This document shows positions 1 to 64,000 of a stretch of DNA of 64,000 bases, piece after piece. Position numbers and translations under genes: made by a program. Within the stretch, counting starts at the first letter, position 1, and every line of letters begins with the position of its first letter. Source of the stretch: an uncultured bacterium (GTDB lineage: Bacteria; Bacillota_I; Bacilli_A; RFN20; CAG-826); NCBI GenBank assembly GCA_949300345.1, contig CASGDR010000001.1, positions 131,835 to 195,834 of the forward strand, in the 5' to 3' direction. Below the pieces are notes generated by a model that did not search any database, had not been told where the DNA came from, and saw only the letters and a program-made list of their open reading frames with translations.

Positions 1-356
1 TAGGCATAGACATCCGCCCTAGCGATATATAGCCCGTCATTCAAATTGAAGGTCAGACTGCCTTCACCGTTGCTAGTTCCGATGCGGGCGGCATAGGTCA
101 AATCATTTTCGTTATCGGGACTAGCATAACTCGATGAAGATTCAATGGAGGCGATAGCCAAAGTAGTGCTGAATCTCTCAAATTTGACAGAACCGCCAGA
201 GGAATACTGCTGGTATCCGAAATAGATTTCCGCACAGGTTTTGGCGGGCTCGTTCACCCCTTGGGCGAGGGGACCGCTGGAAAATACGACCGCCCCGGTC
301 GTGATGGCGGAAACGGCCCCCAGGATCGCCATGATGAAACCAACCCGTCTTTTCAT
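1..356 (-). CDS. Partial CDS: N-terminus of a secreted protein; the gene continues beyond the window start
   Basis: Minus-strand ATG at 356 with no stop before the window edge. Hand translation begins MKRRVGFIMAILGAVSAITTGAVVFSSGPLAQG, a hydrophobic signal-peptide-like N-terminus. The gene is not in the ORF track because it is truncated. Confidence 0.3.
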   Translation of the reverse strand, partial: MKRRVGFIMAILGAVSAITTGAVVFSSGPLAQGVNEPAKTCAEIYFGYQQYSSGGSVKFERFSTTLAIASIESSSSYASPDNENDLTYAARIGTSNGEGSLTFNLNDGLYIARADVYA

Positions 357-398
357 GCTTAACAATTCTACACCAAAAGCCTTAACTAGCCCAAAAGA

Positions 399-1526
399 CT
401 AGACATTGGTCCTGATTCCGCTACGGTAGGTCGATTCGACGATGCCAGAGCCGATCATCCTTTCGCCGATGTAGAAAACGGCAAACTGGCCTGGCGTCAC
501 CGTCTTGGCGGGTTCAAGGCATCTGAGCACGGCTTTGGCACCATCCACATGCAGGGTACAAGGGACATCCTGGCTGCGGTAGCGGAATTTCACCCCTACC
601 TTGGTTCCTTCTTCATAGGTTCCGCCAATAAGGTTGAGGGTATCGACATGGACCTCATCGCTATAGAGGATGGAGTCGTCCTCGTTGGCCACATATAGCA
701 CATTGTTGGGCACATCCTTTTTGGCCACGAACCAGGAAAGGCTCCCCTTGTCCTTGATGCCTCCGATACCTAGGCCGTGCCGCTGCCCGATCGTGTAATA
801 CAGGGTACCGATATGTTCCCCTAGCTTTTCGTCGGTATATAGGTCGCGGATATCCCCCTTTTTGGCTGGGAAATAGTTTTGCAAAAACTGCCGGAAGTTC
901 CTCTCGCCGATGAAGCAGACCCCAGTGGAGTCCTTCTTGTCCATGACCGAGGAAAGGCCGAGCTCATGGGCGATTTTCCTAACTTCGGTCTTTTCGATGT
1001 CCCCTAGGGGGAAGAGACAGGAAGCAATCTGCTTCTCATTTAGCTGGCAAAGGAAGTAGGACTGATCCTTGGATTTGTCCTTGGCCTTATAGATATAATC
1101 GATGCCCTCATAGTTTTCCTTTTTGGCATAATGGCCCATCGCGATGGTTTCAAAGCCCTTGGAGCGGGCAAATTCAAGGAAGGAATCGAACTTGATGAAC
1201 TTGTTGCAGTAGACATCGGGATTGGGGGTCCTGCCCCTGGAGTATTCGGAAAGGAAATATTCGAAGACCTTGTCCCAATACTCCTTCACGAAGTCGACCC
1301 TCAGCAAAGGAATGCCGAGCTTATCGGCGGCTTCCCTAGCGTCATCGTAATCCTTCTCCTGAGGGCATTGGCCATCATTCAAGGTGGGATTGCCTAGATA
1401 ATCATTGTTGGCCAGTGCATCCCAGTTACGCATGAAAGCCCCGGTCACCTCGTGGCCCTGCTGTTTGAGCAGATAGGCAGCAACCGCCGAATCCACCCCG
1501 CCGGAGAAACCGATAAGCACCTTCAC
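399..1526 (-). CDS. mnmA: tRNA-specific 2-thiouridylase MnmA
   Basis: 375 aa. N-terminal PP-loop SGGVDSAV with conserved MnmA-like architecture. Confidence 0.9.
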   Translation of the reverse strand: MKVLIGFSGGVDSAVAAYLLKQQGHEVTGAFMRNWDALANNDYLGNPTLNDGQCPQEKDYDDAREAADKLGIPLLRVDFVKEYWDKVFEYFLSEYSRGRTPNPDVYCNKFIKFDSFLEFARSKGFETIAMGHYAKKENYEGIDYIYKAKDKSKDQSYFLCQLNEKQIASCLFPLGDIEKTEVRKIAHELGLSSVMDKKDSTGVCFIGERNFRQFLQNYFPAKKGDIRDLYTDEKLGEHIGTLYYTIGQRHGLGIGGIKDKGSLSWFVAKKDVPNNVLYVANEDDSILYSDEVHVDTLNLIGGTYEEGTKVGVKFRYRSQDVPCTLHVDGAKAVLRCLEPAKTVTPGQFAVFYIGERMIGSGIVESTYRSGIRTNV

Positions 1527-1975
1527 TTGAAAAGCTCCTTGGAATCCAAAACCAGCGTAAAAGGCCCTTCGTTTATCAGATTTACGTGCATATCCGCCCC
1601 GAAAATCCCCTCTTTTACCTCATAGCCGAACTTACTTATCTCTTGGTTGAAACGGTGATAGAGTTCCTCGCTTAGAGGCGGCCGCATGGCCTTGATGAAA
1701 CTGGGCCTATTGCCATTGGAGGCATCCGCCAAAAGGGTGAATTGGCTGATCGAGAGGATGCTTCCACCTACTTGGATAAGCGAGAGGTTGGTCTTTCCGT
1801 TTTCGTCTTCGAAGACCCTGAGCCCGGCCACTTTTGCTGCCATCTTCAGAACGGTTTCCTCGTCGTCTTTTTCCTCTAGTCCGACCAAAAGCAAATATCC
1901 CTTCCCTATGGAAGAGACAAGGGCCCCATCAACGGAAACGGAGGCGGAGGCTACCCGCTGGAGGACGACTTTCAT
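1523..1975 (-). CDS. dtd: D-aminoacyl-tRNA deacylase
   Basis: 150 aa starting MKVVLQRV with an SQFTL motif, typical Dtd. The stop overlaps the mnmA start by 4 nt. Confidence 0.85.
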   Translation of the reverse strand: MKVVLQRVASASVSVDGALVSSIGKGYLLLVGLEEKDDEETVLKMAAKVAGLRVFEDENGKTNLSLIQVGGSILSISQFTLLADASNGNRPSFIKAMRPPLSEELYHRFNQEISKFGYEVKEGIFGADMHVNLINEGPFTLVLDSKELFK

Positions 1976-1976
1976 C

Positions 1977-3272
1977 TTATTTGATATAGCCGCGGATAAG
2001 GGGCAGCTCGTCAGGCTTTTCTTTCAAGATTTTGAAGGCATGGAGGATGTTTTCCTTTTCCTCGATGGGCTTGCTGCTATGGGCGGTGGCCAAGACTTCG
2101 CCTTTTTCGACCTTGTCGCCGACTTTCTTGGCTAATACGATGCCGGCGGTCGGGTCGATAACATCCTCAAGGGTAGCCCGGCCGGCTCCTAATCTCATCG
2201 CGGATAGGCCGATGCCTAAGGAATCGATATGTCCCACATATCCGGATTCCTCGGCTTTTATTTCCTCAATATAGGGAGCAAGCGGGAATTTGCTTAAGTC
2301 TTCAAGGTAGGAGACATCTCCGCCTTGGGCCTTGAACATGGCTAATAGCTTCTGATATCCGCTTCCGTCATCGATGGCCTTTTTGATCCTCTGCTCCCCT
2401 TCTTCTTCGCTAGAGACGATCTTGGCCTGAAGCAGCATGATGCCGCCGGCCCTTGTGACCAGTTCTACCAAGTCCTTGGGGCCACGTCCCTTCAGAGTCT
2501 CTACGGCTTCCTTGACTTCGAGGATATTTCCTACGGCAAAGCCCAAGGGCTCTTCCATGCCGGAGATAATGGCCCGGGTATCGCGGCCCAGCCTATCGCC
2601 GATGGCCACCATTTCCTTGGCCAGATCCCTAGCAGATTCGAAGGTCTTCATAAAAGCCCCGGCCCCGTATTTGACGTCTAGCAATATGGCGTCGCTGCCG
2701 GAGGCCAGCTTCTTGGACATGACGCTGGAAGCGATGAGGGGGATGGATTCGACCGTCCCGGTCACATCGCGCAGGGCATAGAGTTTTTTGTCGGCCGGAT
2801 CGATGGATTTGGTCTGCCCGATGATGGCGATTCCAATGTCGTTGACCTGATGGATGAATTCCTCGGTGCTTAGGGCAATGCGGGTCCCAGGGACCGACTC
2901 CATCTTGTCTAGGGTGCCTCCGGTATGTCCAAGCCCCCTACCCGACATCTTGGCCAAGACCCCGCCGGAAGCCACGACCAAAGGTCCAAGGACCAAGGAG
3001 GTCTTGTCACCGACCCCGCCGGTGGAATGCTTGTCGCACTTGATGCCCCTTATTTGGCTAAGGTCGATGGTGTCCCCGCTATGGAGCATGCAGTCGGTAA
3101 GATAGGATGTTTCCTCGCTATCCATGCCCCTGAAGAGGATAGCCATCAGCAAGGCGCTGGCCTGGTAATCGGGCACCGAACCCTCTGTTATCCCCCTGAC
3201 GAAAAAAGCAATCTGCTCCCGCGTTAAGGCCAGCCCGTCGCGCTTGGCCTCGATGATGTCGACCATTCTCAT
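1977..3272 (-). CDS. pdp: Pyrimidine-nucleoside (thymidine) phosphorylase
   Basis: The ORF spans 1977..3356, but the canonical start MRMVDIIEAKRDG lies at the internal Met (ATG at 3272). The SGRGLGHTGGTLDK phosphate-binding motif is present. Confidence 0.85.
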   Translation of the reverse strand: MRMVDIIEAKRDGLALTREQIAFFVRGITEGSVPDYQASALLMAILFRGMDSEETSYLTDCMLHSGDTIDLSQIRGIKCDKHSTGGVGDKTSLVLGPLVVASGGVLAKMSGRGLGHTGGTLDKMESVPGTRIALSTEEFIHQVNDIGIAIIGQTKSIDPADKKLYALRDVTGTVESIPLIASSVMSKKLASGSDAILLDVKYGAGAFMKTFESARDLAKEMVAIGDRLGRDTRAIISGMEEPLGFAVGNILEVKEAVETLKGRGPKDLVELVTRAGGIMLLQAKIVSSEEEGEQRIKKAIDDGSGYQKLLAMFKAQGGDVSYLEDLSKFPLAPYIEEIKAEESGYVGHIDSLGIGLSAMRLGAGRATLEDVIDPTAGIVLAKKVGDKVEKGEVLATAHSSKPIEEKENILHAFKILKEKPDELPLIRGYIK

Positions 3273-3374
3273 GTGCCCATTATGGGCCATCCGGAGGGAT
3301 ATTTGAATAAGAAGGTCCGGCGCAGGCAATTTTGATTTGGACATTTTGCAAAGCAAACAAAACTCCTATAATAC

Positions 3375-4691
3375 TTGCGCATGGAACTCAGGGATACTTT
3401 GCCCAAAAGCCTAAGCGAGGAGTCCAAAGGCGCCCTCGAGGAAGCCCTCAGGGGAAGCGAAGCGACCCACGCCCTGCTCCTTAATACCGAAAAGATCTCG
3501 GACGCTTTGTTCTTTTCGCGCTATCCCCATATCAGAAAGCACCCCTATGTAGAGCACGCCTACCTCTACGACAAAAACGAATATCCCTTTGGAAAATCCA
3601 TCTATTACGAAAACGGCGCCATCTCCATCGAAGACGGGGCCGCGATGATGGTCAATTATTTCCTGAAGCCCGAAAAGGATGACATCATCCTCGATATCTG
3701 CGCCGCCCCGGGCGGCAAGTCCATCGGGGCCTCCTTGATGATGGAGGACAAGGGCTGCATCATCGCCAACGACATCTCCTATCCTAGGGCCAAAGCATTA
3801 AGCCAAAACATCGAAAGGATGGGGCGGGGCAACATCATCGCCGCTTCCACCGACTTTGTCTTCAGCCACGTCCATTTTGCCGAGATGTTCGACAAGATCT
3901 TGGTCGATGCCCCCTGCTCGGGTTCGGCCATGTTCAGGAAAGACCACCTCTCCCTTCAGGACTGGAGGGCCGAGAAGGTCAAGGCCAACGCCAAGAGGCA
4001 AAAAGACCTGCTGGAACTGGCCTATGGGATGCTTAAGCCCGGAGGAGTCCTGGCCTATTCGACCTGCTCCTTCTCATATGACGAAAACGAAGGGCAGATG
4101 CTTGCTTTCAAAGAAAGGCATCCGGAAATCGAATTCGTCAATTTGCCCGAGGACGAGGGACTCCACCATAACGAAGAACTCCCCCAGTCGGTGACCCTAT
4201 ATCCCCATGAATTTCTGTGGGGCGAGGGACAGTTCATCTGCCTATTCAAAAAACCCGGGGAACTCATCAAGACCCCACGCAAGGTCAAGGATGCCGACAA
4301 GTTCACCGAGAAGTATAAGGACTTCCTGGGGCAATACGGCCTATCCGAGCGCTCCAACGAGACGATGCGCAACAAGTTCTATTCGATTTACCAGCACTTC
4401 GATACCAGCCACCTGAATCTGCTCCGCTATGGGGTCAAGCTCTTTGAGATGCGCCCCATCTATATCCCCGACCACCATCTGGCCCACTTCCTCGACGATT
4501 CCTATTCCATCGCCGTCAAAGAAAGCGACATGAAGGCCTATATCAACGGGGAAACCTTCCCGTTAGACCTTCCCGATGGCTTCTATATCATCAGCTTCGA
4601 CCACATGAACCTCGGCTTTGTGAAGGTCACCAACGGGGTAGCCAAAAACCACTACCCCAAAGGGCTTAGGAAAAAGATCGAACTCTTCTAG
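3375..4691 (+). CDS. NOL1/NOP2/Sun-family rRNA (cytosine-C5) methyltransferase (RsmF/RsmB-like)
   Basis: 438 aa. SAM motif DICAAPGGKS and catalytic-cysteine motifs DAPCSGSAMFRKD and TCS are present. Confidence 0.8.
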   Translation: MRMELRDTLPKSLSEESKGALEEALRGSEATHALLLNTEKISDALFFSRYPHIRKHPYVEHAYLYDKNEYPFGKSIYYENGAISIEDGAAMMVNYFLKPEKDDIILDICAAPGGKSIGASLMMEDKGCIIANDISYPRAKALSQNIERMGRGNIIAASTDFVFSHVHFAEMFDKILVDAPCSGSAMFRKDHLSLQDWRAEKVKANAKRQKDLLELAYGMLKPGGVLAYSTCSFSYDENEGQMLAFKERHPEIEFVNLPEDEGLHHNEELPQSVTLYPHEFLWGEGQFICLFKKPGELIKTPRKVKDADKFTEKYKDFLGQYGLSERSNETMRNKFYSIYQHFDTSHLNLLRYGVKLFEMRPIYIPDHHLAHFLDDSYSIAVKESDMKAYINGETFPLDLPDGFYIISFDHMNLGFVKVTNGVAKNHYPKGLRKKIELF

Positions 4692-5479
4692 CCGTGGATA
4701 TAAGGCTTGGGTAGCTTCCTTAGGGAAGCTTTTTCTTTGCCTTCCTTAAAGAAGGCCTCGTCATAGGCAATCTGCAGGTTGACCTCGTCCTGGATCAGTT
4801 TGGAGCAGGTGGCGGCCAATTCGGTGGAACCGGCTTCGAATCCTTGCTCGGGCAAGACGGAAATGGAGATGGGAATGCGCTTGGGGTTGGGCTTTTTGGC
4901 TAGAACCCTGAAAGTCCCGTATTGGGCCATGGGCACCACGTTGACCTTGGCCCAGTTGGCCGGCTTGAAGCTACCGGCATGGAATTCTAGCAAGGGAGCC
5001 TTCGGGTCCTTGTTGCGAGTCCCCTCGGGGAAGATGCAATAAGAGAGGTCCCCGACTTTGAGGCGGTCGGCGCATTGCTTGAGGCAAACGGCCGATTGCT
5101 TAAGATCGGCCCTATCCATGAAGATACCGTCGATGGCCCTTACGCATTTGCCGATGACCGGAAACTTGTAGACTTCCTTCTTGGCAATGAAGGAAATGGG
5201 CTTTTCGGACATGTAGATGATGATGAGGGGGTCCATGTCGCTGAGGTGGTTGGATACCAATAGGAAGGAGCCCTTGCGGTTTCTGAAATCCTCAAGCCCC
5301 TTCTGCTTGATGTCCATGCGCATGCGGGCCATTACATAGCAGACAAGGTCACGCACCCTCTTGTAGCGGACTTCCAGCGGATATTTTTCCGGGTGCCTGG
5401 CATAGCGGTTTAGATAGAAAAGAAGATCAAAGACGATCCTAGGGACCACTCTGAAGATATAACGTAGGTACTTAAGCAT
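4688..5479 (-). CDS. plsC: 1-acyl-sn-glycerol-3-phosphate acyltransferase
   Basis: 263 aa with LPLAT-family motifs HLSDMD (an HxxxxD variant), FIAKKEV and PEGTR. Confidence 0.75.
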   Translation of the reverse strand: MLKYLRYIFRVVPRIVFDLLFYLNRYARHPEKYPLEVRYKRVRDLVCYVMARMRMDIKQKGLEDFRNRKGSFLLVSNHLSDMDPLIIIYMSEKPISFIAKKEVYKFPVIGKCVRAIDGIFMDRADLKQSAVCLKQCADRLKVGDLSYCIFPEGTRNKDPKAPLLEFHAGSFKPANWAKVNVVPMAQYGTFRVLAKKPNPKRIPISISVLPEQGFEAGSTELAATCSKLIQDEVNLQIAYDEAFFKEGKEKASLRKLPKPYIHG

Positions 5480-5514
5480 CTTAGAAAGTCTAGCACATGG
5501 CTAGGACTTTGGTA

Positions 5515-5799
5515 TCAGACTCTCACCGTGCCTTCGGGTACAAGCAGTATTTCGTCGAGTTCGGCAATGATGATCACGCCGTATTTTTCATCCCCTTCGA
5601 TGCGGCCTTTGAGGGTGACATAGGAGCCGACCTTGGCCCTCATGAAGATGGATTTGGACCCCGACATCGTACGAACGGGGAAACGGTCGGTCTCATAGTA
5701 TCCAGAGGGTCCGGGAATCACGCGGTCGACTTCGACGATCCGCATCTTTTCCCCGATGACCTCCCCCAGTCTTCCGGACATGAAAATGGAACTAAGCAT
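5515..5799 (-). CDS. Hypothetical small protein (94 aa)
   Basis: ORF lying between plsC and pulA. I recognise no motif in it. Confidence 0.3.
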   Translation of the reverse strand: MLSSIFMSGRLGEVIGEKMRIVEVDRVIPGPSGYYETDRFPVRTMSGSKSIFMRAKVGSYVTLKGRIEGDEKYGVIIIAELDEILLVPEGTVRV

Positions 5800-5839
5800 G
5801 TACTCTCCTTCTGCCCAATTCGGGCCAAACCCAAGGGTG

Positions 5840-7933
5840 CTAAAGCGAGAGGAATGCGAATCCGAACCCGCAGAGCGTTACCTGGCTACCCTCTAGCCTA
5901 ATGGACTCATCGCTGGATAACAAGACCCTCGGGGCTTGGGGGAAATCGATGCTGACGGGAATCCTTTGGGGATTGAATAAGGCCACGTTTTCCTTTTCCG
6001 GAGCCGTGAGATTGGAATCGGAGTTGTATAAAAGGATGGCGCCCTTTTGGTCGACGACCTCGAAAATGCGATAGATGAGGCTAGGATCATAGACCCTGAG
6101 CATCCGCCGATTTCTGCGCAAAGCCACCGCCTTTTTGGCGAATTCGACCATGTGATAACGCTCATCGAGCAGATCATAGTCGAACTGGTTGTAGGAGTCG
6201 GGAAGGTTATAGGTATTATCCTCCCCTTTCTTGGTGCCTCCGATTTCCTGCCCGGCATGGATAAATGGTATGCCTAGTCCGAACAGGGTGAAGGAAAGGC
6301 CCAGTTCGACGAGCTTGAGGATGTCTTCGTGTGAGAGGTCTCCCCTGAAACGGTTCAGATAATCATAGAAGGTGCCGTTATCGTGACACTCGACATAATT
6401 GATCGACCTCAGGGCCGTGTCGAACATCGGGGGCCGGTTGTAGTCGACGCAGGAACCAAGCAAGGCAAACATCGCCGCCGGGCGCTTGGAATCATCCCCA
6501 AAGCAAAGGCCTTTGATGGATTCGCGGAAGAAATCGTTGAAGAAGCCATATTCGGGAAGCAAGGCGTAGTTGCCCATGGTCCCAAGCGGGAAGTCAACCT
6601 CCCCGCCCATGTTCCAACCCTCGCCATAAGCGATGAAGTCCTTCTTGAGCTTCTTGGCCTTGCGGTAGATTTCATTGAGGGTCTCGCAGTCAATGATGCC
6701 CATGAGGTCGAACCTGAAGCCGTCGACCCCATAGTGTTCGATCCAGTGGAGGGCACTGTCGACGATGAGGCGCCTGACCATCGGGCGTTCGGAAGCCAGA
6801 TCGTCCCCGCAGCCGGAGGTGTTGGCCATCCTGCCATTGGGGCGGTGGCGGAAATAATAGCCGGGCACGATCTTCTCATAGACCGATCCTTCATAGGAGT
6901 GGACATGGTTATAGACCACGTCCATGACCACCCTGATGCCCTCCTTATGCAAGGCATCGACCATGGCGATGCATTCCTTGATGCGCGATAGCGGGTCTTC
7001 GGGGTCGGTGGCATAGCTGCCTTCCGGAACGAAGTATTGGGCCGGGTCATAGCCCCAGTTATAGGAATCCAGAGGGTGGAGTTCGTCCACCGTCTCGAAA
7101 TCGTACATCGGTAGGATCTGCAGGTGGGTAATGCCTAGTTCCTTGAGGTAGTCCAAGCCGGCCGGATGGCCCTTCTTGGTCTTCCTTCCCCTTTCGGTCA
7201 GACCTAGGTATTTGCCCTTGTGCTTGATGTCGGTGGAAGGATGGATGGTGAAATCGCGGACCGAGGTCTCATAGATGACCGCATCGGAATTGGCGTTGAG
7301 CACCGGCAGGCACTCATAGTGCTTCGGCGGGGTGATTTTGCTAAAGTCGACGACCACGGATTCCTTGCCATTGGCACTTGAGGCCAAAGCATAGGGGTCG
7401 ACGCAGACGGAAGTCGAGCCCGAATTGGTGACCAGATAGTTATATAGATAGCCCTGGACATTGCCCTCGACTTCGAGTTCATAGACCCCGACCGAAAGGC
7501 GGGACATCGGATAATAGGTCCAGTTTCCGCTCCCTGGCTTTCTCAGGCGCAAGACTACGCCGGAGGCTAAGGGGGCATAGACCCTGAAGGTCGTCTTCTT
7601 GCCTTTATAGATGGCCCCTAGTTCCCCTTCATAGACATAGCGCTTATCGAAATCCTTGAAGGTGACGGCCTCGTTTACGTCAAGGGGTATGCGGCCCAGT
7701 CCCGGGATTTCGATGAAATAGGGATAGCCGAGTTCCAAGGGCTTTTCCAAAGAGAGCTCATAGACCGAGAGGTTGCTCGTGGAGGTCAAGCGCAAAACGC
7801 TAAGAGGATGCCTGATGGAGGTCCCGTCGATGACCAGGCTGGGCTTTACCGGGCCCAGCGGGCTATCGTAGAACATGGTCAGACGGATTTGGTCGTAGTC
7901 GATCAGTTTGGCAACGATGATGGTGTCTTTCAT
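5840..7933 (-). CDS. pulA: Type I pullulanase (GH13), cytoplasmic
   Basis: 697 aa with no signal peptide. GH13 and pullulanase motifs YNWGYDP, GFRFDLMG and YVECHDN are present. Confidence 0.85.
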   Translation of the reverse strand: MKDTIIVAKLIDYDQIRLTMFYDSPLGPVKPSLVIDGTSIRHPLSVLRLTSTSNLSVYELSLEKPLELGYPYFIEIPGLGRIPLDVNEAVTFKDFDKRYVYEGELGAIYKGKKTTFRVYAPLASGVVLRLRKPGSGNWTYYPMSRLSVGVYELEVEGNVQGYLYNYLVTNSGSTSVCVDPYALASSANGKESVVVDFSKITPPKHYECLPVLNANSDAVIYETSVRDFTIHPSTDIKHKGKYLGLTERGRKTKKGHPAGLDYLKELGITHLQILPMYDFETVDELHPLDSYNWGYDPAQYFVPEGSYATDPEDPLSRIKECIAMVDALHKEGIRVVMDVVYNHVHSYEGSVYEKIVPGYYFRHRPNGRMANTSGCGDDLASERPMVRRLIVDSALHWIEHYGVDGFRFDLMGIIDCETLNEIYRKAKKLKKDFIAYGEGWNMGGEVDFPLGTMGNYALLPEYGFFNDFFRESIKGLCFGDDSKRPAAMFALLGSCVDYNRPPMFDTALRSINYVECHDNGTFYDYLNRFRGDLSHEDILKLVELGLSFTLFGLGIPFIHAGQEIGGTKKGEDNTYNLPDSYNQFDYDLLDERYHMVEFAKKAVALRRNRRMLRVYDPSLIYRIFEVVDQKGAILLYNSDSNLTAPEKENVALFNPQRIPVSIDFPQAPRVLLSSDESIRLEGSQVTLCGFGFAFLSL

Positions 7934-8247
7934 ATGATTACCGTGGCGATGGCGTAGTCCCCGTCGTGGGCGATGGAGACCTCATATCGCTTCCCTTCGT
8001 AGATTAGAGTCGGAGACCCGTCTTCAAGATAGAGGATCTCGATTTGGTCAAGCGGGGCTAGCCCGAGGCCTTTCTTCATGGCCTTCATGAAGGCTTCCTT
8101 GGCGGCGAAGCGGCCGGCTAGGAATTCCTTCTTGTCCTTGCGCCGGTCGTATATCTCCCTCTCCTTGGAAGAGAGGATTTTCCCGACGAAGGCTTCGTCA
8201 AGCCGCATCCTGGGGATATAGACGATGTCGGTACCAAGCCTAGGCAT
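7930..8247 (-). CDS. acpS: Holo-[acyl-carrier-protein] synthase (4'-phosphopantetheinyl transferase)
   Basis: 105 aa with an N-terminal GTDIVYIPR motif. It overlaps pulA by 4 nt. Confidence 0.8.
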   Translation of the reverse strand: MPRLGTDIVYIPRMRLDEAFVGKILSSKEREIYDRRKDKKEFLAGRFAAKEAFMKAMKKGLGLAPLDQIEILYLEDGSPTLIYEGKRYEVSIAHDGDYAIATVII

Positions 8248-11200
8248 TCTCGCCCCCGCTTTCAGGGGCCGCTTCGTTTTCCCCGTTTAGATGTTCATAC
8301 AGTTCGGTTTCCGAGTGGATCAAGACCTTGCAGCCCTTATTGGAGAAGGCCGTATCGGGCTGGGCGGCCACCACCCCTTCCTTCTGCAGCCTAGCCATGA
8401 TCTTGCCCGAACGCGGGAATCCGACCGAGAAAGTGCGCTGGATATAGGAGGCCGAGGTGTAGTCCCTGGCCATGATCGCCCGCCTGATTTCCTCATAGGC
8501 TTCCTCGTCGGAAGCGGCCTTGAGTTCCTTAGTGGAAGGCCCGCTTGCGGCAGCGGCCGCGGCGGCCTCTTCCTCTTCCTCGGGATCCCTGAGGTCAAGG
8601 AAGTTAGGATCATATCTTGGCTTGGATTCCTTGCGGATGAAGTTGCAGACCTTGGCGATTTCCAGGTCGGTGACATAGCAGCCCTGCAGCCTCACCAAGG
8701 CATTGCGGCCGATCTCGAAGCAGTTGACGAGCATGTCGCCCTTACCGATGAGCTGTTCGGCCCCTTCGGTATCAAGGATGATGCGGGAGTTGATGCCGTT
8801 TTTGACCATGAGGGCAACCTGGACGCCGAGGTTGGCCTTGATGGAGCCGTCGACGATGTCAGCGGAGGGCCTTTGGGTGGCCAATATCACGTGGATGCCG
8901 GCGGCCCTAGCCTTTGCGGTAAGGCGGATGATGACCGAGTCGACGTCCTTGCAGTTGACCTTGAGGTCGGTGTATTCGTCGATGCAGACAACGATGAACG
9001 GCACCTTCTTCTTGCCGAATTCCTCGCACATGGAATTGTAGCCGCGGATATTGCTGACCCCTAGATCGGCGAAAAGGGCAAAGCGCCTTTCCATCTCGTC
9101 GCAGAGTTTCTGCAGTGCCATCTTGGCTTGGTTTGGAGCGGAGATAACGGGGCAAAGAAGATGGGGAAGGTCATGGTATTTCATGAATTCGACCGTCTTG
9201 GGGTCGACCATCACCAACCGCAGTTCCTCAGGGGTATTGCGCATGACCAAAGAGAGGATCATCCCGTTGACGAAGACGGATTTGCCCGAGCCGGTAGTCC
9301 CGGCCACGAGCATATGCGGGAAGTCGGCCATGTTGGCGGACATGCACTCCCCGGATATGGCCTTGCCAAAGGGAACGTACATGTTTTTCGAGCCATCGGA
9401 GTTATCCGGTAGCGCCAAGAACATTTCCTTGAAGGAAACCGAAGAGGTAAAGGTATTGGGAATCTCCAAACCGGAGGTGGTCTTGCCCCTAACGACCTGC
9501 TCGAAGCGGGCCCCGGTTCCGCCTAGACGGATATTGAGGTCGGTCATGTAGCGGGCCACCTGGCTGACCGAGGCGTCCTTGGCGGTCTGTAGGTCGAAGC
9601 GGGTAATCGAAGGCCCGATGGTATAGCCCACGGCCCTACAGGGAACCGAAAGGTCTTCGAAGATGGAGTTGATGGTAGCCATCTTCTCCTCTGCTTCGAA
9701 GATGAGCTTTTCCTCGTCACCGTTCTGGGGTATTTCGTTTAAAAGCTCGATGGGCGGGAGCACATAGGGAATCTCCGGTTCGGGCTCCGGTTCGGGTTCG
9801 GGCTCTGGTTGCGGGGCTGGAGCGGGCTTAGTTGCCGGCTGGGGTTTTGGAGCCGTAGGTGAGGGCGCGGGAGCGGGCTTGGGTGCTTCTTCAATAGACG
9901 GTGCCGGCTGGGGTTCGGGGACGATGGAAGGTATCTCGATGAGATTGTCTTCCTCTTCTGCTTCGGGAGTGGTTTCCTCTACTTTGGGCTCGCTTTGCGG
10001 GGAAATATCACCGATGGGCGCAATTTCCGGCTCGGGTTCGGGTTCGGAGGATAGCGGAACGGCAATAGGAGCCGGATCCGTCTTTATGGGCTCGCTTACT
10101 GCGGGCGCTACTACTTGTGCGGGCTTAGGAGCAGGGGCTTCCGGCTGGGCGGGAACCTGAAGGGAAGAGAGGCTTGGCACCGCGGTCGGGATTTCATAGA
10201 AAAGGCTTTCCTGGCTCGTGGTTTCGGGATTCTGGATCGGAGGCTGGGCCGGGGCGACCGGTTTGCTGCCGGGGGCCGAGAAAGTGGCCGGGTATAGGCC
10301 CGAATCGGAGAAATCATCCCTATCGAGGTTCAGGAAGATGGGATTATCGTCAGCCGGGATTTCCCGGGCGATGGCCGGGTTGTCAATACGCTCACGCATG
10401 GCGTTTTCAACCCTTGAAAGGGTAGGACGGCTAGCACGGGCGCGGCTTTCTTCCAATGAGCTTTCCTCCATCCCGGCGCTAACAAGGGATTCGCGGGATT
10501 CCTGCTCGTTGATGTATTTTTCATAGAAGGCCCTTAGTTCCTTCTCTTCCTTTTCGGATTCGATCAATTGGCGGCGGCTTTCCTTTTCTTCCTTCCGCTT
10601 GGCCTTGGCGATGGCCCGGTTGGCCCTAGCGCTCCTAAGAAGGATAGCGATGGGCCTAGAGAAAAGGATGATGAAGCCGATGATGATGAAAAGGACGGCA
10701 ATGATGAAGACCAGATAGGCCCCCGCCATGTTGAGGACAGCAGCAAGGCAATAGAACAGAGCGCCACCGCCGAGCTCACTAAGAAGGACCATATCCCCCT
10801 TATCGGGCTGCGAATTGATGAGGCCGAAGCCGATTTCCGGATTGCTTCCATCAAAGATGGAGAAGTCGCTAAGGGATTCATTTCCCCCGCTACCGGCATG
10901 GGCCATGATGAGGCCGAGTCCCACGAAGATGCAAAGGAAGGTCAGCATGATCTTCTTCCCACCCGGGTTTTCCGGAAGCGACCCCAGCAAAAGATAGGAA
11001 ATCCCCACCAGGATCAAAAAGGGAAGCATGAACCAGTAGCCGACCAGACCGAAGACATAGACGATGCCATATCCCACGCCCCAGAAGTTGGAAAACGGGG
11101 AAAGCATGGCAAAGACGCAGGCCAAAGAGAGGATCAAACCCGAAACTTTCTTGATGTCCTTGAAGCTGATGTCGCGTTTCGCCATAGATATCGGGGCCAT
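8240..11200 (-). CDS. ftsK: DNA translocase FtsK/SpoIIIE
   Basis: 986 aa. N-terminal TM helices, a long P/E/A-rich linker containing (PE)6, a Walker A motif GTTGSGKS, and a C-terminal gamma (winged-helix) domain. Confidence 0.9.
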   Translation of the reverse strand: MAPISMAKRDISFKDIKKVSGLILSLACVFAMLSPFSNFWGVGYGIVYVFGLVGYWFMLPFLILVGISYLLLGSLPENPGGKKIMLTFLCIFVGLGLIMAHAGSGGNESLSDFSIFDGSNPEIGFGLINSQPDKGDMVLLSELGGGALFYCLAAVLNMAGAYLVFIIAVLFIIIGFIILFSRPIAILLRSARANRAIAKAKRKEEKESRRQLIESEKEEKELRAFYEKYINEQESRESLVSAGMEESSLEESRARASRPTLSRVENAMRERIDNPAIAREIPADDNPIFLNLDRDDFSDSGLYPATFSAPGSKPVAPAQPPIQNPETTSQESLFYEIPTAVPSLSSLQVPAQPEAPAPKPAQVVAPAVSEPIKTDPAPIAVPLSSEPEPEPEIAPIGDISPQSEPKVEETTPEAEEEDNLIEIPSIVPEPQPAPSIEEAPKPAPAPSPTAPKPQPATKPAPAPQPEPEPEPEPEPEIPYVLPPIELLNEIPQNGDEEKLIFEAEEKMATINSIFEDLSVPCRAVGYTIGPSITRFDLQTAKDASVSQVARYMTDLNIRLGGTGARFEQVVRGKTTSGLEIPNTFTSSVSFKEMFLALPDNSDGSKNMYVPFGKAISGECMSANMADFPHMLVAGTTGSGKSVFVNGMILSLVMRNTPEELRLVMVDPKTVEFMKYHDLPHLLCPVISAPNQAKMALQKLCDEMERRFALFADLGVSNIRGYNSMCEEFGKKKVPFIVVCIDEYTDLKVNCKDVDSVIIRLTAKARAAGIHVILATQRPSADIVDGSIKANLGVQVALMVKNGINSRIILDTEGAEQLIGKGDMLVNCFEIGRNALVRLQGCYVTDLEIAKVCNFIRKESKPRYDPNFLDLRDPEEEEEAAAAAAASGPSTKELKAASDEEAYEEIRRAIMARDYTSASYIQRTFSVGFPRSGKIMARLQKEGVVAAQPDTAFSNKGCKVLIHSETELYEHLNGENEAAPESGGENA
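9772..9815 (-). repeat. Short tandem DNA repeat (ggttcgggctcc-type) encoding a (PE)6 tract in the FtsK linker
   Basis: The DNA periodicity is directly visible and encodes PEPEPEPEPEPE. Confidence 0.6.
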
Positions 11201-12921
11201 TAGGCCACTTCGATGAGCAGGGGCAGGACCATCGGCTCCTTGCCGGTGGAGCGCCTGATCGAGCGCAGGGATTTCTCATAGACCGTCTGCTTGATGGATT
11301 CGATGGAATATTCCTCGGAAGCCAGGCATTCCTCGACGGTAGAGACAAAGATCCGACTGACCTCGCGGATGATGGACTCCGCGTCTTTGACATAGACGAA
11401 GCCCCGCATCTGCACGTCGGGCCCTGCCACGATCCTGCGTTTGGATTTGGAGATGGTAAGGGCGAGGACCACCACGCCTTCGGCGAGCTTTTCGCGGTCG
11501 CTGAGGACCTTGGCCCCGACGTCCCCTACTCCCATGCCGTCGATCATCAGATCGCCATGGGGTATGTCCTCGTTGATGAGGCGTCCTCCCTTTTCGTCGA
11601 TGATGACGGTCAATCCGTTTTCGGGAAGGAAGACGTTTGAATGGTTGAGCTTGATGCCCATGGAAAGGGCCACTTCGGCATTGTTGAGAAGATCCTTGAA
11701 GAAGCCTTTGAGCGGAATGTAGTACTTGGGCTTGAGCAAGGAGAGCATCATCTTCAGGTCCTCTTCGGAGGCGTGCATCTTGCGCAGCTGCTTCTTGGAA
11801 AGGTTGATGACATGGGCCCCGGTGCGATAGAGCTCATCGACCGCATCGGTGAATTCTATTTCGGTATTGTCGTTGGCCGGGCAGGCGACTACGAAGGTAT
11901 CCGAAGCGTCCAAAACGATGCGCTTGTCCTCGTTTTGCCTAGCGGCCAAGAGGCCGATCTTGTTATAGAGATCGGGTCCGGCGGCCAGCATCATGATCAT
12001 TTCGTCGGAATCCTTGATGCGCAATATGTCATCTAGGGGCGCGAAATTCTCCTTGGGAATAGTGAGAACCGAAAGGGTGGAAAGGGTCTTCAGCGTTTCG
12101 GCTGTTTCCTTATCGTAGGGAATGATTTTCTTCCTAGAAGAAACCGCCATAGCCACGGCTTCGGAAATGTTATAGGTATTGGAAGCGAAAAGGGCGACGA
12201 AGACCCGGCCCTTGGCATCCTTGATATCGCGCTCCACCAAGGGGGCGAGCTTGTAGTTGGGGGCGGTATAGCCGGGATGGTCGGCGAATTTGGATTCGCT
12301 AAGCAATGCCAAAGTCGGTTCCTCGGCCAATTTGGCAATGGCCGCCATATCCTGCTGGAAGCCAGGCTTGGCATTGTTTTCGACCACGAAATCGCCGGAG
12401 AAGACGACATTGCCGAGGCTGGTGGAAATGGCCATGCCGCTGGAATCGGCGATGTTATGGGCCGTATGGAAATAGACGACCTTGCGACCGGCTACCTTGA
12501 AGGTGGAAGAAGGCGGGACTTCGTGGAAGTCATACATCTCCGGATCCATCTTGCGGCTGCGGGTAAAGGTCTTGAGCATCTCGATGGTAAAGCGGCTGGC
12601 ATATACCGGGGCAGGAACATCCTGATAGAAATAGGCAATGGCCGCCATATCGTCCTCGTCGCCTTGGAGCAGGAAATAGGCCTTCACGTCATCCTTGCGT
12701 TCGATCAGGTAGTCGTGCCTGGGTATGACATAGTCGATGCCAGGCAAGGTGCGGTCGGGATAGCGGACCCCGCAGCCGACCACGAAAAGGTCGCCCGAGA
12801 TGTCCAGAAGAACACAGTTCTTGCCGTCTTCGTCCAGACCGCCTAGGGAAATTAGTCTAATGGTATCGTTCATTTCTAAATCACTCTCTAAAAAACGCAA
12901 GGCTCCAAACCTTATAGCCAT
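11200..12921 (-). CDS. RNase J-like metallo-beta-lactamase/beta-CASP protein with degenerate active site
   Basis: 573 aa. Clear collinearity with B. subtilis RNase J1 (GIDYVIP..., HSIPDS->HNIADS, HTGDF->FSGDF). The HGHEDH zinc motif is replaced by QGDEDD, and the C-terminal motif-C His appears replaced by Lys (PIHGEY->PLKGFF). Confidence 0.75.
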   Translation of the reverse strand: MAIRFGALRFLESDLEMNDTIRLISLGGLDEDGKNCVLLDISGDLFVVGCGVRYPDRTLPGIDYVIPRHDYLIERKDDVKAYFLLQGDEDDMAAIAYFYQDVPAPVYASRFTIEMLKTFTRSRKMDPEMYDFHEVPPSSTFKVAGRKVVYFHTAHNIADSSGMAISTSLGNVVFSGDFVVENNAKPGFQQDMAAIAKLAEEPTLALLSESKFADHPGYTAPNYKLAPLVERDIKDAKGRVFVALFASNTYNISEAVAMAVSSRKKIIPYDKETAETLKTLSTLSVLTIPKENFAPLDDILRIKDSDEMIMMLAAGPDLYNKIGLLAARQNEDKRIVLDASDTFVVACPANDNTEIEFTDAVDELYRTGAHVINLSKKQLRKMHASEEDLKMMLSLLKPKYYIPLKGFFKDLLNNAEVALSMGIKLNHSNVFLPENGLTVIIDEKGGRLINEDIPHGDLMIDGMGVGDVGAKVLSDREKLAEGVVVLALTISKSKRRIVAGPDVQMRGFVYVKDAESIIREVSRIFVSTVEECLASEEYSIESIKQTVYEKSLRSIRRSTGKEPMVLPLLIEVA

Positions 12922-13007
12922 TATAGGCTATCGCAGGGGTCTATGTTTAGCCCTGAATGGTAAAAATGCAAATCGGGATCAAGAGGTTGCCAGAAGGCAT
13001 AGCCGAA

Positions 13008-13568
13008 CTACTTGGCTAGGTCCTTCCTGGGCCAAGGATAATCAAGCAGGGTTTCCAAGCTGTAAAGGTCCTTGATGCGGATGCCTTTATCGTCCCAAAT
13101 GGCAAAGCTGGGCCTTCTATCCTGTTTAGGGAAGGAGGCCGAGCCGGGATTGAGCCACAAAGCCCCATCTTTCTCAATGAGCCCATAGAGATGGGTATGT
13201 CCGGAAATATAGAGGTCTTGGGATCCCTGCAGCCTTTCAATGGAATAGTCGTCGCCATGGTACAAGGCGGTTTTGACCCCATTGATGTCCAGATAGACGA
13301 TATCCTCGAGGCAGGCAAATTTGAGAAGGTCGCGGTCGATGCGGGAATCGCAGTTGCCGATGCAGCCGTAGGTGATGCTTCCGTGTTTATTGAGAATCTG
13401 GCAGACCTCCATCGGCTCATAGTCCTCGGGTACCCCGTTGCGGGGACCGTTGTACATGAAATCCCCAAGCAAAAAGATCAGATCGGGTTTTTCTTCAGAG
13501 ATGATTTCCTCAAGCCTAGAAGCGGCCTTGACCCTTCCATGGATGTCGCTTGCAATCAGTATTTTCAT
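13008..13568 (-). CDS. YfcE-like metallophosphoesterase (phosphodiesterase)
   Basis: 186 aa with the motifs MKILIASDIHGR and GDFMYNGP. Confidence 0.7.
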   Translation of the reverse strand: MKILIASDIHGRVKAASRLEEIISEEKPDLIFLLGDFMYNGPRNGVPEDYEPMEVCQILNKHGSITYGCIGNCDSRIDRDLLKFACLEDIVYLDINGVKTALYHGDDYSIERLQGSQDLYISGHTHLYGLIEKDGALWLNPGSASFPKQDRRPSFAIWDDKGIRIKDLYSLETLLDYPWPRKDLAK

Positions 13569-13921
13569 TTCTTTACCTCGATGTCGCGGGTGGCGATGAT
13601 CTTACAATCTATGCCTAGCGGCTTATCGTAGACCACATCGCCTAATTTAATCGGAGCGTTGATTTTGATGGTTTTCAGGAAAAGGGAGATTTCTTTTTGC
13701 TTGTCCCTAGGTACCCCAGAATCGGACCTAACGGGGCAGCGGGTCATGGTGCCTCCACTGACTTTGACCGTTGTAGTCAGCGTACGCCTAGGATCAAAGG
13801 TCTCCTGACGTCCATAGGTGGCTCCTCGGGGACAGGAATTGCCACTGACATTTCCTGACTCATCGACTCTCAGGTGGCATGACCTAGGGCAGATAATGCA
13901 CACAAACTCCTTGGTGCTCAT
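13565..13921 (-). CDS. DUF1667-domain protein (small Cys-rich subunit of the GlpA-like dehydrogenase cluster)
   Basis: 118 aa with CxxC motifs. It is the third gene of a three-gene cluster with two FAD oxidoreductases. Confidence 0.6.
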   Translation of the reverse strand: MSTKEFVCIICPRSCHLRVDESGNVSGNSCPRGATYGRQETFDPRRTLTTTVKVSGGTMTRCPVRSDSGVPRDKQKEISLFLKTIKINAPIKLGDVVYDKPLGIDCKIIATRDIEVKK

Positions 13922-15189
13922 GGGTCTACCTCCTTGTCGACTACTGAAACGACTATAGGTTGTTGGTTGTTTTCTAGTAGTTTTTTAGGAATTGATATAA
14001 TTTCCAGTTCACTAGGCAACAACGCTAGTTTTACTATCTTTCTAAGTAGTTTGTCCCCTTGTTTGATTTCAACAGAACATTGTTTGTGCGGTTTTCTGGC
14101 CCTGAATTTGAGCTTCAGAATCTCATTCGGCCCGTTGAGATCTACATGCTCAGGCAAAACATAGGAAATACCATCCCCTACGTTGACATCTAGCAAGCAT
14201 TTCTCATTCTGGGTTTCCCCAAGAACGAATCGGGCCGCTGATAAGCCAGCTTGCCTACCCTCGTCCAAAGCGAAGTCGGCAAGGTCATGGATATGTAGGA
14301 CATTGCCTGCGGTGAAGATGCCTGGCACGCTGGTCTCTAGCGAATCATCGACTTCAGAGCCTTTGGCGCGACCTTGTTTGATACCAATGTTATTTAATAA
14401 TCCATTGTTGGGAATCAAGCCGACGGAAAGTATCAATGCGTCGCATTCATAGATTTTTCCGGTGCCAGCGATGGGCTGGAGTTTATCATCCACTTCCACT
14501 ATCTCCACGGCTTCTAGACGCTCGCGCCCGATAACCCTTCCGACCGTATGGCTGAGCAATAAAGGAATCCCAAAATCATCCAGGCATTGGACCTTGTTCC
14601 TCAATAGTCCGTTGCTATATGGCATGATCTCGGCCACGGCCAAGACCTTGGCCCCTTCTAGGCTGAGCCTTCTAGCCATGATAAGACCGATATCGCCCGA
14701 GCCTAGGATAAAGACCTTCTTCCCGACCATATAGCCCATTTCGTTTAGGGCAAGCTGGGCTTCCCCTGCCGGCATCACGCCTTTTGGCCTATCGCCGGGC
14801 ACGGCAATGGCCCCGGCCGTCCTTTCCAAGGAACCGGCCGCCATGACCACGGCTTTGGCGTATACCTTCACGAATCCTTCCTTTGGAGATAGGTAGGTCA
14901 ATACCTTGTCTGGAGTAAGGGAGGTTACGAAAGCTTCGGTCCTATATTCGATTCCCCTTCTTTTGACTTCATTGGCCAAACGGGTTAAAAACTCAGGGCC
15001 GGTCAGCTCTTCTTTGTATTCATTGAGGCCGAATCCGGCATGGATGCACTGATTTAGGATGCCACCGAGATTGGCCTTTTTTTCAAGGATGAGGATGTCC
15101 CTAACCCCATGATCATAAGCGGCCACGGCAGCCCCTAGTCCGGCCGCTCCGGCTCCGATGATGGCTATATCGACATGCTTTTCCATCAA
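13918..15189 (-). CDS. FAD/NAD(P)-binding pyridine nucleotide-disulfide-type oxidoreductase (GlpB-like subunit)
   Basis: 423 aa with N-terminal IGAGAAG and a second Rossmann motif GSGDIG. Confidence 0.65.
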   Translation of the reverse strand: MMEKHVDIAIIGAGAAGLGAAVAAYDHGVRDILILEKKANLGGILNQCIHAGFGLNEYKEELTGPEFLTRLANEVKRRGIEYRTEAFVTSLTPDKVLTYLSPKEGFVKVYAKAVVMAAGSLERTAGAIAVPGDRPKGVMPAGEAQLALNEMGYMVGKKVFILGSGDIGLIMARRLSLEGAKVLAVAEIMPYSNGLLRNKVQCLDDFGIPLLLSHTVGRVIGRERLEAVEIVEVDDKLQPIAGTGKIYECDALILSVGLIPNNGLLNNIGIKQGRAKGSEVDDSLETSVPGIFTAGNVLHIHDLADFALDEGRQAGLSAARFVLGETQNEKCLLDVNVGDGISYVLPEHVDLNGPNEILKLKFRARKPHKQCSVEIKQGDKLLRKIVKLALLPSELEIISIPKKLLENNQQPIVVSVVDKEVDP

Positions 15190-16610
15190 TCCAACTCCTC
15201 GTAGAAGCCTTTTAGCCCGGTAGAACCGTCGTCCTTGAGACTATTTCCCTTCAATATGACCCGGATATTGGGTTCGCAGAACGAGCCGCCGCATTTGCCG
15301 AATCCGGCCCTGATCCTAAGTTTAAGCATCCTGTATCCGTTGGTGGGCACGGCCCTAGAAAGCAGGTCCTTGACCTCCCCTAGGGTTATCTTTTCGCAGC
15401 CGCAGACGATTTTGCCATAGGCCGGATTCCTAGCGATAAGCGCATCCCTTTCCTCGGGTTTTAGAGTCAGGGGCTTGATATAGGGCCTTACCCTCGGATT
15501 GAAATCATCCTTTTGCACTAGGTTTAGGTTTAGCGCGACCAGCTGTTCTATCACATGCCTAGCGATGGCCGGAGCCGACGCCAAACCCGGGGATTCGATG
15601 CCTGCGCAGTTGATGAAGCCCTTGTGTCCTGGGGCTTCCTCGATGATGAAATCATGGGTCGAAGGCGTAGCCCTAACCCCGGCAAAGACGCGGATTATCT
15701 GGTCCAAAGGGAGTTTCGGGGCAATTTTCAGGGCTCCTTCCTTGACCATCTTCAGGGTGATGGGATCGGTGGATTTGTCATTCAAGTCATCCTCAAATTC
15801 GCTGGAAGGACCAAGCAAGTAGTTATAAGCCGTGGTCGGAACCACCAGGATGCCCTTTCCTTTCTCGCTGGGAAGCGGGAAAAGGACGTGCTTAATGAAG
15901 GAGGGATCGAAATGGTCGAGGACATAGTATTGGCCCTTGCGAGGCAAGATCTTCCAATCGTGATCATAAAGCAAGGAAGCGATGTCCGCGCTATGGACGC
16001 CGGCGCAGTTGATGAGGACTTTGCAGGCATATTCGCCTTTGTTTGTCTTTACTAGGTAGCCGCCTTCTTTTTCGCAAATGGCGACAACTTCCTCGGAAGT
16101 GTGCAGTTCCACCCCGTTTTCGATGGCGTTTTCAAAGGCATGGGCCACCAAGGTAAAGGGATTGATGATGGCGGCCGGGGCCCATAGGGCGGCGGTAGCC
16201 TTTTTGGAGACATTGGGCTCTGCCTTTTGGAGTTCTTCCTGGTCTAAGATGCGGGTTTCTACCCCGTTTAGCTTGCCCCTTTCCTGAAGCTCTTTTAGGA
16301 CATCCTCGTCCTGTTTACCAAAGGCAAGGGTCAAGGAACCGATGGGTTTGAAAGAGACATCGAGATCCTTGCAGATCTGGGGATACATGGCCGCCCCGGC
16401 TACATTGAACAGGGCCTTCTTGGTGCCAGGCTTAGGGTCATAGCCCGAATGGACGATGGCGGAATTGGCGCTGGAGGTGCCCTCTCCGACATCCCTTTGC
16501 TTTTCGATAACCAAAACCGAAACCTTATAGCGGCTCAGTTCGCGAGAGACAAAAGCCCCGATTACCCCGCCGCCGACGATAAGAGCATCGTAGATTTGCC
16601 TGTTGGACAT
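15186..16610 (-). CDS. FAD-dependent glycerol-3-phosphate dehydrogenase-like oxidoreductase with C-terminal BFD-like [2Fe-2S] domain (GlpA-like)
   Basis: 474 aa with N-terminal VGGGVIGAFVSRELS and C-terminal Cys motifs CGCE....C..GGSFC. Confidence 0.7.
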   Translation of the reverse strand: MSNRQIYDALIVGGGVIGAFVSRELSRYKVSVLVIEKQRDVGEGTSSANSAIVHSGYDPKPGTKKALFNVAGAAMYPQICKDLDVSFKPIGSLTLAFGKQDEDVLKELQERGKLNGVETRILDQEELQKAEPNVSKKATAALWAPAAIINPFTLVAHAFENAIENGVELHTSEEVVAICEKEGGYLVKTNKGEYACKVLINCAGVHSADIASLLYDHDWKILPRKGQYYVLDHFDPSFIKHVLFPLPSEKGKGILVVPTTAYNYLLGPSSEFEDDLNDKSTDPITLKMVKEGALKIAPKLPLDQIIRVFAGVRATPSTHDFIIEEAPGHKGFINCAGIESPGLASAPAIARHVIEQLVALNLNLVQKDDFNPRVRPYIKPLTLKPEERDALIARNPAYGKIVCGCEKITLGEVKDLLSRAVPTNGYRMLKLRIRAGFGKCGGSFCEPNIRVILKGNSLKDDGSTGLKGFYEELD

Positions 16611-16755
16611 ATATCGTTTGTATTATAGCCAAAGCCCCGTTCTTTTATTAGCAGGCAGCGCCAATCTGATAGTGTCTAACTTATCGTAGGCACCAAAGCA
16701 AAAGGCCACCGATATTATTGACTTAGGAGATGGTGGCCATATCACAACGGAAGTA

Positions 16756-16788
16756 AGAAAAAGGACCCGGGAGCTACCTCCTGGGTCC
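16756..16788 (-). terminator. Rho-independent terminator downstream of pnp
   Basis: On the minus strand the sequence GGACCCAGGAGGTAGCTCCCGGGTCC is followed by a T-run. Confidence 0.6.
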
Positions 16789-16802
16789 TAATAGATAAGG
16801 GA

Positions 16803-19022
16803 CTACTTATGGAATTTCTTATCGCTACGATGGGGATTTCCGCCGCGGAAGGAACCGTTGCCTTTGCTCGAATTCCTCGGTCCGCGTTCGGGGCGCTCGA
16901 CATAGTCGGCCGGCTTTTCGATGCACTGGCGGTGGCTGACTTTGACCTTGCCGTCTTCGATGCCGATGACCACGACCTGCAGCTTATCCCCGACCGAGAC
17001 CACGTCATGGGCGTTTTCGATGTACTTCCAGTCAAGCTGGGAGACATGGCAGAGCCCGTCGGTATCACCGAAGAGGTTGACGAAGGCGCCGTAGTCTTCG
17101 ACGCGGTTGACGGTCCCTTCGAAGATTTCGCCGATCTTGGCTTCCCTGACGATGTCGTCGATGATGGATTTGCCCTTTTCGATCATTTCCTTATCGACAT
17201 GGTAAAGGGTGACCTTGCCATCGTCTTCGACGTCGATCTTCAAGCCGTTGCAACGGGCGATGATGTCATTGATGACCTTGCCGCCGGTACCGATGACATC
17301 GCGGATCTTGTCCGGATCGATGTAGAAGGTAACCATCTTGGGAGCGTACTTGCTGACCTCGCTCCTGGGGGCGGGGATGACGGCTTCCATGGCAGCGCGG
17401 ATTTCGCCCCTGGCCTTATGGGCCTGGGCGAGGGCCTCGCTTAGGACCTCGCGGGTAACCCCGTGGATCTTGATGTCCATCTGCAGTGCGGTGACGCCTT
17501 TGGCGGTACCGGCTACCTTGAAGTCCATGTCGCCGAAGTGGTCTTCTAGACCCTGGATGTCGGTGAGGATGGTATAGGGATGGTTGCCATCGAGGGGGCC
17601 GGAAGAGATCAGGCCCATGGCAATGCCGGATACGACGCCCTTGATGGGGACGCCGGCAGCCATCAAAGAGAGGCAGTTGGCGCAGATGGAAGCCTGGGAG
17701 GAAGAACCATTGGACTCCACGACGTCGGCGACGCAGCGGATGGTGTACGGGAATTCCTCAACCGAAGGAAGCACGCCCTTGAGGGCCTTCTCGCCGAGGG
17801 CGCCATGTCCGATTTCGCGGCGGCCAGGGCTACCCATGCGTCCGATTTCGCCGACGCTGAAAGGCGGGAAGTTATAGTGATGCATGAAGGTGCGGGTTTC
17901 TTCGGAGGTCAGATTGTCGATGATCTGGGCTTCGGAAATGGGACCTAGGGTCGTGGTGCCGATGACCTGGGTCTGGCCGCGGGTGAACATGGCCGAGCCA
18001 TGGACGCGGGGCAAGAGGTCAACCTGGACGTCAAGGGGACGGATTTCGTCGACCTTGCGGCCGTCGGGACGGATCTTTTCCTCGGTGATGAGGCGGCGGA
18101 CTTCGTTGGCCACCATCTCTTCGAGGATGTCGGCGACCATCATCATGGTCTTGGCATGGGCCTTTTCGTTCTCATAGGGCCTAGCGTCGTAATCTTCGAT
18201 GATTTCGTTCTTCAAGGCGTCGATGGCGTCCTGCCTTTCGAGCTTGTCGAAGATGGAAATGGCCTTGACCATCCTCTCGCCGATGCGGGAGTAGATGTCC
18301 TCCTTGATCTCCGGGGTCGGGGCATAGAGGTCGATGTGGCGCTTTTCCACGCCGATATCGGCGATGATCTTTTCTTGGAATTCGCAGAGCTTCTTGATGG
18401 CCTCATGTCCGAACATGATGGCGTCGAGCATTTCCTCTTCGGGAACCTCAAGGGCCGAGGATTCGACCATCATGATGGCATCCTTGGTGCCGGCCACGGC
18501 GAGGGAAATATCGGAATTCTTGGCTTCTTCTTCGGTCGGGTCGATGATCAACTGGCCATTCACGCGTCCCACATAGACGCCGGCGACGGGTCCCTCGAAG
18601 GGAATGTCGGAGAAGCATAGGGCAAGGCTGGAGCCGAGCATGCCAGTCATTTCGGGAGTGTTGTTGCGGTCGACCGACATCACGGTGTTGACGATCTGGA
18701 CTTCATTGCGGAAACCATCGGCGAACAAAGGACGGATCGGGCGGTCGATCAGACGGGCCGATAGCGTGGCGTGCTCGCCGGGGCGGCCTTCGCGGCGCAG
18801 GAACGATCCCGGGATCTTTCCGACCGAATAGGCCTTTTCCTCATAGTTGACGGTGAGGGGGAAGAAATCCCCTTCCTTGGGTTTGTCCGCACAGCAGGCG
18901 GTGGAGAGGACGACCGTGTCGCCGAAACGCACCAAAACGGCCCCGTCGGCCTGTTTGGCAATCTCTCCGTTCTCGACTACCAGTTTCCTTCCGGCAAAAT
19001 CGAGCTCGAATGTCTTTTTCAT
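16803..19022 (-). CDS. pnp: Polynucleotide phosphorylase (PNPase)
   Basis: 739 aa with two RNase PH domains, a KH domain and an S1 domain, collinear with PNPase. Confidence 0.9.
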   Translation of the reverse strand: MKKTFELDFAGRKLVVENGEIAKQADGAVLVRFGDTVVLSTACCADKPKEGDFFPLTVNYEEKAYSVGKIPGSFLRREGRPGEHATLSARLIDRPIRPLFADGFRNEVQIVNTVMSVDRNNTPEMTGMLGSSLALCFSDIPFEGPVAGVYVGRVNGQLIIDPTEEEAKNSDISLAVAGTKDAIMMVESSALEVPEEEMLDAIMFGHEAIKKLCEFQEKIIADIGVEKRHIDLYAPTPEIKEDIYSRIGERMVKAISIFDKLERQDAIDALKNEIIEDYDARPYENEKAHAKTMMMVADILEEMVANEVRRLITEEKIRPDGRKVDEIRPLDVQVDLLPRVHGSAMFTRGQTQVIGTTTLGPISEAQIIDNLTSEETRTFMHHYNFPPFSVGEIGRMGSPGRREIGHGALGEKALKGVLPSVEEFPYTIRCVADVVESNGSSSQASICANCLSLMAAGVPIKGVVSGIAMGLISSGPLDGNHPYTILTDIQGLEDHFGDMDFKVAGTAKGVTALQMDIKIHGVTREVLSEALAQAHKARGEIRAAMEAVIPAPRSEVSKYAPKMVTFYIDPDKIRDVIGTGGKVINDIIARCNGLKIDVEDDGKVTLYHVDKEMIEKGKSIIDDIVREAKIGEIFEGTVNRVEDYGAFVNLFGDTDGLCHVSQLDWKYIENAHDVVSVGDKLQVVVIGIEDGKVKVSHRQCIEKPADYVERPERGPRNSSKGNGSFRGGNPHRSDKKFHK

Positions 19023-19590
19023 TTGCTTTCTTTTTCCTTATTTATCACAAACGGCAATAATATAGCACACTGCTTGCCCTTCTAGAGAAGGGAAAAGAGC
19101 CTCGCTTGTCAATTTGTGGCAATCCTTAAACGAAAGCAGGCCAAGTGGATACCAATACTCCGCATATGCCTTTTCCTTAATCTATTCGCGCACCTTATGT
19201 AGGGCCTTGGGTCCGATGATCTTCTTGCTAAAGAGAAACTGGGCGTGGTTCCAATCATGACGCAGCGGCTTGGAAAGGCCAACATAACAAGCCACGTAAT
19301 CGATTGGATCCGTGGTTGGGAACTCCAAGTTCCTAGCGGTCTCACCGCGCATGCAAAGTTCGTCTCATCACTGACCCCGCACTGGCAATCCCATAGACCA
19401 TGCATTGTTGCCTAATCCAACAAGCAATGGGGTGCTGTCTCAAATTAACAATCGGCTGAAAAGTCCCGAAAATCCGAATGTTTTTGGTCTCATCTCCCCA
19501 AAACGTGCATAAGCGAAGACCCTTTTTATCCCTATTCACCTTTTCGTCACTTCCACTTAAGATATCTCTAGATACCTCAGGAGGTAAATT

Positions 19591-22482
19591 ATGAAAAGAG
19601 CCCGTCCTCTAACCCTTTTGCTGGCCAGCGGCGTTTTTGCCCTAGCCGGCTGCGGCCCCACCAGTGACAGCTCTTCGGAGTCTTCCTCGACTGATACCAC
19701 TGCATCGAGCTCATCTTCCGACACTACGCCGGACCCCTCACCCAACCTCATCAAAGACGAAACCTCAGGCGACCTGAACATCTATCTCTATACGGAAGAG
19801 TCGGCCGAGAACCGAAATTCGGTCTGGATGTGGGTAGATGGCGGGACCTCGCATGGCTATGTTGGCTCCGAAAGGGGCAAGGAAGCCGTAGAGGGCATCG
19901 ATAGCGACTTCAAATTCATCTCCGTCCACATCAAGTTCAATAAGGACTACGAAACCTATTCGGATTGGGATTTCTCCGCAAAATCCACCTTGAATCTCTC
20001 TGGCATCGACGATGCGGAAATCCCAGAAGGGATCATCTTCCGTTCCAGCGATGGCACTAACCAAACCAGCGACATCGCCTTGGACAAGACCCAGATGGTG
20101 GCGACCTCCGGGGTCTATAACGTCTACGTCCATGAAGAAAAGGGCGTCTTCTATTCCCCGGATGATTTCCCCACCGCCCCCATCCAAGAGGGCTTCTATA
20201 GGGAAGATGCGCTGGATGGAAATAGCCAAGCCGGACCCAAGGTCGTGGCCCAGGGCGTGGACCTTGATGAGATCTTTACTTCCTTTGGAAAAGATCGCGC
20301 CTACCTGCGCCCCTATACCTACTCCGAAAATGGGGAGAAGGTCTATGGCGAGGACATCGCTTTCGATGCCGCCTCTTCCTCGGTCACTGAAACCCAGGTG
20401 GTCCTAGGACTAGGCGAAAACCTCGACATCACCAAACTCTATGAATTCATGGTCTACTCCCCCAGCGATGCCTCCGTCATCTCCAATGGGGACCTGAATT
20501 TCTGCCGCTTCTATAGCGACGATACCTATGATGCCAAATACTCCTCCGATCTCGAGCTCGGGGTGAGCTTCTCCGAAGGGGTAGGCACCGCTAGGCTCTA
20601 TTCGCCTAGGGCCAGCGCCATTTCCATCAACATCTATGGCGAGGACCACACTAACCTCCCCGAAAGCCCCACCCAACACGAAATGAGCAAGGACGCCAAC
20701 GGGGTCTGGTCCTATAGCGGCGCCGACCTCAAGGACGGCACCTATTACACCTTCGACATCAACCTCTTCGGTAGGACCGATAGCGACGTGCCCGATCCCT
20801 ACGCCTATTCCAGCAACGCCAACGCCCAGTACTCCATGGCGGTCGACTTCGATAAGGTCGAAGAGCTCTACTCCGGCCCCCTTTCTCCCGAATACTTGGC
20901 TCCTGAGATCACCATCATGGAAATGCATGTCCGCGATTTTACGGCCCATTCTTCCTGGAACGGCACCCATAAGGGCAAGTTCCTCGGGCTCATCGAGGAA
21001 GGCACTTCCTATCAGAACCACGCTACCGGATTCGACTACGTCAAGGAACTCCATGAAAAGGGCCTGACCCACATCCAGATCCTCCCCTCCTATGACTTCA
21101 ACTCGGTCGATGAGACCAGGCTTGATGACCAGGAATACCAGGATGCCCCCTATGGCGGCATCTATAACTGGGGCTATGACCCGGCCCAATACAATGCTCC
21201 TGAAGGCTCCTACTCCACCGACCCCACCGACGGCACCAAGAGGGTGAGCGAATTCGCCCAGTTCGTCGCCGGCTATAGGGAAGCGGGCATCGGGGTGGTA
21301 CTCGATGTGGTCTATAACCATATGCCTAGCCAAGCCGGTACCGCCTTCGACCGCGTCTTCCCCGACTACTATTTCCGCTCCGTCAACTATTCGGGTGCCG
21401 GAAGCGACATTGCCTCCGAGCACGGCATGGTCCGCAAGTTCATCGTCGACTCGGTCGTCCATTATGCCGAGCACTATGGCATCAACGGCTTCCGCTTCGA
21501 CCTCATGGGCCTGCTTGATTTAGAAACCATGGAAGAAGTCAGGATTGCCCTAAATGAGATCGATCCCAACATCATCGTCTATGGCGAGGGCTGGAGCATG
21601 TTCAGCGGCGACCCGATGAGCGACATCAACGAAACCGACATGGCTTCCCAACGCTATCTGGCCAACATGGGCGAGAATTTCGTCGGGGCCTTCAACGATT
21701 CCTACCGCGATGGCGTGAAGGGCTCGGTCTTCGATGCGGCCGGAAAGGGCTATGTGCAAAAGGCCTTGGAAGGCGCTAGCGGATCGACCATTTCCAAGGG
21801 CGAGATCTACTTTGGCCTCTCAGGCACGACCCGGGTGGGAACCGTCGGCTATAGCTACTCCAATGACGAAAGGGCCCTCTTCTCCTCGATCGCCTATGTC
21901 GAGTGCCATGACAACATGACCCTCTACGACAAGATGATGGTGTCCCTGGATGATCCTAGCGCTGATATCGGCGTGGCCCTATCCATGTCCAATTCCTCGG
22001 TGCTGAGTTCCCTCTCCCCGGCCTTCTTCCAGCTCGGACAGAGCTTCGGCCGCAGCAAGTCCTTCACCGATGAAAAATACAAGGTCGAAGGCAAGTGGGT
22101 CGAAGACCCCAATAACGAAGGGGTCTATTACTCCACCGACTCCTATAACCTCTCCGATGCCGTAAACGCCATCGACTGGGGATTATTGGAAACCCACGCC
22201 GATTGGGAAAGCGACTTCCGCGAGCATCTCAATAACCGCCGCACCCGCGCCCTATTGCTCGATTCCGAATTCGGAAGGACCGACATGAAGGATAGCGAAG
22301 TGATGGTCTGGGACTATGGACTTGAAAGCGGTACCTCCCAACGCAACGTCGTTTCCTTCAAGATCAATTACAAGGGAAGCGAAATCCTCCACGTCCAAAA
22401 CTATGGTTCGACCCCCGTCACCATCGATGGCCACGTCATCGAGGCGGAGGGCATCTACTATAGCCAAAGCAGCGGGAACTAA
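19591..22482 (+). CDS. Secreted lipoprotein pullulanase/amylopullulanase-like GH13 enzyme
   Basis: 963 aa. Signal peptide with lipobox LAGC, a Ser/Thr-rich linker, then GH13 motifs YNWGYDPAQY, GFRFDLMG and YVECHDN. A strong RBS, aggaggtaaatt, precedes the ATG. Confidence 0.85.
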   Translation: MKRARPLTLLLASGVFALAGCGPTSDSSSESSSTDTTASSSSSDTTPDPSPNLIKDETSGDLNIYLYTEESAENRNSVWMWVDGGTSHGYVGSERGKEAVEGIDSDFKFISVHIKFNKDYETYSDWDFSAKSTLNLSGIDDAEIPEGIIFRSSDGTNQTSDIALDKTQMVATSGVYNVYVHEEKGVFYSPDDFPTAPIQEGFYREDALDGNSQAGPKVVAQGVDLDEIFTSFGKDRAYLRPYTYSENGEKVYGEDIAFDAASSSVTETQVVLGLGENLDITKLYEFMVYSPSDASVISNGDLNFCRFYSDDTYDAKYSSDLELGVSFSEGVGTARLYSPRASAISINIYGEDHTNLPESPTQHEMSKDANGVWSYSGADLKDGTYYTFDINLFGRTDSDVPDPYAYSSNANAQYSMAVDFDKVEELYSGPLSPEYLAPEITIMEMHVRDFTAHSSWNGTHKGKFLGLIEEGTSYQNHATGFDYVKELHEKGLTHIQILPSYDFNSVDETRLDDQEYQDAPYGGIYNWGYDPAQYNAPEGSYSTDPTDGTKRVSEFAQFVAGYREAGIGVVLDVVYNHMPSQAGTAFDRVFPDYYFRSVNYSGAGSDIASEHGMVRKFIVDSVVHYAEHYGINGFRFDLMGLLDLETMEEVRIALNEIDPNIIVYGEGWSMFSGDPMSDINETDMASQRYLANMGENFVGAFNDSYRDGVKGSVFDAAGKGYVQKALEGASGSTISKGEIYFGLSGTTRVGTVGYSYSNDERALFSSIAYVECHDNMTLYDKMMVSLDDPSADIGVALSMSNSSVLSSLSPAFFQLGQSFGRSKSFTDEKYKVEGKWVEDPNNEGVYYSTDSYNLSDAVNAIDWGLLETHADWESDFREHLNNRRTRALLLDSEFGRTDMKDSEVMVWDYGLESGTSQRNVVSFKINYKGSEILHVQNYGSTPVTIDGHVIEAEGIYYSQSSGN

Positions 22483-22495
22483 ATACCCCTAAATA

Positions 22496-22528
22496 GACCG
22501 CCGGAGCGCTCCTTCCGGCGGTCTTTTT
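22496..22528 (+). terminator. Rho-independent terminator after pullulanase gene
   Basis: GACCGCCGGAGCGCTCCTTCCGGCGGTC followed by TTTTT. Confidence 0.65.
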
Positions 22529-22593
22529 CTACGCAAAAGGGCCATGGATAAGAAAAAACCGCCCCATTTCTGAGGCGGTATTCGATCGACTGT

Positions 22594-22872
22594 TTACTTG
22601 ACCTTGCTACGGATTCCGAGGGACTCGATCACCTTGCTATACTCCTCGCGGTCGGTGCGGGCGAGGTAGGATAGCAGGCTCTGCCTCTGGCCGACTAGGG
22701 TCAGTAGGCTGCGCCTGGCGTTGGCGTCCTGGCCGTTCTTCTTCAGGTGCTCGGTCAGATCCTTGATCCTCGCGGTGAGGATGGCGATCTGGACGGAAGC
22801 CGAACCGGTATCCTTGCCGGTCTTTCCGTACTTCTTGACCAAGGAAGCGGTCTTCTCTTTGGAAAGTGCCAT
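22594..22872 (-). CDS. rpsO: 30S ribosomal protein S15
   Basis: MALSKEKTASLVKKYG is conserved S15. Start placed at the internal ATG (22872) of ORF 22594..22938. Confidence 0.85.
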   Translation of the reverse strand: MALSKEKTASLVKKYGKTGKDTGSASVQIAILTARIKDLTEHLKKNGQDANARRSLLTLVGQRQSLLSYLARTDREEYSKVIESLGIRSKVK

Positions 22873-23070
22873 TGTCTTTTCTCCTTTCTTTTTGACTTGG
22901 CCTATCAATGGATCGTCCAGGAGAGGGGCAGATCCCATGGTAGGTCGCAGGACGAATTGTATAGCCTATTGGCCCCTAGAGGAAGCAAAATCGCAACTAA
23001 GTTATCTTTGTAAGCCCTTTTCCGAGGCATTTGGTTGAACCATTAGGTTCATAAGGGATAAACTTGCCCC

Positions 23071-24903
23071 GTGAAAATCCGCAACATCGCCATCATTGCC
23101 CACGTCGACCACGGAAAGACCACCCTGGTCGATGCCCTGCTTGCCTCAAGCAATACCTTCAGGGAAAATGAGGAGGTCACCGAAAGGGTCCTCGACTCCA
23201 ATCCCCTCGAGCATGAAAGGGGCATAACCATTTTGGCCAAGACCACGGCCCTTCTTTGGAACGGCACGAAAATCAACATCGTCGACACTCCCGGGCACGC
23301 CGATTTCGGCGGGGAAGTCGAACGCATCATGCACATGGTCGACGGCTGCCTGCTTCTGGTCGACGCTTTCGAAGGCGCGATGCCCCAGACCCGCTTCGTC
23401 TTGAAGAATGCCCTCGAGAACCACATCAAGCCCATCGTGGTCATCAACAAGGTCGATCGGCCAAACGCCAACCCATCCAAGGCGTTCGACGATGTCTTGA
23501 ACCTTCTCATCGAACTCGGCGCCCCCGACGAATTCCTCGAATTCCCGGTCGTATATTGCTCGGCCCTAAACGGCACGTCCTCTTTAAGCGAAGATCCGAC
23601 TACCCAGAAACCAGGCATGGGTCCTTTGTTGGATATGATCGTAAAGGAGATCCCGGAGCCCATCTGCGATCCAAATGGCTGCTTCCAGTGGCAGCCCGCC
23701 ATCCTTGACTACAACGACTTCGTCGGACGCATCGGGATCGGCACCATCAGGAAGGGCTCAGTCAAGATCGGCGACCAGCTCATCGATCTATCCCCCGATG
23801 GCAGCAAACACAAGTTCAAGGCCATGAAGCTTTATACCTTCCTAGGCATGAAGCGGATCGAAGTAAACGAAGTCACCTCCGGGGACGTCTGCGCCATGGC
23901 TGGGCTCGAAGAACTCGGGGTCGGCGATACCGTCTGCCTCGATGGACACGAAGACCCCCTGCCCCCGCTTAGGGTCGATGAACCGACGTTGCAGATGGAA
24001 TTTGGCACCAACTCCTCGCCCCTTAGGGGCAAGGACGGCAAGTTTCTGACCGCCCGCGTCATCGAAGAGAGGCTATATGAGGAAGTCCAAAAGGACGTTT
24101 CCCTGCGCTTTATCCGGGTTCCCAATTCCGAAACCTGGACCGTCTCGGGACGCGGCGAACTCCACCTTGGCATCCTCATTGAGACCATGAGGCGCGAAGG
24201 CTATGAGATCGAAGTCAGCAAGCCCCGCGTCATCATCAAGGAAATCGACGGGGAAAAATGCGAACCCTACGAGGATGTCCAGATCGATATACCCAGCGCC
24301 TATGTCGGCGCCATCATGGAAGCCTTGGGCGGAAGGGGCGCCGAACTCATCGACATGGATGATAACGGAGTCAGTGCCCGCCTAAACTATGTAATTCCTT
24401 CTAGGGGATTGCTAGGTTTCTCCGGCAATTTCATGACCCTTACCCGCGGCTATGGCATCATCAACCATTCCTTTAATGAGTACCGTCCCGTCTTCTCCCA
24501 TAATCTAGGCGAGAGGAACATTGGGGTCTTGGTATCCACCGATAACGGGGCAGCCACGCCCTACGCCATCGAGAAGGTCGAAGAGCACGGCACCATGTTC
24601 ATCTCCCCGGGCGAGGAATGCTACGAAGGCATGGTCATCGGCGAGCACCGCTATCCCAACGATCTGGCGGTCAACTGCACCATGCTCAAGCCCCAAACCA
24701 ACATCAGAAGCGCCCATGCCGACATGACCGTGGTCTTAAAGGCCCCGCGCAAGATGACCCTTGAAGCCTGCCTTGATTACATCAATCCCGACGAACTGGT
24801 GGAGGTGACCCCCGGGGCCATCCGCATCAGGAAAAGGATCCTCAACACGGCCGAACGCAAGAAGTTCGACTCCAAGAAGAAAAAGGAAACCGAGGGAGCC
24901 TAA
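23071..24903 (+). CDS. typA: Translational GTPase TypA/BipA
   Basis: 610 aa with G-domain AHVDHGKTTL and DTPGHADF. Length and architecture match TypA. Confidence 0.9.
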   Translation: MKIRNIAIIAHVDHGKTTLVDALLASSNTFRENEEVTERVLDSNPLEHERGITILAKTTALLWNGTKINIVDTPGHADFGGEVERIMHMVDGCLLLVDAFEGAMPQTRFVLKNALENHIKPIVVINKVDRPNANPSKAFDDVLNLLIELGAPDEFLEFPVVYCSALNGTSSLSEDPTTQKPGMGPLLDMIVKEIPEPICDPNGCFQWQPAILDYNDFVGRIGIGTIRKGSVKIGDQLIDLSPDGSKHKFKAMKLYTFLGMKRIEVNEVTSGDVCAMAGLEELGVGDTVCLDGHEDPLPPLRVDEPTLQMEFGTNSSPLRGKDGKFLTARVIEERLYEEVQKDVSLRFIRVPNSETWTVSGRGELHLGILIETMRREGYEIEVSKPRVIIKEIDGEKCEPYEDVQIDIPSAYVGAIMEALGGRGAELIDMDDNGVSARLNYVIPSRGLLGFSGNFMTLTRGYGIINHSFNEYRPVFSHNLGERNIGVLVSTDNGAATPYAIEKVEEHGTMFISPGEECYEGMVIGEHRYPNDLAVNCTMLKPQTNIRSAHADMTVVLKAPRKMTLEACLDYINPDELVEVTPGAIRIRKRILNTAERKKFDSKKKKETEGA

Positions 24904-24918
24904 GAGCTCCCCTTTCTT

Positions 24919-25824
24919 TTAGTCGGTCGTATAGAGTTCGAGGGTCTTGGCCAAATCCTTTTCGAGTTGTGCTTTCAGTTCTTCTAGGGAAGCGAACTTG
25001 GTCTCATCCCTCAGGCGGTATCCGAAATATAGATAGAGGGTGTCCCCGTATATCTCTTCATCGAAATCCGCCAGATGGGCTTCGATGCGGGGTTCCTTCA
25101 ATTTGCCGACCGTAGGGTTGATGCCGACGTTGATGATGGAAAAATAGGGTTTTCCATGGTGGTAGGCGATTCCGGCATAGACCCCGGCCTTAGGGAGCAC
25201 GAAATCGGCATCCGGCTTGAGGTTGGCGGTCGGAAAGCCGATGGTCCTTCCTAGGTGGAATCCTTCGATCACATGGCCCACCATCTGATAGGGATGGCCC
25301 AAGAGCCAGTTGGCCATTTCCATATCCCCATCCTTGATGAACGACTTGATGCGGCTAGAAGAAATCTTGCTGCCGCCCCCTTCCATCAGGGGTACCTGCA
25401 AAACCTCGGAGAGCTTCTTCAGATCCAAGGCCTCACCCTTGGCCCCTTTTCCGAAACGGAAGTTCTCTCCTACGAAAAGGACCTTGGGTTTTAAAGGTGA
25501 AAGGAAGCGCTTGATGAATTCTTCCTTACTAAGGTCAAAGAGTTCCTTGCGGCTAGGAAGGATGATGGCGACGTCGGCTTGGGCGAAATTCAGATAGGAG
25601 AGCTTTTGGCTGAGGGTACTTAGTATCTCCTTCTCCTTCCCAGGCAGGGTTTCCCCATCATCGAAAAGCAGGGCCCCATAGTACCCTGGCGAGTAATACC
25701 GGGCTTTGGATAGCAATAGCTGGTGCCCCCTATGCATGCCGTCGAAATAGCCGAGGGCCAATCCCAAGGGCGAAGGGACTTCATCCGATAATTTCCCGTT
25801 GATGTCAAAGTAAACTGTTTTCAC
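24919..25824 (-). CDS. ribF: Bifunctional riboflavin kinase / FMN adenylyltransferase
   Basis: 301 aa with GYFDGMHRGHQ and a C-terminal riboflavin kinase domain. Confidence 0.85.
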   Translation of the reverse strand: MKTVYFDINGKLSDEVPSPLGLALGYFDGMHRGHQLLLSKARYYSPGYYGALLFDDGETLPGKEKEILSTLSQKLSYLNFAQADVAIILPSRKELFDLSKEEFIKRFLSPLKPKVLFVGENFRFGKGAKGEALDLKKLSEVLQVPLMEGGGSKISSSRIKSFIKDGDMEMANWLLGHPYQMVGHVIEGFHLGRTIGFPTANLKPDADFVLPKAGVYAGIAYHHGKPYFSIINVGINPTVGKLKEPRIEAHLADFDEEIYGDTLYLYFGYRLRDETKFASLEELKAQLEKDLAKTLELYTTD

Positions 25825-26702
25825 TAGAATAGGCCCCTTTCGCAGACGTAATCATCCCCTTCCCGGCGATATACGGCAAGGGGACGCTCGGCCTTGACCA
25901 TGATTACTTTCTCTCCGTAATCCGGCAGGGCGAGTTTTCTCCCATTGAGCACATAGGTTTCCGTCTCGGGGCTTACTTCAATATGCTTCATCCCCCGGAC
26001 AATAAGCAAGGGGTCCACCAGGTCAGAGGGCGTAATCTCATCGATCTTCTTCGCATTACTGACCAGAATATGGCCGATGGATAGCCGCCTTAGCTTACTT
26101 AGATGGCCAAGGGTTCCTAGCCTAGAAGCAATGTCTTCCCCAAGGACCCGGATGTAGGTGCCTTTGCTAACGGTGCAGGAGAAGAGGACCTCTTGGCTAT
26201 TCCTATCATAGGAAACAAGATTGATGGATTGGACGATGATCTCACGGGGCTTAAGCTGCAGCTCCACCCCCTTGCGGGCGGCCTTATAAGCCACCTGCCC
26301 ATTGACCTTAATAGCGGAATAAGAAGGCGGAATCTGCGAGGATTTTCCTAAAAACGAGCCAAGAACTGCGGAGATTTGCCCCTCATCAAGCTCAGGGACT
26401 TCCTTCTTTTTGATGATGGTTCCGGTCAAATCCCCCGTGTCGGTCTTCGCCCCCAATTTAAGGCAAGCGATGTAGCTCTTGGTGGAGTCATCGATATAGG
26501 GCAATAGCTTCGTAGCCTTGCCCACGGCGATGACTAATAGTCCCGAGGCAAAGGGATCAAGGGTCCCCAGGTGACCGATCTTGCGGGTAGAGAAAAGGCG
26601 GCCAAGCCGGTTATCGGCCTTCCTTGAAGGGATGCCCTCTTGCTTATCTAGCAAAACCAATCCGCTAAGCATGCGGTTTATTTTATAATCTAGAGGTGCC
26701 AA
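25824..26702 (-). CDS. truB: tRNA pseudouridine(55) synthase
   Basis: 292 aa with a GHLGTLDPFASGLL catalytic Asp motif. Confidence 0.85.
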   Translation of the reverse strand: MAPLDYKINRMLSGLVLLDKQEGIPSRKADNRLGRLFSTRKIGHLGTLDPFASGLLVIAVGKATKLLPYIDDSTKSYIACLKLGAKTDTGDLTGTIIKKKEVPELDEGQISAVLGSFLGKSSQIPPSYSAIKVNGQVAYKAARKGVELQLKPREIIVQSINLVSYDRNSQEVLFSCTVSKGTYIRVLGEDIASRLGTLGHLSKLRRLSIGHILVSNAKKIDEITPSDLVDPLLIVRGMKHIEVSPETETYVLNGRKLALPDYGEKVIMVKAERPLAVYRREGDDYVCERGLF

Positions 26703-27820
26703 GCGCTAAGCATTTAAGATCCGTGCTCTCCGCTCTAAGGAGAGCCGATACCGATTATTCCTTGATTGACGAGGGCGACCGCATTGCCGTCGGGCTATCC
26801 GGAGGCAAGGACTCCCTCTCTTTGCTATATGCCCTTTCCTACTACGGCTATTTTGCCAGGAAGAACTTCAAGGTTTTCCCGGTCTATATCGATCTTGGCT
26901 TTGGAAACTCCGACCTGCAGGGCCTCAAGGAATTCGCCGGGAAGCTTGGCTATCAGCTGCAAATCGATGATTCGCGCTTCGTCTATGACGTCCTCAAATC
27001 CCATCAGAAGGAAGGCAAGCACCTACCTTGCTCCATCTGCTCGAGGATGAAGAAGGCCGCCATAAACTCCGCGGCCCACCGGCTCAAATGCAACAAGGTG
27101 GCCTTTGCCCACCATCTCGATGACTGCGTCGAAACCCTGTTCATGAACATGGTGCATGGGGGCAAGGTCGCGACCTTCTCTCCCAAGATGTATCTTTCAG
27201 GCAATGACATCACCTTCATCCGTCCCTTGTTCTACGCTAGGGAAAAGCAGCTCATCGATCTAGCCAACGAACTGCACTTCCCCATCCTCAAATCCCCCTG
27301 TCCGGCCAATGGCAAGACCGAAAGGGAAAAGTCCAAGCTCTTCCTCTTTAGGCTCTATGATGAATTTCCCGATGCCAAAAACAATTTCGCGGGACTATTG
27401 AATAACTACAAAGGGGTGGATATGCCCTTCCTATCGCTAGAGAAGGAAAAAGAAACCTATGATGGCTATACCCTCTCCCCATTGCTCACCCCTGAGCAGA
27501 TGAGGCACTCTGGCTTTGCCCACACCAAGGCCAAGAAGAACGAGGAAATCTTCCTCGTGAACCACATCCACAAAAAAGAAGCCGAATTTGCCATATCTAG
27601 GCCCAACCCCCATCGGGTCTACATCTATGGCCTAAACGGGGATGAGCTGGCCCTACTTTCCGGAATTGACAACCTGATGAAGCGCCTAGCCAAGGAAACC
27701 AACCCCATCTTCTTCATCTTGGAAAGAGGACATAAGGGTTTGGCCAAGGCCTTGGGCTTTGATTATGCAAATGAACCAGGGACCGGAAAAAAGGCCTGGG
27801 TCAAAAGAATCGCCTTCTAA
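26696..27820 (+). CDS. TtcA-like PP-loop tRNA 2-thiocytidine/thiolation ATPase with C-terminal extension
   Basis: 374 aa with an SGGKDS PP-loop and CxxC motifs. Confidence 0.6.
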   Translation: MPSAKHLRSVLSALRRADTDYSLIDEGDRIAVGLSGGKDSLSLLYALSYYGYFARKNFKVFPVYIDLGFGNSDLQGLKEFAGKLGYQLQIDDSRFVYDVLKSHQKEGKHLPCSICSRMKKAAINSAAHRLKCNKVAFAHHLDDCVETLFMNMVHGGKVATFSPKMYLSGNDITFIRPLFYAREKQLIDLANELHFPILKSPCPANGKTEREKSKLFLFRLYDEFPDAKNNFAGLLNNYKGVDMPFLSLEKEKETYDGYTLSPLLTPEQMRHSGFAHTKAKKNEEIFLVNHIHKKEAEFAISRPNPHRVYIYGLNGDELALLSGIDNLMKRLAKETNPIFFILERGHKGLAKALGFDYANEPGTGKKAWVKRIAF

Positions 27821-27894
27821 GAAGAAAAGCAAATCCAAAATTGGCCCTAGGCCTCTTTTTTTATCAAGCAAAAGGAAAAAGGGGCTCTCGGCCC

Positions 27895-28266
27895 TTATTC
27901 TTCATTGTTTTCCTTATGGAACCTTTCGAGGTCTTCCTCTTCCTTATCGAGGGCTTTTTGTAGCCTTTCGGCTTCCTGGAAGCGCCAGTCAAGGACGAAG
28001 CGGACCTCGGGTACCTTGCGGGTGTGCAGCCTTGAGGCCAATTTGCTTCTTACTACCCCCTTCAAGGCATCTAGTTCCTTGAAGTTCTGGGTCGGGTACT
28101 TGGCCCCCATGAAGCTCACATAGACCTTGGCAATCGAATAATCTCCTGAGACGTCAATCTGGTTGATGGAAACGAATCCGATCCTGGGATTGCGGAGCTC
28201 GAAGCTGACGATATCGCGGATATCGCGCTCGATGTTGGCCTTGAGATGGCCCTTGCGGTCAGCCAT
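27895..28266 (-). CDS. rbfA: Ribosome-binding factor A
   Basis: Start placed at the internal Met of ORF 27895..28353 (MADRKGHLKANIERDIRDIV). The ATG lies 1 nt after the infB stop. Confidence 0.8.
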   Translation of the reverse strand: MADRKGHLKANIERDIRDIVSFELRNPRIGFVSINQIDVSGDYSIAKVYVSFMGAKYPTQNFKELDALKGVVRSKLASRLHTRKVPEVRFVLDWRFQEAERLQKALDKEEEDLERFHKENNEE

Positions 28267-28267
28267 A

Positions 28268-30121
28268 TCAGGCCTTCTCCACCATCGAGTAGGCTTCCAC
28301 GAGGTCGCCTTCCTTGATGTCATTGAAGCCTTCGACCATGAAGCCGCACTCATAGCCCTGCTTGACTTCCTTCACATCGTCCTTGAAGCGCTTGAGCGAG
28401 GCGATCTTGCCTTCATAGACGATGACCCCGGACCTTAGGACCCGGACCTTGGAAGCGTTCTTGAGGACCCCGGAGGTGACATAGCTTCCGGCGACGGTTC
28501 CGACGTGGCTGATCTTATAGATGTGCCGCACTTCGGCTTCCCCGTCGACCTGTTCGACCATCTCGGCCTTGTACATGCCCTTGATGGCGTCCTTCATCTC
28601 ATCGAGGAGTTCATAGATGATGCGGTGTAGATGGATTTCCACGCCCTTTTCCTCGGCTTTGGCCCTGACCCGGGCATCGGGACGGACATTGAAGCCATAG
28701 ATGAGGGCCTTGGAGGCTTCGGCCAATAAGACATCGGAATCGGAAATTCCCCCGGCGGAGGCCATGAGGACCTTGATCCTCACGGTGTCGGTGGAGAGTT
28801 TTTCCAAGGAGGCCTTCAGGGCTTCGGCCGAACCGTCGGTATCGGCCTTGACGATGACATTGAGGTCCTGGACCTTGCCGGCATTGACGAGGTTGTTGAG
28901 GTCGCTAAGGGAAAGGGCCGCGGTGCCCGAGCGTTGGGCCGCCTGCTTTTCGAGGGCCCGCTTTTCGGCGATGGACTTGGCTTCCTTTTCGCTAGGGAAG
29001 GCCATGAAGCGGTCACCGGCCCCCGGTACGGCCGATAGTCCGGTTACGGATACCGGGGTGGCCGGGGTGGCCGATTTCAAGACCTCGCCGTGTTCGTTGA
29101 CCATGCGGCGGATCTTGCCATAGATATCCCCGACTACCACATAGTCCCCGGAATTCAGGGTGCCGTTTTGGACCAAAAGGGTAGCCTTGGGGCCTTCGCC
29201 CTTATCGAGATTGGCCTCAAGGACGGTTCCGATGGCGTAACGATTCGGATTGGCCTTGAGTTCCATGATTTCGGAACGTAGCAAAACGGCTTCGAGGAGT
29301 TCCTCGATGCCCTTGCCGGTCTTGGCGGAGAGTTCGCAGGTAATGACCTCGCCTCCGTATTCCTCGGGGACGATGTCATGGGCGAGCAACTGCTCCTTGA
29401 CCTTGCGGGGATTGGCGCCCGGGGCGTCCATCTTGTTGATGGCCACGATGACCGGGCAGTTGGCGGCCTGGGCGTGGGAGATGGCCTCGAGGGTCTGGGG
29501 CATGACGCCGTCATCGGCGGCCACGACCAGGATTACGAGGTCGGTGACCGAAGCGCCGCGGGCCCGCATGGCGGTGAAGGCCGCGTGCCCCGGGGTATCG
29601 ATGAAGGTGATCTTCTTGCCCTTGACTTCCTTCTGGTAGGCGCCGATGGCCTGGGAAATGCCCCCGGCTTCGTTGGCAGCCACGTTGGAATTCCTGATGG
29701 CGTCGATCAAAGTGGTCTTGCCATGGTCGACGTGTCCCATGACGGTGACCACCGGAGGACGCTCGGAAAGATCCTTGGGATCATCGACGATCTCAAGGTC
29801 TTCGAAGTGCTCGGCATCGACGGTTTCTTCCTTCTTGAAGTCATAGTTGAACTCCAAGCAGATGAGCCCGATCATCTCATCATCGAGGATCTGGTTGATG
29901 GTCACGTTCTTGCCCTGGAGGAACAGGAACTTGATTATCGAGGAAATCGGGACGTTGATGGCTTTGGAGAGTTCGCTGACCGATAGCGGCTTGTTGTAGA
30001 CGAAGACGCCGCCGTTGACCTTGGCGAATTCGGTCTTGCGGTGCGCGGGGCGTTCCTCGAAATTGGAAACCCTAGCCCGCTGGGTCTGGTTCTTTTTGGA
30101 GAAGTACTTCTTCTTTTTCAT
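28268..30121 (-). CDS. infB: Translation initiation factor IF-2 (short form)
   Basis: 617 aa with G-domain GHVDHGKTTLIDAIR and DTPGHAAF. Confidence 0.9.
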   Translation of the reverse strand: MKKKKYFSKKNQTQRARVSNFEERPAHRKTEFAKVNGGVFVYNKPLSVSELSKAINVPISSIIKFLFLQGKNVTINQILDDEMIGLICLEFNYDFKKEETVDAEHFEDLEIVDDPKDLSERPPVVTVMGHVDHGKTTLIDAIRNSNVAANEAGGISQAIGAYQKEVKGKKITFIDTPGHAAFTAMRARGASVTDLVILVVAADDGVMPQTLEAISHAQAANCPVIVAINKMDAPGANPRKVKEQLLAHDIVPEEYGGEVITCELSAKTGKGIEELLEAVLLRSEIMELKANPNRYAIGTVLEANLDKGEGPKATLLVQNGTLNSGDYVVVGDIYGKIRRMVNEHGEVLKSATPATPVSVTGLSAVPGAGDRFMAFPSEKEAKSIAEKRALEKQAAQRSGTAALSLSDLNNLVNAGKVQDLNVIVKADTDGSAEALKASLEKLSTDTVRIKVLMASAGGISDSDVLLAEASKALIYGFNVRPDARVRAKAEEKGVEIHLHRIIYELLDEMKDAIKGMYKAEMVEQVDGEAEVRHIYKISHVGTVAGSYVTSGVLKNASKVRVLRSGVIVYEGKIASLKRFKDDVKEVKQGYECGFMVEGFNDIKEGDLVEAYSMVEKA

Positions 30122-30420
30122 GTGTTCTCCTTTCCGGCTTTCCCAAGCAGGGCCAGAGCGGCCTTCTTGGAAGATATGCCGACGAGGCTTACCTCGTCTT
30201 TGCCTAGGGCTTGGCCTAGTTGGCTTTTGCTATAACCCTTCATTAGGATGGGCCCTAGCTTATTGATGAGGGATTCGGCCCGGCGCTGGGCATCCTTGCC
30301 GGCATCGTCGGCGAGGATGAGCAGGGCGAGGTGCCTTTGGCAATCGAGGGCTTCGCCGATGATGAGGTTACCGCCCTTATTGAGCAGTCCGAGGAAGCTG
30401 AGTTGCCTAGAGGAGCCCAT
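30118..30420 (-). CDS. ylxQ: L7Ae-family ribosomal protein-like YlxQ
   Basis: 100 aa L7Ae fold, in the conserved position between ylxR and infB. Confidence 0.7.
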   Translation of the reverse strand: MGSSRQLSFLGLLNKGGNLIIGEALDCQRHLALLILADDAGKDAQRRAESLINKLGPILMKGYSKSQLGQALGKDEVSLVGISSKKAALALLGKAGKENT

Positions 30421-30652
30421 ATAGTTCTCCCTTCAGCCTTTCGCAGGCTTCCTCGCTTATCTTCCCCTTGAAGTGGCGGGGCGAGATGCGCTTTATGGCC
30501 TCTTCCTTCTTCAGGAAGTAATATCCCCTTCCGGGCATGCTATCCACGGAGTCGACCACGGCCTGGCCATCGATTAGGACGACCCGGAAAAGCCGGCTTT
30601 TGGGCTCGCGGGTCCTGCTGACCAAGCACATGCGGGGATTGTCTATTCTCAT
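30407..30652 (-). CDS. ylxR: YlxR/DUF448 RNA-binding protein
   Basis: 81 aa in the conserved position after nusA, with MCLVSR..G and RGYY motifs. Confidence 0.7.
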   Translation of the reverse strand: MRIDNPRMCLVSRTREPKSRLFRVVLIDGQAVVDSVDSMPGRGYYFLKKEEAIKRISPRHFKGKISEEACERLKGELYGLL

Positions 30653-32325
30653 TATTTCTCCGAGTCGTAGTAGGAATCGTAGTCGGCGAGGTCGATGTCG
30701 GAGTAGTCGGTATCTTCGTCGAGGCTATCTTCCTGTTCGATCTCCTCGAGTTCCTCATCCGAATAGATGGGCAGCGCGGTAGCTGCGGAAGTGGCAGCCT
30801 CGCTGGGCTTGACGTGCTCGACTTCCTCTTCGGTGATCTTGCGCGGCTTCTTGCGTTTTTCGGTGGAGACGGTCTTCTTCTCCTTGGCCTTTTCGAGTTC
30901 CTTTTCGAGGGATTCGAGCGAGGTCGTGGTCTTGACCTTGACCACTTCTTCGACCCTCTCTTCTTCCTTCTTGGCCTTCAGGGCTGCCTCTTCGGCCTTC
31001 TTGGCTTCTTCGGCCTTCTTGGCTTCTTCTAGGGCCTTGGCATTTTCCTCGGCAGCCTTCTTGGCGGCTTCCTCTTCGGCGCGCTTGGCCGCTTCCTTGC
31101 GGGACTTCTCGGCGTAGAGGGCCTTTTCCTTTTCCTTGGCGGCGGTTTCGGCCTCGGCTTTGAGCTGTTCGATCGGGGTAAAGGCGATGCCGTCGGCCAA
31201 AGCGTCGGATTCGGTGACGATGTCGAGCTTGTAGCCGGTCAGTTCGCTGGCCAGATGAACGTTGCTGCCCTTGCGGCCGACCGCGACGGCATACTGGTCG
31301 TCCTTAACGATGACATCGGCCTTCTTGAGCCCGTCTTCGTCTTCTTCTTCGATGGCCACGCCGACGACCTGGGCCGGACGCAGCGATTCGGCGATGTATA
31401 GCCCGATGGAATCGCTATAGGGAATGATGTCGATCTTTTCCTTTTCCTTGGAGTTGCCGAGCTGGCTGACCACCTTCTGGATGCGAGATCCGCCCGGGCC
31501 GATGCAGGCTCCGGTGGGATCGACGTCTTCGTTGTTGGAATAGACGGCGACCTTGGAGCGGACCCCGGCGTGCCTGGCGATGCCCTTGATCACGACGGTT
31601 CCGTCATAGACTTCCTGGATTTCGAGTTCGAATAGCCTCTTCAGGAAGCCGGTGGAAGAACGGGTGACCTGGATCTGGGGACCGCGGTCGGGCTTGCCCT
31701 CCTCGTGGGGGGACTGGACTTCCTGGATGTAGACCTTGACCGATTCGCCGACCTTGAAGAATTCGTCGCCGATCATCTCCTTGTGGGAGAGGGCCACGGA
31801 AGCCCGGCCCAGGGAGATGGTGACGGCCCTTTCGTCGACGCGTTCGACGATGCCGGTGGCCATTTCGCCGATGTGGTCCTTGTACATGTCATAAAGGGCG
31901 GCGCGCTCGACCTCGCCCATCTTGGCGGAGAGGGCGTATTTGACGGCCATGGCAAAGCCGCGCTTCATGTCTTCGACCGGGAAGGGAATGTCATAGTAGT
32001 CCCCGACCTTGAAAAGCGGCTCCTTCAGTCCGCGGTTGACCTCTTCATAGCTCACCTCGAGGAAATCGTCGGTGATGTCCTTGTCCATCATGACCTTCTT
32101 GCGTTGGGCCACGTAGATGGCGCCGCTGATGCGGTCGATCTTCGCGACGACGTCGGCGTCATTGCCGGACTTAAGGTTATTGATGAGGGCCCGCTTGAGG
32201 GCTTCTTCGATGGCCCAATAGACCGCTTCGGGCGAGACGCCTTTCTGGGCGGCTAGCTCCTTGACGATCTCCGGGGGGCAAGAGGGCAACTTGGCCTCTT
32301 CTTCGATGATCTTTTTCTTTGGCAT
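30652..32325 (-). CDS. nusA: Transcription termination/antitermination factor NusA with long K/E/A-rich and acidic C-terminal tail
   Basis: 557 aa with S1 and KH domains, followed by an approximately 180 aa low-complexity AEEKAKK-type tail ending in an acidic DE/Y segment. Confidence 0.85.
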   Translation of the reverse strand: MPKKKIIEEEAKLPSCPPEIVKELAAQKGVSPEAVYWAIEEALKRALINNLKSGNDADVVAKIDRISGAIYVAQRKKVMMDKDITDDFLEVSYEEVNRGLKEPLFKVGDYYDIPFPVEDMKRGFAMAVKYALSAKMGEVERAALYDMYKDHIGEMATGIVERVDERAVTISLGRASVALSHKEMIGDEFFKVGESVKVYIQEVQSPHEEGKPDRGPQIQVTRSSTGFLKRLFELEIQEVYDGTVVIKGIARHAGVRSKVAVYSNNEDVDPTGACIGPGGSRIQKVVSQLGNSKEKEKIDIIPYSDSIGLYIAESLRPAQVVGVAIEEEDEDGLKKADVIVKDDQYAVAVGRKGSNVHLASELTGYKLDIVTESDALADGIAFTPIEQLKAEAETAAKEKEKALYAEKSRKEAAKRAEEEAAKKAAEENAKALEEAKKAEEAKKAEEAALKAKKEEERVEEVVKVKTTTSLESLEKELEKAKEKKTVSTEKRKKPRKITEEEVEHVKPSEAATSAATALPIYSDEELEEIEQEDSLDEDTDYSDIDLADYDSYYDSEK

Positions 32326-32336
32326 ATGGTCTCCTT

Positions 32337-32798
32337 CTATATCTCGACCGCGCGGCGCGCCTTGTCGATGTCTTTGATTTCCAAGTCCGCTTTGAGGGTG
32401 CGGTTCTTTTCCTTATATTCCAGGACGATGTGGCCCGGAGTCGGCGATTCCCTGAGATAGCCTTCGAGGCTATTGAGCCCCTTGTAGGGATAGCTGAGGT
32501 GGACGTTCACATAGCGGCCCACGTTCTTGGGAATGTCCTCGATGGCGATGGGCTTTTCCGCCCCCAGCGAGGAAATGTCCAAGGTATAGGCCTCATCGAT
32601 GGGATCGAGCCGGTCGAGCAGGTCGCTCACCTTGCCCGATAGGGCCTCCAGGTCATTCAGCGAGATGGGGTCCTCGCGGTCGACCACTAGGGCCAAGACC
32701 GATTCGGACTTCCCCTTGCTATAGGCGCAGGAGTAGAGGCTATAACCTTCTTCGGCTATGAGTTCGGATAGGTTGTCTTCAAGCTTCTTCAGGTCCAT
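32337..32798 (-). CDS. rimP: Ribosome maturation factor RimP
   Basis: 153 aa, the first gene of the nusA operon, with an LVVDREDPISL motif. Confidence 0.8.
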   Translation of the reverse strand: MDLKKLEDNLSELIAEEGYSLYSCAYSKGKSESVLALVVDREDPISLNDLEALSGKVSDLLDRLDPIDEAYTLDISSLGAEKPIAIEDIPKNVGRYVNVHLSYPYKGLNSLEGYLRESPTPGHIVLEYKEKNRTLKADLEIKDIDKARRAVEI

Positions 32799-32951
32799 TT
32801 TTCCTCCCTACAAACAGAAAGAGTGGCTTCAGCCACCCCACAGGATAGGTTCGCGGAATCCATTCCGGCTTTCCGCAATTAGGAAGATACCACCTAGTTT
32901 CGATTAAGTAAACAAAAAAGCGCCCGCGGGTGGGCGGGCGCCTCAGGCTAC

Positions 32952-33866
32952 TTATTCCTCAGATTCGGACTTGCCCATGATGCGGGAGAGCAAGCCGCCT
33001 TGGGACTGCTTCTTCCTTTCGTAGGCGAAGGCGAATCCCACGACATTGGGTCCTCCGTGGGAGGCATCGGTGCCGTTGGTCTCGGTGAGGTAGACTTCCT
33101 TGAAGCCGTATTCCTTGAGGGTGGCTTCCGCCATCTTCACGGTCTCCTCGGGAGTGACGGTGTAGCCGACGGCGGCAAAACTGAGATCGATCCCCTCATA
33201 GGAATCGAGGGTGGAAAGAAGGTAATCCTTCACGGCCTTATTGAGTTGCCCGCGGAACTTGCGTCCGACGGTGAGCTTGCCATCGTCGGTGGAGACGATG
33301 GCCGGCTTGATCTTCAGGAGGTTGGCCCCTAGCAGGCTGACCTTGGAGCAGCGGCCGCCCTTATACATGTAATCGAGCTTATCGATGAGCAAGGAAGCTT
33401 GGATATGGCTTTGGTACTCAAGGACCTTCTCGACGATCTGGGCAGTACTTAGTTCCCCTTCTTGGGCCAGCTTCTGGGCAAAACGGGCCTGGAAAAAGAT
33501 GCCGAGGCTGATGGTCTTGGAATCGATGACGTGGATCTTATCATTGCCCTCGGCGGCCATCAGGGCATTGGAATAGCCCGCGGACAGGGCACTGGAAATG
33601 GTGAAGTGGATGATTTCGTCATGGTCTTCGAGCAGTTTGGCAAAGTGTTCCTTCAGCTCGCCCACGTTGGCGGCCGAGGTCTTGGGAAGGATGCCGGTGG
33701 AATCCACGAATTCGAAAAGTTTGGCGCAGGTACACTCCTTGGTCCCGTCCAAATAGGATTCTTCCCCTAGCTGGATGTGGAACGGCAAGGTATATAGGCC
33801 CATCCTGGCGGCTTCGTCCGCCTTGATGTCCATAGTGGACTCGCCGGATATAGCAATTTTAATCAT
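32952..33866 (-). CDS. DegV-family fatty-acid-binding protein
   Basis: The ORF begins at 33914, but the DegV-typical start MIKIAISGEST lies at ATG 33866. Confidence 0.75.
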   Translation of the reverse strand: MIKIAISGESTMDIKADEAARMGLYTLPFHIQLGEESYLDGTKECTCAKLFEFVDSTGILPKTSAANVGELKEHFAKLLEDHDEIIHFTISSALSAGYSNALMAAEGNDKIHVIDSKTISLGIFFQARFAQKLAQEGELSTAQIVEKVLEYQSHIQASLLIDKLDYMYKGGRCSKVSLLGANLLKIKPAIVSTDDGKLTVGRKFRGQLNKAVKDYLLSTLDSYEGIDLSFAAVGYTVTPEETVKMAEATLKEYGFKEVYLTETNGTDASHGGPNVVGFAFAYERKKQSQGGLLSRIMGKSESEE

Positions 33867-33949
33867 ATTTTTATAGTTTCTCGTTTCCAATACTAGATAT
33901 TTAGGTAGCCTCAACTAGTTGTCAATAGCATTTTTGAGTTATTGGACAA

Positions 33950-34891
33950 TCAAGCCTCCTTTATCGCAATTCTGCCCCAAAGGAAGCAGCTGAGCAAGTG
34001 ATAGGCAGAGCCTAGGATGGCATAGATAAGAATGAGTAGTTCCCCTATTCCCATGCCGGCCATGAAGGACAAAGGGAAATAGGCCTGGCTGGCTTCGACG
34101 ATGGCCCGGGGATCGACGGCGACCGAAACGAAGAGATTGACGAGGGCCATGATGGATAATAGCAAGAGAACGATGCTTACTGTCGCATCGATTTTGAATT
34201 TCCTAACCTTGGGGAAGAGTTCCTTGGCCCAATAGTAGGCATAATGTAGGCTCGGAAGAAGAAGCCCAAAGGATAGTGCGAAGATGAAATAGCCGTGTTT
34301 GCCCGAGGTATCGGCGAAGGCCATGGAGCATAGCAAAACCCCCAAAAGTTCCGGGGAGGCGAGCATGAAGAAGGACCCGAAAGCCCCGAAGACTCCCCTT
34401 CTAAGCAGGCTGGTTTTCGTCCTTAGAGGCAGGTCCTTTTTGTAATAGGACCTCTGCTTCAAACCATATAGATATAGGCCGGCTCCGAGGAACATCGCGA
34501 AGATGTGCCCGATGATGGCGCTTAAAGGATATAAGGGCGTGGGATAGCCCAGAATCGGGTTCGAATACACCCCGTTATAGAGCATCACGAAGGCATAGAT
34601 GAGGGCGCTGCAGGACCAGGCTACCAGAACCAATCCGAAGACGATGAGCAAAAGCCATCTGCCCTTCAGCGTCTTCCTCGAATAATAGACATGGAAAGCG
34701 AATAGCAAAGCCAAAGGCACGATGGAGATGGCCAAAGCCGGATAGATCTGGCCTAGGCCTTGGAAGAATTCGCTGCCCATGATGGTCGAACCCAGGACGT
34801 TGCAGAATTCATAGACGAAAAGGAAGGTAGATAAGCCCGCGGCCACGTAAAGGACGAGGAGCAAGGCAATGAAGATGATTCTCTTCTTCAC
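33950..34891 (-). CDS. Polytopic integral membrane protein (hypothetical)
   Basis: 313 aa with about 8 predicted TM helices by hydrophobicity. It overlaps the downstream gene by 4 nt. Confidence 0.5.
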   Translation of the reverse strand: MKKRIIFIALLLVLYVAAGLSTFLFVYEFCNVLGSTIMGSEFFQGLGQIYPALAISIVPLALLFAFHVYYSRKTLKGRWLLLIVFGLVLVAWSCSALIYAFVMLYNGVYSNPILGYPTPLYPLSAIIGHIFAMFLGAGLYLYGLKQRSYYKKDLPLRTKTSLLRRGVFGAFGSFFMLASPELLGVLLCSMAFADTSGKHGYFIFALSFGLLLPSLHYAYYWAKELFPKVRKFKIDATVSIVLLLLSIMALVNLFVSVAVDPRAIVEASQAYFPLSFMAGMGIGELLILIYAILGSAYHLLSCFLWGRIAIKEA

Positions 34892-35949
34892 GCTAGGGGC
34901 ACCTCGCTGAACAGGCTCAGGTCGCCTTCCTGAAGATAGTAATGCGTGAGATCGGCCCTACCGTCATAGGTCCCGTCCTCATGGATGGTAAGAAGGGCGG
35001 CCCCGGTAAGATCGAAGGACTTTTCAGGGTAGGTCTTGGACATCCCCTCCTCTACCTTTCCGAAGTAGAGTTCGCGGCTGGTCTTAACCCCATATCCCAG
35101 CAAAACCCCGTCATAAATCGCTGAAAAGGAGTTTCCGTGCTCATGGCCGACGAACATGCCCAGCACGCCCCTTTGCCTAGATTCCTCGAATAGGAGGTTT
35201 TCCTTGGTGGGGAAATGCTGGTCTTCGAGCAGATAGCCGCCCCTTGCGCTTACAAGGGGGTTATCCTCTTCAGCGGCGAATAGGAATTCCTTGATGGGGA
35301 TATGGTAGTACATGGTCGAAGGCAGGTATTTGCCCCCGTTTGCTTCCCTAGCGAGTTCGGCTTGCTCTTTGAACCATTCGATCTGGTCATCATAGATGTA
35401 TTCATAGTCCCAGTCGATGGGGTTATAGGCAATATAGGAACCCGAATCCAAAACATATAGCTGATGGAAAGGCACCCCGTTCCTAGTCAGGTTGATGACA
35501 TAGTTGGACCAGCCGGTCACATCATCGTCGACCACGTTGAAAAGGCTATGGGGATATTCCATCTGCTTTTCATTTAACCAATCGATCGAATAGGTACCTT
35601 GGAAATCGTGGTTCCCATAGGCAAAGGCATAAGGAAGCTCGTAGGTTTCAAGATGCTCTAATAAGCTGATGACCTCGGCTTTGCTACCGCCCATGAACTG
35701 GTCGCCGGTCAGCATCAATAAATCCGGGGATGTGGCTTCGATTAGGGTATCCAGATATTCCTTCTGGAATTCCAGATCGGTGGAAAAATTCCAGTGGAGG
35801 TCGGATAACTGCAGGACCTTGAAATCACCAGGTCCCGCTTCGAGGGTTCTGATGTATTCCTCGGGTTGGGCAACCCTTGCCGAGGAGCCGCACGAGGACA
35901 GGGATAATACCAAGGCGCTAGCTAAGGTTAGCCGCTTTGCTCTCATCAC
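34888..35949 (-). CDS. Secreted lipoprotein calcineurin-like metallophosphoesterase
   Basis: 353 aa with lipobox LSSCGS, plus the motifs LQLSDLHW, GDQF and GNHD. Confidence 0.7.
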   Translation of the reverse strand: MMRAKRLTLASALVLSLSSCGSSARVAQPEEYIRTLEAGPGDFKVLQLSDLHWNFSTDLEFQKEYLDTLIEATSPDLLMLTGDQFMGGSKAEVISLLEHLETYELPYAFAYGNHDFQGTYSIDWLNEKQMEYPHSLFNVVDDDVTGWSNYVINLTRNGVPFHQLYVLDSGSYIAYNPIDWDYEYIYDDQIEWFKEQAELAREANGGKYLPSTMYYHIPIKEFLFAAEEDNPLVSARGGYLLEDQHFPTKENLLFEESRQRGVLGMFVGHEHGNSFSAIYDGVLLGYGVKTSRELYFGKVEEGMSKTYPEKSFDLTGAALLTIHEDGTYDGRADLTHYYLQEGDLSLFSEVPLA

Positions 35950-36809
35950 TTATGCTCGATGGGATGATCGCCGTCGTTGAAGTAGAGAATGCCTAGGGTG
36001 TGGGGGCCGCAGTGGGTGCCGATGGTACCCCCAGCCTTGGTGACCATGATTTCCTCGAAATTTTCCTTTTCGAGCCTTTCGCGGACCGCGGCGATGACAT
36101 CATCGGGAGCGGTGCTATAGGTGATGAAGATTCTCTTCTTATCGGGTTTGTTGAATTTCCTGAGGGTATCTTCGACGTATTCCAAGACCACTTTCTTCAT
36201 GGGTCCGCGGTGCTTGGCCCCGGCGATCATGGCGCCGTTTTTGACAATGATTTCGGGCTTCAGGCCCAGAAGTCCGGCCGCCATGGCCTTGATGGCCGAG
36301 CAACGTCCGCCCATCTTGAGGTATTCAAGGGTCTCGATGACGAAGGAAGCTTGGACCGCGGGTACGCGGGCCTGAACCAAATCATAGATTTCCTTGGGTT
36401 CATAGCCGGCATCGATGAGGTCGCGGGCATAGAAGCATAGAAGGGCCATGCCGGTGGAAAGGGAACGGCTATCGATGACATAGACCGGCTTGCTGGCACG
36501 CGAGGCCGAGTCCATGGCATTGCGGGTAGTCGAAGTGATTTCGCTGGATAGCGAGATGTGGATTACCGCATCGTAATCCTTGAGCAATTCCTCAAAATAG
36601 ACATCGAATTCGGCGGGGTTGATGGCCGAGGTCTTCGGCAGCTTCTTGTACTTGTCGGCATATTCGTACATCTCTTCCGTGGAGATGTCCCCGTCCTTGT
36701 ATTCGGTATCGCCCAAAATGACGGAATAGCGGGCCACATGGACACCGATGCGTTCCAAAAGCTCCTTGGGCAAATCAACGGTTGATTCGGTAGATAGTGC
36801 GATTTTCAT
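35946..36809 (-). CDS. DegV-family protein (second paralogue)
   Basis: 287 aa starting MKIALSTESTVDLP. Confidence 0.75.
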   Translation of the reverse strand: MKIALSTESTVDLPKELLERIGVHVARYSVILGDTEYKDGDISTEEMYEYADKYKKLPKTSAINPAEFDVYFEELLKDYDAVIHISLSSEITSTTRNAMDSASRASKPVYVIDSRSLSTGMALLCFYARDLIDAGYEPKEIYDLVQARVPAVQASFVIETLEYLKMGGRCSAIKAMAAGLLGLKPEIIVKNGAMIAGAKHRGPMKKVVLEYVEDTLRKFNKPDKKRIFITYSTAPDDVIAAVRERLEKENFEEIMVTKAGGTIGTHCGPHTLGILYFNDGDHPIEHK

Positions 36810-36884
36810 TATTTCTCTCCTGCGCTAGGCCTATTATCACACAACCCTTTGGCCTTGTTGTAGAATTTCCTTGAGGAAAAGAAC

Positions 36885-37394
36885 ATGGAAACGATCAAGA
36901 CCATCTTTGCCCGCTACTCGTGCAGGGGTTATGAGCACGAACCCTTCAATGAGGAAAAAGCCATCGAAATAATTAGATGCGGAATGGCCGCCCCCAGCGC
37001 CATGAACAAGAAGCCCTATGAGTTCGTGCTGGTCGATGATCCCACTACCCTTGAGCCATTAAGCCAATACCACAGGACCTTGGAAATCGCCAAGAAGGCT
37101 TCCTTCTGCATCCTCATCGTCGGCGATAGGCAAAAGCAGCCCACCGATGCCTTCCTGCAGCAGGATTGCTCCGCTGTGGCCGAGAACATGCTACTAGCGG
37201 CCACCGATCTAGGCCTAAACACCCTGTGGAACGGCATCATTCCCGACGGGGATTACATGAATGCCCTCATCAAGCACTTCAATATCCCTGATATGAAGGT
37301 TCCCGTCTGCCTGCTCATCTTCGGTCGCGGAAGCGTCGGACCCACTAGGGAAAAGGAATTCGACGAAAAGCGCATCATCAGGGGGTCATATTGA
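36885..37394 (+). CDS. Nitroreductase-family protein
   Basis: 169 aa with an N-terminal RYSCRGY (RxSxRxF/Y) nitroreductase signature. Confidence 0.7.
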   Translation: METIKTIFARYSCRGYEHEPFNEEKAIEIIRCGMAAPSAMNKKPYEFVLVDDPTTLEPLSQYHRTLEIAKKASFCILIVGDRQKQPTDAFLQQDCSAVAENMLLAATDLGLNTLWNGIIPDGDYMNALIKHFNIPDMKVPVCLLIFGRGSVGPTREKEFDEKRIIRGSY

Positions 37395-37548
37395 TGTTTC
37401 CCAAAGAAGTTACGGTCAATTACTACGCCAACGAAAGCGCCTACCGCACCGGGACCATTGCCTTTTCCGAGACCTATCCCGACCGCAATACCGCCCTCTT
37501 TGCCGCTAGGAGCAAAAAGAACGTCTTCCCCTATTTCGACATCGTCGG

Positions 37549-38265
37549 ATGAAACTATCCCGTTATAAAAAAGATAGTCCTTTCTCCTATTGTCTTGGGG
37601 CTTTCCCGAGCATGGAGCTTCTTTCAAGCCGTCCTGAGGCTTGCCTTTCTTTGCATATCCATTCCACCTTTTCCAACCAGGAGTATCTGGATAAGGCCCT
37701 GGATATTTGCAGTCGCCATCAAATCCCGGTCTATAGGGATGATGATAGGAACATCGCTAGGCTTAACGAGAAGGAAAACGTCTATGTGGTGGCCACCTTC
37801 AAGAAATATGAAGATAGCCTTGATAAGGAAGGAGACCACCTGCTGCTGGACAAGCCTTCCAACATGGGCAATCTAGGGACCATCATCCGCTCGTCCCTGG
37901 GCTTTAGTGTAAAAGACATCGCCCTCATATCCCCCTGCCCCGACTATTTCGATCCCAAGGTAGTCCGCTCCAGCATGGGTGCCCTGTTCAAGGTAAGGAT
38001 TTCCAAATTTGCTTCCTACAAGGAATATAAGGAAGGCTTCCCCGACCACATCGTCCATGCTTTCATGCTCGATGGGAAAAACATCCTTCAGGAATATAGC
38101 TTTCCTAAGGGCAAAAGGACTTTGGCTTTCGGAAACGAGGCCACGGGACTACCCCCTGAGTATTTGGATGAAAATTCCATCTACATCCGCCATAGCCATG
38201 ACATCGATTCACTCAACATAACCAATGCGGTCTCGATCGGGCTATACGAACTGAAGCGCAAATAA
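37549..38265 (+). CDS. SPOUT-superfamily TrmH/SpoU-type RNA 2'-O-methyltransferase
   Basis: 238 aa with motifs NMGNLGTIIRSS, FGNEATGLP and SLNITNAVSIGLYEL. Confidence 0.75.
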   Translation: MKLSRYKKDSPFSYCLGAFPSMELLSSRPEACLSLHIHSTFSNQEYLDKALDICSRHQIPVYRDDDRNIARLNEKENVYVVATFKKYEDSLDKEGDHLLLDKPSNMGNLGTIIRSSLGFSVKDIALISPCPDYFDPKVVRSSMGALFKVRISKFASYKEYKEGFPDHIVHAFMLDGKNILQEYSFPKGKRTLAFGNEATGLPPEYLDENSIYIRHSHDIDSLNITNAVSIGLYELKRK

Positions 38266-38395
38266 CCATAGCAAACAAAAACCCCGAACGGGTCGGGGGC
38301 GATTGCGGGTTTGCCTTCCTACTACGCTTTTGATACAGTGCACACCCCAAGGCAATTTACACGGCGTAAGGAAATAGTTTCAAACAATCCCCATT

Positions 38396-39004
38396 TTATC
38401 GGTATTTTCCGAAGAACTTCTCCTCTCCTGCCTTCCTTGCTTTGATGGCGTCCCTTTTATGCTTGAACCTGCCCAACAAATATGCCTTACGTTGGAACAT
38501 AATCTGAGCCACCCATAGCCCTCGCCGCCTATCGAAATGAACGCCCCTGACGCCGGACGTGTTGTTTCTGTTGAGCTTTCTGTCGGCCTTGGTTCCGCTC
38601 TTCATAGTCCCATCGACCAGTCCCCTATCTAGGTGAGGAAGGTTCGCCCTGTTCTCGTCGTTCTTGCATCCGCAGGAAACGGTCTCCCCGGTGGTAAGCT
38701 GTGAGGTCGCAACGTAGCAGACATTCCCGCAGTCGCACTGGCACCTCCAATAGTTCTTCCTGTTCTTGGCATAGGCAAACTCAAGGACGGTCAGCCTGCC
38801 GAATTTCTGGCCTGTGAGGTCTTTCCATCTGAATCTCCTGCAGCCACAGGATTTGACGTGGCCGGTATGGAGCTTGTTGATGTTGATCTCGATGATCTTT
38901 CCACAGACGCATCGGCATTTATAGATCTTGGTGGAATGATATTTCTTTCCCGTATCCTCAAGGACAGTCAGATAGCCATATTGCTTTCCGATTTCACTAT
39001 TCAT
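38396..39004 (-). CDS. AP2-domain DNA-binding protein with tandem CxxC zinc-ribbon repeats (phage/MGE-associated)
   Basis: 202 aa. It has two repeats of G(Y/R)LTVLE...C.C.CG and a C-terminal AP2-like SGVRGVHFDRRRGLWVAQI...LGRF. Confidence 0.6.
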   Translation of the reverse strand: MNSEIGKQYGYLTVLEDTGKKYHSTKIYKCRCVCGKIIEININKLHTGHVKSCGCRRFRWKDLTGQKFGRLTVLEFAYAKNRKNYWRCQCDCGNVCYVATSQLTTGETVSCGCKNDENRANLPHLDRGLVDGTMKSGTKADRKLNRNNTSGVRGVHFDRRRGLWVAQIMFQRKAYLLGRFKHKRDAIKARKAGEEKFFGKYR

Positions 39005-39017
39005 TCAGTCACCACAT

Positions 39018-39677
39018 CTATTGTCTTCTGGTCCACTTATATCTTGAATAGACCTCATTCACAGCTTCGATGTAGCAAATGAATGATGGATGATTATGGT
39101 CGTTCCTACTCAAATAGAGATTCTTTTTGTCAAGATAGCAGCCTCTTACTTCTTCCCATAAGTTATTGTCTTTAAGTGCTGCAGCCTTTTGTGATACTTC
39201 GCTTGAGTCAGGCACTTGATTCCAAAAATAATTGTCAGAGTCAGCAAACCCGGTTTTTTTGTGAATCAAGCGATACCAGTTACCATCATCATCCTTTGCA
39301 ATGATACAAACATCCATACTAAATTGGATGTCGGGATAATCATTAAAATGGCATGGATAAGTAGTTAAAGATGATGTTGAATCTTGGACGTCTCTGAGAT
39401 TTTGTTTTCTCATTACCTTGTTGAGGCACTTTCTTGCAGTTTCCTTTAGATATTGGCAGTCGTTGATATCCTCGCATTTCTGAATCAGAAGGTTGTAATC
39501 AAGATCGATGTCACCATTTTCATTTTGAGTGACCATGTTCCTTCCACCACTTCCAACTAATATAAATTGAGAACTAATGCCTTCCTCTTGTAATAAATGA
39601 ACCAACTCCTGCAAATCCTTAACACAGGAATTTTGAGCCCTTTTAAGAAAATTTTTGTCCTCTACAAAACGATACAT
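39018..39677 (-). CDS. Pol-beta-type nucleotidyltransferase-fold protein (GS...DxDxD), minimal NTase/SMODS-like
   Basis: 219 aa with LVGSGGRNMVTQNENGDIDLD and a downstream acidic MDVCII. The region is AT-rich. It lies 13 nt upstream of the AP2 gene. Confidence 0.55.
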   Translation of the reverse strand: MYRFVEDKNFLKRAQNSCVKDLQELVHLLQEEGISSQFILVGSGGRNMVTQNENGDIDLDYNLLIQKCEDINDCQYLKETARKCLNKVMRKQNLRDVQDSTSSLTTYPCHFNDYPDIQFSMDVCIIAKDDDGNWYRLIHKKTGFADSDNYFWNQVPDSSEVSQKAAALKDNNLWEEVRGCYLDKKNLYLSRNDHNHPSFICYIEAVNEVYSRYKWTRRQ

Positions 39678-39810
39678 ACTTAAAACCTCCTTAAGTGATA
39701 AATTTCCCCTAGCCGACCATCTGAAGTATGTATCTTTGCTTCAAATCATTAGATTTTATCATCGACATTCATCTTTGTCGATAATCTAGAATGTTTTCAT
39801 TCATTTTCAT

Positions 39811-39836
39811 AAAAAGACCGGGGATTTCACTCCCCA
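39811..39836 (-). terminator. Rho-independent terminator overlapping stop of serine recombinase
   Basis: On the minus strand, GGGGAGTGAAATCCCC is followed by GGTCTTTTTAT. Confidence 0.55.
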
Positions 39837-41407
39837 GCCTTGATGGTGGCCTCATAGCCGCAATAGAATCTGAACGTTATTGATTTGTCCCTATGGACGA
39901 TTGCCTTCTCCAGCGTGAAATTGAATATCGCCTCATCCCAGTCGAGCATTGCCTCGCCTTTTCGGAGCGTCGCAAGGAAGGCTTCGAGGTTCCCGGCTTT
40001 CAGCCTCTTCCCCTCCTTCTCGCCGATGAGTTTCTTGCATTCCTCTTCCTTCCTTTTGTATTCATCCTCGAGCTCTGCGTACTTTCTTCGCCAAACTGCT
40101 TGATCCTGCGGGCTTCTGGTGTTCATCTTCACCAGCAGGTTGAACTCCTTCGACATCTCCTCGAGTTCCTTTTTTAGCCCGCCGATGTCCGCATCGAGCT
40201 TGGAAGTGTCGGTAAGCAACGACATCGCGGCTTGGATGTCATCCATGACCGTCTCCTTGCCCGAAATCATCAGGTTGTAGGCTTTCATGAACCTTGCCTT
40301 TATGTCCTCTTCCTCCAGGTTCGGCGTATGGCATTTGTTCCTGAACTTGTCGTTGCACTGGATGATCTCCTTTTCATGGGGAGTCCCGGAATGCCACTTC
40401 TTCTTTCCGTAGTACCCGCCGCAGTCCTCGCATATCAGCCTGGCCGCAAAAGGGTTCTTGTACGAGTAGGAATAGCTAAGCTCCTTCCTTCTGTGGATTT
40501 CTATCTGCACCAGCTCCCAGTCCTCCTTCGGGATGATGGTCGGATGCGAATCATGAACATAGTATTGAGGGACCTCGCCTTCGTTCTTCTTCGTCCTGTG
40601 CTGGAGGAAGTCGACCACGAAGCTTTTCTGAAGGAGGGCGTCGCCTTTGTATTTCTCGTTCTGGAGTATGGAGAGGGCGGTCGTCTTCGTCCACTTCGTC
40701 TTCCCCTTCGGCGTCAGTATCCCGTCCTTCATCAAGTCGGAGCAGATCTTGCCGATGCTCTCGCCCTTGAGGAAGCGGTAGTAGATCCTCCTAACGGTTT
40801 CCGCCTCCTGCTCGTTTATCCTGATCTCGCCGTTCTCGCCCTTTTCGTACCCGAGGAAGGCTTTGTAAGGCATGCTTACCTTCCCGTCGGCGAATCTCTT
40901 TCTCTGCCCCCAAGTGACGTTTTGGGAGATTGACCTGCTTTCCTCCTGAGCCAAGCTCGACATGATGGTGATGAGGAGCTCGCCCTTGGAGTCGAAGGTG
41001 TTGATGTTCTCCTTCTCGAAATAGCACTCGACGTTGTGCTCCTTGAGCTTCCTTATGTTCACCAAGCTATCGACGGTGTTGCGGGCGAATCTGGATATGG
41101 ACTTGGTGATTATCAAATCGATCTTCCCGCCGAGGGCATCGTCGATCATCCTTTTGAAGCCTTCTCTCCTTTTGGTGTTGGTCCCGCTGATGCCTTCGTC
41201 CGTGTAGACGCCCACGAGTTCCCAATCGGGCCTTCTTTTGATGTAATTGGTGTAATAGTCCACTTGGGCCTCATAGGAGGTCTGCTGCTCCTCTTGGTCT
41301 GTCGAGACGCGGGCGTAGGCGGCAACCTTCCTCTTCCTTAAGCTGCCTTGGGGAAGCCTGGTCAATGGATTTATGGTTGGCTCAATCTTGGTTATCGTTC
41401 TTGCCAT
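39827..41407 (-). CDS. Large serine recombinase (resolvase/recombinase/zinc-ribbon/coiled-coil), CcrB-sized
   Basis: 526 to 536 aa. N-terminal resolvase domain AAYARVSTDQ...Y with a catalytic Ser, a recombinase domain, a Cys zinc ribbon and a C-terminal coiled coil. The ORF extends to 41437. Start placed at MARTITK (41407). Confidence 0.8.
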   Translation of the reverse strand: MARTITKIEPTINPLTRLPQGSLRKRKVAAYARVSTDQEEQQTSYEAQVDYYTNYIKRRPDWELVGVYTDEGISGTNTKRREGFKRMIDDALGGKIDLIITKSISRFARNTVDSLVNIRKLKEHNVECYFEKENINTFDSKGELLITIMSSLAQEESRSISQNVTWGQRKRFADGKVSMPYKAFLGYEKGENGEIRINEQEAETVRRIYYRFLKGESIGKICSDLMKDGILTPKGKTKWTKTTALSILQNEKYKGDALLQKSFVVDFLQHRTKKNEGEVPQYYVHDSHPTIIPKEDWELVQIEIHRRKELSYSYSYKNPFAARLICEDCGGYYGKKKWHSGTPHEKEIIQCNDKFRNKCHTPNLEEEDIKARFMKAYNLMISGKETVMDDIQAAMSLLTDTSKLDADIGGLKKELEEMSKEFNLLVKMNTRSPQDQAVWRRKYAELEDEYKRKEEECKKLIGEKEGKRLKAGNLEAFLATLRKGEAMLDWDEAIFNFTLEKAIVHRDKSITFRFYCGYEATIKAGE

Positions 41408-42692
41408 ATAGCCTTTCCAGCTCCCTTCTTCTGGCATCTTCTTTCATCTCAGGTGTCCACGAATCCTTTCTCGACTTGAATTCGAAGTGCAGCGTCTTGA
41501 TGCTTCCGTCCATGAAGACGAAATCGACGTCCTTGCTTTCGTGGACGACTATCCTGTCTATCTTCTCCTTGAACGCCTTCTCGTCGAACTCCTTTATGCC
41601 CAACGCTTGGTTCGTCAGCTCGTAAAGGGTGTCTTCCCTAAGGGCGAGCGTCTGGCGGCATGCCGACTTCGAGAGGACGCTCATCGTCCCGCACGCCCAG
41701 AAGGTCCTGTATTTCGAATTCTTCCTCACGTAGTTCTTCCCGCATGTGGCGCACTTCAACTTCTTGGTGAAGGGGCTCAGGTTGTTGTTCGGTCCATAGC
41801 GGACCGGCCTTCTTTTCTCCATCAGCTCCTGCGCCCTGAGGAATTCCTCTTTGCCGACTATTGCATCGTGGTCCTCCGCGACCTTGTAAAGTGAGTATTT
41901 CCCAATATTCGCCTTGCAGTGCTCGTTTATGCCGCAAGAATACCTCCCCAGGACCAGCTCCCCTGTATAGGTCGGGTTCCTGAGTATCCATCTAACGGTG
42001 CTCTCCCTCCAAATGGATCCCATGGGCGAGGGGATCCCGTCCCCGTTGAGCCTCCTGGCAATCTTCTGGGTGCCGACGCCCTGTTTGGCGTACTCATCGA
42101 ATATCCTCCTTACTACCTTCGCTTCCTCCTCCTTGATTTCGTATCTTCCGTTCACCACCTTGTATCCGAAGAAATCGTGGAGCCCCCAGACCTTGCCTTC
42201 CTCGAAGAACTTGCCTACTTTCCACCTTACGTTGTTGGACATCGACACGACCTCCTCCTCGGCAAAACCTGCCAATAGGGAAAGCATCAGTTCCCCGTCC
42301 ACGCTCATCGAATGCATGTTCTGCTCCTCGAAGTAGACGTCGACGTTGAGCTTTTTTAGAAGCCTCGTCGTCTCCAAAAGCAGCATGGTGTTCCTCGCGA
42401 ACCTCGATATCGATTTGGTGACGATCATGTCGATTCTGCCCTGCTTGCAGTCCTCGATCATTCGATTGAATTCCGGTCTGTTGGCCTTGGTCCCGCTTAT
42501 CCCCTCGTCGGCGTAGATCCCGGCGAACATCCAGTCGGGGTTGCTTGATATGTAGTCCTGGTAATAGGACACCTGCGCCACAAATGAATGGAGGGTGGCG
42601 TCCTTGCTTACGGAGACCCTGCAATAGGCGGCAACCTTCTTCTTGCTCGGAAGGGTTGGCTTGGCTTTGATCTTCACTATTTGCCTATCCAT
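41382..42692 (-). CDS. Large serine recombinase (CcrA-sized), overlapping the downstream recombinase gene
   Basis: 436 aa with a resolvase N-terminus AAYCRVSVSKD, a recombinase domain and a zinc ribbon CATCGK. Confidence 0.8.
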   Translation of the reverse strand: MDRQIVKIKAKPTLPSKKKVAAYCRVSVSKDATLHSFVAQVSYYQDYISSNPDWMFAGIYADEGISGTKANRPEFNRMIEDCKQGRIDMIVTKSISRFARNTMLLLETTRLLKKLNVDVYFEEQNMHSMSVDGELMLSLLAGFAEEEVVSMSNNVRWKVGKFFEEGKVWGLHDFFGYKVVNGRYEIKEEEAKVVRRIFDEYAKQGVGTQKIARRLNGDGIPSPMGSIWRESTVRWILRNPTYTGELVLGRYSCGINEHCKANIGKYSLYKVAEDHDAIVGKEEFLRAQELMEKRRPVRYGPNNNLSPFTKKLKCATCGKNYVRKNSKYRTFWACGTMSVLSKSACRQTLALREDTLYELTNQALGIKEFDEKAFKEKIDRIVVHESKDVDFVFMDGSIKTLHFEFKSRKDSWTPEMKEDARRRELERLYGKNDNQD

Positions 42693-42732
42693 TTTGTAAG
42701 CCTCCTTTCATTCCATACATCGCTCTTTTCGC

Positions 42733-42918
42733 CTAGGTATTCAACCCATATAGGCGATAAACGCTGCCTGTTTTGATATGGTGCCTCTTGGCGATCTCCT
42801 TCTCGGCGACGATGTACTCCCTTTCGTCCAAAAGACCCCTTTTCTGCATGGTTTTCAACACGAAAACGGCGGTGAGGTAGCTTTGGGCGTCAACCTGGTA
42901 TTCCGCCAAATCACGCAT
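42733..42918 (-). CDS. Small hypothetical protein (approximately 62 aa) in recombinase leader
   Basis: Start at the internal Met MRDLAEYQVD. The upstream part of ORF 42733..43161 overlaps the next gene and has an R/S-rich, junk-like composition. Confidence 0.35.
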   Translation of the reverse strand: MRDLAEYQVDAQSYLTAVFVLKTMQKRGLLDEREYIVAEKEIAKRHHIKTGSVYRLYGLNT

Positions 42919-43210
42919 CGCCACCACCGCCTTTTTCCGCCTTGGCCTCCTGCTTTCTCCTTTCGTTCCACCAGGAATATTTGCATCCATGGGAGCAGAA
43001 GACTTGGTTAATGTGCCTCCTGTCGAGGACGAACGGCTTCCCGCATCTTCTGCAGTATCGGACCAGCCCCGCCGTATCCCTGTCCATGACGTTCCTCTTG
43101 CAGAAGGAAGCCACTGTGTTCTTTGAAATCCCCAAAAGGAAGGCGATCCTCTTGTAGCCAAGCCCCGCTTTGCGGTATTCGACGATCTTCCTCTCGTTTT
43201 CTCTTTCCAT
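42911..43210 (-). CDS. Sigma-70 region-4-like HTH protein with C-terminal zinc ribbon
   Basis: About 100 aa with the HTH YKRIAFLLGISKNTVASFCKRN followed by CRRCGKPF...CSHGC. Confidence 0.5.
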   Translation of the reverse strand: MERENERKIVEYRKAGLGYKRIAFLLGISKNTVASFCKRNVMDRDTAGLVRYCRRCGKPFVLDRRHINQVFCSHGCKYSWWNERRKQEAKAEKGGGGDA

Positions 43211-43239
43211 GCGAATCACCTCAACATACTGGAGAAAAC

Positions 43240-43668
43240 TCACCCTCTTTGATGGGGGTCGCCGAACAGCTTCACGTATTTTTTCTTCAGCTGCTCCTTC
43301 GTTTCGTGGACGGACTTGAAATCGACGTTCTCTATCCTGGCGACTTCCCTTTCGCTATGCCCTTCCTCGAAAAGCCTGTACCTTCTTAGCTGAACCGGCG
43401 TCAAAGAGGACAGGAACAGCTCGTATTTCCTCTGCTGTTCTTCCCTCTCCTCCTTCTTCAAAGCCGCCTCCAATGGGTCCGGGTCATTGGATTTGAACGT
43501 CTCGCCCTCGTAATCGGCATCGTCAAGGCTGAACGCCACATGGTATTTGTATCTTTGGTTGCTGGCGTCCTCTTCCCTGTCCAAAGAGACCATGAGTTCG
43601 CCGATTCGGTCGTCAACGTCTACGATATCGACGACGCGACCATCCAAGTCTTTTAACTTGATCTTCAT
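43240..43668 (-). CDS. Sigma-70 region-4/LuxR-like HTH regulatory protein
   Basis: About 143 aa from MKIKLKDLDG, with a C-terminal HTH LTPVQLRRYRLFEEGHSEREVARIENV. The ORF upstream extension is P/G-rich and unlikely to be coding. Confidence 0.45.
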   Translation of the reverse strand: MKIKLKDLDGRVVDIVDVDDRIGELMVSLDREEDASNQRYKYHVAFSLDDADYEGETFKSNDPDPLEAALKKEEREEQQRKYELFLSSLTPVQLRRYRLFEEGHSEREVARIENVDFKSVHETKEQLKKKYVKLFGDPHQRG

Positions 43669-44071
43669 TGAAAAAACCTCCATTCGGTTGGGAAATGGAG
43701 GCTTTCCTTCCGGTCCCTCTGGGCACGCTAAAGAGGCGGGCAACGGGAATGGAATGAGGCTTCCATTTCGTGTTGCACCTGGCCCCTTACGAGGGTTCGG
43801 ATGCTTCGACAATGCGCCGGCGTAAGTGCCATGGATCCGACGGCTTCCAGAGCCGGTTTCCCGGCTGGCAAGAACAGGTTATCTTCTGGAGTCTGCCATC
43901 AAAATTCCGCGGACACACGCAAGCACACGCAAATCCACACGCAGCCAAAAAGCTGATGAACAAGAGAGGGAAATCGAAGCAAAAAGCCGCACGCATTCGG
44001 CATAGTTTTTTGGCCTATGTCTTTTGCGTGTAGTTGCAAAAGCCGTGCGCTATAATGGTTAATGGTAAGAA

Positions 44072-45532
44072 ATGATGAGATTCAACCTGGACTTTCTGAC
44101 GGTATTCACCCTGGTAAAGCAATCCCTGACGAACGACTTGTCGGAGAACGAGATTTACAGGCGCCTGATATGCCTCGGCAACGAAAATCTGGACGGAAAG
44201 AACGACCCCCATCGTCACATAACAGGTGAAACGCAGATCAATGGGTCCAGAAACTCGTCCATCATAGGCAAATCTTCGATTGAGGTAATGGCCCGCTCAT
44301 ATGACTCGCTTTTCAGCGATTATATGAGCGTCTCCACGCGGAAGCGGATGGTATCCGTTCTCAAGGAAATACTGAAATCGTGCAACTGGCCCGACCCAGA
44401 ATTGGAAATAGGTGAAGGCAGCGGATTTACGCTCGAATCGGTCATCAACGGGAAGAGCTTTTGCTTCCCCTACCTCCTTGCGGCTTTGGTTAAATTCACG
44501 GTGCCAAGGGAAAACCCGCACAGGAAAGACTTCAAGGAATACCGCGTCACTGTCGTCGACTGCTACAACAGCGCGCCGGATGAGAACCTGGATTTGGTTC
44601 CGATCGACCTTGCGCTCCCCCGCGAAAAGGACACTTCGAGAATCGACGGAGCCGAATTCCGGAGGTTCTTCACGGAGGTGAATTCCGAGAAGTTTCCGGA
44701 GCAGTTCAAAGGCGCGGGCGACGTGAAGATTTTTCGTCTGAACATCAGGAACTCCCGGTTCGACTACGAAGGCCTCTCGGGATTCCTCGAGGAGAACATC
44801 GAGCATTATGTGATGAGCTCGCTCGAGGAAAAGTCCTACTATGACGAGCAGAGGACAAAGCATCTCACGCACGACGCAATAAAGAGGTTCGCGGCCTCCG
44901 CTTCCGGCAAAGACCTCCGCGAAGTTTATTCGCGGCTCATGCTTTACGTCTTCATGGAAGGCGGCCTCGGCGCGCCGAAGATATTCAACGCCGTCGAGAT
45001 AAAGGACAAGAACATTAGGAGCGACGGTGTTTACTACCTGCGAAAAGGGGTTATTTCCGACAAGCCTATGCTCATCCTCGGCGCATCGCAAACCTTCCCG
45101 ACGCTGGATGAGGCCATGGAAAACGGGCTTGCCCAAATCGACGTGATTTCGAGAGAGCAGGACAAGATGCTGTCTTTCATAAACCCCGCGTTCCTACGGA
45201 TGAGATTCGAGCAAGATGATCTCTCCTACATAGTCGACCGTCTCATAAAAGCGGAAGGAATTCTACAGAACGACGCGGCGTTCGGAGTGTTCCTCTCCTA
45301 TTCGCTCGATGAGTCGAACGATGGCAACTTATCCTCTAACGAGTTCAGGCAGAAAGTAGAGGAAAGAATGGAAAGGGACATAGCCGATGCGGTTCCCATG
45401 ATTTACGCGAAGATCAAGGAGCACGGGCTGCAAAACTATGGTTTCTTCGTGTTCGTCCTTCCCCTAACGAACGTGGAGACTGACGCCGAGAAGGTAATAC
45501 GCGGATTCGCCGGAGGAGAAATGAATGGCTAA
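44072..45532 (+). CDS. Unknown 486 aa protein, first gene of helicase/nuclease module (candidate HamA/DUF1837-like, unverified)
   Basis: No signal peptide and no recognised canonical motif. There is a possible restriction-endonuclease-like E...ExK segment, LYVFMEGG...NAVEIKDK. It overlaps the downstream helicase gene by 8 nt. Confidence 0.5.
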   Translation: MMRFNLDFLTVFTLVKQSLTNDLSENEIYRRLICLGNENLDGKNDPHRHITGETQINGSRNSSIIGKSSIEVMARSYDSLFSDYMSVSTRKRMVSVLKEILKSCNWPDPELEIGEGSGFTLESVINGKSFCFPYLLAALVKFTVPRENPHRKDFKEYRVTVVDCYNSAPDENLDLVPIDLALPREKDTSRIDGAEFRRFFTEVNSEKFPEQFKGAGDVKIFRLNIRNSRFDYEGLSGFLEENIEHYVMSSLEEKSYYDEQRTKHLTHDAIKRFAASASGKDLREVYSRLMLYVFMEGGLGAPKIFNAVEIKDKNIRSDGVYYLRKGVISDKPMLILGASQTFPTLDEAMENGLAQIDVISREQDKMLSFINPAFLRMRFEQDDLSYIVDRLIKAEGILQNDAAFGVFLSYSLDESNDGNLSSNEFRQKVEERMERDIADAVPMIYAKIKEHGLQNYGFFVFVLPLTNVETDAEKVIRGFAGGEMNG

Positions 45533-48110
45533 CCGCGTCCAAGAGATTCTTTTCCCTCGGCTAGAAGCAAGCCCCGTACTGAAACTACTTTTCTCTAAGC
45601 TTCTACAGGCCTACACAAGACTTAATTTCGGGATGGCACCGCCATCATTTGCCGAAAAGGAGATTAACCAGCTCATATCGTTCGCAAGCCTGCTCTCCAA
45701 ATCGAACGATTCCGGCCAAAAGGTCATATCCGAGCAAATCGTGGCACTGCTCGGAAAGCTCTACCCCGCCTCGGAAAGCATCAGGAAAGCCAAGGCGGAA
45801 GTGCTTTCCTCATGCACAAACTACGTCGGGATGAAGGTGGAAAAAATGGAGGGAAGGAGCGACGACGTATTCCAGGAAATCAGCTCGGAAATCCAAATGG
45901 AATCGCTGAAGATTCCGTTTCAGGACGGCAAGTTCTTCATAGACGACCAAAAGGAGATATTCGACAGCTTCGAGAAATACCAATTCGTCAGCTACTCCGC
46001 CCCCACGTCGCTTGGGAAATCGTTCGTAATGAGGATCTACCTCAAATACAAGGTTGCCAGCGGATACCGAGGAAACTTCGCGATAATCGTCCCAACAAAG
46101 GCCCTCATCAACGAGATGAGGAACAGCGTCGTCGAAGAGGACCTGAAGGACCTTCTCCGGAAGATGCACTACAGGGAGGTTTCGTCGGTCAACGAGGTAT
46201 TCGTCACCGAAGACAAGGAATCGAAGTTCATCTTCATAGTGACACCGGAGAGGCTCCACTATCTCCTCAACAGCACCGACATAGCCATCGACTGCTGCTT
46301 CGTCGACGAGTCATACAAGATATCGGAGCCCGACTCAAGGAGCCTCTACTACTATCAGGCAATAAACCAGCTCCTTGCTCGGAACCCTAAGACGAAAATA
46401 TTCTTCTCGTCCCCGAACATACCGAACCCCGAAGTCTATCTCGAAACGATAAAGGCGCCCGGGACAAGATACAGGAAGGCGACCGGGTACTCGCCCGTCA
46501 GCCAGATCAAGTACCTCATCTCGCTGAAGGAAAAAGACCGGCCAATCAAGGTGTTCAACGACCTCACCCAGGTGTTGGAGGACACGGGCATGACGAACCC
46601 GTCCACGAACATCAACGACATAATATCCACGCTGAAGACGAAGGGCGGGAACATCGTCTATTGCTCAGGGAAGGACAAGACCGTTGAGCTTGCCCTGCAA
46701 TATGCCAATTTCCTGCCCGCCTTCCAGCCCAGCACGCCTGAGGAAAGGGAAAATCAGGAAAAGCTTGACGCCCTGGCTAAGAGCATCGAGCAGGACATCC
46801 ACGAGGATTACTACCTCGCCGCTCTCATGCGAAAGGGCGTCGCCTACCACGTCGGCTACCTGCCGAATTCGCTCAGGAACAGCATAGAGAAGGCGTTCAA
46901 GACCGGGCTCATAAAGACCATCTTCTGCACGAGCACCCTAATGGAGGGGGTCAACCTCCCCGCGGACAACCTCTTCGTGACGAGCACGAGGAATGGCTCA
47001 GAGGCCATGTCTCCGACTGCGTTCAAAAACCTCCTCGGTAGGATTGGAAGGATCAATTACAGTCTTTTCGGGAACGTCTACCTCTTAGTCATCCCTCGCT
47101 ATGCCAATGCCGAAAAGTACGAGGAGCTGCTCACGTCAAAGGTCGAACCACAAAAACTGTCGCTCGATAAGATAGTCACGGACGGGTCGATCGTCGACCA
47201 CATCAGCGACGATGCATATTTCTTCGGACGCGAGGACGAGGACCAGACGAAAAGGATAGCGGCCAACATCTACATAAACGACGTTAAGAATGGCACGGAA
47301 TCACTCATCAGGGAAAGGGTCGACTCAAAAAGCGAGGAGACATTGGTTGACAAGGCTATAAGGAAAATCGAATTGCTGGAAACATCGGAAAGCATAGACA
47401 TCTCACCGGACCAGCACGTGAGCCTCAAAAAGTACATAGAAAACGGCGGCCATTACCCCGATCCCGTGAACGGCCGGTTTGAACACAGCGACGTCTGGCG
47501 CTTCCTCAACGAGCTTTCGGACATTTATAAATGGGACAAGTACGAGTTCGAGACACTTAAGAACGGCAATTCGAACTCGTATTTCGCGACCGTCCTCTCC
47601 CAGTGGATGAGCGGACTCAAAGTAAAGGAAATCGTCGACCGATCGATAGAGAGCAAGAAAAAGAACCCATATGACGCGATCTTCGACAGAAAGCTCCACA
47701 TGAAGGTCGATTACATCGGCACGGTCGAGCAAAACAACATAATCATCAACGACACGCTCAGGACGATTGAGCAAACAATCCTTTTCACCATAGCGAACTA
47801 CTTCAGAGAGTTTTCGAGGGAATACAAGAACTTCCACCACCTGGAATATTTCGACAACGACTGGTACGAGTACGTAGAGTTTGGAACCAGCAACCCAATA
47901 ACCATCGCACTTCAAAGGAACGGATACATCCGCGAAACGGCCAAATGGATACACGAAAACGATTCAAAGTACCATCTGATCGATCAAACCCGCCGATGCA
48001 AATTCGCTCCATTCACCTTAGACCTCGACAACCTTTTGAAATGCGGCGAGCAGAAAGTAATTGAAGAGACGCTCGTCATCAAACTAAATGTCCCAGAGCT
48101 TTTTAGATAG
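45525..48110 (+). CDS. SF2 (Ski2/DExH-like) helicase, candidate HamB-like
   Basis: 861 aa with motif I SAPTSLGKSF, motif II CFVDESYK (DESY in place of DExH), a motif VI-like LLGRIGRIN, and FCTSTLMEGVNLP. Confidence 0.65.
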   Translation: MANRVQEILFPRLEASPVLKLLFSKLLQAYTRLNFGMAPPSFAEKEINQLISFASLLSKSNDSGQKVISEQIVALLGKLYPASESIRKAKAEVLSSCTNYVGMKVEKMEGRSDDVFQEISSEIQMESLKIPFQDGKFFIDDQKEIFDSFEKYQFVSYSAPTSLGKSFVMRIYLKYKVASGYRGNFAIIVPTKALINEMRNSVVEEDLKDLLRKMHYREVSSVNEVFVTEDKESKFIFIVTPERLHYLLNSTDIAIDCCFVDESYKISEPDSRSLYYYQAINQLLARNPKTKIFFSSPNIPNPEVYLETIKAPGTRYRKATGYSPVSQIKYLISLKEKDRPIKVFNDLTQVLEDTGMTNPSTNINDIISTLKTKGGNIVYCSGKDKTVELALQYANFLPAFQPSTPEERENQEKLDALAKSIEQDIHEDYYLAALMRKGVAYHVGYLPNSLRNSIEKAFKTGLIKTIFCTSTLMEGVNLPADNLFVTSTRNGSEAMSPTAFKNLLGRIGRINYSLFGNVYLLVIPRYANAEKYEELLTSKVEPQKLSLDKIVTDGSIVDHISDDAYFFGREDEDQTKRIAANIYINDVKNGTESLIRERVDSKSEETLVDKAIRKIELLETSESIDISPDQHVSLKKYIENGGHYPDPVNGRFEHSDVWRFLNELSDIYKWDKYEFETLKNGNSNSYFATVLSQWMSGLKVKEIVDRSIESKKKNPYDAIFDRKLHMKVDYIGTVEQNNIIINDTLRTIEQTILFTIANYFREFSREYKNFHHLEYFDNDWYEYVEFGTSNPITIALQRNGYIRETAKWIHENDSKYHLIDQTRRCKFAPFTLDLDNLLKCGEQKVIEETLVIKLNVPELFR

Positions 48111-48119
48111 GAGGATACC

Positions 48120-50063
48120 GTGGAAACTCCCGATAAAATCATTCAATCATGCGATCCTTTGGATCTTCTTTCCAAACTTTCATATCTCAAGTGGCTAATG
48201 GCGACAGACGCTTTTTCGGATAGAGACAAGCAGCCATTCACCTTTTTGGAAGTCAAATACGCACTGCATTACGTCATGTCCTATCTGCTGTCCCATAAGC
48301 TTGGCGAAGCAGCTAATCAATCCATACAGTATGAAACAATTTCCACCTTAATCTGCGCGCTTGCCCAAGAAGAAATAAATAGAAAGTTTAACGAGGAAGC
48401 GACACTGGATAAGCTGTCAGGAAAACTTCAATACACTCAGAAAGACTCAGGCGAATTGCTTCCTTTATTCTACTCCGTTCCATTTCGCCACATTTTAGAA
48501 GGGGAAGATGACATAATCTCAGCAAAATACGGATGCAATTCGAATGACATACTCAATGATTTCGCGACATTGGTGGGCGCTTTCAATAACTCAGTAAGAG
48601 CCAAAGGAATGAAAGTTTTCGATTTCGTCAATAGGTTCAACGACTACTGCAACTCCTCCGCCTTGGCAATCCAAAAAAACATGAAAAGTTACGGCTTGTT
48701 CAAAACAATGTCAGGCCGAATAGGCCAATTCGCAGAAGACGAATTTGATCACGGTTACCCAATTTCGCTAATTAAGAAATTCAGGAAACTCTTCATCAGA
48801 GTTGACGATATTTTGTACTGCCCAGATTTGGAGCTTGTCCCAAATCTAATCGTCCGCTGCGTAGAAAGAGCGATGCAGCAAGACAAAAGGCAAAATCCAG
48901 AATGGGATCTGCGGATGAAGGAAAGAACAGAGAAACTCGTGAATGGCGCCCTTTCGCACTATTTCAAAGGAGGGACATACCATGCGAACTCAGAGTTTGG
49001 CCAGAAAGAAAAAGGGGAAAGCGATGGCCTCTTTGAATTCTTGGGACATCTTTTCATAATTGAAGTTAAAGCCGGAAAGCTTAGTCCCGATCCTGTCGAG
49101 TCAAATAACACCACTGTTCATCAATCCTACAAGGCAACGATAGGAAAAGGGACCAAGCAATGTGACAAGGCAGAAAATCATATTCTCGAACATGGCGGCA
49201 AATTCAAAGAAGACGGCCACGAATTCCGAGTGAATTACGATATTGAGCACATCATCAAACTCGTCATTTCATTTGAAGACCTTTCCGCTGTTTTGCCGGA
49301 TGAGAATATTCAAACCCCTAATCACACAATTCTCATGACTTATTTTGATTTGCTTATAGTGCTTGACTATATAAACGAACCAATTCTTTCCCTCAAATAT
49401 TTCTTGGAGAGAAGAAAGGCATTGGAGCATTGCTGGGATATTTCAGACGAAATGATTTATCTGGGTTTATTTAGCGACGACATGAATTTTACGTATCGCT
49501 TAAATTCCCAACCCTTTTCTTCTTCGGCAGACAACTCCACAAATTTCGTCCTTGATCCGCATTCGTTCACGCACGAAATAGAGATGCACTACACGCAACC
49601 AGAACGATATCCCAAACCAAAAATACATTTGAGTGAATTTCAAAGGCTGGTATTGGCGGCACTCAATGGAAAGGATAGCATCTCGTCTAAATGGGCAATG
49701 CCACTGCTTATGCTTCCTACTCAATTCGGAGATAAATTGATGTTGCTTTTCCAAAGGAATAATTGTCACAGAGGTTTTGCCCCACAAGTAGGCATGGCTG
49801 GGTTCGCAAACGGAAAACATATCGCCGTTATGGTGTCAAAAAAGCACATAGGAGAACAAAGATATATCTATTATGCCATTGCGAATAGGTTCTTCAGAAA
49901 GCATGGAGAAGCGAAAGAAATCGTAAGCCTGATTGTTGACGGCCAGCGTTCCCACCTCGAGGAAATTGACCATTCGCGAAAGGAATTAAACTATCAAAAG
50001 ACCCTAGATGCGCTTCAACAAATAGAAGCCAAATTTGGGTTTAGACAAAAGATCTACAAATAA
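48120..50063 (+). CDS. Large PD-(D/E)xK nuclease-fold protein of unknown family (AT-rich)
   Basis: 647 aa. A central motif ESDGLFEFLGHLFIIEVKAGK gives D...E-V-K. It starts 9 nt after the helicase stop. Its GC is markedly lower than that of its neighbours. Confidence 0.55.
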   Translation: METPDKIIQSCDPLDLLSKLSYLKWLMATDAFSDRDKQPFTFLEVKYALHYVMSYLLSHKLGEAANQSIQYETISTLICALAQEEINRKFNEEATLDKLSGKLQYTQKDSGELLPLFYSVPFRHILEGEDDIISAKYGCNSNDILNDFATLVGAFNNSVRAKGMKVFDFVNRFNDYCNSSALAIQKNMKSYGLFKTMSGRIGQFAEDEFDHGYPISLIKKFRKLFIRVDDILYCPDLELVPNLIVRCVERAMQQDKRQNPEWDLRMKERTEKLVNGALSHYFKGGTYHANSEFGQKEKGESDGLFEFLGHLFIIEVKAGKLSPDPVESNNTTVHQSYKATIGKGTKQCDKAENHILEHGGKFKEDGHEFRVNYDIEHIIKLVISFEDLSAVLPDENIQTPNHTILMTYFDLLIVLDYINEPILSLKYFLERRKALEHCWDISDEMIYLGLFSDDMNFTYRLNSQPFSSSADNSTNFVLDPHSFTHEIEMHYTQPERYPKPKIHLSEFQRLVLAALNGKDSISSKWAMPLLMLPTQFGDKLMLLFQRNNCHRGFAPQVGMAGFANGKHIAVMVSKKHIGEQRYIYYAIANRFFRKHGEAKEIVSLIVDGQRSHLEEIDHSRKELNYQKTLDALQQIEAKFGFRQKIYK

Positions 50064-50111
50064 TTTTTACGTTCATGGTAACTGTTAAACGCAGAATGAC
50101 AGCGTTACTTA

Positions 50112-52166
50112 TCAATCATTCAACTGCTTTTCAAACGACTGCTTGATGATGTCCATGACGTCGTCCAACTGGCCCAAGTTATCCAGAATAACTTCGACGT
50201 TTCCATTCCCCCACCTTCCAACGCCGGTAACGTCTTTGCATATTCCCTTTGGATCGTTCACCTCGGAGAAATCCATGTTGATGGCGATTCTCAGCCTGCT
50301 TTCCTGAAAGACGATGTCCGTGAAATTCGTGTCCAGCTTATAGGCAACGTAGAGTTTTTTGAACTCCCTTCGCACCGAGGAAGACAAGTTCATAATCCTG
50401 GTGTCAAGTTTCTCGAAAAACATCTTAGTCAGTAAATTCGGCCTGTAGGAATCGAGACTGTACTTCGGCTCGTTTCCCTTATCCTGCACGTAGGGAGCGA
50501 GTTGCTCCGATGCAAGGTTTGGATATTGCCATATTTCAAGAGCCTTGGCTGCCAAAAGTTTGGCCCTTTCCTCGATCTTGTCTCCGTTCCAAGTGCTCTG
50601 AAGAACAATGTACTCATTAAGCCTACAAGCCGTCTGGCGGAATCCGCCTTTCATGACCATTTTCTCCATGAAAGGCTTGTCGCTCATCTCTGAGTTGTAT
50701 CCGGTTAGGGTGAGATTGCCGATGGTATGTAGATATTTCGAATGGGCTGCTTTCCAATCGCTTCCTAGCATGGCCTTCCAGTCGTCGTTTAGCCGATCGT
50801 TTTGGGGCATGATATGCTCGATCGTCATCGAAAGCACGTCCACCGGGGACTTGTTGTCGTAGTTTTCAAGGCGGTCAAGGATGTAGTTCCTGTTCCGCAT
50901 GTTGTAGATATCCCTGCTAACAAATGCCTTTTCGAATTCCTCGTCGTTAGGGAACTCCTTATACCCCTCACGGGTGAGGAAGAACGCCTTCAAGGAGACA
51001 AGGTAATCGTCCTTTTTTATTTCGTTTTCCAAGGTGGCGAATGTCTTGTTGAGCGAGTTTGTGGCAAGATCGCATATGCTTCTTCTCAGCACGTAGCTTA
51101 TACATAGACGGATGATTTCGCCCGTATCGGAATTGCTTACAAGGCCGGAAGCGTTGTCACGGAGGACTGCCATTAGAAATGGGTTGGCAACGCCCATGTT
51201 TAGTTCCTTAACCTCACGGAATAACTCGGCCAAATTCTGATCCTTGCTTCTGGCAAAGATGATGTCTGTGTATATCTTTCCCATCCGGTAGATGTCATTG
51301 CAAAGCTCTTCGCTGCTTGCGAAAGGACAGTTGATCCGCCACGATTTGAACTCGTCATACACGTTCGCCTTGTTCGGGATTCTGTGGTTATACATCGTCA
51401 AGTAGTCCCTGAAGAACGAATCCATGTTGGAGTCCTGGCTTTCGTGCCCGAAGAGTTCCTCGAATGGGCGCCACACCTTGGAATAAAGGCTTTCCTGAGC
51501 TTCCTTCGTCATCCCCATGAGGACGAAGTTTCTAATCAAGTCAGACTGCGAGAGAGCCTTGCCAGTGGAATTGAGACTTTCAAAGATGGCTTGCGGATCA
51601 TCACGGCCCCTTTCGAGCGTGATGATGACTATTTGCAGCTTCCCCGTTGCCTCAAACAGAGAATCGGTAGAGATTTCGTTTTTTGCAATCTTGCTTTTAA
51701 AGAACTCGTAGGCATTGAGCAGCTTCGACTTGGTTCCTTCTGCTATGGGCTTAGATTCGACGAGGGAAACGAGGACGTCCTTGTCCTCCTCCGTCAGCAG
51801 TAGCTTGTACTTCTGCTCGCCGCTTTCATACTGGTTCATGAGAAACGATGTGTTGATCTTCTGCTTTTCGAGATCGCCGTCTATGGAATCTCGGAGCGCG
51901 ATAAGGACGAGGGCCAAGGTCGTGAGGCGCTGCTGCCCGTCGATGACCATGTATTTTTGGACACCAGTTGGAGCCGTTTTCTCCGCAATGCAGACTATTG
52001 AACCCAAGAAGTGACTGTCCCTGTTTTCCTTCTGCATTTCCACGATATCGTCCCAAAGGCGGCCGTACTGGGATTCATCCCAGCTGTATAGTCTCTGGTA
52101 AATTGGGACTATGTACTGTTTCAGCCCGTTCAGCAATTCGAATATGTTCCCCTTGTTAGCGTCCAT
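50112..52166 (-). CDS. DUF262 (ParB/GmrS-like) + DUF1524 (HNH/His-Me, GmrD-like) fusion protein; GmrSD-family defense/type IV restriction-like
   Basis: 684 aa with N-terminal IYQRLYSW...IDGQQRLTTL and C-terminal TIEHIMPQN. It overlaps the hsdR stop by 11 nt. Confidence 0.75.
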   Translation of the reverse strand: MDANKGNIFELLNGLKQYIVPIYQRLYSWDESQYGRLWDDIVEMQKENRDSHFLGSIVCIAEKTAPTGVQKYMVIDGQQRLTTLALVLIALRDSIDGDLEKQKINTSFLMNQYESGEQKYKLLLTEEDKDVLVSLVESKPIAEGTKSKLLNAYEFFKSKIAKNEISTDSLFEATGKLQIVIITLERGRDDPQAIFESLNSTGKALSQSDLIRNFVLMGMTKEAQESLYSKVWRPFEELFGHESQDSNMDSFFRDYLTMYNHRIPNKANVYDEFKSWRINCPFASSEELCNDIYRMGKIYTDIIFARSKDQNLAELFREVKELNMGVANPFLMAVLRDNASGLVSNSDTGEIIRLCISYVLRRSICDLATNSLNKTFATLENEIKKDDYLVSLKAFFLTREGYKEFPNDEEFEKAFVSRDIYNMRNRNYILDRLENYDNKSPVDVLSMTIEHIMPQNDRLNDDWKAMLGSDWKAAHSKYLHTIGNLTLTGYNSEMSDKPFMEKMVMKGGFRQTACRLNEYIVLQSTWNGDKIEERAKLLAAKALEIWQYPNLASEQLAPYVQDKGNEPKYSLDSYRPNLLTKMFFEKLDTRIMNLSSSVRREFKKLYVAYKLDTNFTDIVFQESRLRIAINMDFSEVNDPKGICKDVTGVGRWGNGNVEVILDNLGQLDDVMDIIKQSFEKQLND

Positions 52167-55100
52167 CGCTTTCCCCTCCCATTACGTTGTCCGTCCAAAG
52201 TTCGCACTGCTCGAGAACGGTCTGGATGGCCTTCTCGCGCTCCTCTCCTTCGGGCGGATACTTGTATTTCTTCAAGAGCCTTTTCACTAACATTTTCATG
52301 TGCGAGCGGGCACCCTCGCGCTTCTGCCAGTCTATCGTCTCGTTCTTCCTGAGGAGCTCGGTCAGTTCCTTGGTCATCGCCACCAGTTCGTCGTTCGTGT
52401 AGAAGTCCATGACCGCGGCTGGCTGCGTAAGCGCGTCGTAGAAAGCCTTCTCTTCGGTAGTAAGCCCAAGTTCCTTGCCCTGCTCCGTCGCTTTGCGAAT
52501 CTGCTCGGCCAAATCGAGAAGCTCGTGCATGACCTCCTCGTTCGTCAACATCCCGTTCAGGTACTTGGTGACGATTCTCTGGATGATCTCGCTGAATTTA
52601 ACGGACTGGACCAGGTTGGTCTTCCTGAATATCCTAATCTGCTCGCTGATGAGCTTCTTCAAAAGCTCGACCGCGATGTTCTTCTCCTTCATCTTCGATA
52701 TCTCAGCTAGGAAGTCGGGATTGAATAGCGAAAAGCTCACTTCCCTGTCCTCGAAGAGGTTGATTACACCTTCGGAGATCACGCTTTGTTTGAGCAGCTC
52801 GCTGACCTTGTCGTTGACCTCTGACAGGCTGTATTTCTTGGGCCCGCCGGCGCTTTCGAGCCTGTTGAGGAGGACCCTCACGGATTCGAAGAAAGAGGCT
52901 TCGTGCCTTTCCTCTGCGGTCGCGAGGGACGAGCAAAGAGAAAGAGCTTGGTGGCAAAGGAGGCCCTGTTTGAGGAAATCCTTCTTGGTCTCGGCAAGCT
53001 CCGGCGCGACCATGAAGTTGACGGCCCCTGTGATCGTCTGGGCCTTTACGAGGTCGTCTCCGCTGTTGAAGGCCGCCCAGTCGAATCCGTGGAACAGGTC
53101 CTTGCATACCTGGAGCTTCTCCTGGAACTTCGGATAGGCTTCCTTTGAGACGTCCATGTCGCCGAAGTTCTTCTGGTCGCGGACCGTGTATTCCCTCATG
53201 GCTTGCTTTAGGGCGTTCGCTATCCCGATGTAGTCGACGACTAGGCCGCCCTCCTTGTCCTCGAAAACGCGGTTCACCCTCGCGATTGCCTGCATGAGGT
53301 TGTGGCCGACCATCGGCTTGTAGACGTACATGGTCGCAAGGGACGGTATGTCGAAGCCGGTCAGCCACATGTCGACGACGATGGCAATCTTGAGCGGCGA
53401 CGAGTTGTCCTTGAACCTCGTCGCGAGTTCCTGTTTGCGCGCCTTGTTGCCGATGATGTCCCTCCACCATTCAGGGTCTCGGTTGTCGCTCGTCATCACC
53501 ACCGCCACCTTCTCGGTCCAAGTCGGCCTCTGCCGGAGGATTTCCTTGTAGATCTCCATTGCAATCGGCCTTGAATAGGCGACGATCATCGCCTTGCCAG
53601 TAAGCAGGTGCTCGCGGTTGTTCTCGTAGTGGCCGATGATGTCGGTCACCAACGAGTTTATGGTCTTCGGGTTCCCCAAGACTGCCTCAAGCTGGCCGAG
53701 CTTCCGCTTGCTGGCTTCGATGACGGAAGGATCGGAATCCTCCTCCAGCTTATCGTAGAGGTCGTCAATCTTGCCTATGGTCTCCTCGTCGAGCTTCAGC
53801 TTGATGACGCGGCTTTCGTAATAGACCGGCCTTGTGGCCCCGTCGGCCACGGACTGTGTCATGTCGTAGATGTCGATGTAGTCGCCGAATATCTCCTTGG
53901 TGTTGTGGTCCTTGCTGAACACCGGGGTCCCGGTGAAACCGATGTAGGTGGCGTTCGGGAGGGCGTCCCTGACCTTCCTGGCGTAGCCTATGGTCGTTAC
54001 GGCGACATCGTTGCCGTTCTCATCTTTCTTTATTCGCACTTTTTCCGTGAGGCCGTATTGGCTTCGGTGCGCCTCGTCGGACATGACGACGATGTTCTTC
54101 CTCGTCGAAAGGGGCTTGGCTGACTCGGTGAACTTCTCGATCGTGGTGAAGAAGATGCCGTTGGCCTTCCTTTCGTCGAGTAGCTTGACGAGGTGCTCGC
54201 GCGACTCGGCCTGGATGGGCTTTTGCCTCAGGAACTCGGAGCACTTGGCGAACTGCGAGAAAAGCTGATCGTCAAGGTCGTTTCTGTCGGTAAGGACAAC
54301 GATCGTAGGACTATCTAGGTGCTGCTGGAGTAGATGTGCGTAAAAGACCATCGAAAGGGACTTGCCGCTCCCCTGAGTGTGCCAGAAGACGCCGCCCTTC
54401 CCGTCGGTAGCCACCGCCCTTTCCGTCGACTTGATGGCCTTGTTGACGGCGAAGTACTGGTGGTAGGCCGCCATGATCTTGAACGTCTTTATCCCCTCGT
54501 TGGAGAAGCAGATGAAGTTCCGGATGATGTCGAGGAGGCGCTCCTTCGGGAATATCCCCTCGAAGAAAACGTCGAAGGTGGCGACGCAATCGGTGGTGTA
54601 CGTACCATCCTTGCTCTTCCATTCCATGAACCTCTCCTCGTCGGAGGTGATGGTCCCGGCCTTCGAAAGAAGGAGGTCCGACATGACGCATAAGGCATTG
54701 TAGATGAACATCGACGGGATTTCGTGGATGTAGTTCCTTATCTGAGAGTATGCCTCCGAAGCATTCGTCTCCTCCCTAGAAGGCGACTTCAGTTCCATGA
54801 GCACCACCGGGAGGCCGTTTAGGAAGATAAGGATGTCCGGGCGCTTGTTGCTCCTTTCCACAAAGGTCCACTGGTTCGCCACGACGAACGAATTCCTCTC
54901 CGGGTGATCATAGTCGACCAAGTAGCACATGTCGGACTTGGACTCCCCGTTCTCACGGTAACGGACCGGAAGGCCGTTCTGCAGATAGTCCATGAATAGC
55001 TTGTTTTTTTGGATGAGGTCGGCGTTTTCAAAGTGATGGAGCTTGTTCAAGGCGTCTTGGATGGCCTCTTCTTTGAGCGACGGATTTATCCTCCGCAGGG

Positions 55101-55236
55101 ATTCCTCCAATTCTCCCTCGTAAAGAGGCGATTCGTAGTCCCTATCCGGAAGGTCGGGGCCATAAACATGCCTGTAGCCGAGGCCTTCGAGAAGCTGGAC
55201 TATAGAATTCTCGTATGTATTTTCAGTGAATGGCAT
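52156..55236 (-). CDS. hsdR: Type I restriction enzyme R subunit
   Basis: 1026 aa with an N-terminal HsdR_N region, SF2 motifs GSGKSLSM and SDEAHRSQ, and a C-terminal helical domain. Confidence 0.9.
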   Translation of the reverse strand: MPFTENTYENSIVQLLEGLGYRHVYGPDLPDRDYESPLYEGELEESLRRINPSLKEEAIQDALNKLHHFENADLIQKNKLFMDYLQNGLPVRYRENGESKSDMCYLVDYDHPERNSFVVANQWTFVERSNKRPDILIFLNGLPVVLMELKSPSREETNASEAYSQIRNYIHEIPSMFIYNALCVMSDLLLSKAGTITSDEERFMEWKSKDGTYTTDCVATFDVFFEGIFPKERLLDIIRNFICFSNEGIKTFKIMAAYHQYFAVNKAIKSTERAVATDGKGGVFWHTQGSGKSLSMVFYAHLLQQHLDSPTIVVLTDRNDLDDQLFSQFAKCSEFLRQKPIQAESREHLVKLLDERKANGIFFTTIEKFTESAKPLSTRKNIVVMSDEAHRSQYGLTEKVRIKKDENGNDVAVTTIGYARKVRDALPNATYIGFTGTPVFSKDHNTKEIFGDYIDIYDMTQSVADGATRPVYYESRVIKLKLDEETIGKIDDLYDKLEEDSDPSVIEASKRKLGQLEAVLGNPKTINSLVTDIIGHYENNREHLLTGKAMIVAYSRPIAMEIYKEILRQRPTWTEKVAVVMTSDNRDPEWWRDIIGNKARKQELATRFKDNSSPLKIAIVVDMWLTGFDIPSLATMYVYKPMVGHNLMQAIARVNRVFEDKEGGLVVDYIGIANALKQAMREYTVRDQKNFGDMDVSKEAYPKFQEKLQVCKDLFHGFDWAAFNSGDDLVKAQTITGAVNFMVAPELAETKKDFLKQGLLCHQALSLCSSLATAEERHEASFFESVRVLLNRLESAGGPKKYSLSEVNDKVSELLKQSVISEGVINLFEDREVSFSLFNPDFLAEISKMKEKNIAVELLKKLISEQIRIFRKTNLVQSVKFSEIIQRIVTKYLNGMLTNEEVMHELLDLAEQIRKATEQGKELGLTTEEKAFYDALTQPAAVMDFYTNDELVAMTKELTELLRKNETIDWQKREGARSHMKMLVKRLLKKYKYPPEGEEREKAIQTVLEQCELWTDNVMGGESDGR

Positions 55237-55253
55237 AGCAGCCCTCCTTTCAT

Positions 55254-55281
55254 CCGTTTAAACGATAATTTATCGAAGCAG
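55254..55281 (+). repeat. hsdS recombination repeat R1 (forward; encodes NDNLSKQ)
   Basis: ccgtttaaacgataatttatcgaagcag. It is a 22 bp perfect inverted match to 55971..55992 and a 22 bp direct match to 57546..57567. Confidence 0.8.
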
Positions 55282-55344
55282 ATATCTACACTTATCGCTC
55301 ATGAATTCCCATATACAGCCGATGAATTCATAAGTGGTTGGCAT

Positions 55345-55968
55345 ATGGTTAACCTTACTGAAGTAGCTAGTTTTACGAATGGCTATTCATATAAGAGTGA
55401 TGATCTCAAGCCGAATGATGACATTGCCTTGGTCACCATTAAAAACTTTGATAGATATGGTGGATTCAAATTGGATGGCTTCAAAGAACTAATACCGTCT
55501 AGTCGAGTGAAGCCTGAGCAGTATGCTGATTTGTTCGATATTCTCGTAGCACACACAGATTTAACGCAAAACGCCGAAGTCATTGGTAATTCAGAAGTTG
55601 TGCTTTCAAAAGGGAGATATGGCAAACTGGTATTCTCGATGGACTTAGTTTGTGTAAGGCCAATAGGGAATTTTGGCAAATTCCTTCTAGCGGCTCTTTT
55701 GCACGACAGGCGCTTCAAAAAGCACTGTTTGGGGTATGTCAATGGGACTACAGTTTTACACCTAAATAAAAACGCTCTAAAAGAATATTGTTTTCTTGTT
55801 CCGGATGACCCTTCAATACTATGCAAGTTAGATTTGCTTCTCGGTGACTTATATCGAAAACAGTCAGAAATCATCGAAGAAAACATTCGCCTCTCAGAAA
55901 CAAGAGATCTTCTGTTAAAAAAGTTGTTGTCTGGTGAGACAGAATCGCTAGATTTTTTAGAAAGGTAA
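55345..55968 (+). CDS. hsdS: Silent partial hsdS cassette (single target-recognition domain plus conserved C-terminus)
   Basis: 207 aa from MVNLTEV, ending LLLKKLLSGETESLDFLER. It is in frame with the upstream repeat R1 and flanked by inverted repeats R1 and R2. Confidence 0.7.
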   Translation: MVNLTEVASFTNGYSYKSDDLKPNDDIALVTIKNFDRYGGFKLDGFKELIPSSRVKPEQYADLFDILVAHTDLTQNAEVIGNSEVVLSKGRYGKLVFSMDLVCVRPIGNFGKFLLAALLHDRRFKKHCLGYVNGTTVLHLNKNALKEYCFLVPDDPSILCKLDLLLGDLYRKQSEIIEENIRLSETRDLLLKKLLSGETESLDFLER

Positions 55969-55992
55969 GACGATAAATTATCGTTTAAACGG
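55969..55992 (-). repeat. hsdS recombination repeat R2 (inverted copy)
   Basis: gacgataaattatcgtttaaacgg is the reverse complement of R1. Confidence 0.8.
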
Positions 55993-56066
55993 ACGTAGCT
56001 CCCCCGCGGCGGGAGGCCGAGAGAAACAGCCGCGGAAAGCGCTTCTCCAGTAATAAGGAGGAGAAC

Positions 56067-57053
56067 ATGAAAGAAGAATTCGTCAACCTCGTCGTTCAGG
56101 ACATGCTTCCGTTCCTGAACAACGCTCAGCTCGAGAAGCTCAAGGAATCCCTTGAGAGAGAACTGATTGGGAAGCAAATCGTCGAAGAAAGAAAGGAGGA
56201 CAAGATGGACTGGAACGAAGGATACGTCCAGAAGTTCATTTCATCGAAAAGGCTTGAAGGGTGCTCCGAGAAATCGCTCCTTTACTACGAAAAGACGATT
56301 AACAGGGTCTTAGGCGAAATAGGAAAGCCCCTTAAGACTATCGTTACTGATGACCTTAGATCATATCTAACCGCTTATCAGGCAAAAAACGAGGTGAGCA
56401 AGGTCACAATCGACAACGTCAGGAGGATTCTTTCTAGCTTCTTCTCATGGCTGGAAGACGAAGACTACATCCTGAAAAGCCCTGCCAGGAGGATCCATAA
56501 GGTCAAGGCGACGATCAGCATCAAAAACACATTCACGGACGAAGAGATAGAGATGATGCGTGACGCCTGCGAATCCCCTCGCGACCTTGCGATAATCGAC
56601 ATGCTTTCTTCGACCGGCATGAGGGTGGGGGAGATGATCAAGCTCAAGCGCTCCGACGTTAACCTAGTCGAGAGGGAATGCGTGGTTCTCGGCAAGGGCG
56701 ATAAACAAAGAACCGTGTACTTCGACGCACGAACGAAGATTCATCTTCAAAGATATCTGGAGACTCGTACCGATTCTCTGGATTCCCTGTTTTTATCTAG
56801 ATGCAGGTCCGGCCAGCCGCTGGGCATAGGCGGAATAGAGCATCTTATAAAGAAATTAGGAACGCTTATCGGTATCAAAAAGGCACATCCACATAAGTTC
56901 AGAAGAACGTTAGCAACTGGTGCTATAGATAAGGGGATGCCAATTGAGCAAGTTCAACAGTTACTAGGACATAAGCGCATTGACACCACATTGATGTATG
57001 CAATGGTTAAACAAGCAAACGTCAAAGCTTCTCACAGACGATACATAGGTTAG
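56067..57053 (+). CDS. Tyrosine site-specific recombinase (XerC/D-like, shufflon invertase)
   Basis: 328 aa with the R (MRVGE), K (GKGDKQR), H-x-x-R (HPHKFRRT) and Y (TTLMYA) catalytic signature. It lies between the hsdS cassettes. Confidence 0.85.
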   Translation: MKEEFVNLVVQDMLPFLNNAQLEKLKESLERELIGKQIVEERKEDKMDWNEGYVQKFISSKRLEGCSEKSLLYYEKTINRVLGEIGKPLKTIVTDDLRSYLTAYQAKNEVSKVTIDNVRRILSSFFSWLEDEDYILKSPARRIHKVKATISIKNTFTDEEIEMMRDACESPRDLAIIDMLSSTGMRVGEMIKLKRSDVNLVERECVVLGKGDKQRTVYFDARTKIHLQRYLETRTDSLDSLFLSRCRSGQPLGIGGIEHLIKKLGTLIGIKKAHPHKFRRTLATGAIDKGMPIEQVQQLLGHKRIDTTLMYAMVKQANVKASHRRYIG

Positions 57054-57066
57054 GGAGGAAAAAGAC

Positions 57067-58131
57067 ATGAAAAAAACCAGACTTGGTGACATTGCCATAA
57101 TAACGATGGGCCAATCGCCTGAATCCTGTTTTTACAATACTGAAGGGCGAGGAATGCCTTTCTTACAGGGCAGCAAAACATTTGGAAGAATATTTCCGAC
57201 ATTTTCCTCTTTTACTGAGAGAACTACTAAAACCGCATTGAAAGGGGACGTTTTAATGAGCGTTCGGGCACCTGTCGGCGACATTAACATCGCTCCAACT
57301 GATATGTGCATCGGCCGTGGTCTTTGTTCTATCAGAATGAAAAACGGCAACCAAAAATACCTTTTCTATCTTTTGAAGAATAACATTCACAATATTCTCA
57401 GCAAACAAAATGGAACAGTGTTTGCTTCCGTAAACAGAAAAGATTTAGAGAGCCTAGAACTGTATGTTTTGAACGAAGAGGAGCAGAAATCTTTCGGGGA
57501 TTTCTTGGCACTCTTCGATGAAAAAATTAATTTGAATGATGAGATAAACGATAATTTATCGAAGCAGGCAGAAGCTATTTTTGAAGCCGCCTTTGCCGAT
57601 TCGATGTATGGTGACAAGAAGATTTCCGACTTTATTTTGCCTAAGCGAGGCAAGTCCCTTCTATCAAAGGATGCAACTGCCGGAGATGTTCCAGTTGTAG
57701 CTGGCGGACTTGAGCCGGCAACATTTCACAATGCAGCTAATACGGTAGCTCCGGTCATAACGATTTCAGCTTCTGGGGCAAATGCCGGTTTTGTGAGGCT
57801 TTGGAACGTTCCGGTTTGGTCTTCTGACTCATCTTTCATTGATAAGACGATGACGGACATAGTCTATTTCTGGTATTTGGCGTTGAAGACCAGGCAAGAT
57901 GAGATTTATGGGGCCCAAACTGGTTCGGCCCAGCCACATGTTTATCCTCAGAATGTCAGTTCGTTACCAATCGGCGAATTAGATCAAGTGAAGGCGAAAG
58001 AGGTTAATAGCCTACTCACGCCTCTATTTGAAAAGATAGGAGAAAACGAACTAGAGAACCAAAAACTTGCAAGCCTAAGAGATTCATTGCTTCCGCGATT
58101 GCTCAGCGGAGAGATAAATCCGGCGGAATAA
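57067..58131 (+). CDS. hsdS: hsdS gene copy with two target-recognition domains, inverted relative to hsdM (silent donor or alternately expressed)
   Basis: 354 aa. TRD-A is followed by the central conserved NDEINDNLSKQAEAIFEAAF (repeat R3), then TRD-B and a C-terminus LLPRLLSGEINPAE. Confidence 0.75.
   Translation: MKKTRLGDIAIITMGQSPESCFYNTEGRGMPFLQGSKTFGRIFPTFSSFTERTTKTALKGDVLMSVRAPVGDINIAPTDMCIGRGLCSIRMKNGNQKYLFYLLKNNIHNILSKQNGTVFASVNRKDLESLELYVLNEEEQKSFGDFLALFDEKINLNDEINDNLSKQAEAIFEAAFADSMYGDKKISDFILPKRGKSLLSKDATAGDVPVVAGGLEPATFHNAANTVAPVITISASGANAGFVRLWNVPVWSSDSSFIDKTMTDIVYFWYLALKTRQDEIYGAQTGSAQPHVYPQNVSSLPIGELDQVKAKEVNSLLTPLFEKIGENELENQKLASLRDSLLPRLLSGEINPAE
57544..57567 (+). repeat. 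hsdS recombination repeat R3 (forward)
   Basis: ataaacgataatttatcgaagcag is identical to the core of R1 and inverted relative to R4. Confidence 0.8.
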
Positions 58132-58664
58132 AAGGTTCGCTTCGATAAATTATCGTTTATCTTGTTGTTTTGAGTAATTTTGTCATCAAGGTCGCTCAGG
58201 AGCCGAGAAACAGCTTTCTGCTCATCCAAACTTGGAAGATCAATTGAAATTTCGCCAAAAATATGGGAAGTGATCGTGTCAAATACAGATCCATTGGCCG
58301 CCTTTTTCAGTATACGGACAGCATTCTTCAAAAAATAGAAAAGGTAATCTGGGTCAACAAGGGTCGCATGTGGATGGATTCCAAAGCACGATTGGTTAAA
58401 AGCCATCGTCTTTTTTATCATGGCTATTTCTCCAACCGTTCCCCTTGCTGATATTACGATGTCATTTTCACTCAAGAGTTTAGTTGAACTATTTTTAAGT
58501 CCCTCTTCTGTAATACTTTTTTCCGTCTTCTCAACATATTTCGATCCCTCACGGATATCTTTGACTGAAATCCAAGGAATATCTCCATTCCAATAACACG
58601 GAACTGTTGTTTTGGGAGTGCCACCACCAATAATGTCGGAAATTTCGGAGATTTTATAAGTCAT
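57984..58664 (-). CDS. hsdS: Expressed-locus hsdS (TRD1) downstream of hsdM; reading frame leaves HsdS-like sequence after repeat R4
   Basis: MTYKISEISDIIGGGTP... is an N-terminal TRD, then KINDNLSK at repeat R4. After that the frame reads antisense of the plus-strand hsdS C-terminus, non-HsdS-like, until the stop at 57984. It overlaps the hsdM stop by 11 nt. Confidence 0.65.
   Translation of the reverse strand: MTYKISEISDIIGGGTPKTTVPCYWNGDIPWISVKDIREGSKYVEKTEKSITEEGLKNSSTKLLSENDIVISARGTVGEIAMIKKTMAFNQSCFGIHPHATLVDPDYLFYFLKNAVRILKKAANGSVFDTITSHIFGEISIDLPSLDEQKAVSRLLSDLDDKITQNNKINDNLSKRTFYSAGFISPLSNRGSNESLRLASFWFSSSFSPIFSNRGVSRLLTSFAFT
58141..58160 (-). repeat. hsdS recombination repeat R4 (inverted copy)
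   Basis: ttcgataaattatcgtttat is the reverse complement of 57544..57563. Confidence 0.8.
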
Positions 58665-60168
58665 AGCCGAGCCCCTTTAGATTTTTCCGAATTTCTGTTT
58701 CAAGCTCGTGTGATTTTTCGAACAGTTCGGATAATTCACTTGTAAGTCGGCTCATTTTTTCTTCGAACGGTTCGCCGTCATCCTCTTGCTCCTCAATTCC
58801 GACGTATCGGCCAGGGGTAAGCACAAATCCATGCTCCCCAATCGTCGCTATATCCGCCACGGCACAATAGCCTTTCTCATCGCTTAGAGTTCCGTTTTGG
58901 AATTGCTCAAAAGTATCAGCAAGCTTCTTGATGTCGTCATCCGAGAAGTCGCGATGAGTCCGGTCCACCATGTGACCCATCTTCCTAGCATCAATGAACA
59001 AGGTCCTACCCTTCCGCTTCTTGTTTTTGGTTATGAACCAAAGCGAAACCGGGATAGTAACGCTGTAGAAAAGCTGAGTCGGCATTGCAATGATCCCCTC
59101 GATGAGATCGGCTTGGATGATCTTTTTGCGTATCTCTCCTTCACCGCTGGAATTCGATGTTAGGGCACCGTTTGCAAGGACAAGGCCGATTTTACCGTTT
59201 GGCGCAAGATGATAAATCATGTGCTGTATCCAGGCAAAGTTGGCATTCCCGGCAGGTGGAAGTCCATAAGCCCAACGCACGTCGTCAACAAGGTTCTCTT
59301 GCCCCCACGGGTGGTAATTGAACGGTGGGTTTGCCAAAACAAAATCAGCCCGCAATGTCTTATGAAGGTCGTGAGCGAACGTATCATCCGGATTAGGGCC
59401 GAAATCGGCATCGATTCCACGGATTGCCATGTTCATCTTGGCCATCTTCCAAGTGTCGGGATTGGCTTCCTGCCCGTAAACGGAAATTGTTCCTCTCCTT
59501 CCGGTATGCTCTTGGATAAAGTTGGCCGATTGCACGAACATGCCGCCGCTTCCGCAACATGGGTCATAGACCCGACAGTTCGAAAAGGGCTTAAGAATGG
59601 AAACTAGTGTTTTGACGATGCTTGAAGGCGTGTAATATTCGCCACCCTTCTTGCCCTCTTTCGCAGCGAACTTCGCAATGCAGTACTCATAAGTCCTGCC
59701 CAAAAGATCTTTTTCTTCATTGTCGCTCATGTTCACGTTGGTGAAAATGTCGACGACGTTTCCAAGGACAGACTGGTCCAAATCCGGATTGGCGTAATTC
59801 TTCGGAAGGACGTTTTTCAAACTTGGATTTTCTTTCTCAATGGCCTCCATGGCCGTATCAATAACTTTTCCAATCTCGGGCTTATGGGCGTTTGCGGAAA
59901 TGGTTTCCCACCTGGATTCCTTCGGCAAGTAGAAAACATTCACCTCTTTGTAAGCATCTTTATCGTCTTCAAAACCATCGCCTTCAGCGACAAGTTCCTG
60001 ATAGCGATGTTCGAAGGCCGTGGAGACATAGCGAAGGAAGATTAGCCCAATCACTACTTGCCGATACTCGGTTGTAGGAATGTGCCCCCAAAGAACGCAG
60101 GCAGCATCCCAGATTTCCTTCTCAAAACCAATAGTAGCGTTTGATTTGTTTTTGTCAGCCATTATCAC
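58654..60168 (-). CDS. hsdM: Type I R-M N6-adenine DNA methyltransferase subunit
   Basis: 504 aa with an HsdM N-domain, a SAM motif and the catalytic NPPF (VLANPPFNYHPWGQE). Confidence 0.9.
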   Translation of the reverse strand: MIMADKNKSNATIGFEKEIWDAACVLWGHIPTTEYRQVVIGLIFLRYVSTAFEHRYQELVAEGDGFEDDKDAYKEVNVFYLPKESRWETISANAHKPEIGKVIDTAMEAIEKENPSLKNVLPKNYANPDLDQSVLGNVVDIFTNVNMSDNEEKDLLGRTYEYCIAKFAAKEGKKGGEYYTPSSIVKTLVSILKPFSNCRVYDPCCGSGGMFVQSANFIQEHTGRRGTISVYGQEANPDTWKMAKMNMAIRGIDADFGPNPDDTFAHDLHKTLRADFVLANPPFNYHPWGQENLVDDVRWAYGLPPAGNANFAWIQHMIYHLAPNGKIGLVLANGALTSNSSGEGEIRKKIIQADLIEGIIAMPTQLFYSVTIPVSLWFITKNKKRKGRTLFIDARKMGHMVDRTHRDFSDDDIKKLADTFEQFQNGTLSDEKGYCAVADIATIGEHGFVLTPGRYVGIEEQEDDGEPFEEKMSRLTSELSELFEKSHELETEIRKNLKGLGYDL

Positions 60169-60371
60169 TTCTCCTCTGTTATGGGTGCGATATCCTTATC
60201 CTTCATCAACTGTTCTAACTTGGCCTTAGCGATTTTTGTGGGCTCAAAATGCCCATTTTCCCACCGATTGACTGTTTGGAAGGTTACATCCAAAAGGTCA
60301 GCTAATCCTTGTTGAGAAAGTCCTAGTTCAGTGCGTATTTTTACTATCGTTTTTTTATAATCGACCCTCAT
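60165..60371 (-). CDS. XRE-family (Cro/cI-type) HTH transcriptional regulator
   Basis: 68 aa with the HTH LGLSQQGLADLLDVTFQTVNRWENG. The stop overlaps the hsdM start by 4 nt. Confidence 0.7.
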   Translation of the reverse strand: MRVDYKKTIVKIRTELGLSQQGLADLLDVTFQTVNRWENGHFEPTKIAKAKLEQLMKDKDIAPITEEK

Positions 60372-60507
60372 TTTTGCCTCCGCCTTATAACAGTCTATAT
60401 CATTTTATAACACTTTATATGTTCATGCCTAGGAAAACATCATCTTTCCCTCAATAAAAAAAGAGCCACCCAACCCCGTCAGGAGTCAGATGGCTTCGCG
60501 TCATTGA

Positions 60508-60900
60508 TTATGCTTTTTGGCTGGCGGTCTTGAGCGTGTTTATGCTCGCCTCGATCTGCGTGGTGACCCAGGCGTCGACGTCCCCGAAGTGCGTCTCGAT
60601 GTAGTCCCTGACGTCATCGCCAAGCTGGGCGAGGACGATGCCCTTGGCCTTGTTGAGCGCAGTGAGTTGGGCGTCCTTGCCGAAGTTCCCCTCCTTCTTC
60701 AAGGAATCGACATAGGTCTGGAACACGCACCTCACGGCATCCAAGACAATCGTTGTTGCATCCGTGATGTACTTCTCGGTCTTTTCATTGTCTATCTTGG
60801 CAGAGATCCACTTGATGAGTTTGCCTCCAAGCAAGGTGATGAGCGGAATGATTACGGCTGTCACAATGCAGCTCAAAACATTCAATAAGATTTCGTTCAT
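60508..60900 (-). CDS. Phage holin (LL-H-like family)
   Basis: 130 aa with an N-terminal TM helix, then KWISAKIDNEK...QTYVDSLKKEGNF..., reminiscent of LL-H holins. Confidence 0.55.
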   Translation of the reverse strand: MNEILLNVLSCIVTAVIIPLITLLGGKLIKWISAKIDNEKTEKYITDATTIVLDAVRCVFQTYVDSLKKEGNFGKDAQLTALNKAKGIVLAQLGDDVRDYIETHFGDVDAWVTTQIEASINTLKTASQKA

Positions 60901-61211
60901 GTGTTGTTTGCTCCTTTCATTTCGTCATGAAGTTCGGTGATTCTTTTGTGGGCGTTCTTGGTGCTTTCCTCGACCTTGACTAGCCTGTTGGAAAGGTCGG
61001 CGTACCTCTCCTCCAGATGGTTTAGAGATTTCTCGATCCTGTCGATGGAGGACTTGATGTAGCCAATCTCGGAGAGCATCACGCCCTCGTTCTTTCCTTC
61101 ATCCTTATGTTCCTGCTTGTTTCCTCTTTTGAAGGCCAAATACGCAAAAAGGATGCTGGATAAGGTTCCCATCACGCTGATTACGGTCAAGACTATATCC
61201 GTGCTATCCAT
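60897..61211 (-). CDS. Phage lysis-cassette membrane protein (N-terminal TM + coiled coil; XhlA-like/holin accessory)
   Basis: 104 aa with a TM helix followed by a heptad-like coiled coil. It overlaps the holin gene by 4 nt. Confidence 0.45.
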   Translation of the reverse strand: MDSTDIVLTVISVMGTLSSILFAYLAFKRGNKQEHKDEGKNEGVMLSEIGYIKSSIDRIEKSLNHLEERYADLSNRLVKVEESTKNAHKRITELHDEMKGANNT

Positions 61212-61893
61212 CTTTCAGTCCCTCCTTTGTTTCGTAGATTTCTTCCAGATATTTCTCCATGAGCGAAAGGAACTCCTTCTGCCTTTCCTTCTTTGCCCAG
61301 TTGAGCTTGAAGTCGATTTCCTCTTTGAAGTACTTGTCGTCAAGCGCAAGGCTGAAGACACCCGTTTTCTTATAGTTCTCAAGCTGCCCCCTCATCCTGA
61401 CGACATGGTAGAACTTCTTCCCGACGATTGGAGAGTCGTTGAAGCAGAAAGCGAAATACTCATAGAAATTCGAGAGAAAACCATGCAAAACCTTGCTTAA
61501 ATCGAAGTTTTTGTAGGCTTCGTATTCCTTTTTGTATTTCTCGTTTAGAAAGATCAAAGTGTCTGGAAGGGTGAGGATGTCGTCGATGAAGCACTTCTTG
61601 TAAAGGGAGATCCCGCTATTGGGATTTAACCTTTCCATGTAGACGTCCTTCCCATAGCAGAAAACGTCGATATCATCTATCTTTGTCTTGAAAGCACCTT
61701 CGAAGCCATCAAGAGACACATTGACGTCATAGTCGCTCGTTCCGCTTAGGAATGTGCCATAGCCTATGCTTCCGCCGAAATACATGAACATGCAGGTCAT
61801 GTTCGGGAAATTGGACATAACCTTGTCGTATATTCTTTTCTTGTCCAAAGTCCCAATCAGTTTGTTCCTTTTGAGTACTATTTCCTTAATCAT
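61204..61893 (-). CDS. Pol-beta-type nucleotidyltransferase-fold protein (KNTase/ANT-like size), phage-embedded
   Basis: About 229 aa from MIKEIVLKRNKL. It has the motif YFGGSIGYGTFLSGTSDYDVNV (GS...DxD) and a later acidic DDIDVF. Confidence 0.55.
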   Translation of the reverse strand: MIKEIVLKRNKLIGTLDKKRIYDKVMSNFPNMTCMFMYFGGSIGYGTFLSGTSDYDVNVSLDGFEGAFKTKIDDIDVFCYGKDVYMERLNPNSGISLYKKCFIDDILTLPDTLIFLNEKYKKEYEAYKNFDLSKVLHGFLSNFYEYFAFCFNDSPIVGKKFYHVVRMRGQLENYKKTGVFSLALDDKYFKEEIDFKLNWAKKERQKEFLSLMEKYLEEIYETKEGLKDG

Positions 61894-62167
61894 CCAATCC
61901 GTCCTCCAATCCGACGACGTTTTCCTTGAGCCACCTGTACCCGGCCTTGAAAACATCGCAAACTAAAAAGGATTCGTAGTCTTCCTTCGGGACAATGATG
62001 TCGATTGAGTCTATCGGATCACAACCGCTGTCCCTCGTTTCCTTGGAGACGTATGAACCCACGCATATGATTGCTTCCTTGTCCATGGCGTTGAGCGAGA
62101 TGTTGGTTATTCTATGATAGCTGGGCTTTATGCCATAGCTTGAAGCAAGTTCCTTGATAATCGCCAT
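61886..62167 (-). CDS. Hypothetical phage protein
   Basis: 93 aa, between the tail-fiber and lysis genes. No motif recognised. Confidence 0.35.
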   Translation of the reverse strand: MAIIKELASSYGIKPSYHRITNISLNAMDKEAIICVGSYVSKETRDSGCDPIDSIDIIVPKEDYESFLVCDVFKAGYRWLKENVVGLEDGLDD

Positions 62168-62175
62168 AGGCCCTC

Positions 62176-62364
62176 CTAACTCGTGGTGTTCCCACTGCTA
62201 GAGGAACTCGAGACTATGGAATTCGTGTTGACGCACATTATCCCCTTGGTGCATCTGAGGTAGAGTTTGCCGGTGCTGTAGTTCACGGCGAGCTCACCAT
62301 ATTTGCCAAGCTTTGATGTCGTCGGCACAGTCGTTCCTCTTTTGATCAGAATGGTCGCCATCAA
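62176..62364 (-). CDS. Short tail-fiber N-terminal-domain protein (possible truncated duplicate)
   Basis: 62 aa. MATILIKRGTTVPTTSKLGKYGELAVNYSTGKLYLR matches the N-terminus of the upstream 283 aa protein (ATIQLRRKTTSGNG...GEPLIDLNGGNLYI). Confidence 0.45.
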   Translation of the reverse strand: MMATILIKRGTTVPTTSKLGKYGELAVNYSTGKLYLRCTKGIMCVNTNSIVSSSSSSGNTTS

Positions 62365-63212
62365 TAAGTTCCTCCGTCGATTGTCGAGCTTGGAGTCAGG
62401 ACCTTTGATTTGTTGATGCCAATCTCAAACTTTCTGTTTTTCATCTCATACGCAGTTTCATAGGTCGATCTGACAATCAGCCCTCCGTCTAGGGTATTGC
62501 CGTCAAAATTGGAGGCATTGTCCTCCCAAGTTGTGCTTCTCGATTCGATTATTTCGGATACATAGACATTCTCTAATATGCTCCTTTGCTTTGAGGTCAA
62601 ATGGGTGTTGTCGCTCTTGTGTGAATTAAACGTTGAAGTCGAGACACCACCTAGTTCGCTTAAGGAGATGGTGACTGCTCCGGTCTTGCCATTGACCGAT
62701 GTGACCTTATCTGTCGGAGTCTTTAATTCTTGCCAATTGGCAAGCGTCGAATAAGGCTCAGATTTCAGGATGTAGGTTTTGGATACATCGTTTCTGACGC
62801 AGATGTCGCCGAGCTCGGCTTGGCTGAGCTTCAACATCTCGGCTTCGCTATTAACGACGTAGGTATTGGTGATGGCGATCTGCGGAATGATGGAGCTAGG
62901 AAGGAATCCATCGCTGTCTATGACAGGAATGTTCCCGCTTTCCTTGCCGACGTTGTATCTTGAGGCAGATCCCAAATCGAGTTCATCAATCTTGTCGTTA
63001 AGGACACCAGTGAGGTTATCCTTGTTTACGAACTCAAAATAATCGGAAGCGCTGAGCGGATTGGAGCTCGAGGCTGTCTTGTTGGCCTTGGCGATGTAGA
63101 GGTTTCCTCCGTTAAGGTCGATGAGAGGCTCGCCTTGCTTTACGGTTCCTGAAGTTCCTGTAAGCGGACCGTTTCCGCTTGTGGTCTTTCTTCTAAGTTG
63201 TATTGTTGCCAT
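62361..63212 (-). CDS. Phage tail fiber protein (conserved N-terminal prophage tail-fiber motif)
   Basis: 283 aa with an N-terminal ATIQLRRKTTSG...GEPLIDLNGGNLYIAKA, similar to Firmicutes prophage tail-fiber N-terminal domains. It is Ser/Thr/Asn-rich. Confidence 0.55.
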   Translation of the reverse strand: MATIQLRRKTTSGNGPLTGTSGTVKQGEPLIDLNGGNLYIAKANKTASSSNPLSASDYFEFVNKDNLTGVLNDKIDELDLGSASRYNVGKESGNIPVIDSDGFLPSSIIPQIAITNTYVVNSEAEMLKLSQAELGDICVRNDVSKTYILKSEPYSTLANWQELKTPTDKVTSVNGKTGAVTISLSELGGVSTSTFNSHKSDNTHLTSKQRSILENVYVSEIIESRSTTWEDNASNFDGNTLDGGLIVRSTYETAYEMKNRKFEIGINKSKVLTPSSTIDGGTY

Positions 63213-63226
63213 TTCTCATTCCTCCT

Positions 63227-64000
63227 TTAGTAATAGCAAAAGAGCTTCTTGACGCTATGAAGCGAACTTCCAAGTTCGATGTAGAGGTCGTTGCCGCTTC
63301 TCTCGAGATAGCCTTGGTAATCCGTGCCTAAATACTTGTAGCTGAACGTGATGTTCGTGGTCCCTTTGAGCAGGTTCAATGAGACTGCGAAGATGTTGTT
63401 GCAACAGGCAAAAGTGATGAGGCAGGCATCCTTGTTTATGATGCTCGAGATATTGAACTTGAACGTCTCCCTGTCCTGGCTCGGATATTGGATGATTTCA
63501 CACTTCATTCCGTGCTGTTTTCCTTCGATCGTGTCATTGAGCTTACTCACCTCGCTATTTATCCTCAGGATCAAAGTGTTGTAGACGTTGTCCGAGATGG
63601 TCTTGTTGAGGTTTATGAACGTGATGACGCTCTTGTCCAAAGCAAGCGATGTCGTGGTCTTGGAATAGCCGACCATCGGGAACTCGAATGTTCCGTCGCT
63701 TTCAAGAAGGTTCGTTTGAGTAAGGCTAGGATAATTGCTTGAAGTCCCCTCCTTGGCAAGAAGAGTCGCTTCGTTGTTTACGGTGTCCAACTTAAGCACT
63801 ACATAACCTTTTTTGGTGCTATCAAGACTTACGGAAATGCTTGTTCCGTTCTCTATGTAGATCCTTCTGCCATATATCGAAACAAATCCATCCTTGAAGG
63901 TGATTTTTCCGTTACTAGATGTTGCTTCGCATTCGTCGCCCAAGTCGGCAAAAATTCCGTTTGTCTTGTTCGTGAGATACCAGTTGAAGAAGGCGTCGTC
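63227..64000 (-). CDS. Phage tail/baseplate structural protein (partial, continues past window end)
   Basis: The ORF frame stays open to the window edge. It is Ser/Thr/Asn-rich with beta-rich composition typical of tail proteins. Confidence 0.4.
   Translation of the reverse strand, partial: DDAFFNWYLTNKTNGIFADLGDECEATSSNGKITFKDGFVSIYGRRIYIENGTSISVSLDSTKKGYVVLKLDTVNNEATLLAKEGTSSNYPSLTQTNLLESDGTFEFPMVGYSKTTTSLALDKSVITFINLNKTISDNVYNTLILRINSEVSKLNDTIEGKQHGMKCEIIQYPSQDRETFKFNISSIINKDACLITFACCNNIFAVSLNLLKGTTNITFSYKYLGTDYQGYLERSGNDLYIELGSSLHSVKKLFCYY

Follow-up and report, generated by a model that had tools for sequence, protein, structure and literature searches.

Organization of the hsd locus

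The stretch of DNA analysed here (the window, 64 kb) carries a type I restriction-modification (R-M) locus that is part of a prophage, where it lies among defence genes, with the lysis genes on one side and the phage serine integrases on the other. Four recombination sites (R1–R4) flank two TRD2 cassettes and a recombinase/TRD1′ block, all between hsdM-TRD1 and hsdR:

52156..55236, minus strand: hsdR, restriction/translocase subunit, 1026 aa (Pfam HSDR_N, SWI2_SNF2 and T1RH-like_C; NCBIfam hsdR, 1e-181)
55253..55281, plus strand: site R1 (core 55259-55275), 17 nt upstream of the hsdR start codon; left flank L1
55282..55968, plus strand: TRD2 cassette A (PADLOC Specificity_I, C-terminal half of the profiles, E about 1e-18), ending in ...TRDLLLKKLLSGETESLDFLER
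55971..55993, minus strand: site R2 (core 55971-55987), without a TRD upstream
55993..56072, plus strand: conserved structured leader of the recombinase mRNA, with left flank L2 at its 5′ end
56067..57053, plus strand: tyrosine site-specific recombinase, XerA/XerC/XerD-like, 328 aa (Pfam Phage_integrase, 4e-31, and a SAM-like N-terminal domain)
57067..57544, plus strand: TRD1′, the 5′ half of hsdS′ (left flank L3; Pfam Methylase_S, 7e-23, residues 2-164)
57067-58131, plus strand: hsdS′, two-TRD gene (TRD1′-B, 354 aa) with its own ATG
57545..57567, plus strand: site R3 (core 57545-57561)
57568..58131, plus strand: TRD2 cassette B (PADLOC Specificity_I, hsdS′ residues 183-351)
58139..58159, minus strand: site R4 (core 58143-58159)
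58160..58664, minus strand: TRD1 and first part of the central helix, the fixed 5′ half of the hsdM-linked hsdS (left flank L4; Pfam Methylase_S, 1.6e-29, residues 2-173)
58654..60168, minus strand: hsdM, type I m6A methyltransferase subunit (Pfam N6_Mtase, 1e-105, and HsdM_N; PADLOC MTase_I, 9e-199)
60165..60371, minus strand: small HTH (XRE-type) gene (Pfam HTH_3, E 3e-10)

The HTH gene probably opens an HTH-hsdM-hsdS operon, since its stop codon and the hsdM start share 4 nt. A promoter-like site (60431-60402) and a terminator-like hairpin (60495-60464) lie just upstream of it. Gene callers start hsdM at an ATG two codons downstream, which yields 502 aa. The TRD1 half-gene ends with ...KINDNLSK, and in the window the hsdM-linked hsdS is a truncated ORF of 226 aa (57984-58664, minus strand) that runs into antisense cassette B. 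After ...INDNLSK it reads the reverse complement of the hsdS′ 3′ end. The ORF translations thus agree with the first-pass annotation, according to which the expressed hsdS loses HsdS-like sequence after the NDNLSK repeat R4; the two-TRD hsdS, the single-TRD cassette and the Xer-like recombinase that it placed on the opposite strand are all borne out by domain matches. The only complete specificity gene is hsdS′, which starts behind a GGAGG ribosome-binding site 14 nt past the recombinase stop codon. Its cassette B, fused to TRD1′, terminates with the conserved C-terminal helix ...LRDSLLPRLLSGEINPAE. Cassette A, which scores 21.3 bits against Pfam Methylase_S, slightly below the cut-off, is silent behind the non-coding flank L1.

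The recombinase scores 236 bits against NCBIfam NF040815 (cut-off 220), and an alignment to the XerA structures 4a8e and 5hxy revealed that the catalytic R, K, H-x-x-R, H and Y are all kept. Its leader comprises a hairpin (P1, CTCCC/GGGAG), a pseudoknot between the loop CCGCGG and a downstream CCGCGG (P2), and an anti-SD:SD helix (P3, TTCTCC/GGAGAA). In the leader alignment (n = 74), 92% of cells are paired, compared with 45-61% when slid, and 16 of 19 pairs show compensatory changes, a level reached by none of 500 shuffles. A leader model trained without the window matches the 55993..56072 region (31.8 bits, E 4e-6) as the sole significant match in the 64 kb; no Rfam match for the leader was found. 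By pairing with the recombinase Shine-Dalgarno sequence, the leader probably keeps translation of the recombinase, and hence switching, low.

One core sequence occurs four times

A search of the 64-kb window with the core AAACGATAATTTATCG returned exact matches at 55260(+), 55971(-), 57546(+) and 58143(-), compared with 0.05 matches expected by chance; at least five matches were reached in 0 of 100 shuffles. A fifth match at 55968(+), with two mismatches, is R2's own internal palindrome CGATAA-T-TTATCG. The earlier description of a fourfold core, forward in R1 and R3 and inverted in R2 and R4, can therefore be given exact coordinates, and the three invertible intervals proposed with it (55282..55970, 55993..57543 and 57568..58140) are correct. 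Common to R1–R4 is the 17-nt core TAAACGATAATTTATCG, in the orientations +,-,+,-, and identity extends beyond the core when the sites are compared pairwise (R1/R2, 23 nt; R3/R4, 24 nt; R1/R3, 23 nt; R1/R4, 21 nt). Within hsdS, the site coincides with the codons that specify ...INDNLS... in the central helix of the protein.

The recombinase has more than 500 relatives in Bacillota, with about 60-65% identity. Among the best 80 of these, about 60 share the +,-,rec,+,- layout with the core TAAAYRAKAATTTA. The colinear order hsdM-hsdS-rec-hsdS′-hsdR is the usual one, as it occurs in 41 of the 61 loci that retain hsdM and/or hsdR; relative to this order, the whole central module is inverted in the window isomer. 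Short contigs break at a site in 11 of 15 cases.

Predicted products and alternative junctions

In-silico recombination gave 16 arrangements with in-frame products of 363, 404, 354 and 395 aa. Among them are two full-length HsdS proteins that result from inversions, TRD1-B (363 aa) and TRD1-A (404 aa). The TRD1-B protein exactly matches a database protein (P0002; also contig L005) encoded on a 34.8-kb contig that has the same prophage context, with phage, HTH and hsdM genes, and breaks off at the next site. The TRD1-A fusion had no match in any database searched.

Six junctions other than those of the window (L2-A head, L3-A tail, L2-B tail, L3-B tail, L4-B head and L1-B head) were found on contigs otherwise 100% identical to it, so that 10 of the 16 possible junctions have been seen overall. 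They derive from ERZ16268184/ERR10610575 and ERZ16268167/ERR10610568 (two pairs, probably two samples) and from ERZ17292902. As two of the ENA and two of the Logan assemblies probably share two sequencing runs, this amounts to about three independent samples plus the window's own source, and the evidence consists of assembled metagenome contigs, in which chimeras at repeats are possible. The core is intact at every junction, which places the crossover inside the 17 nt. Contigs L002 and L003 have the B-tail on either side of the recombinase block, so that no fewer than two isomers must be present in a single sample. ERZ16268184 also contains L001, identical to the predicted 2,286-bp excision circle, and L007, which corresponds to the predicted deletion product with one mismatch in 8,332 nt. 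The locus is a real and apparently active DNA-shuffling specificity switch. That inversions exchange TRD2 cassettes behind TRD1, as had been proposed from the sequence, is upheld by the in-frame fusions, the public TRD1-B protein and the alternative junctions.

Model of the switch and competing explanations

We consider it probable, at roughly 85%, that the locus is a phase-variable type I R-M system of the SsuCC20p type in a prophage, in which the recombinase joins any two of the four sites. The XerA/XerD-like enzyme would recombine any pair of sites with the core TAAACGATAATTTATCG, and at every site a left flank would meet a cassette end, with four of each available. Of the left flanks, L4 is TRD1 after hsdM, L3 is TRD1′ after the recombinase, and L1 (beside hsdR) and L2 (beside the recombinase leader) are non-coding; A and B each contribute a head and a tail as cassette ends. 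Recombination of two inverted sites would turn round either cassette, the recombinase/TRD1′ block, or the three segments as one, leading to the 16 arrangements. For the hsdM-linked HsdS the outcomes would thereby be TRD1+A, TRD1+B or truncation, and for the HsdS′ behind the recombinase TRD1′+B, TRD1′+A or truncation. Exchange between direct pairs (R1xR3, R2xR4) would excise a circle of ~2.3 kb or ~2.2 kb carrying the recombinase gene; since such a circle can re-enter at another site, cassettes could trade places without inversion of the recombinase. Combined with HsdM (and HsdR), any complete HsdS would direct the system to a bipartite m6A target of its own.

The window had been read as a half-HsdS or OFF state. 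This holds for the truncated hsdM-linked hsdS, but is doubtful for the system, because a complete hsdS′ follows the recombinase. The system may be ON with a different specificity through hsdS′, as the hsdS at the same position in SsuCC20p is transcribed, active and methylates the genome (PMC10790761). A scan for a promoter that could drive the recombinase and hsdS′ when they are inverted gave no convincing candidate and performed no better than on shuffled sequence, which makes expression of hsdS′ in the window isomer uncertain.

It is possible, albeit rather unlikely, that tvr-like excision and reintegration of the ~2.3-kb circle (cassette, recombinase and TRD1′) is the main route and simple inversions are minor. 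In ERZ16268184, the four assembled junctions (L4-B tail, L1-B head, L2-A head and L3-A tail) coincide fully with those that a single excised state would produce, and the Logan contigs of ERR10610575 agree. Moreover, this sample holds both the exact circle, contig L001, whose ends overlap by 99 nt, and the deletion product, contig L007. Identical sites are present in direct orientation, and a circle that leaves at one direct pair and re-enters at the other would account for an observation on SsuCC20p for which no explanation was given, namely that TRDs change places while xerD is not inverted (PMC10790761); for the tvr locus, circular intermediates have been proven (PMC6265443). However, the recombinase block is inverted in the window and in contigs L015 and L018, and L002 and L003 show it both ways, which co-oriented excision and reintegration cannot yield. 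The circle-like contig and the deletion scaffold could also be assembler path choices or a graph cycle from mixed inversion isomers, and a non-replicating circle should be rare.

We regard it as very improbable that the locus is a frozen relic, with repeats left over from old rearrangements or kept as conserved coding sequence, and junctions that reflect fixed differences between strains or chimeric assemblies. The truncated hsdM-linked hsdS does resemble a decayed system, and because the evidence comes from assemblies rather than reads, coexisting fixed variants are formally conceivable. Yet R1 and R2 are perfect copies of the core although no TRD lies upstream of either, and in each of the ~60 related loci the four cores are identical to one another, though not from one locus to the next. 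The flanks of the variant junctions do not diverge from the window, incompatible junction pairs co-occur within single samples, the recombinase ORF is intact, and so are all TRDs, with every simulated fusion in frame.

Still less credible is RecA-dependent homologous recombination between the repeats, with a dispensable neighbouring recombinase. PMC10790761 does cite the long ivr repeats (85 and 333 bp) as recombining without the recombinase of the locus, but the present repeats, at merely 17-24 nt, are too short for efficient RecA recombination, the crossovers are confined to the 17-nt core, and the 14-15-bp repeats of SsuCC20p and ivr need the recombinase (PMC10790761). Least plausible of all is a prophage integrase or Xer-type dimer resolvase with att/dif-like sites unrelated to hsdS switching: PHROG integrase family matches, the prophage location and the XerA-like score would fit, but two large serine recombinases already lie at the prophage end adjoining host genes, most of the best 80 relatives sit between hsdS halves with four sites around them and mostly no phage genes nearby, and the sites lie in frame in the hsdS central helix, giving complete HsdS as recombination products.

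Comparison with known systems

The kind of system is already known, and the locus is a well-documented further member rather than a new mechanism. It had been likened to ivr/SpnD39III and Mycoplasma pulmonis; the closest described system is instead SsuCC20p of Streptococcus suis (also S. agalactiae; PMC10790761), because of the single core present four times and the second hsdS with its own start directly behind the recombinase. SsuCC20p is likewise prophage-borne and has four identical 14-bp repeats, and deletion of its xerD abolishes switching (PMC10790761). The core TAAATGATGATTTA there and TAAACGATAATTTA here are identical at 12 of 14 positions and cover central helix codons in both. Both loci comprise hsdM, hsdR, four TRDs, one xerD-like recombinase (likened by type, not sequence) and two identical sets of IRs, usually with one complete hsdS at a time. 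The SsuCC20p order matches the colinear order of most relatives of the window locus, whereas the window has its cassette-recombinase-cassette module turned round with respect to hsdM and hsdR, a configuration reported as never seen in S. suis (PMC10790761). The TRDs also differ, and so does the host, which to judge by the relatives is here a Clostridia-like Bacillota; in the metagenomes, moreover, the recombinase block of the present locus occurs either way round and a circle appears to have been excised.

Besides this SsuCC20p-type architecture, the window locus hints at tvr-like excision. The tvr/SpnIV locus of Streptococcus pneumoniae shares the arrangement of hsdM, recombinase and hsdR with TRD segments on either side, a midpoint repeat of ~18 bp, shuffling via an excised circle with the recombinase gene (only apparent here) and an RNA structure upstream of the recombinase that limits expression (PMC6265443), as the leader may do here. 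In contrast, all tvr repeats are direct and of two types, while one core in both orientations is used here; a phd-doc toxin-antitoxin pair, absent at the window locus, precedes tvrR; and the tvr attenuator is a terminator-like hairpin instead of a pseudoknot and anti-SD leader.

Like the window locus, ivr/SpnD39III is a type I R-M system with spare hsdS sequences and an in-locus tyrosine recombinase, where repeat inversions within hsdS make new specificities. It has, however, three distinct repeat pairs (15, 85 and 333 bp) in place of one fourfold core, swaps TRD1 as well as TRD2 whereas only TRD2 cassettes move here, and keeps its spare hsdS silent, unlike the second hsdS behind the present recombinase. 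In M. pulmonis, site-specific inversions of hsdS (hsd1/hsd2) also create chimeric specificity subunits, but gene order and sites are unlike those of the window locus, and the recombinase HvsR is encoded elsewhere and inverts vsa genes too (PMC7672463).

Gene content and recombination sites

Pfam, NCBIfam and PADLOC profiles were used to assign the genes. The locus holds a complete type I R-M set (hsdR, hsdM and hsdS) and a tyrosine recombinase gene, and its hsdS genes and fragments comprise TRD1, the fixed 5' half of the hsdM-linked hsdS, TRD1', the 5' half of hsdS' behind the recombinase, and the two TRD2 cassettes A and B.

Features of the R-M locus (coordinates in the window)
52156-55236, minus strand: hsdR (Pfam, NCBIfam and PADLOC)
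55282-55968, plus strand: TRD2 cassette A (identity settled by PADLOC profiles; Pfam score just below the gathering cut-off)
56067-57053, plus strand: tyrosine recombinase (passes NCBIfam NF040815)
57067-58131, plus strand: hsdS', composed of TRD1', site R3 and cassette B (profile matches)
57984-58664, minus strand: hsdS, truncated, 226 aa (profile matches)
58654-60168, minus strand: hsdM (profile matches)
60165-60371, minus strand: HTH gene, 68 aa, overlapping the hsdM start by 4 nt

The truncated hsdS gene encodes TRD1 and, after site R4, 51 residues of antisense cassette B. hsdS' has an ATG of its own, 14 nt past the recombinase stop codon and preceded by a GGAGG ribosome-binding site. An alignment of the recombinase with the XerA structures 4a8e and 5hxy revealed that its catalytic residues (R, K, HxxR, H and Y) are intact. 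The HTH gene may encode a controller protein of the R-M operon.

The core sequence reported in the first-pass annotation, AAACGATAATTTATCG, does occur in four exact copies, at 55260 (R1, plus), 55971 (R2, minus), 57546 (R3, plus) and 58143 (R4, minus); 0.05 copies are expected by chance, and no shuffled sequence reached the observed count. A fifth match with two mismatches is an internal palindrome, CGATAA-T-TTATCG, inside R2. The stretch common to all four sites is the 17-nt TAAACGATAATTTATCG, and pairwise the repeats extend to 23 nt (R1/R2), 24 nt (R3/R4), 23 nt (R1/R3) and 21 nt (R1/R4), the R1/R2 pair taking in the non-coding left flank TCCGTT. Read in site orientation, the core codes for ...(I)NDNLS(K). 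A single repeat family of 17-24 nt flanks the TRD2 cassettes only.

A scan of 55000-60600 for promoters and terminators returned sites no more numerous than in shuffled sequence, none of them a promoter of the recombinase-hsdS' unit. In the same region, the 68-aa HTH gene is preceded by a terminator-like hairpin (60495-60464) that follows the holin gene, and by a promoter-like site (60431-60402).

Prophage setting

The locus is bordered on its right by a holin gene (60508-60900), an XhlA-like gene and tail-fibre genes. On its left lie a GmrSD-type enzyme, a 647-aa protein, Hachiman HamA/HamB and two large serine recombinases, followed by host housekeeping genes; the R-M system thus adjoins a defence island (44072-52166).

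Features left of the R-M locus
39827-42692, minus strand: two tandem overlapping large serine recombinases, 536 and 436 aa
44072-45532: Hachiman HamA
45525-48110: Hachiman HamB
48120-50063: 647-aa ORF, starting 10 nt past HamB; no match in Pfam, NCBIfam, PADLOC or PHROGs
50112-52166: GmrSD/type IV-like enzyme, its start overlapping the hsdR stop by 11 nt

The serine recombinase pair probably represents the prophage integrases and marks the prophage end. The pair lies where host genes give way to the defence island, at an edge of low GC content (0.39 at 39-40 kb). The adjacent phage genes showed no DNA similarity to the phage collection. There, a close relative of the tyrosine recombinase was present in one uncultured-phage record only, in addition to three records with partial or 51-59% matches; the matching isolated phages, three in number, carry proteins of only about 30% identity that are annotated as integrase.

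Predicted arrangements and their junctions in public assemblies

Every site joins one left flank to one right flank. Two left flanks are non-coding, L1 by hsdR and L2 by the leader of the recombinase; the other two are L3 (TRD1') and L4 (TRD1). A right flank is one end, head or tail, of cassette A or cassette B. In the window the junctions are L1-A head, L2-A tail, L3-B head and L4-B tail. Simulated inversions between oppositely oriented sites gave 16 arrangements, with in-frame products encoding full-length HsdS. Across these states the hsdM-linked gene is TRD1-B (363 aa), TRD1-A (404 aa) or truncated, the recombinase-linked gene is TRD1'-B (354 aa), TRD1'-A (395 aa) or truncated, and exactly one complete hsdS is present in 12 of the 16.

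The window had been described as a half-HsdS or OFF state. The hsdM-linked hsdS is indeed truncated, but a complete hsdS' with its own ATG and ribosome-binding site lies behind the recombinase. In the Streptococcus suis system SsuCC20p, the hsdS that follows xerD is both transcribed and active in methylation (PMC10790761), and by this analogy the window may rather represent a candidate ON state with TRD1'-B. Owing to its inverted orientation, the recombinase-hsdS' unit is not downstream of the hsdM promoter in the window.

An exact look-up of the recombinase returned four short contigs (1.6-2.4 kb), 100% identical to the window, which stop at or just past R2 and R3 and bear junctions other than those of the window. 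Two of them (L001 and L004) carry L2-A head and L3-A tail. The other two (L002 and L003) carry L2-B tail and L3-B tail, so that the B tail forms a terminal inverted repeat at both ends. Since a double B tail is impossible for a single molecule, both orientations of the recombinase block must occur in the sample. Used as query in a homology search, the truncated HsdS retrieved a 363-aa database protein (P0002), which equals the predicted TRD1-B fusion residue for residue and aligns over the full length with a Specificity_I profile. Its gene lies on a 34.8-kb contig of another assembly (ERZ17292902), where it is preceded by the phage, HTH and hsdM genes of the window; the contig ends at the next site and has a tape-measure gene upstream (L005). 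In addition, L1-B head was found on three hsdR-bearing contigs (L007, L008 and L009).

In total, 10 of the 16 junction types were seen, incompatible ones within single samples, in metagenome assemblies; this evidence comes from assemblies, not reads. As the 17-nt core is intact in every junction, strand exchange takes place within the core. Judging from their matching junction sets, ERZ16268184/ERR10610575 and ERZ16268167/ERR10610568 are probably the same two samples. When IMG/VR and JGI metagenomes were scanned for exact copies of the TRD1-side junction, there was no match, and the TRD1-A fusion (404 aa) was not found among close database relatives. The non-window junctions, the exact TRD1-B protein and the in-frame products support the earlier interpretation of a phase-variable hsdS. 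Readings of the locus as a frozen relic, as a product of RecA-driven recombination or as the work of a prophage integrase or Xer were all rejected.

A related strain (L006, logan:SRR18576650_104106) has a TRD1 with two amino acid changes (96% nucleotide identity). Its hsdS is likewise truncated (220 aa) and reads into another convergent cassette; the cassette repertoire thus differs between strains.

Recombinase family and its usual layout

A scan of GTDB species representatives yielded more than 500 relatives of the recombinase with about 60-65% identity (best match 65%), from Lachnospiraceae, Oscillospiraceae, Peptoniphilus, Streptococcus, Megasphaera and other hosts; the identity is 60% for L062, a streptococcal relative. 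Layout was analysed in the best 80. About 60 of these loci have four sites ordered +, -, recombinase, +, -; with the recombinase start as reference, the first two lie roughly 800 and 100 nt ahead and the last two roughly 1,520 and 2,150 nt behind. The family core, TAAAYRAKAATTTA, is the same within each locus and variable between loci. Among the 61 of the best 80 that keep hsdM and/or hsdR, 41 show the colinear order hsdM-TRD1-site-cassette-site-recombinase-TRD1'-site-cassette-site-hsdR. The inverted central module of the window recurs in two of the best 80 only (L015 and L018); in the simulation, one R1xR4 inversion converts the window into the colinear form.

In a close relative (L092/L093; logan:ERR10610685_11559 and ena:ERZ17292900:k87_840944), the block of cassette A, recombinase and TRD1' is colinear and 95.8% identical to that of the window, flanked by a different hsdM/TRD1 (83.5% identical) and hsdR (89% identical). 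This suggests that the block is exchanged modularly between type I loci. No phage context surrounds the L092/L093 locus, and the downstream GmrSD gene is in fragments.

Contigs shorter than 3 kb account for 15 of the 80 loci, and in 11 of these 15 a site lies within 130 nt of an end, which is like the symptom noted by Huang et al. The isolate genome of Bariatricus massiliensis AT12 contains the recombinase block twice, with 100% identity (L018, NZ_LT574837.1; L019, NZ_LT574829.1). Its chromosomal copy has the window-like inverted orientation and three sites only; the second copy lies on a 2,369-bp contig that has the site at both ends and carries the cassette missing from the chromosome. Here the assembly signature of heterogeneity appears again, in a cultured strain.

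A putative leader RNA upstream of the recombinase

The 73-nt stretch that separates R2 from the recombinase ATG could be aligned across 74 loci, with the consensus TAACTCCCAnCAGCGGCGGGAGTTA...GGAACTGCCGCTG...GTCGTTCTCT...AAGGAGAA...ATG. In the window the leader spans 55993-56072 (plus strand); in related loci it lies about 85 nt upstream of the recombinase start. From the aligned sequences we propose a helix P1 (ACTCCC/GGGAGT), a pseudoknot P2 formed by the P1 loop CAACGG with a downstream CCGTTG, and a helix P3 pairing TTCTCT with the Shine-Dalgarno sequence GGAGAA. In the proposed structure 92% of the cells are paired, compared with 45-61% when the partners are slid, counts that lean somewhat towards the proposal because it was drawn by eye from the same alignment. 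Both sides change in 16 of the 19 pairs (175 cells), P2 alternating between CG and GC (45/24) and between GC and AU (36/33), and none of 500 shuffles reached any of the measures. A covariance model built without the window and L092 found 55993-56072 (plus strand) at 31.8 bits (E 4e-6) as the only significant match in the 64 kb.

It took the alignment of 74 sequences to reveal the structure; folded alone, the leader of the window was no better than shuffles (z = -1.0). Rfam 15 returned nothing relevant for the locus (E up to 1), for ten related loci (gathering threshold) or for one leader (E up to 10), and a text search found no description. By analogy with the tvrR attenuator, we infer that the leader would throttle translation of the recombinase. 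It may be a cis-regulatory RNA, so far undescribed, by which the switching rate is set. A covarying pseudoknot/anti-Shine-Dalgarno leader with no Rfam match, common to recombinase genes widespread in gut Bacillota, is a candidate regulator of switching frequency.

Probable excision of a circle

With identical direct sites and a tyrosine recombinase, excision is to be expected. One assembly, ERZ16268184, contains the junctions L4-B tail, L1-B head, L2-A head and L3-A tail, which is exactly the set for a chromosome lacking A, recombinase and TRD1' plus a circle holding them. The first and last 99 nt of the 2,385-nt contig L001 (ena:ERZ16268184:scaffold_38809) are identical, and it therefore represents a circle of 2,286 nt. 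This is the R1-R3 spacing (window 55259-57544), and the contig has exactly the sequence predicted for a circle that forms by R1xR3 excision once A has inverted. From the same sample, L007 (scaffold_4694) differs from the predicted deletion product at a single position in 8,332 nt. The circle-like contig could possibly be an assembly-graph cycle arising from a mixture of inversion isomers, and we therefore regard excision of a circle of cassette A, recombinase and TRD1' as no more than probable. The pneumococcal tvr locus shuffles exactly by excision (PMC6265443).

Exit via sites 1 and 3 and re-entry via 2 and 4 would swap the cassettes and leave the recombinase uninverted. Such a swap was observed, and left unexplained, by the authors of the SsuCC20p study (PMC10790761); excision at one direct pair and re-entry at the other would offer a concrete mechanism. 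Going further, one may tentatively propose, with roughly a three-in-ten chance of being right, that SsuCC20p-type shufflons are not pure invertons: the 2.2-2.3-kb unit of cassette, pseudoknot-regulated recombinase and TRD1' would be a self-excising, self-reinserting mini-element, its leader an undescribed class of cis-regulatory RNA setting the switching rate. The mini-element would leave by one pair of direct sites and re-enter by the other. If true, this would account for the 'TRDs switching place' of S. suis, and the element could pass from one type I locus to another, given a common INxNL-coding site. Such mobility is in line with the highly similar L092 block amid a different hsdM/TRD1 and hsdR.

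Comparison with known systems

Phase-variable type I R-M systems are well documented as a general kind (PMC7672463, PMC7394358, PMC4190663), and hundreds of such loci have been surveyed (PMC7672463, PMC7394358). With a switchable specificity, a clonal population (here the lysogen, or its prophage) can vary the target of its phage defence as well as the m6A pattern of the whole genome. Of the features that define an inverting type I R-M system or 'epigenetic inverton' (PMC7672463), the locus shows a complete system, at least two hsdS genes or fragments, inverted repeats above chance, an in-locus recombinase with intact catalytic residues, in-frame inversion products and, at the level of metagenome assemblies, co-existing arrangements; each hsdS allele would be predicted to give a methylation motif of its own. 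The locus adds a member but no new principle, as SsuCC20p has been studied experimentally; the near-complete junction catalogue, obtained from public assemblies alone, supports activity in nature. Overall, the first-pass interpretation is supported, with corrections regarding the closest family and the OFF state.

That family had been given as the pneumococcal ivr/SpnD39III and Mycoplasma pulmonis architecture. The closest described system is instead SsuCC20p, as is apparent from the single repeat class, an hsdS' with a start codon of its own behind the recombinase and the recombinase within the locus. SsuCC20p is prophage-borne, as is the window system, and comprises hsdM, hsdR, four TRDs and xerD, with 'two identical sets' of 14-bp repeats, TAAATGATGATTTA; deletion of xerD abolished switching (PMC10790761). 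Both systems use one short core as two identical inverted-repeat pairs, i.e. four copies, and the core of the window (TAAACGATAATTTA) is identical to that of SsuCC20p at 12 of 14 positions, both being covered by the family consensus. The window has the same elements and site order as SsuCC20p, hsdM-TRD1-[IR TRD IR]-xerD-TRD3-[IR TRD IR]-hsdR, with the central module inverted; the colinear SsuCC20p order itself is that of the 41 related loci among the best 80 and of the close relative L092. The inverted recombinase block and the apparent excised circle are states never seen in S. suis.

The ivr and M. pulmonis systems are more distant. Whereas ivr/SpnD39III uses distinct repeat pairs (15, 85 and 333 bp) that swap TRD1 and TRD2, the window has one 17-24-nt family that moves TRD2 cassettes only; the spare ivr hsdS is silent, with no start codon or promoter, whereas hsdS' has an ATG and a ribosome-binding site directly behind the recombinase gene. 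In M. pulmonis the recombinase (HvsR) is encoded outside the hsd locus, but in the window inside it. In tvr/SpnIV, the repeats are all direct, in contrast to the +, -, +, - order of the window, and the phd-doc toxin-antitoxin genes (tvrAT) precede the recombinase, whereas only the 73-nt leader occupies the gap between R2 and the recombinase here. The tvr circle carries the recombinase gene; a candidate counterpart in the present system would be the circle-like L001, possibly an assembly-graph cycle.
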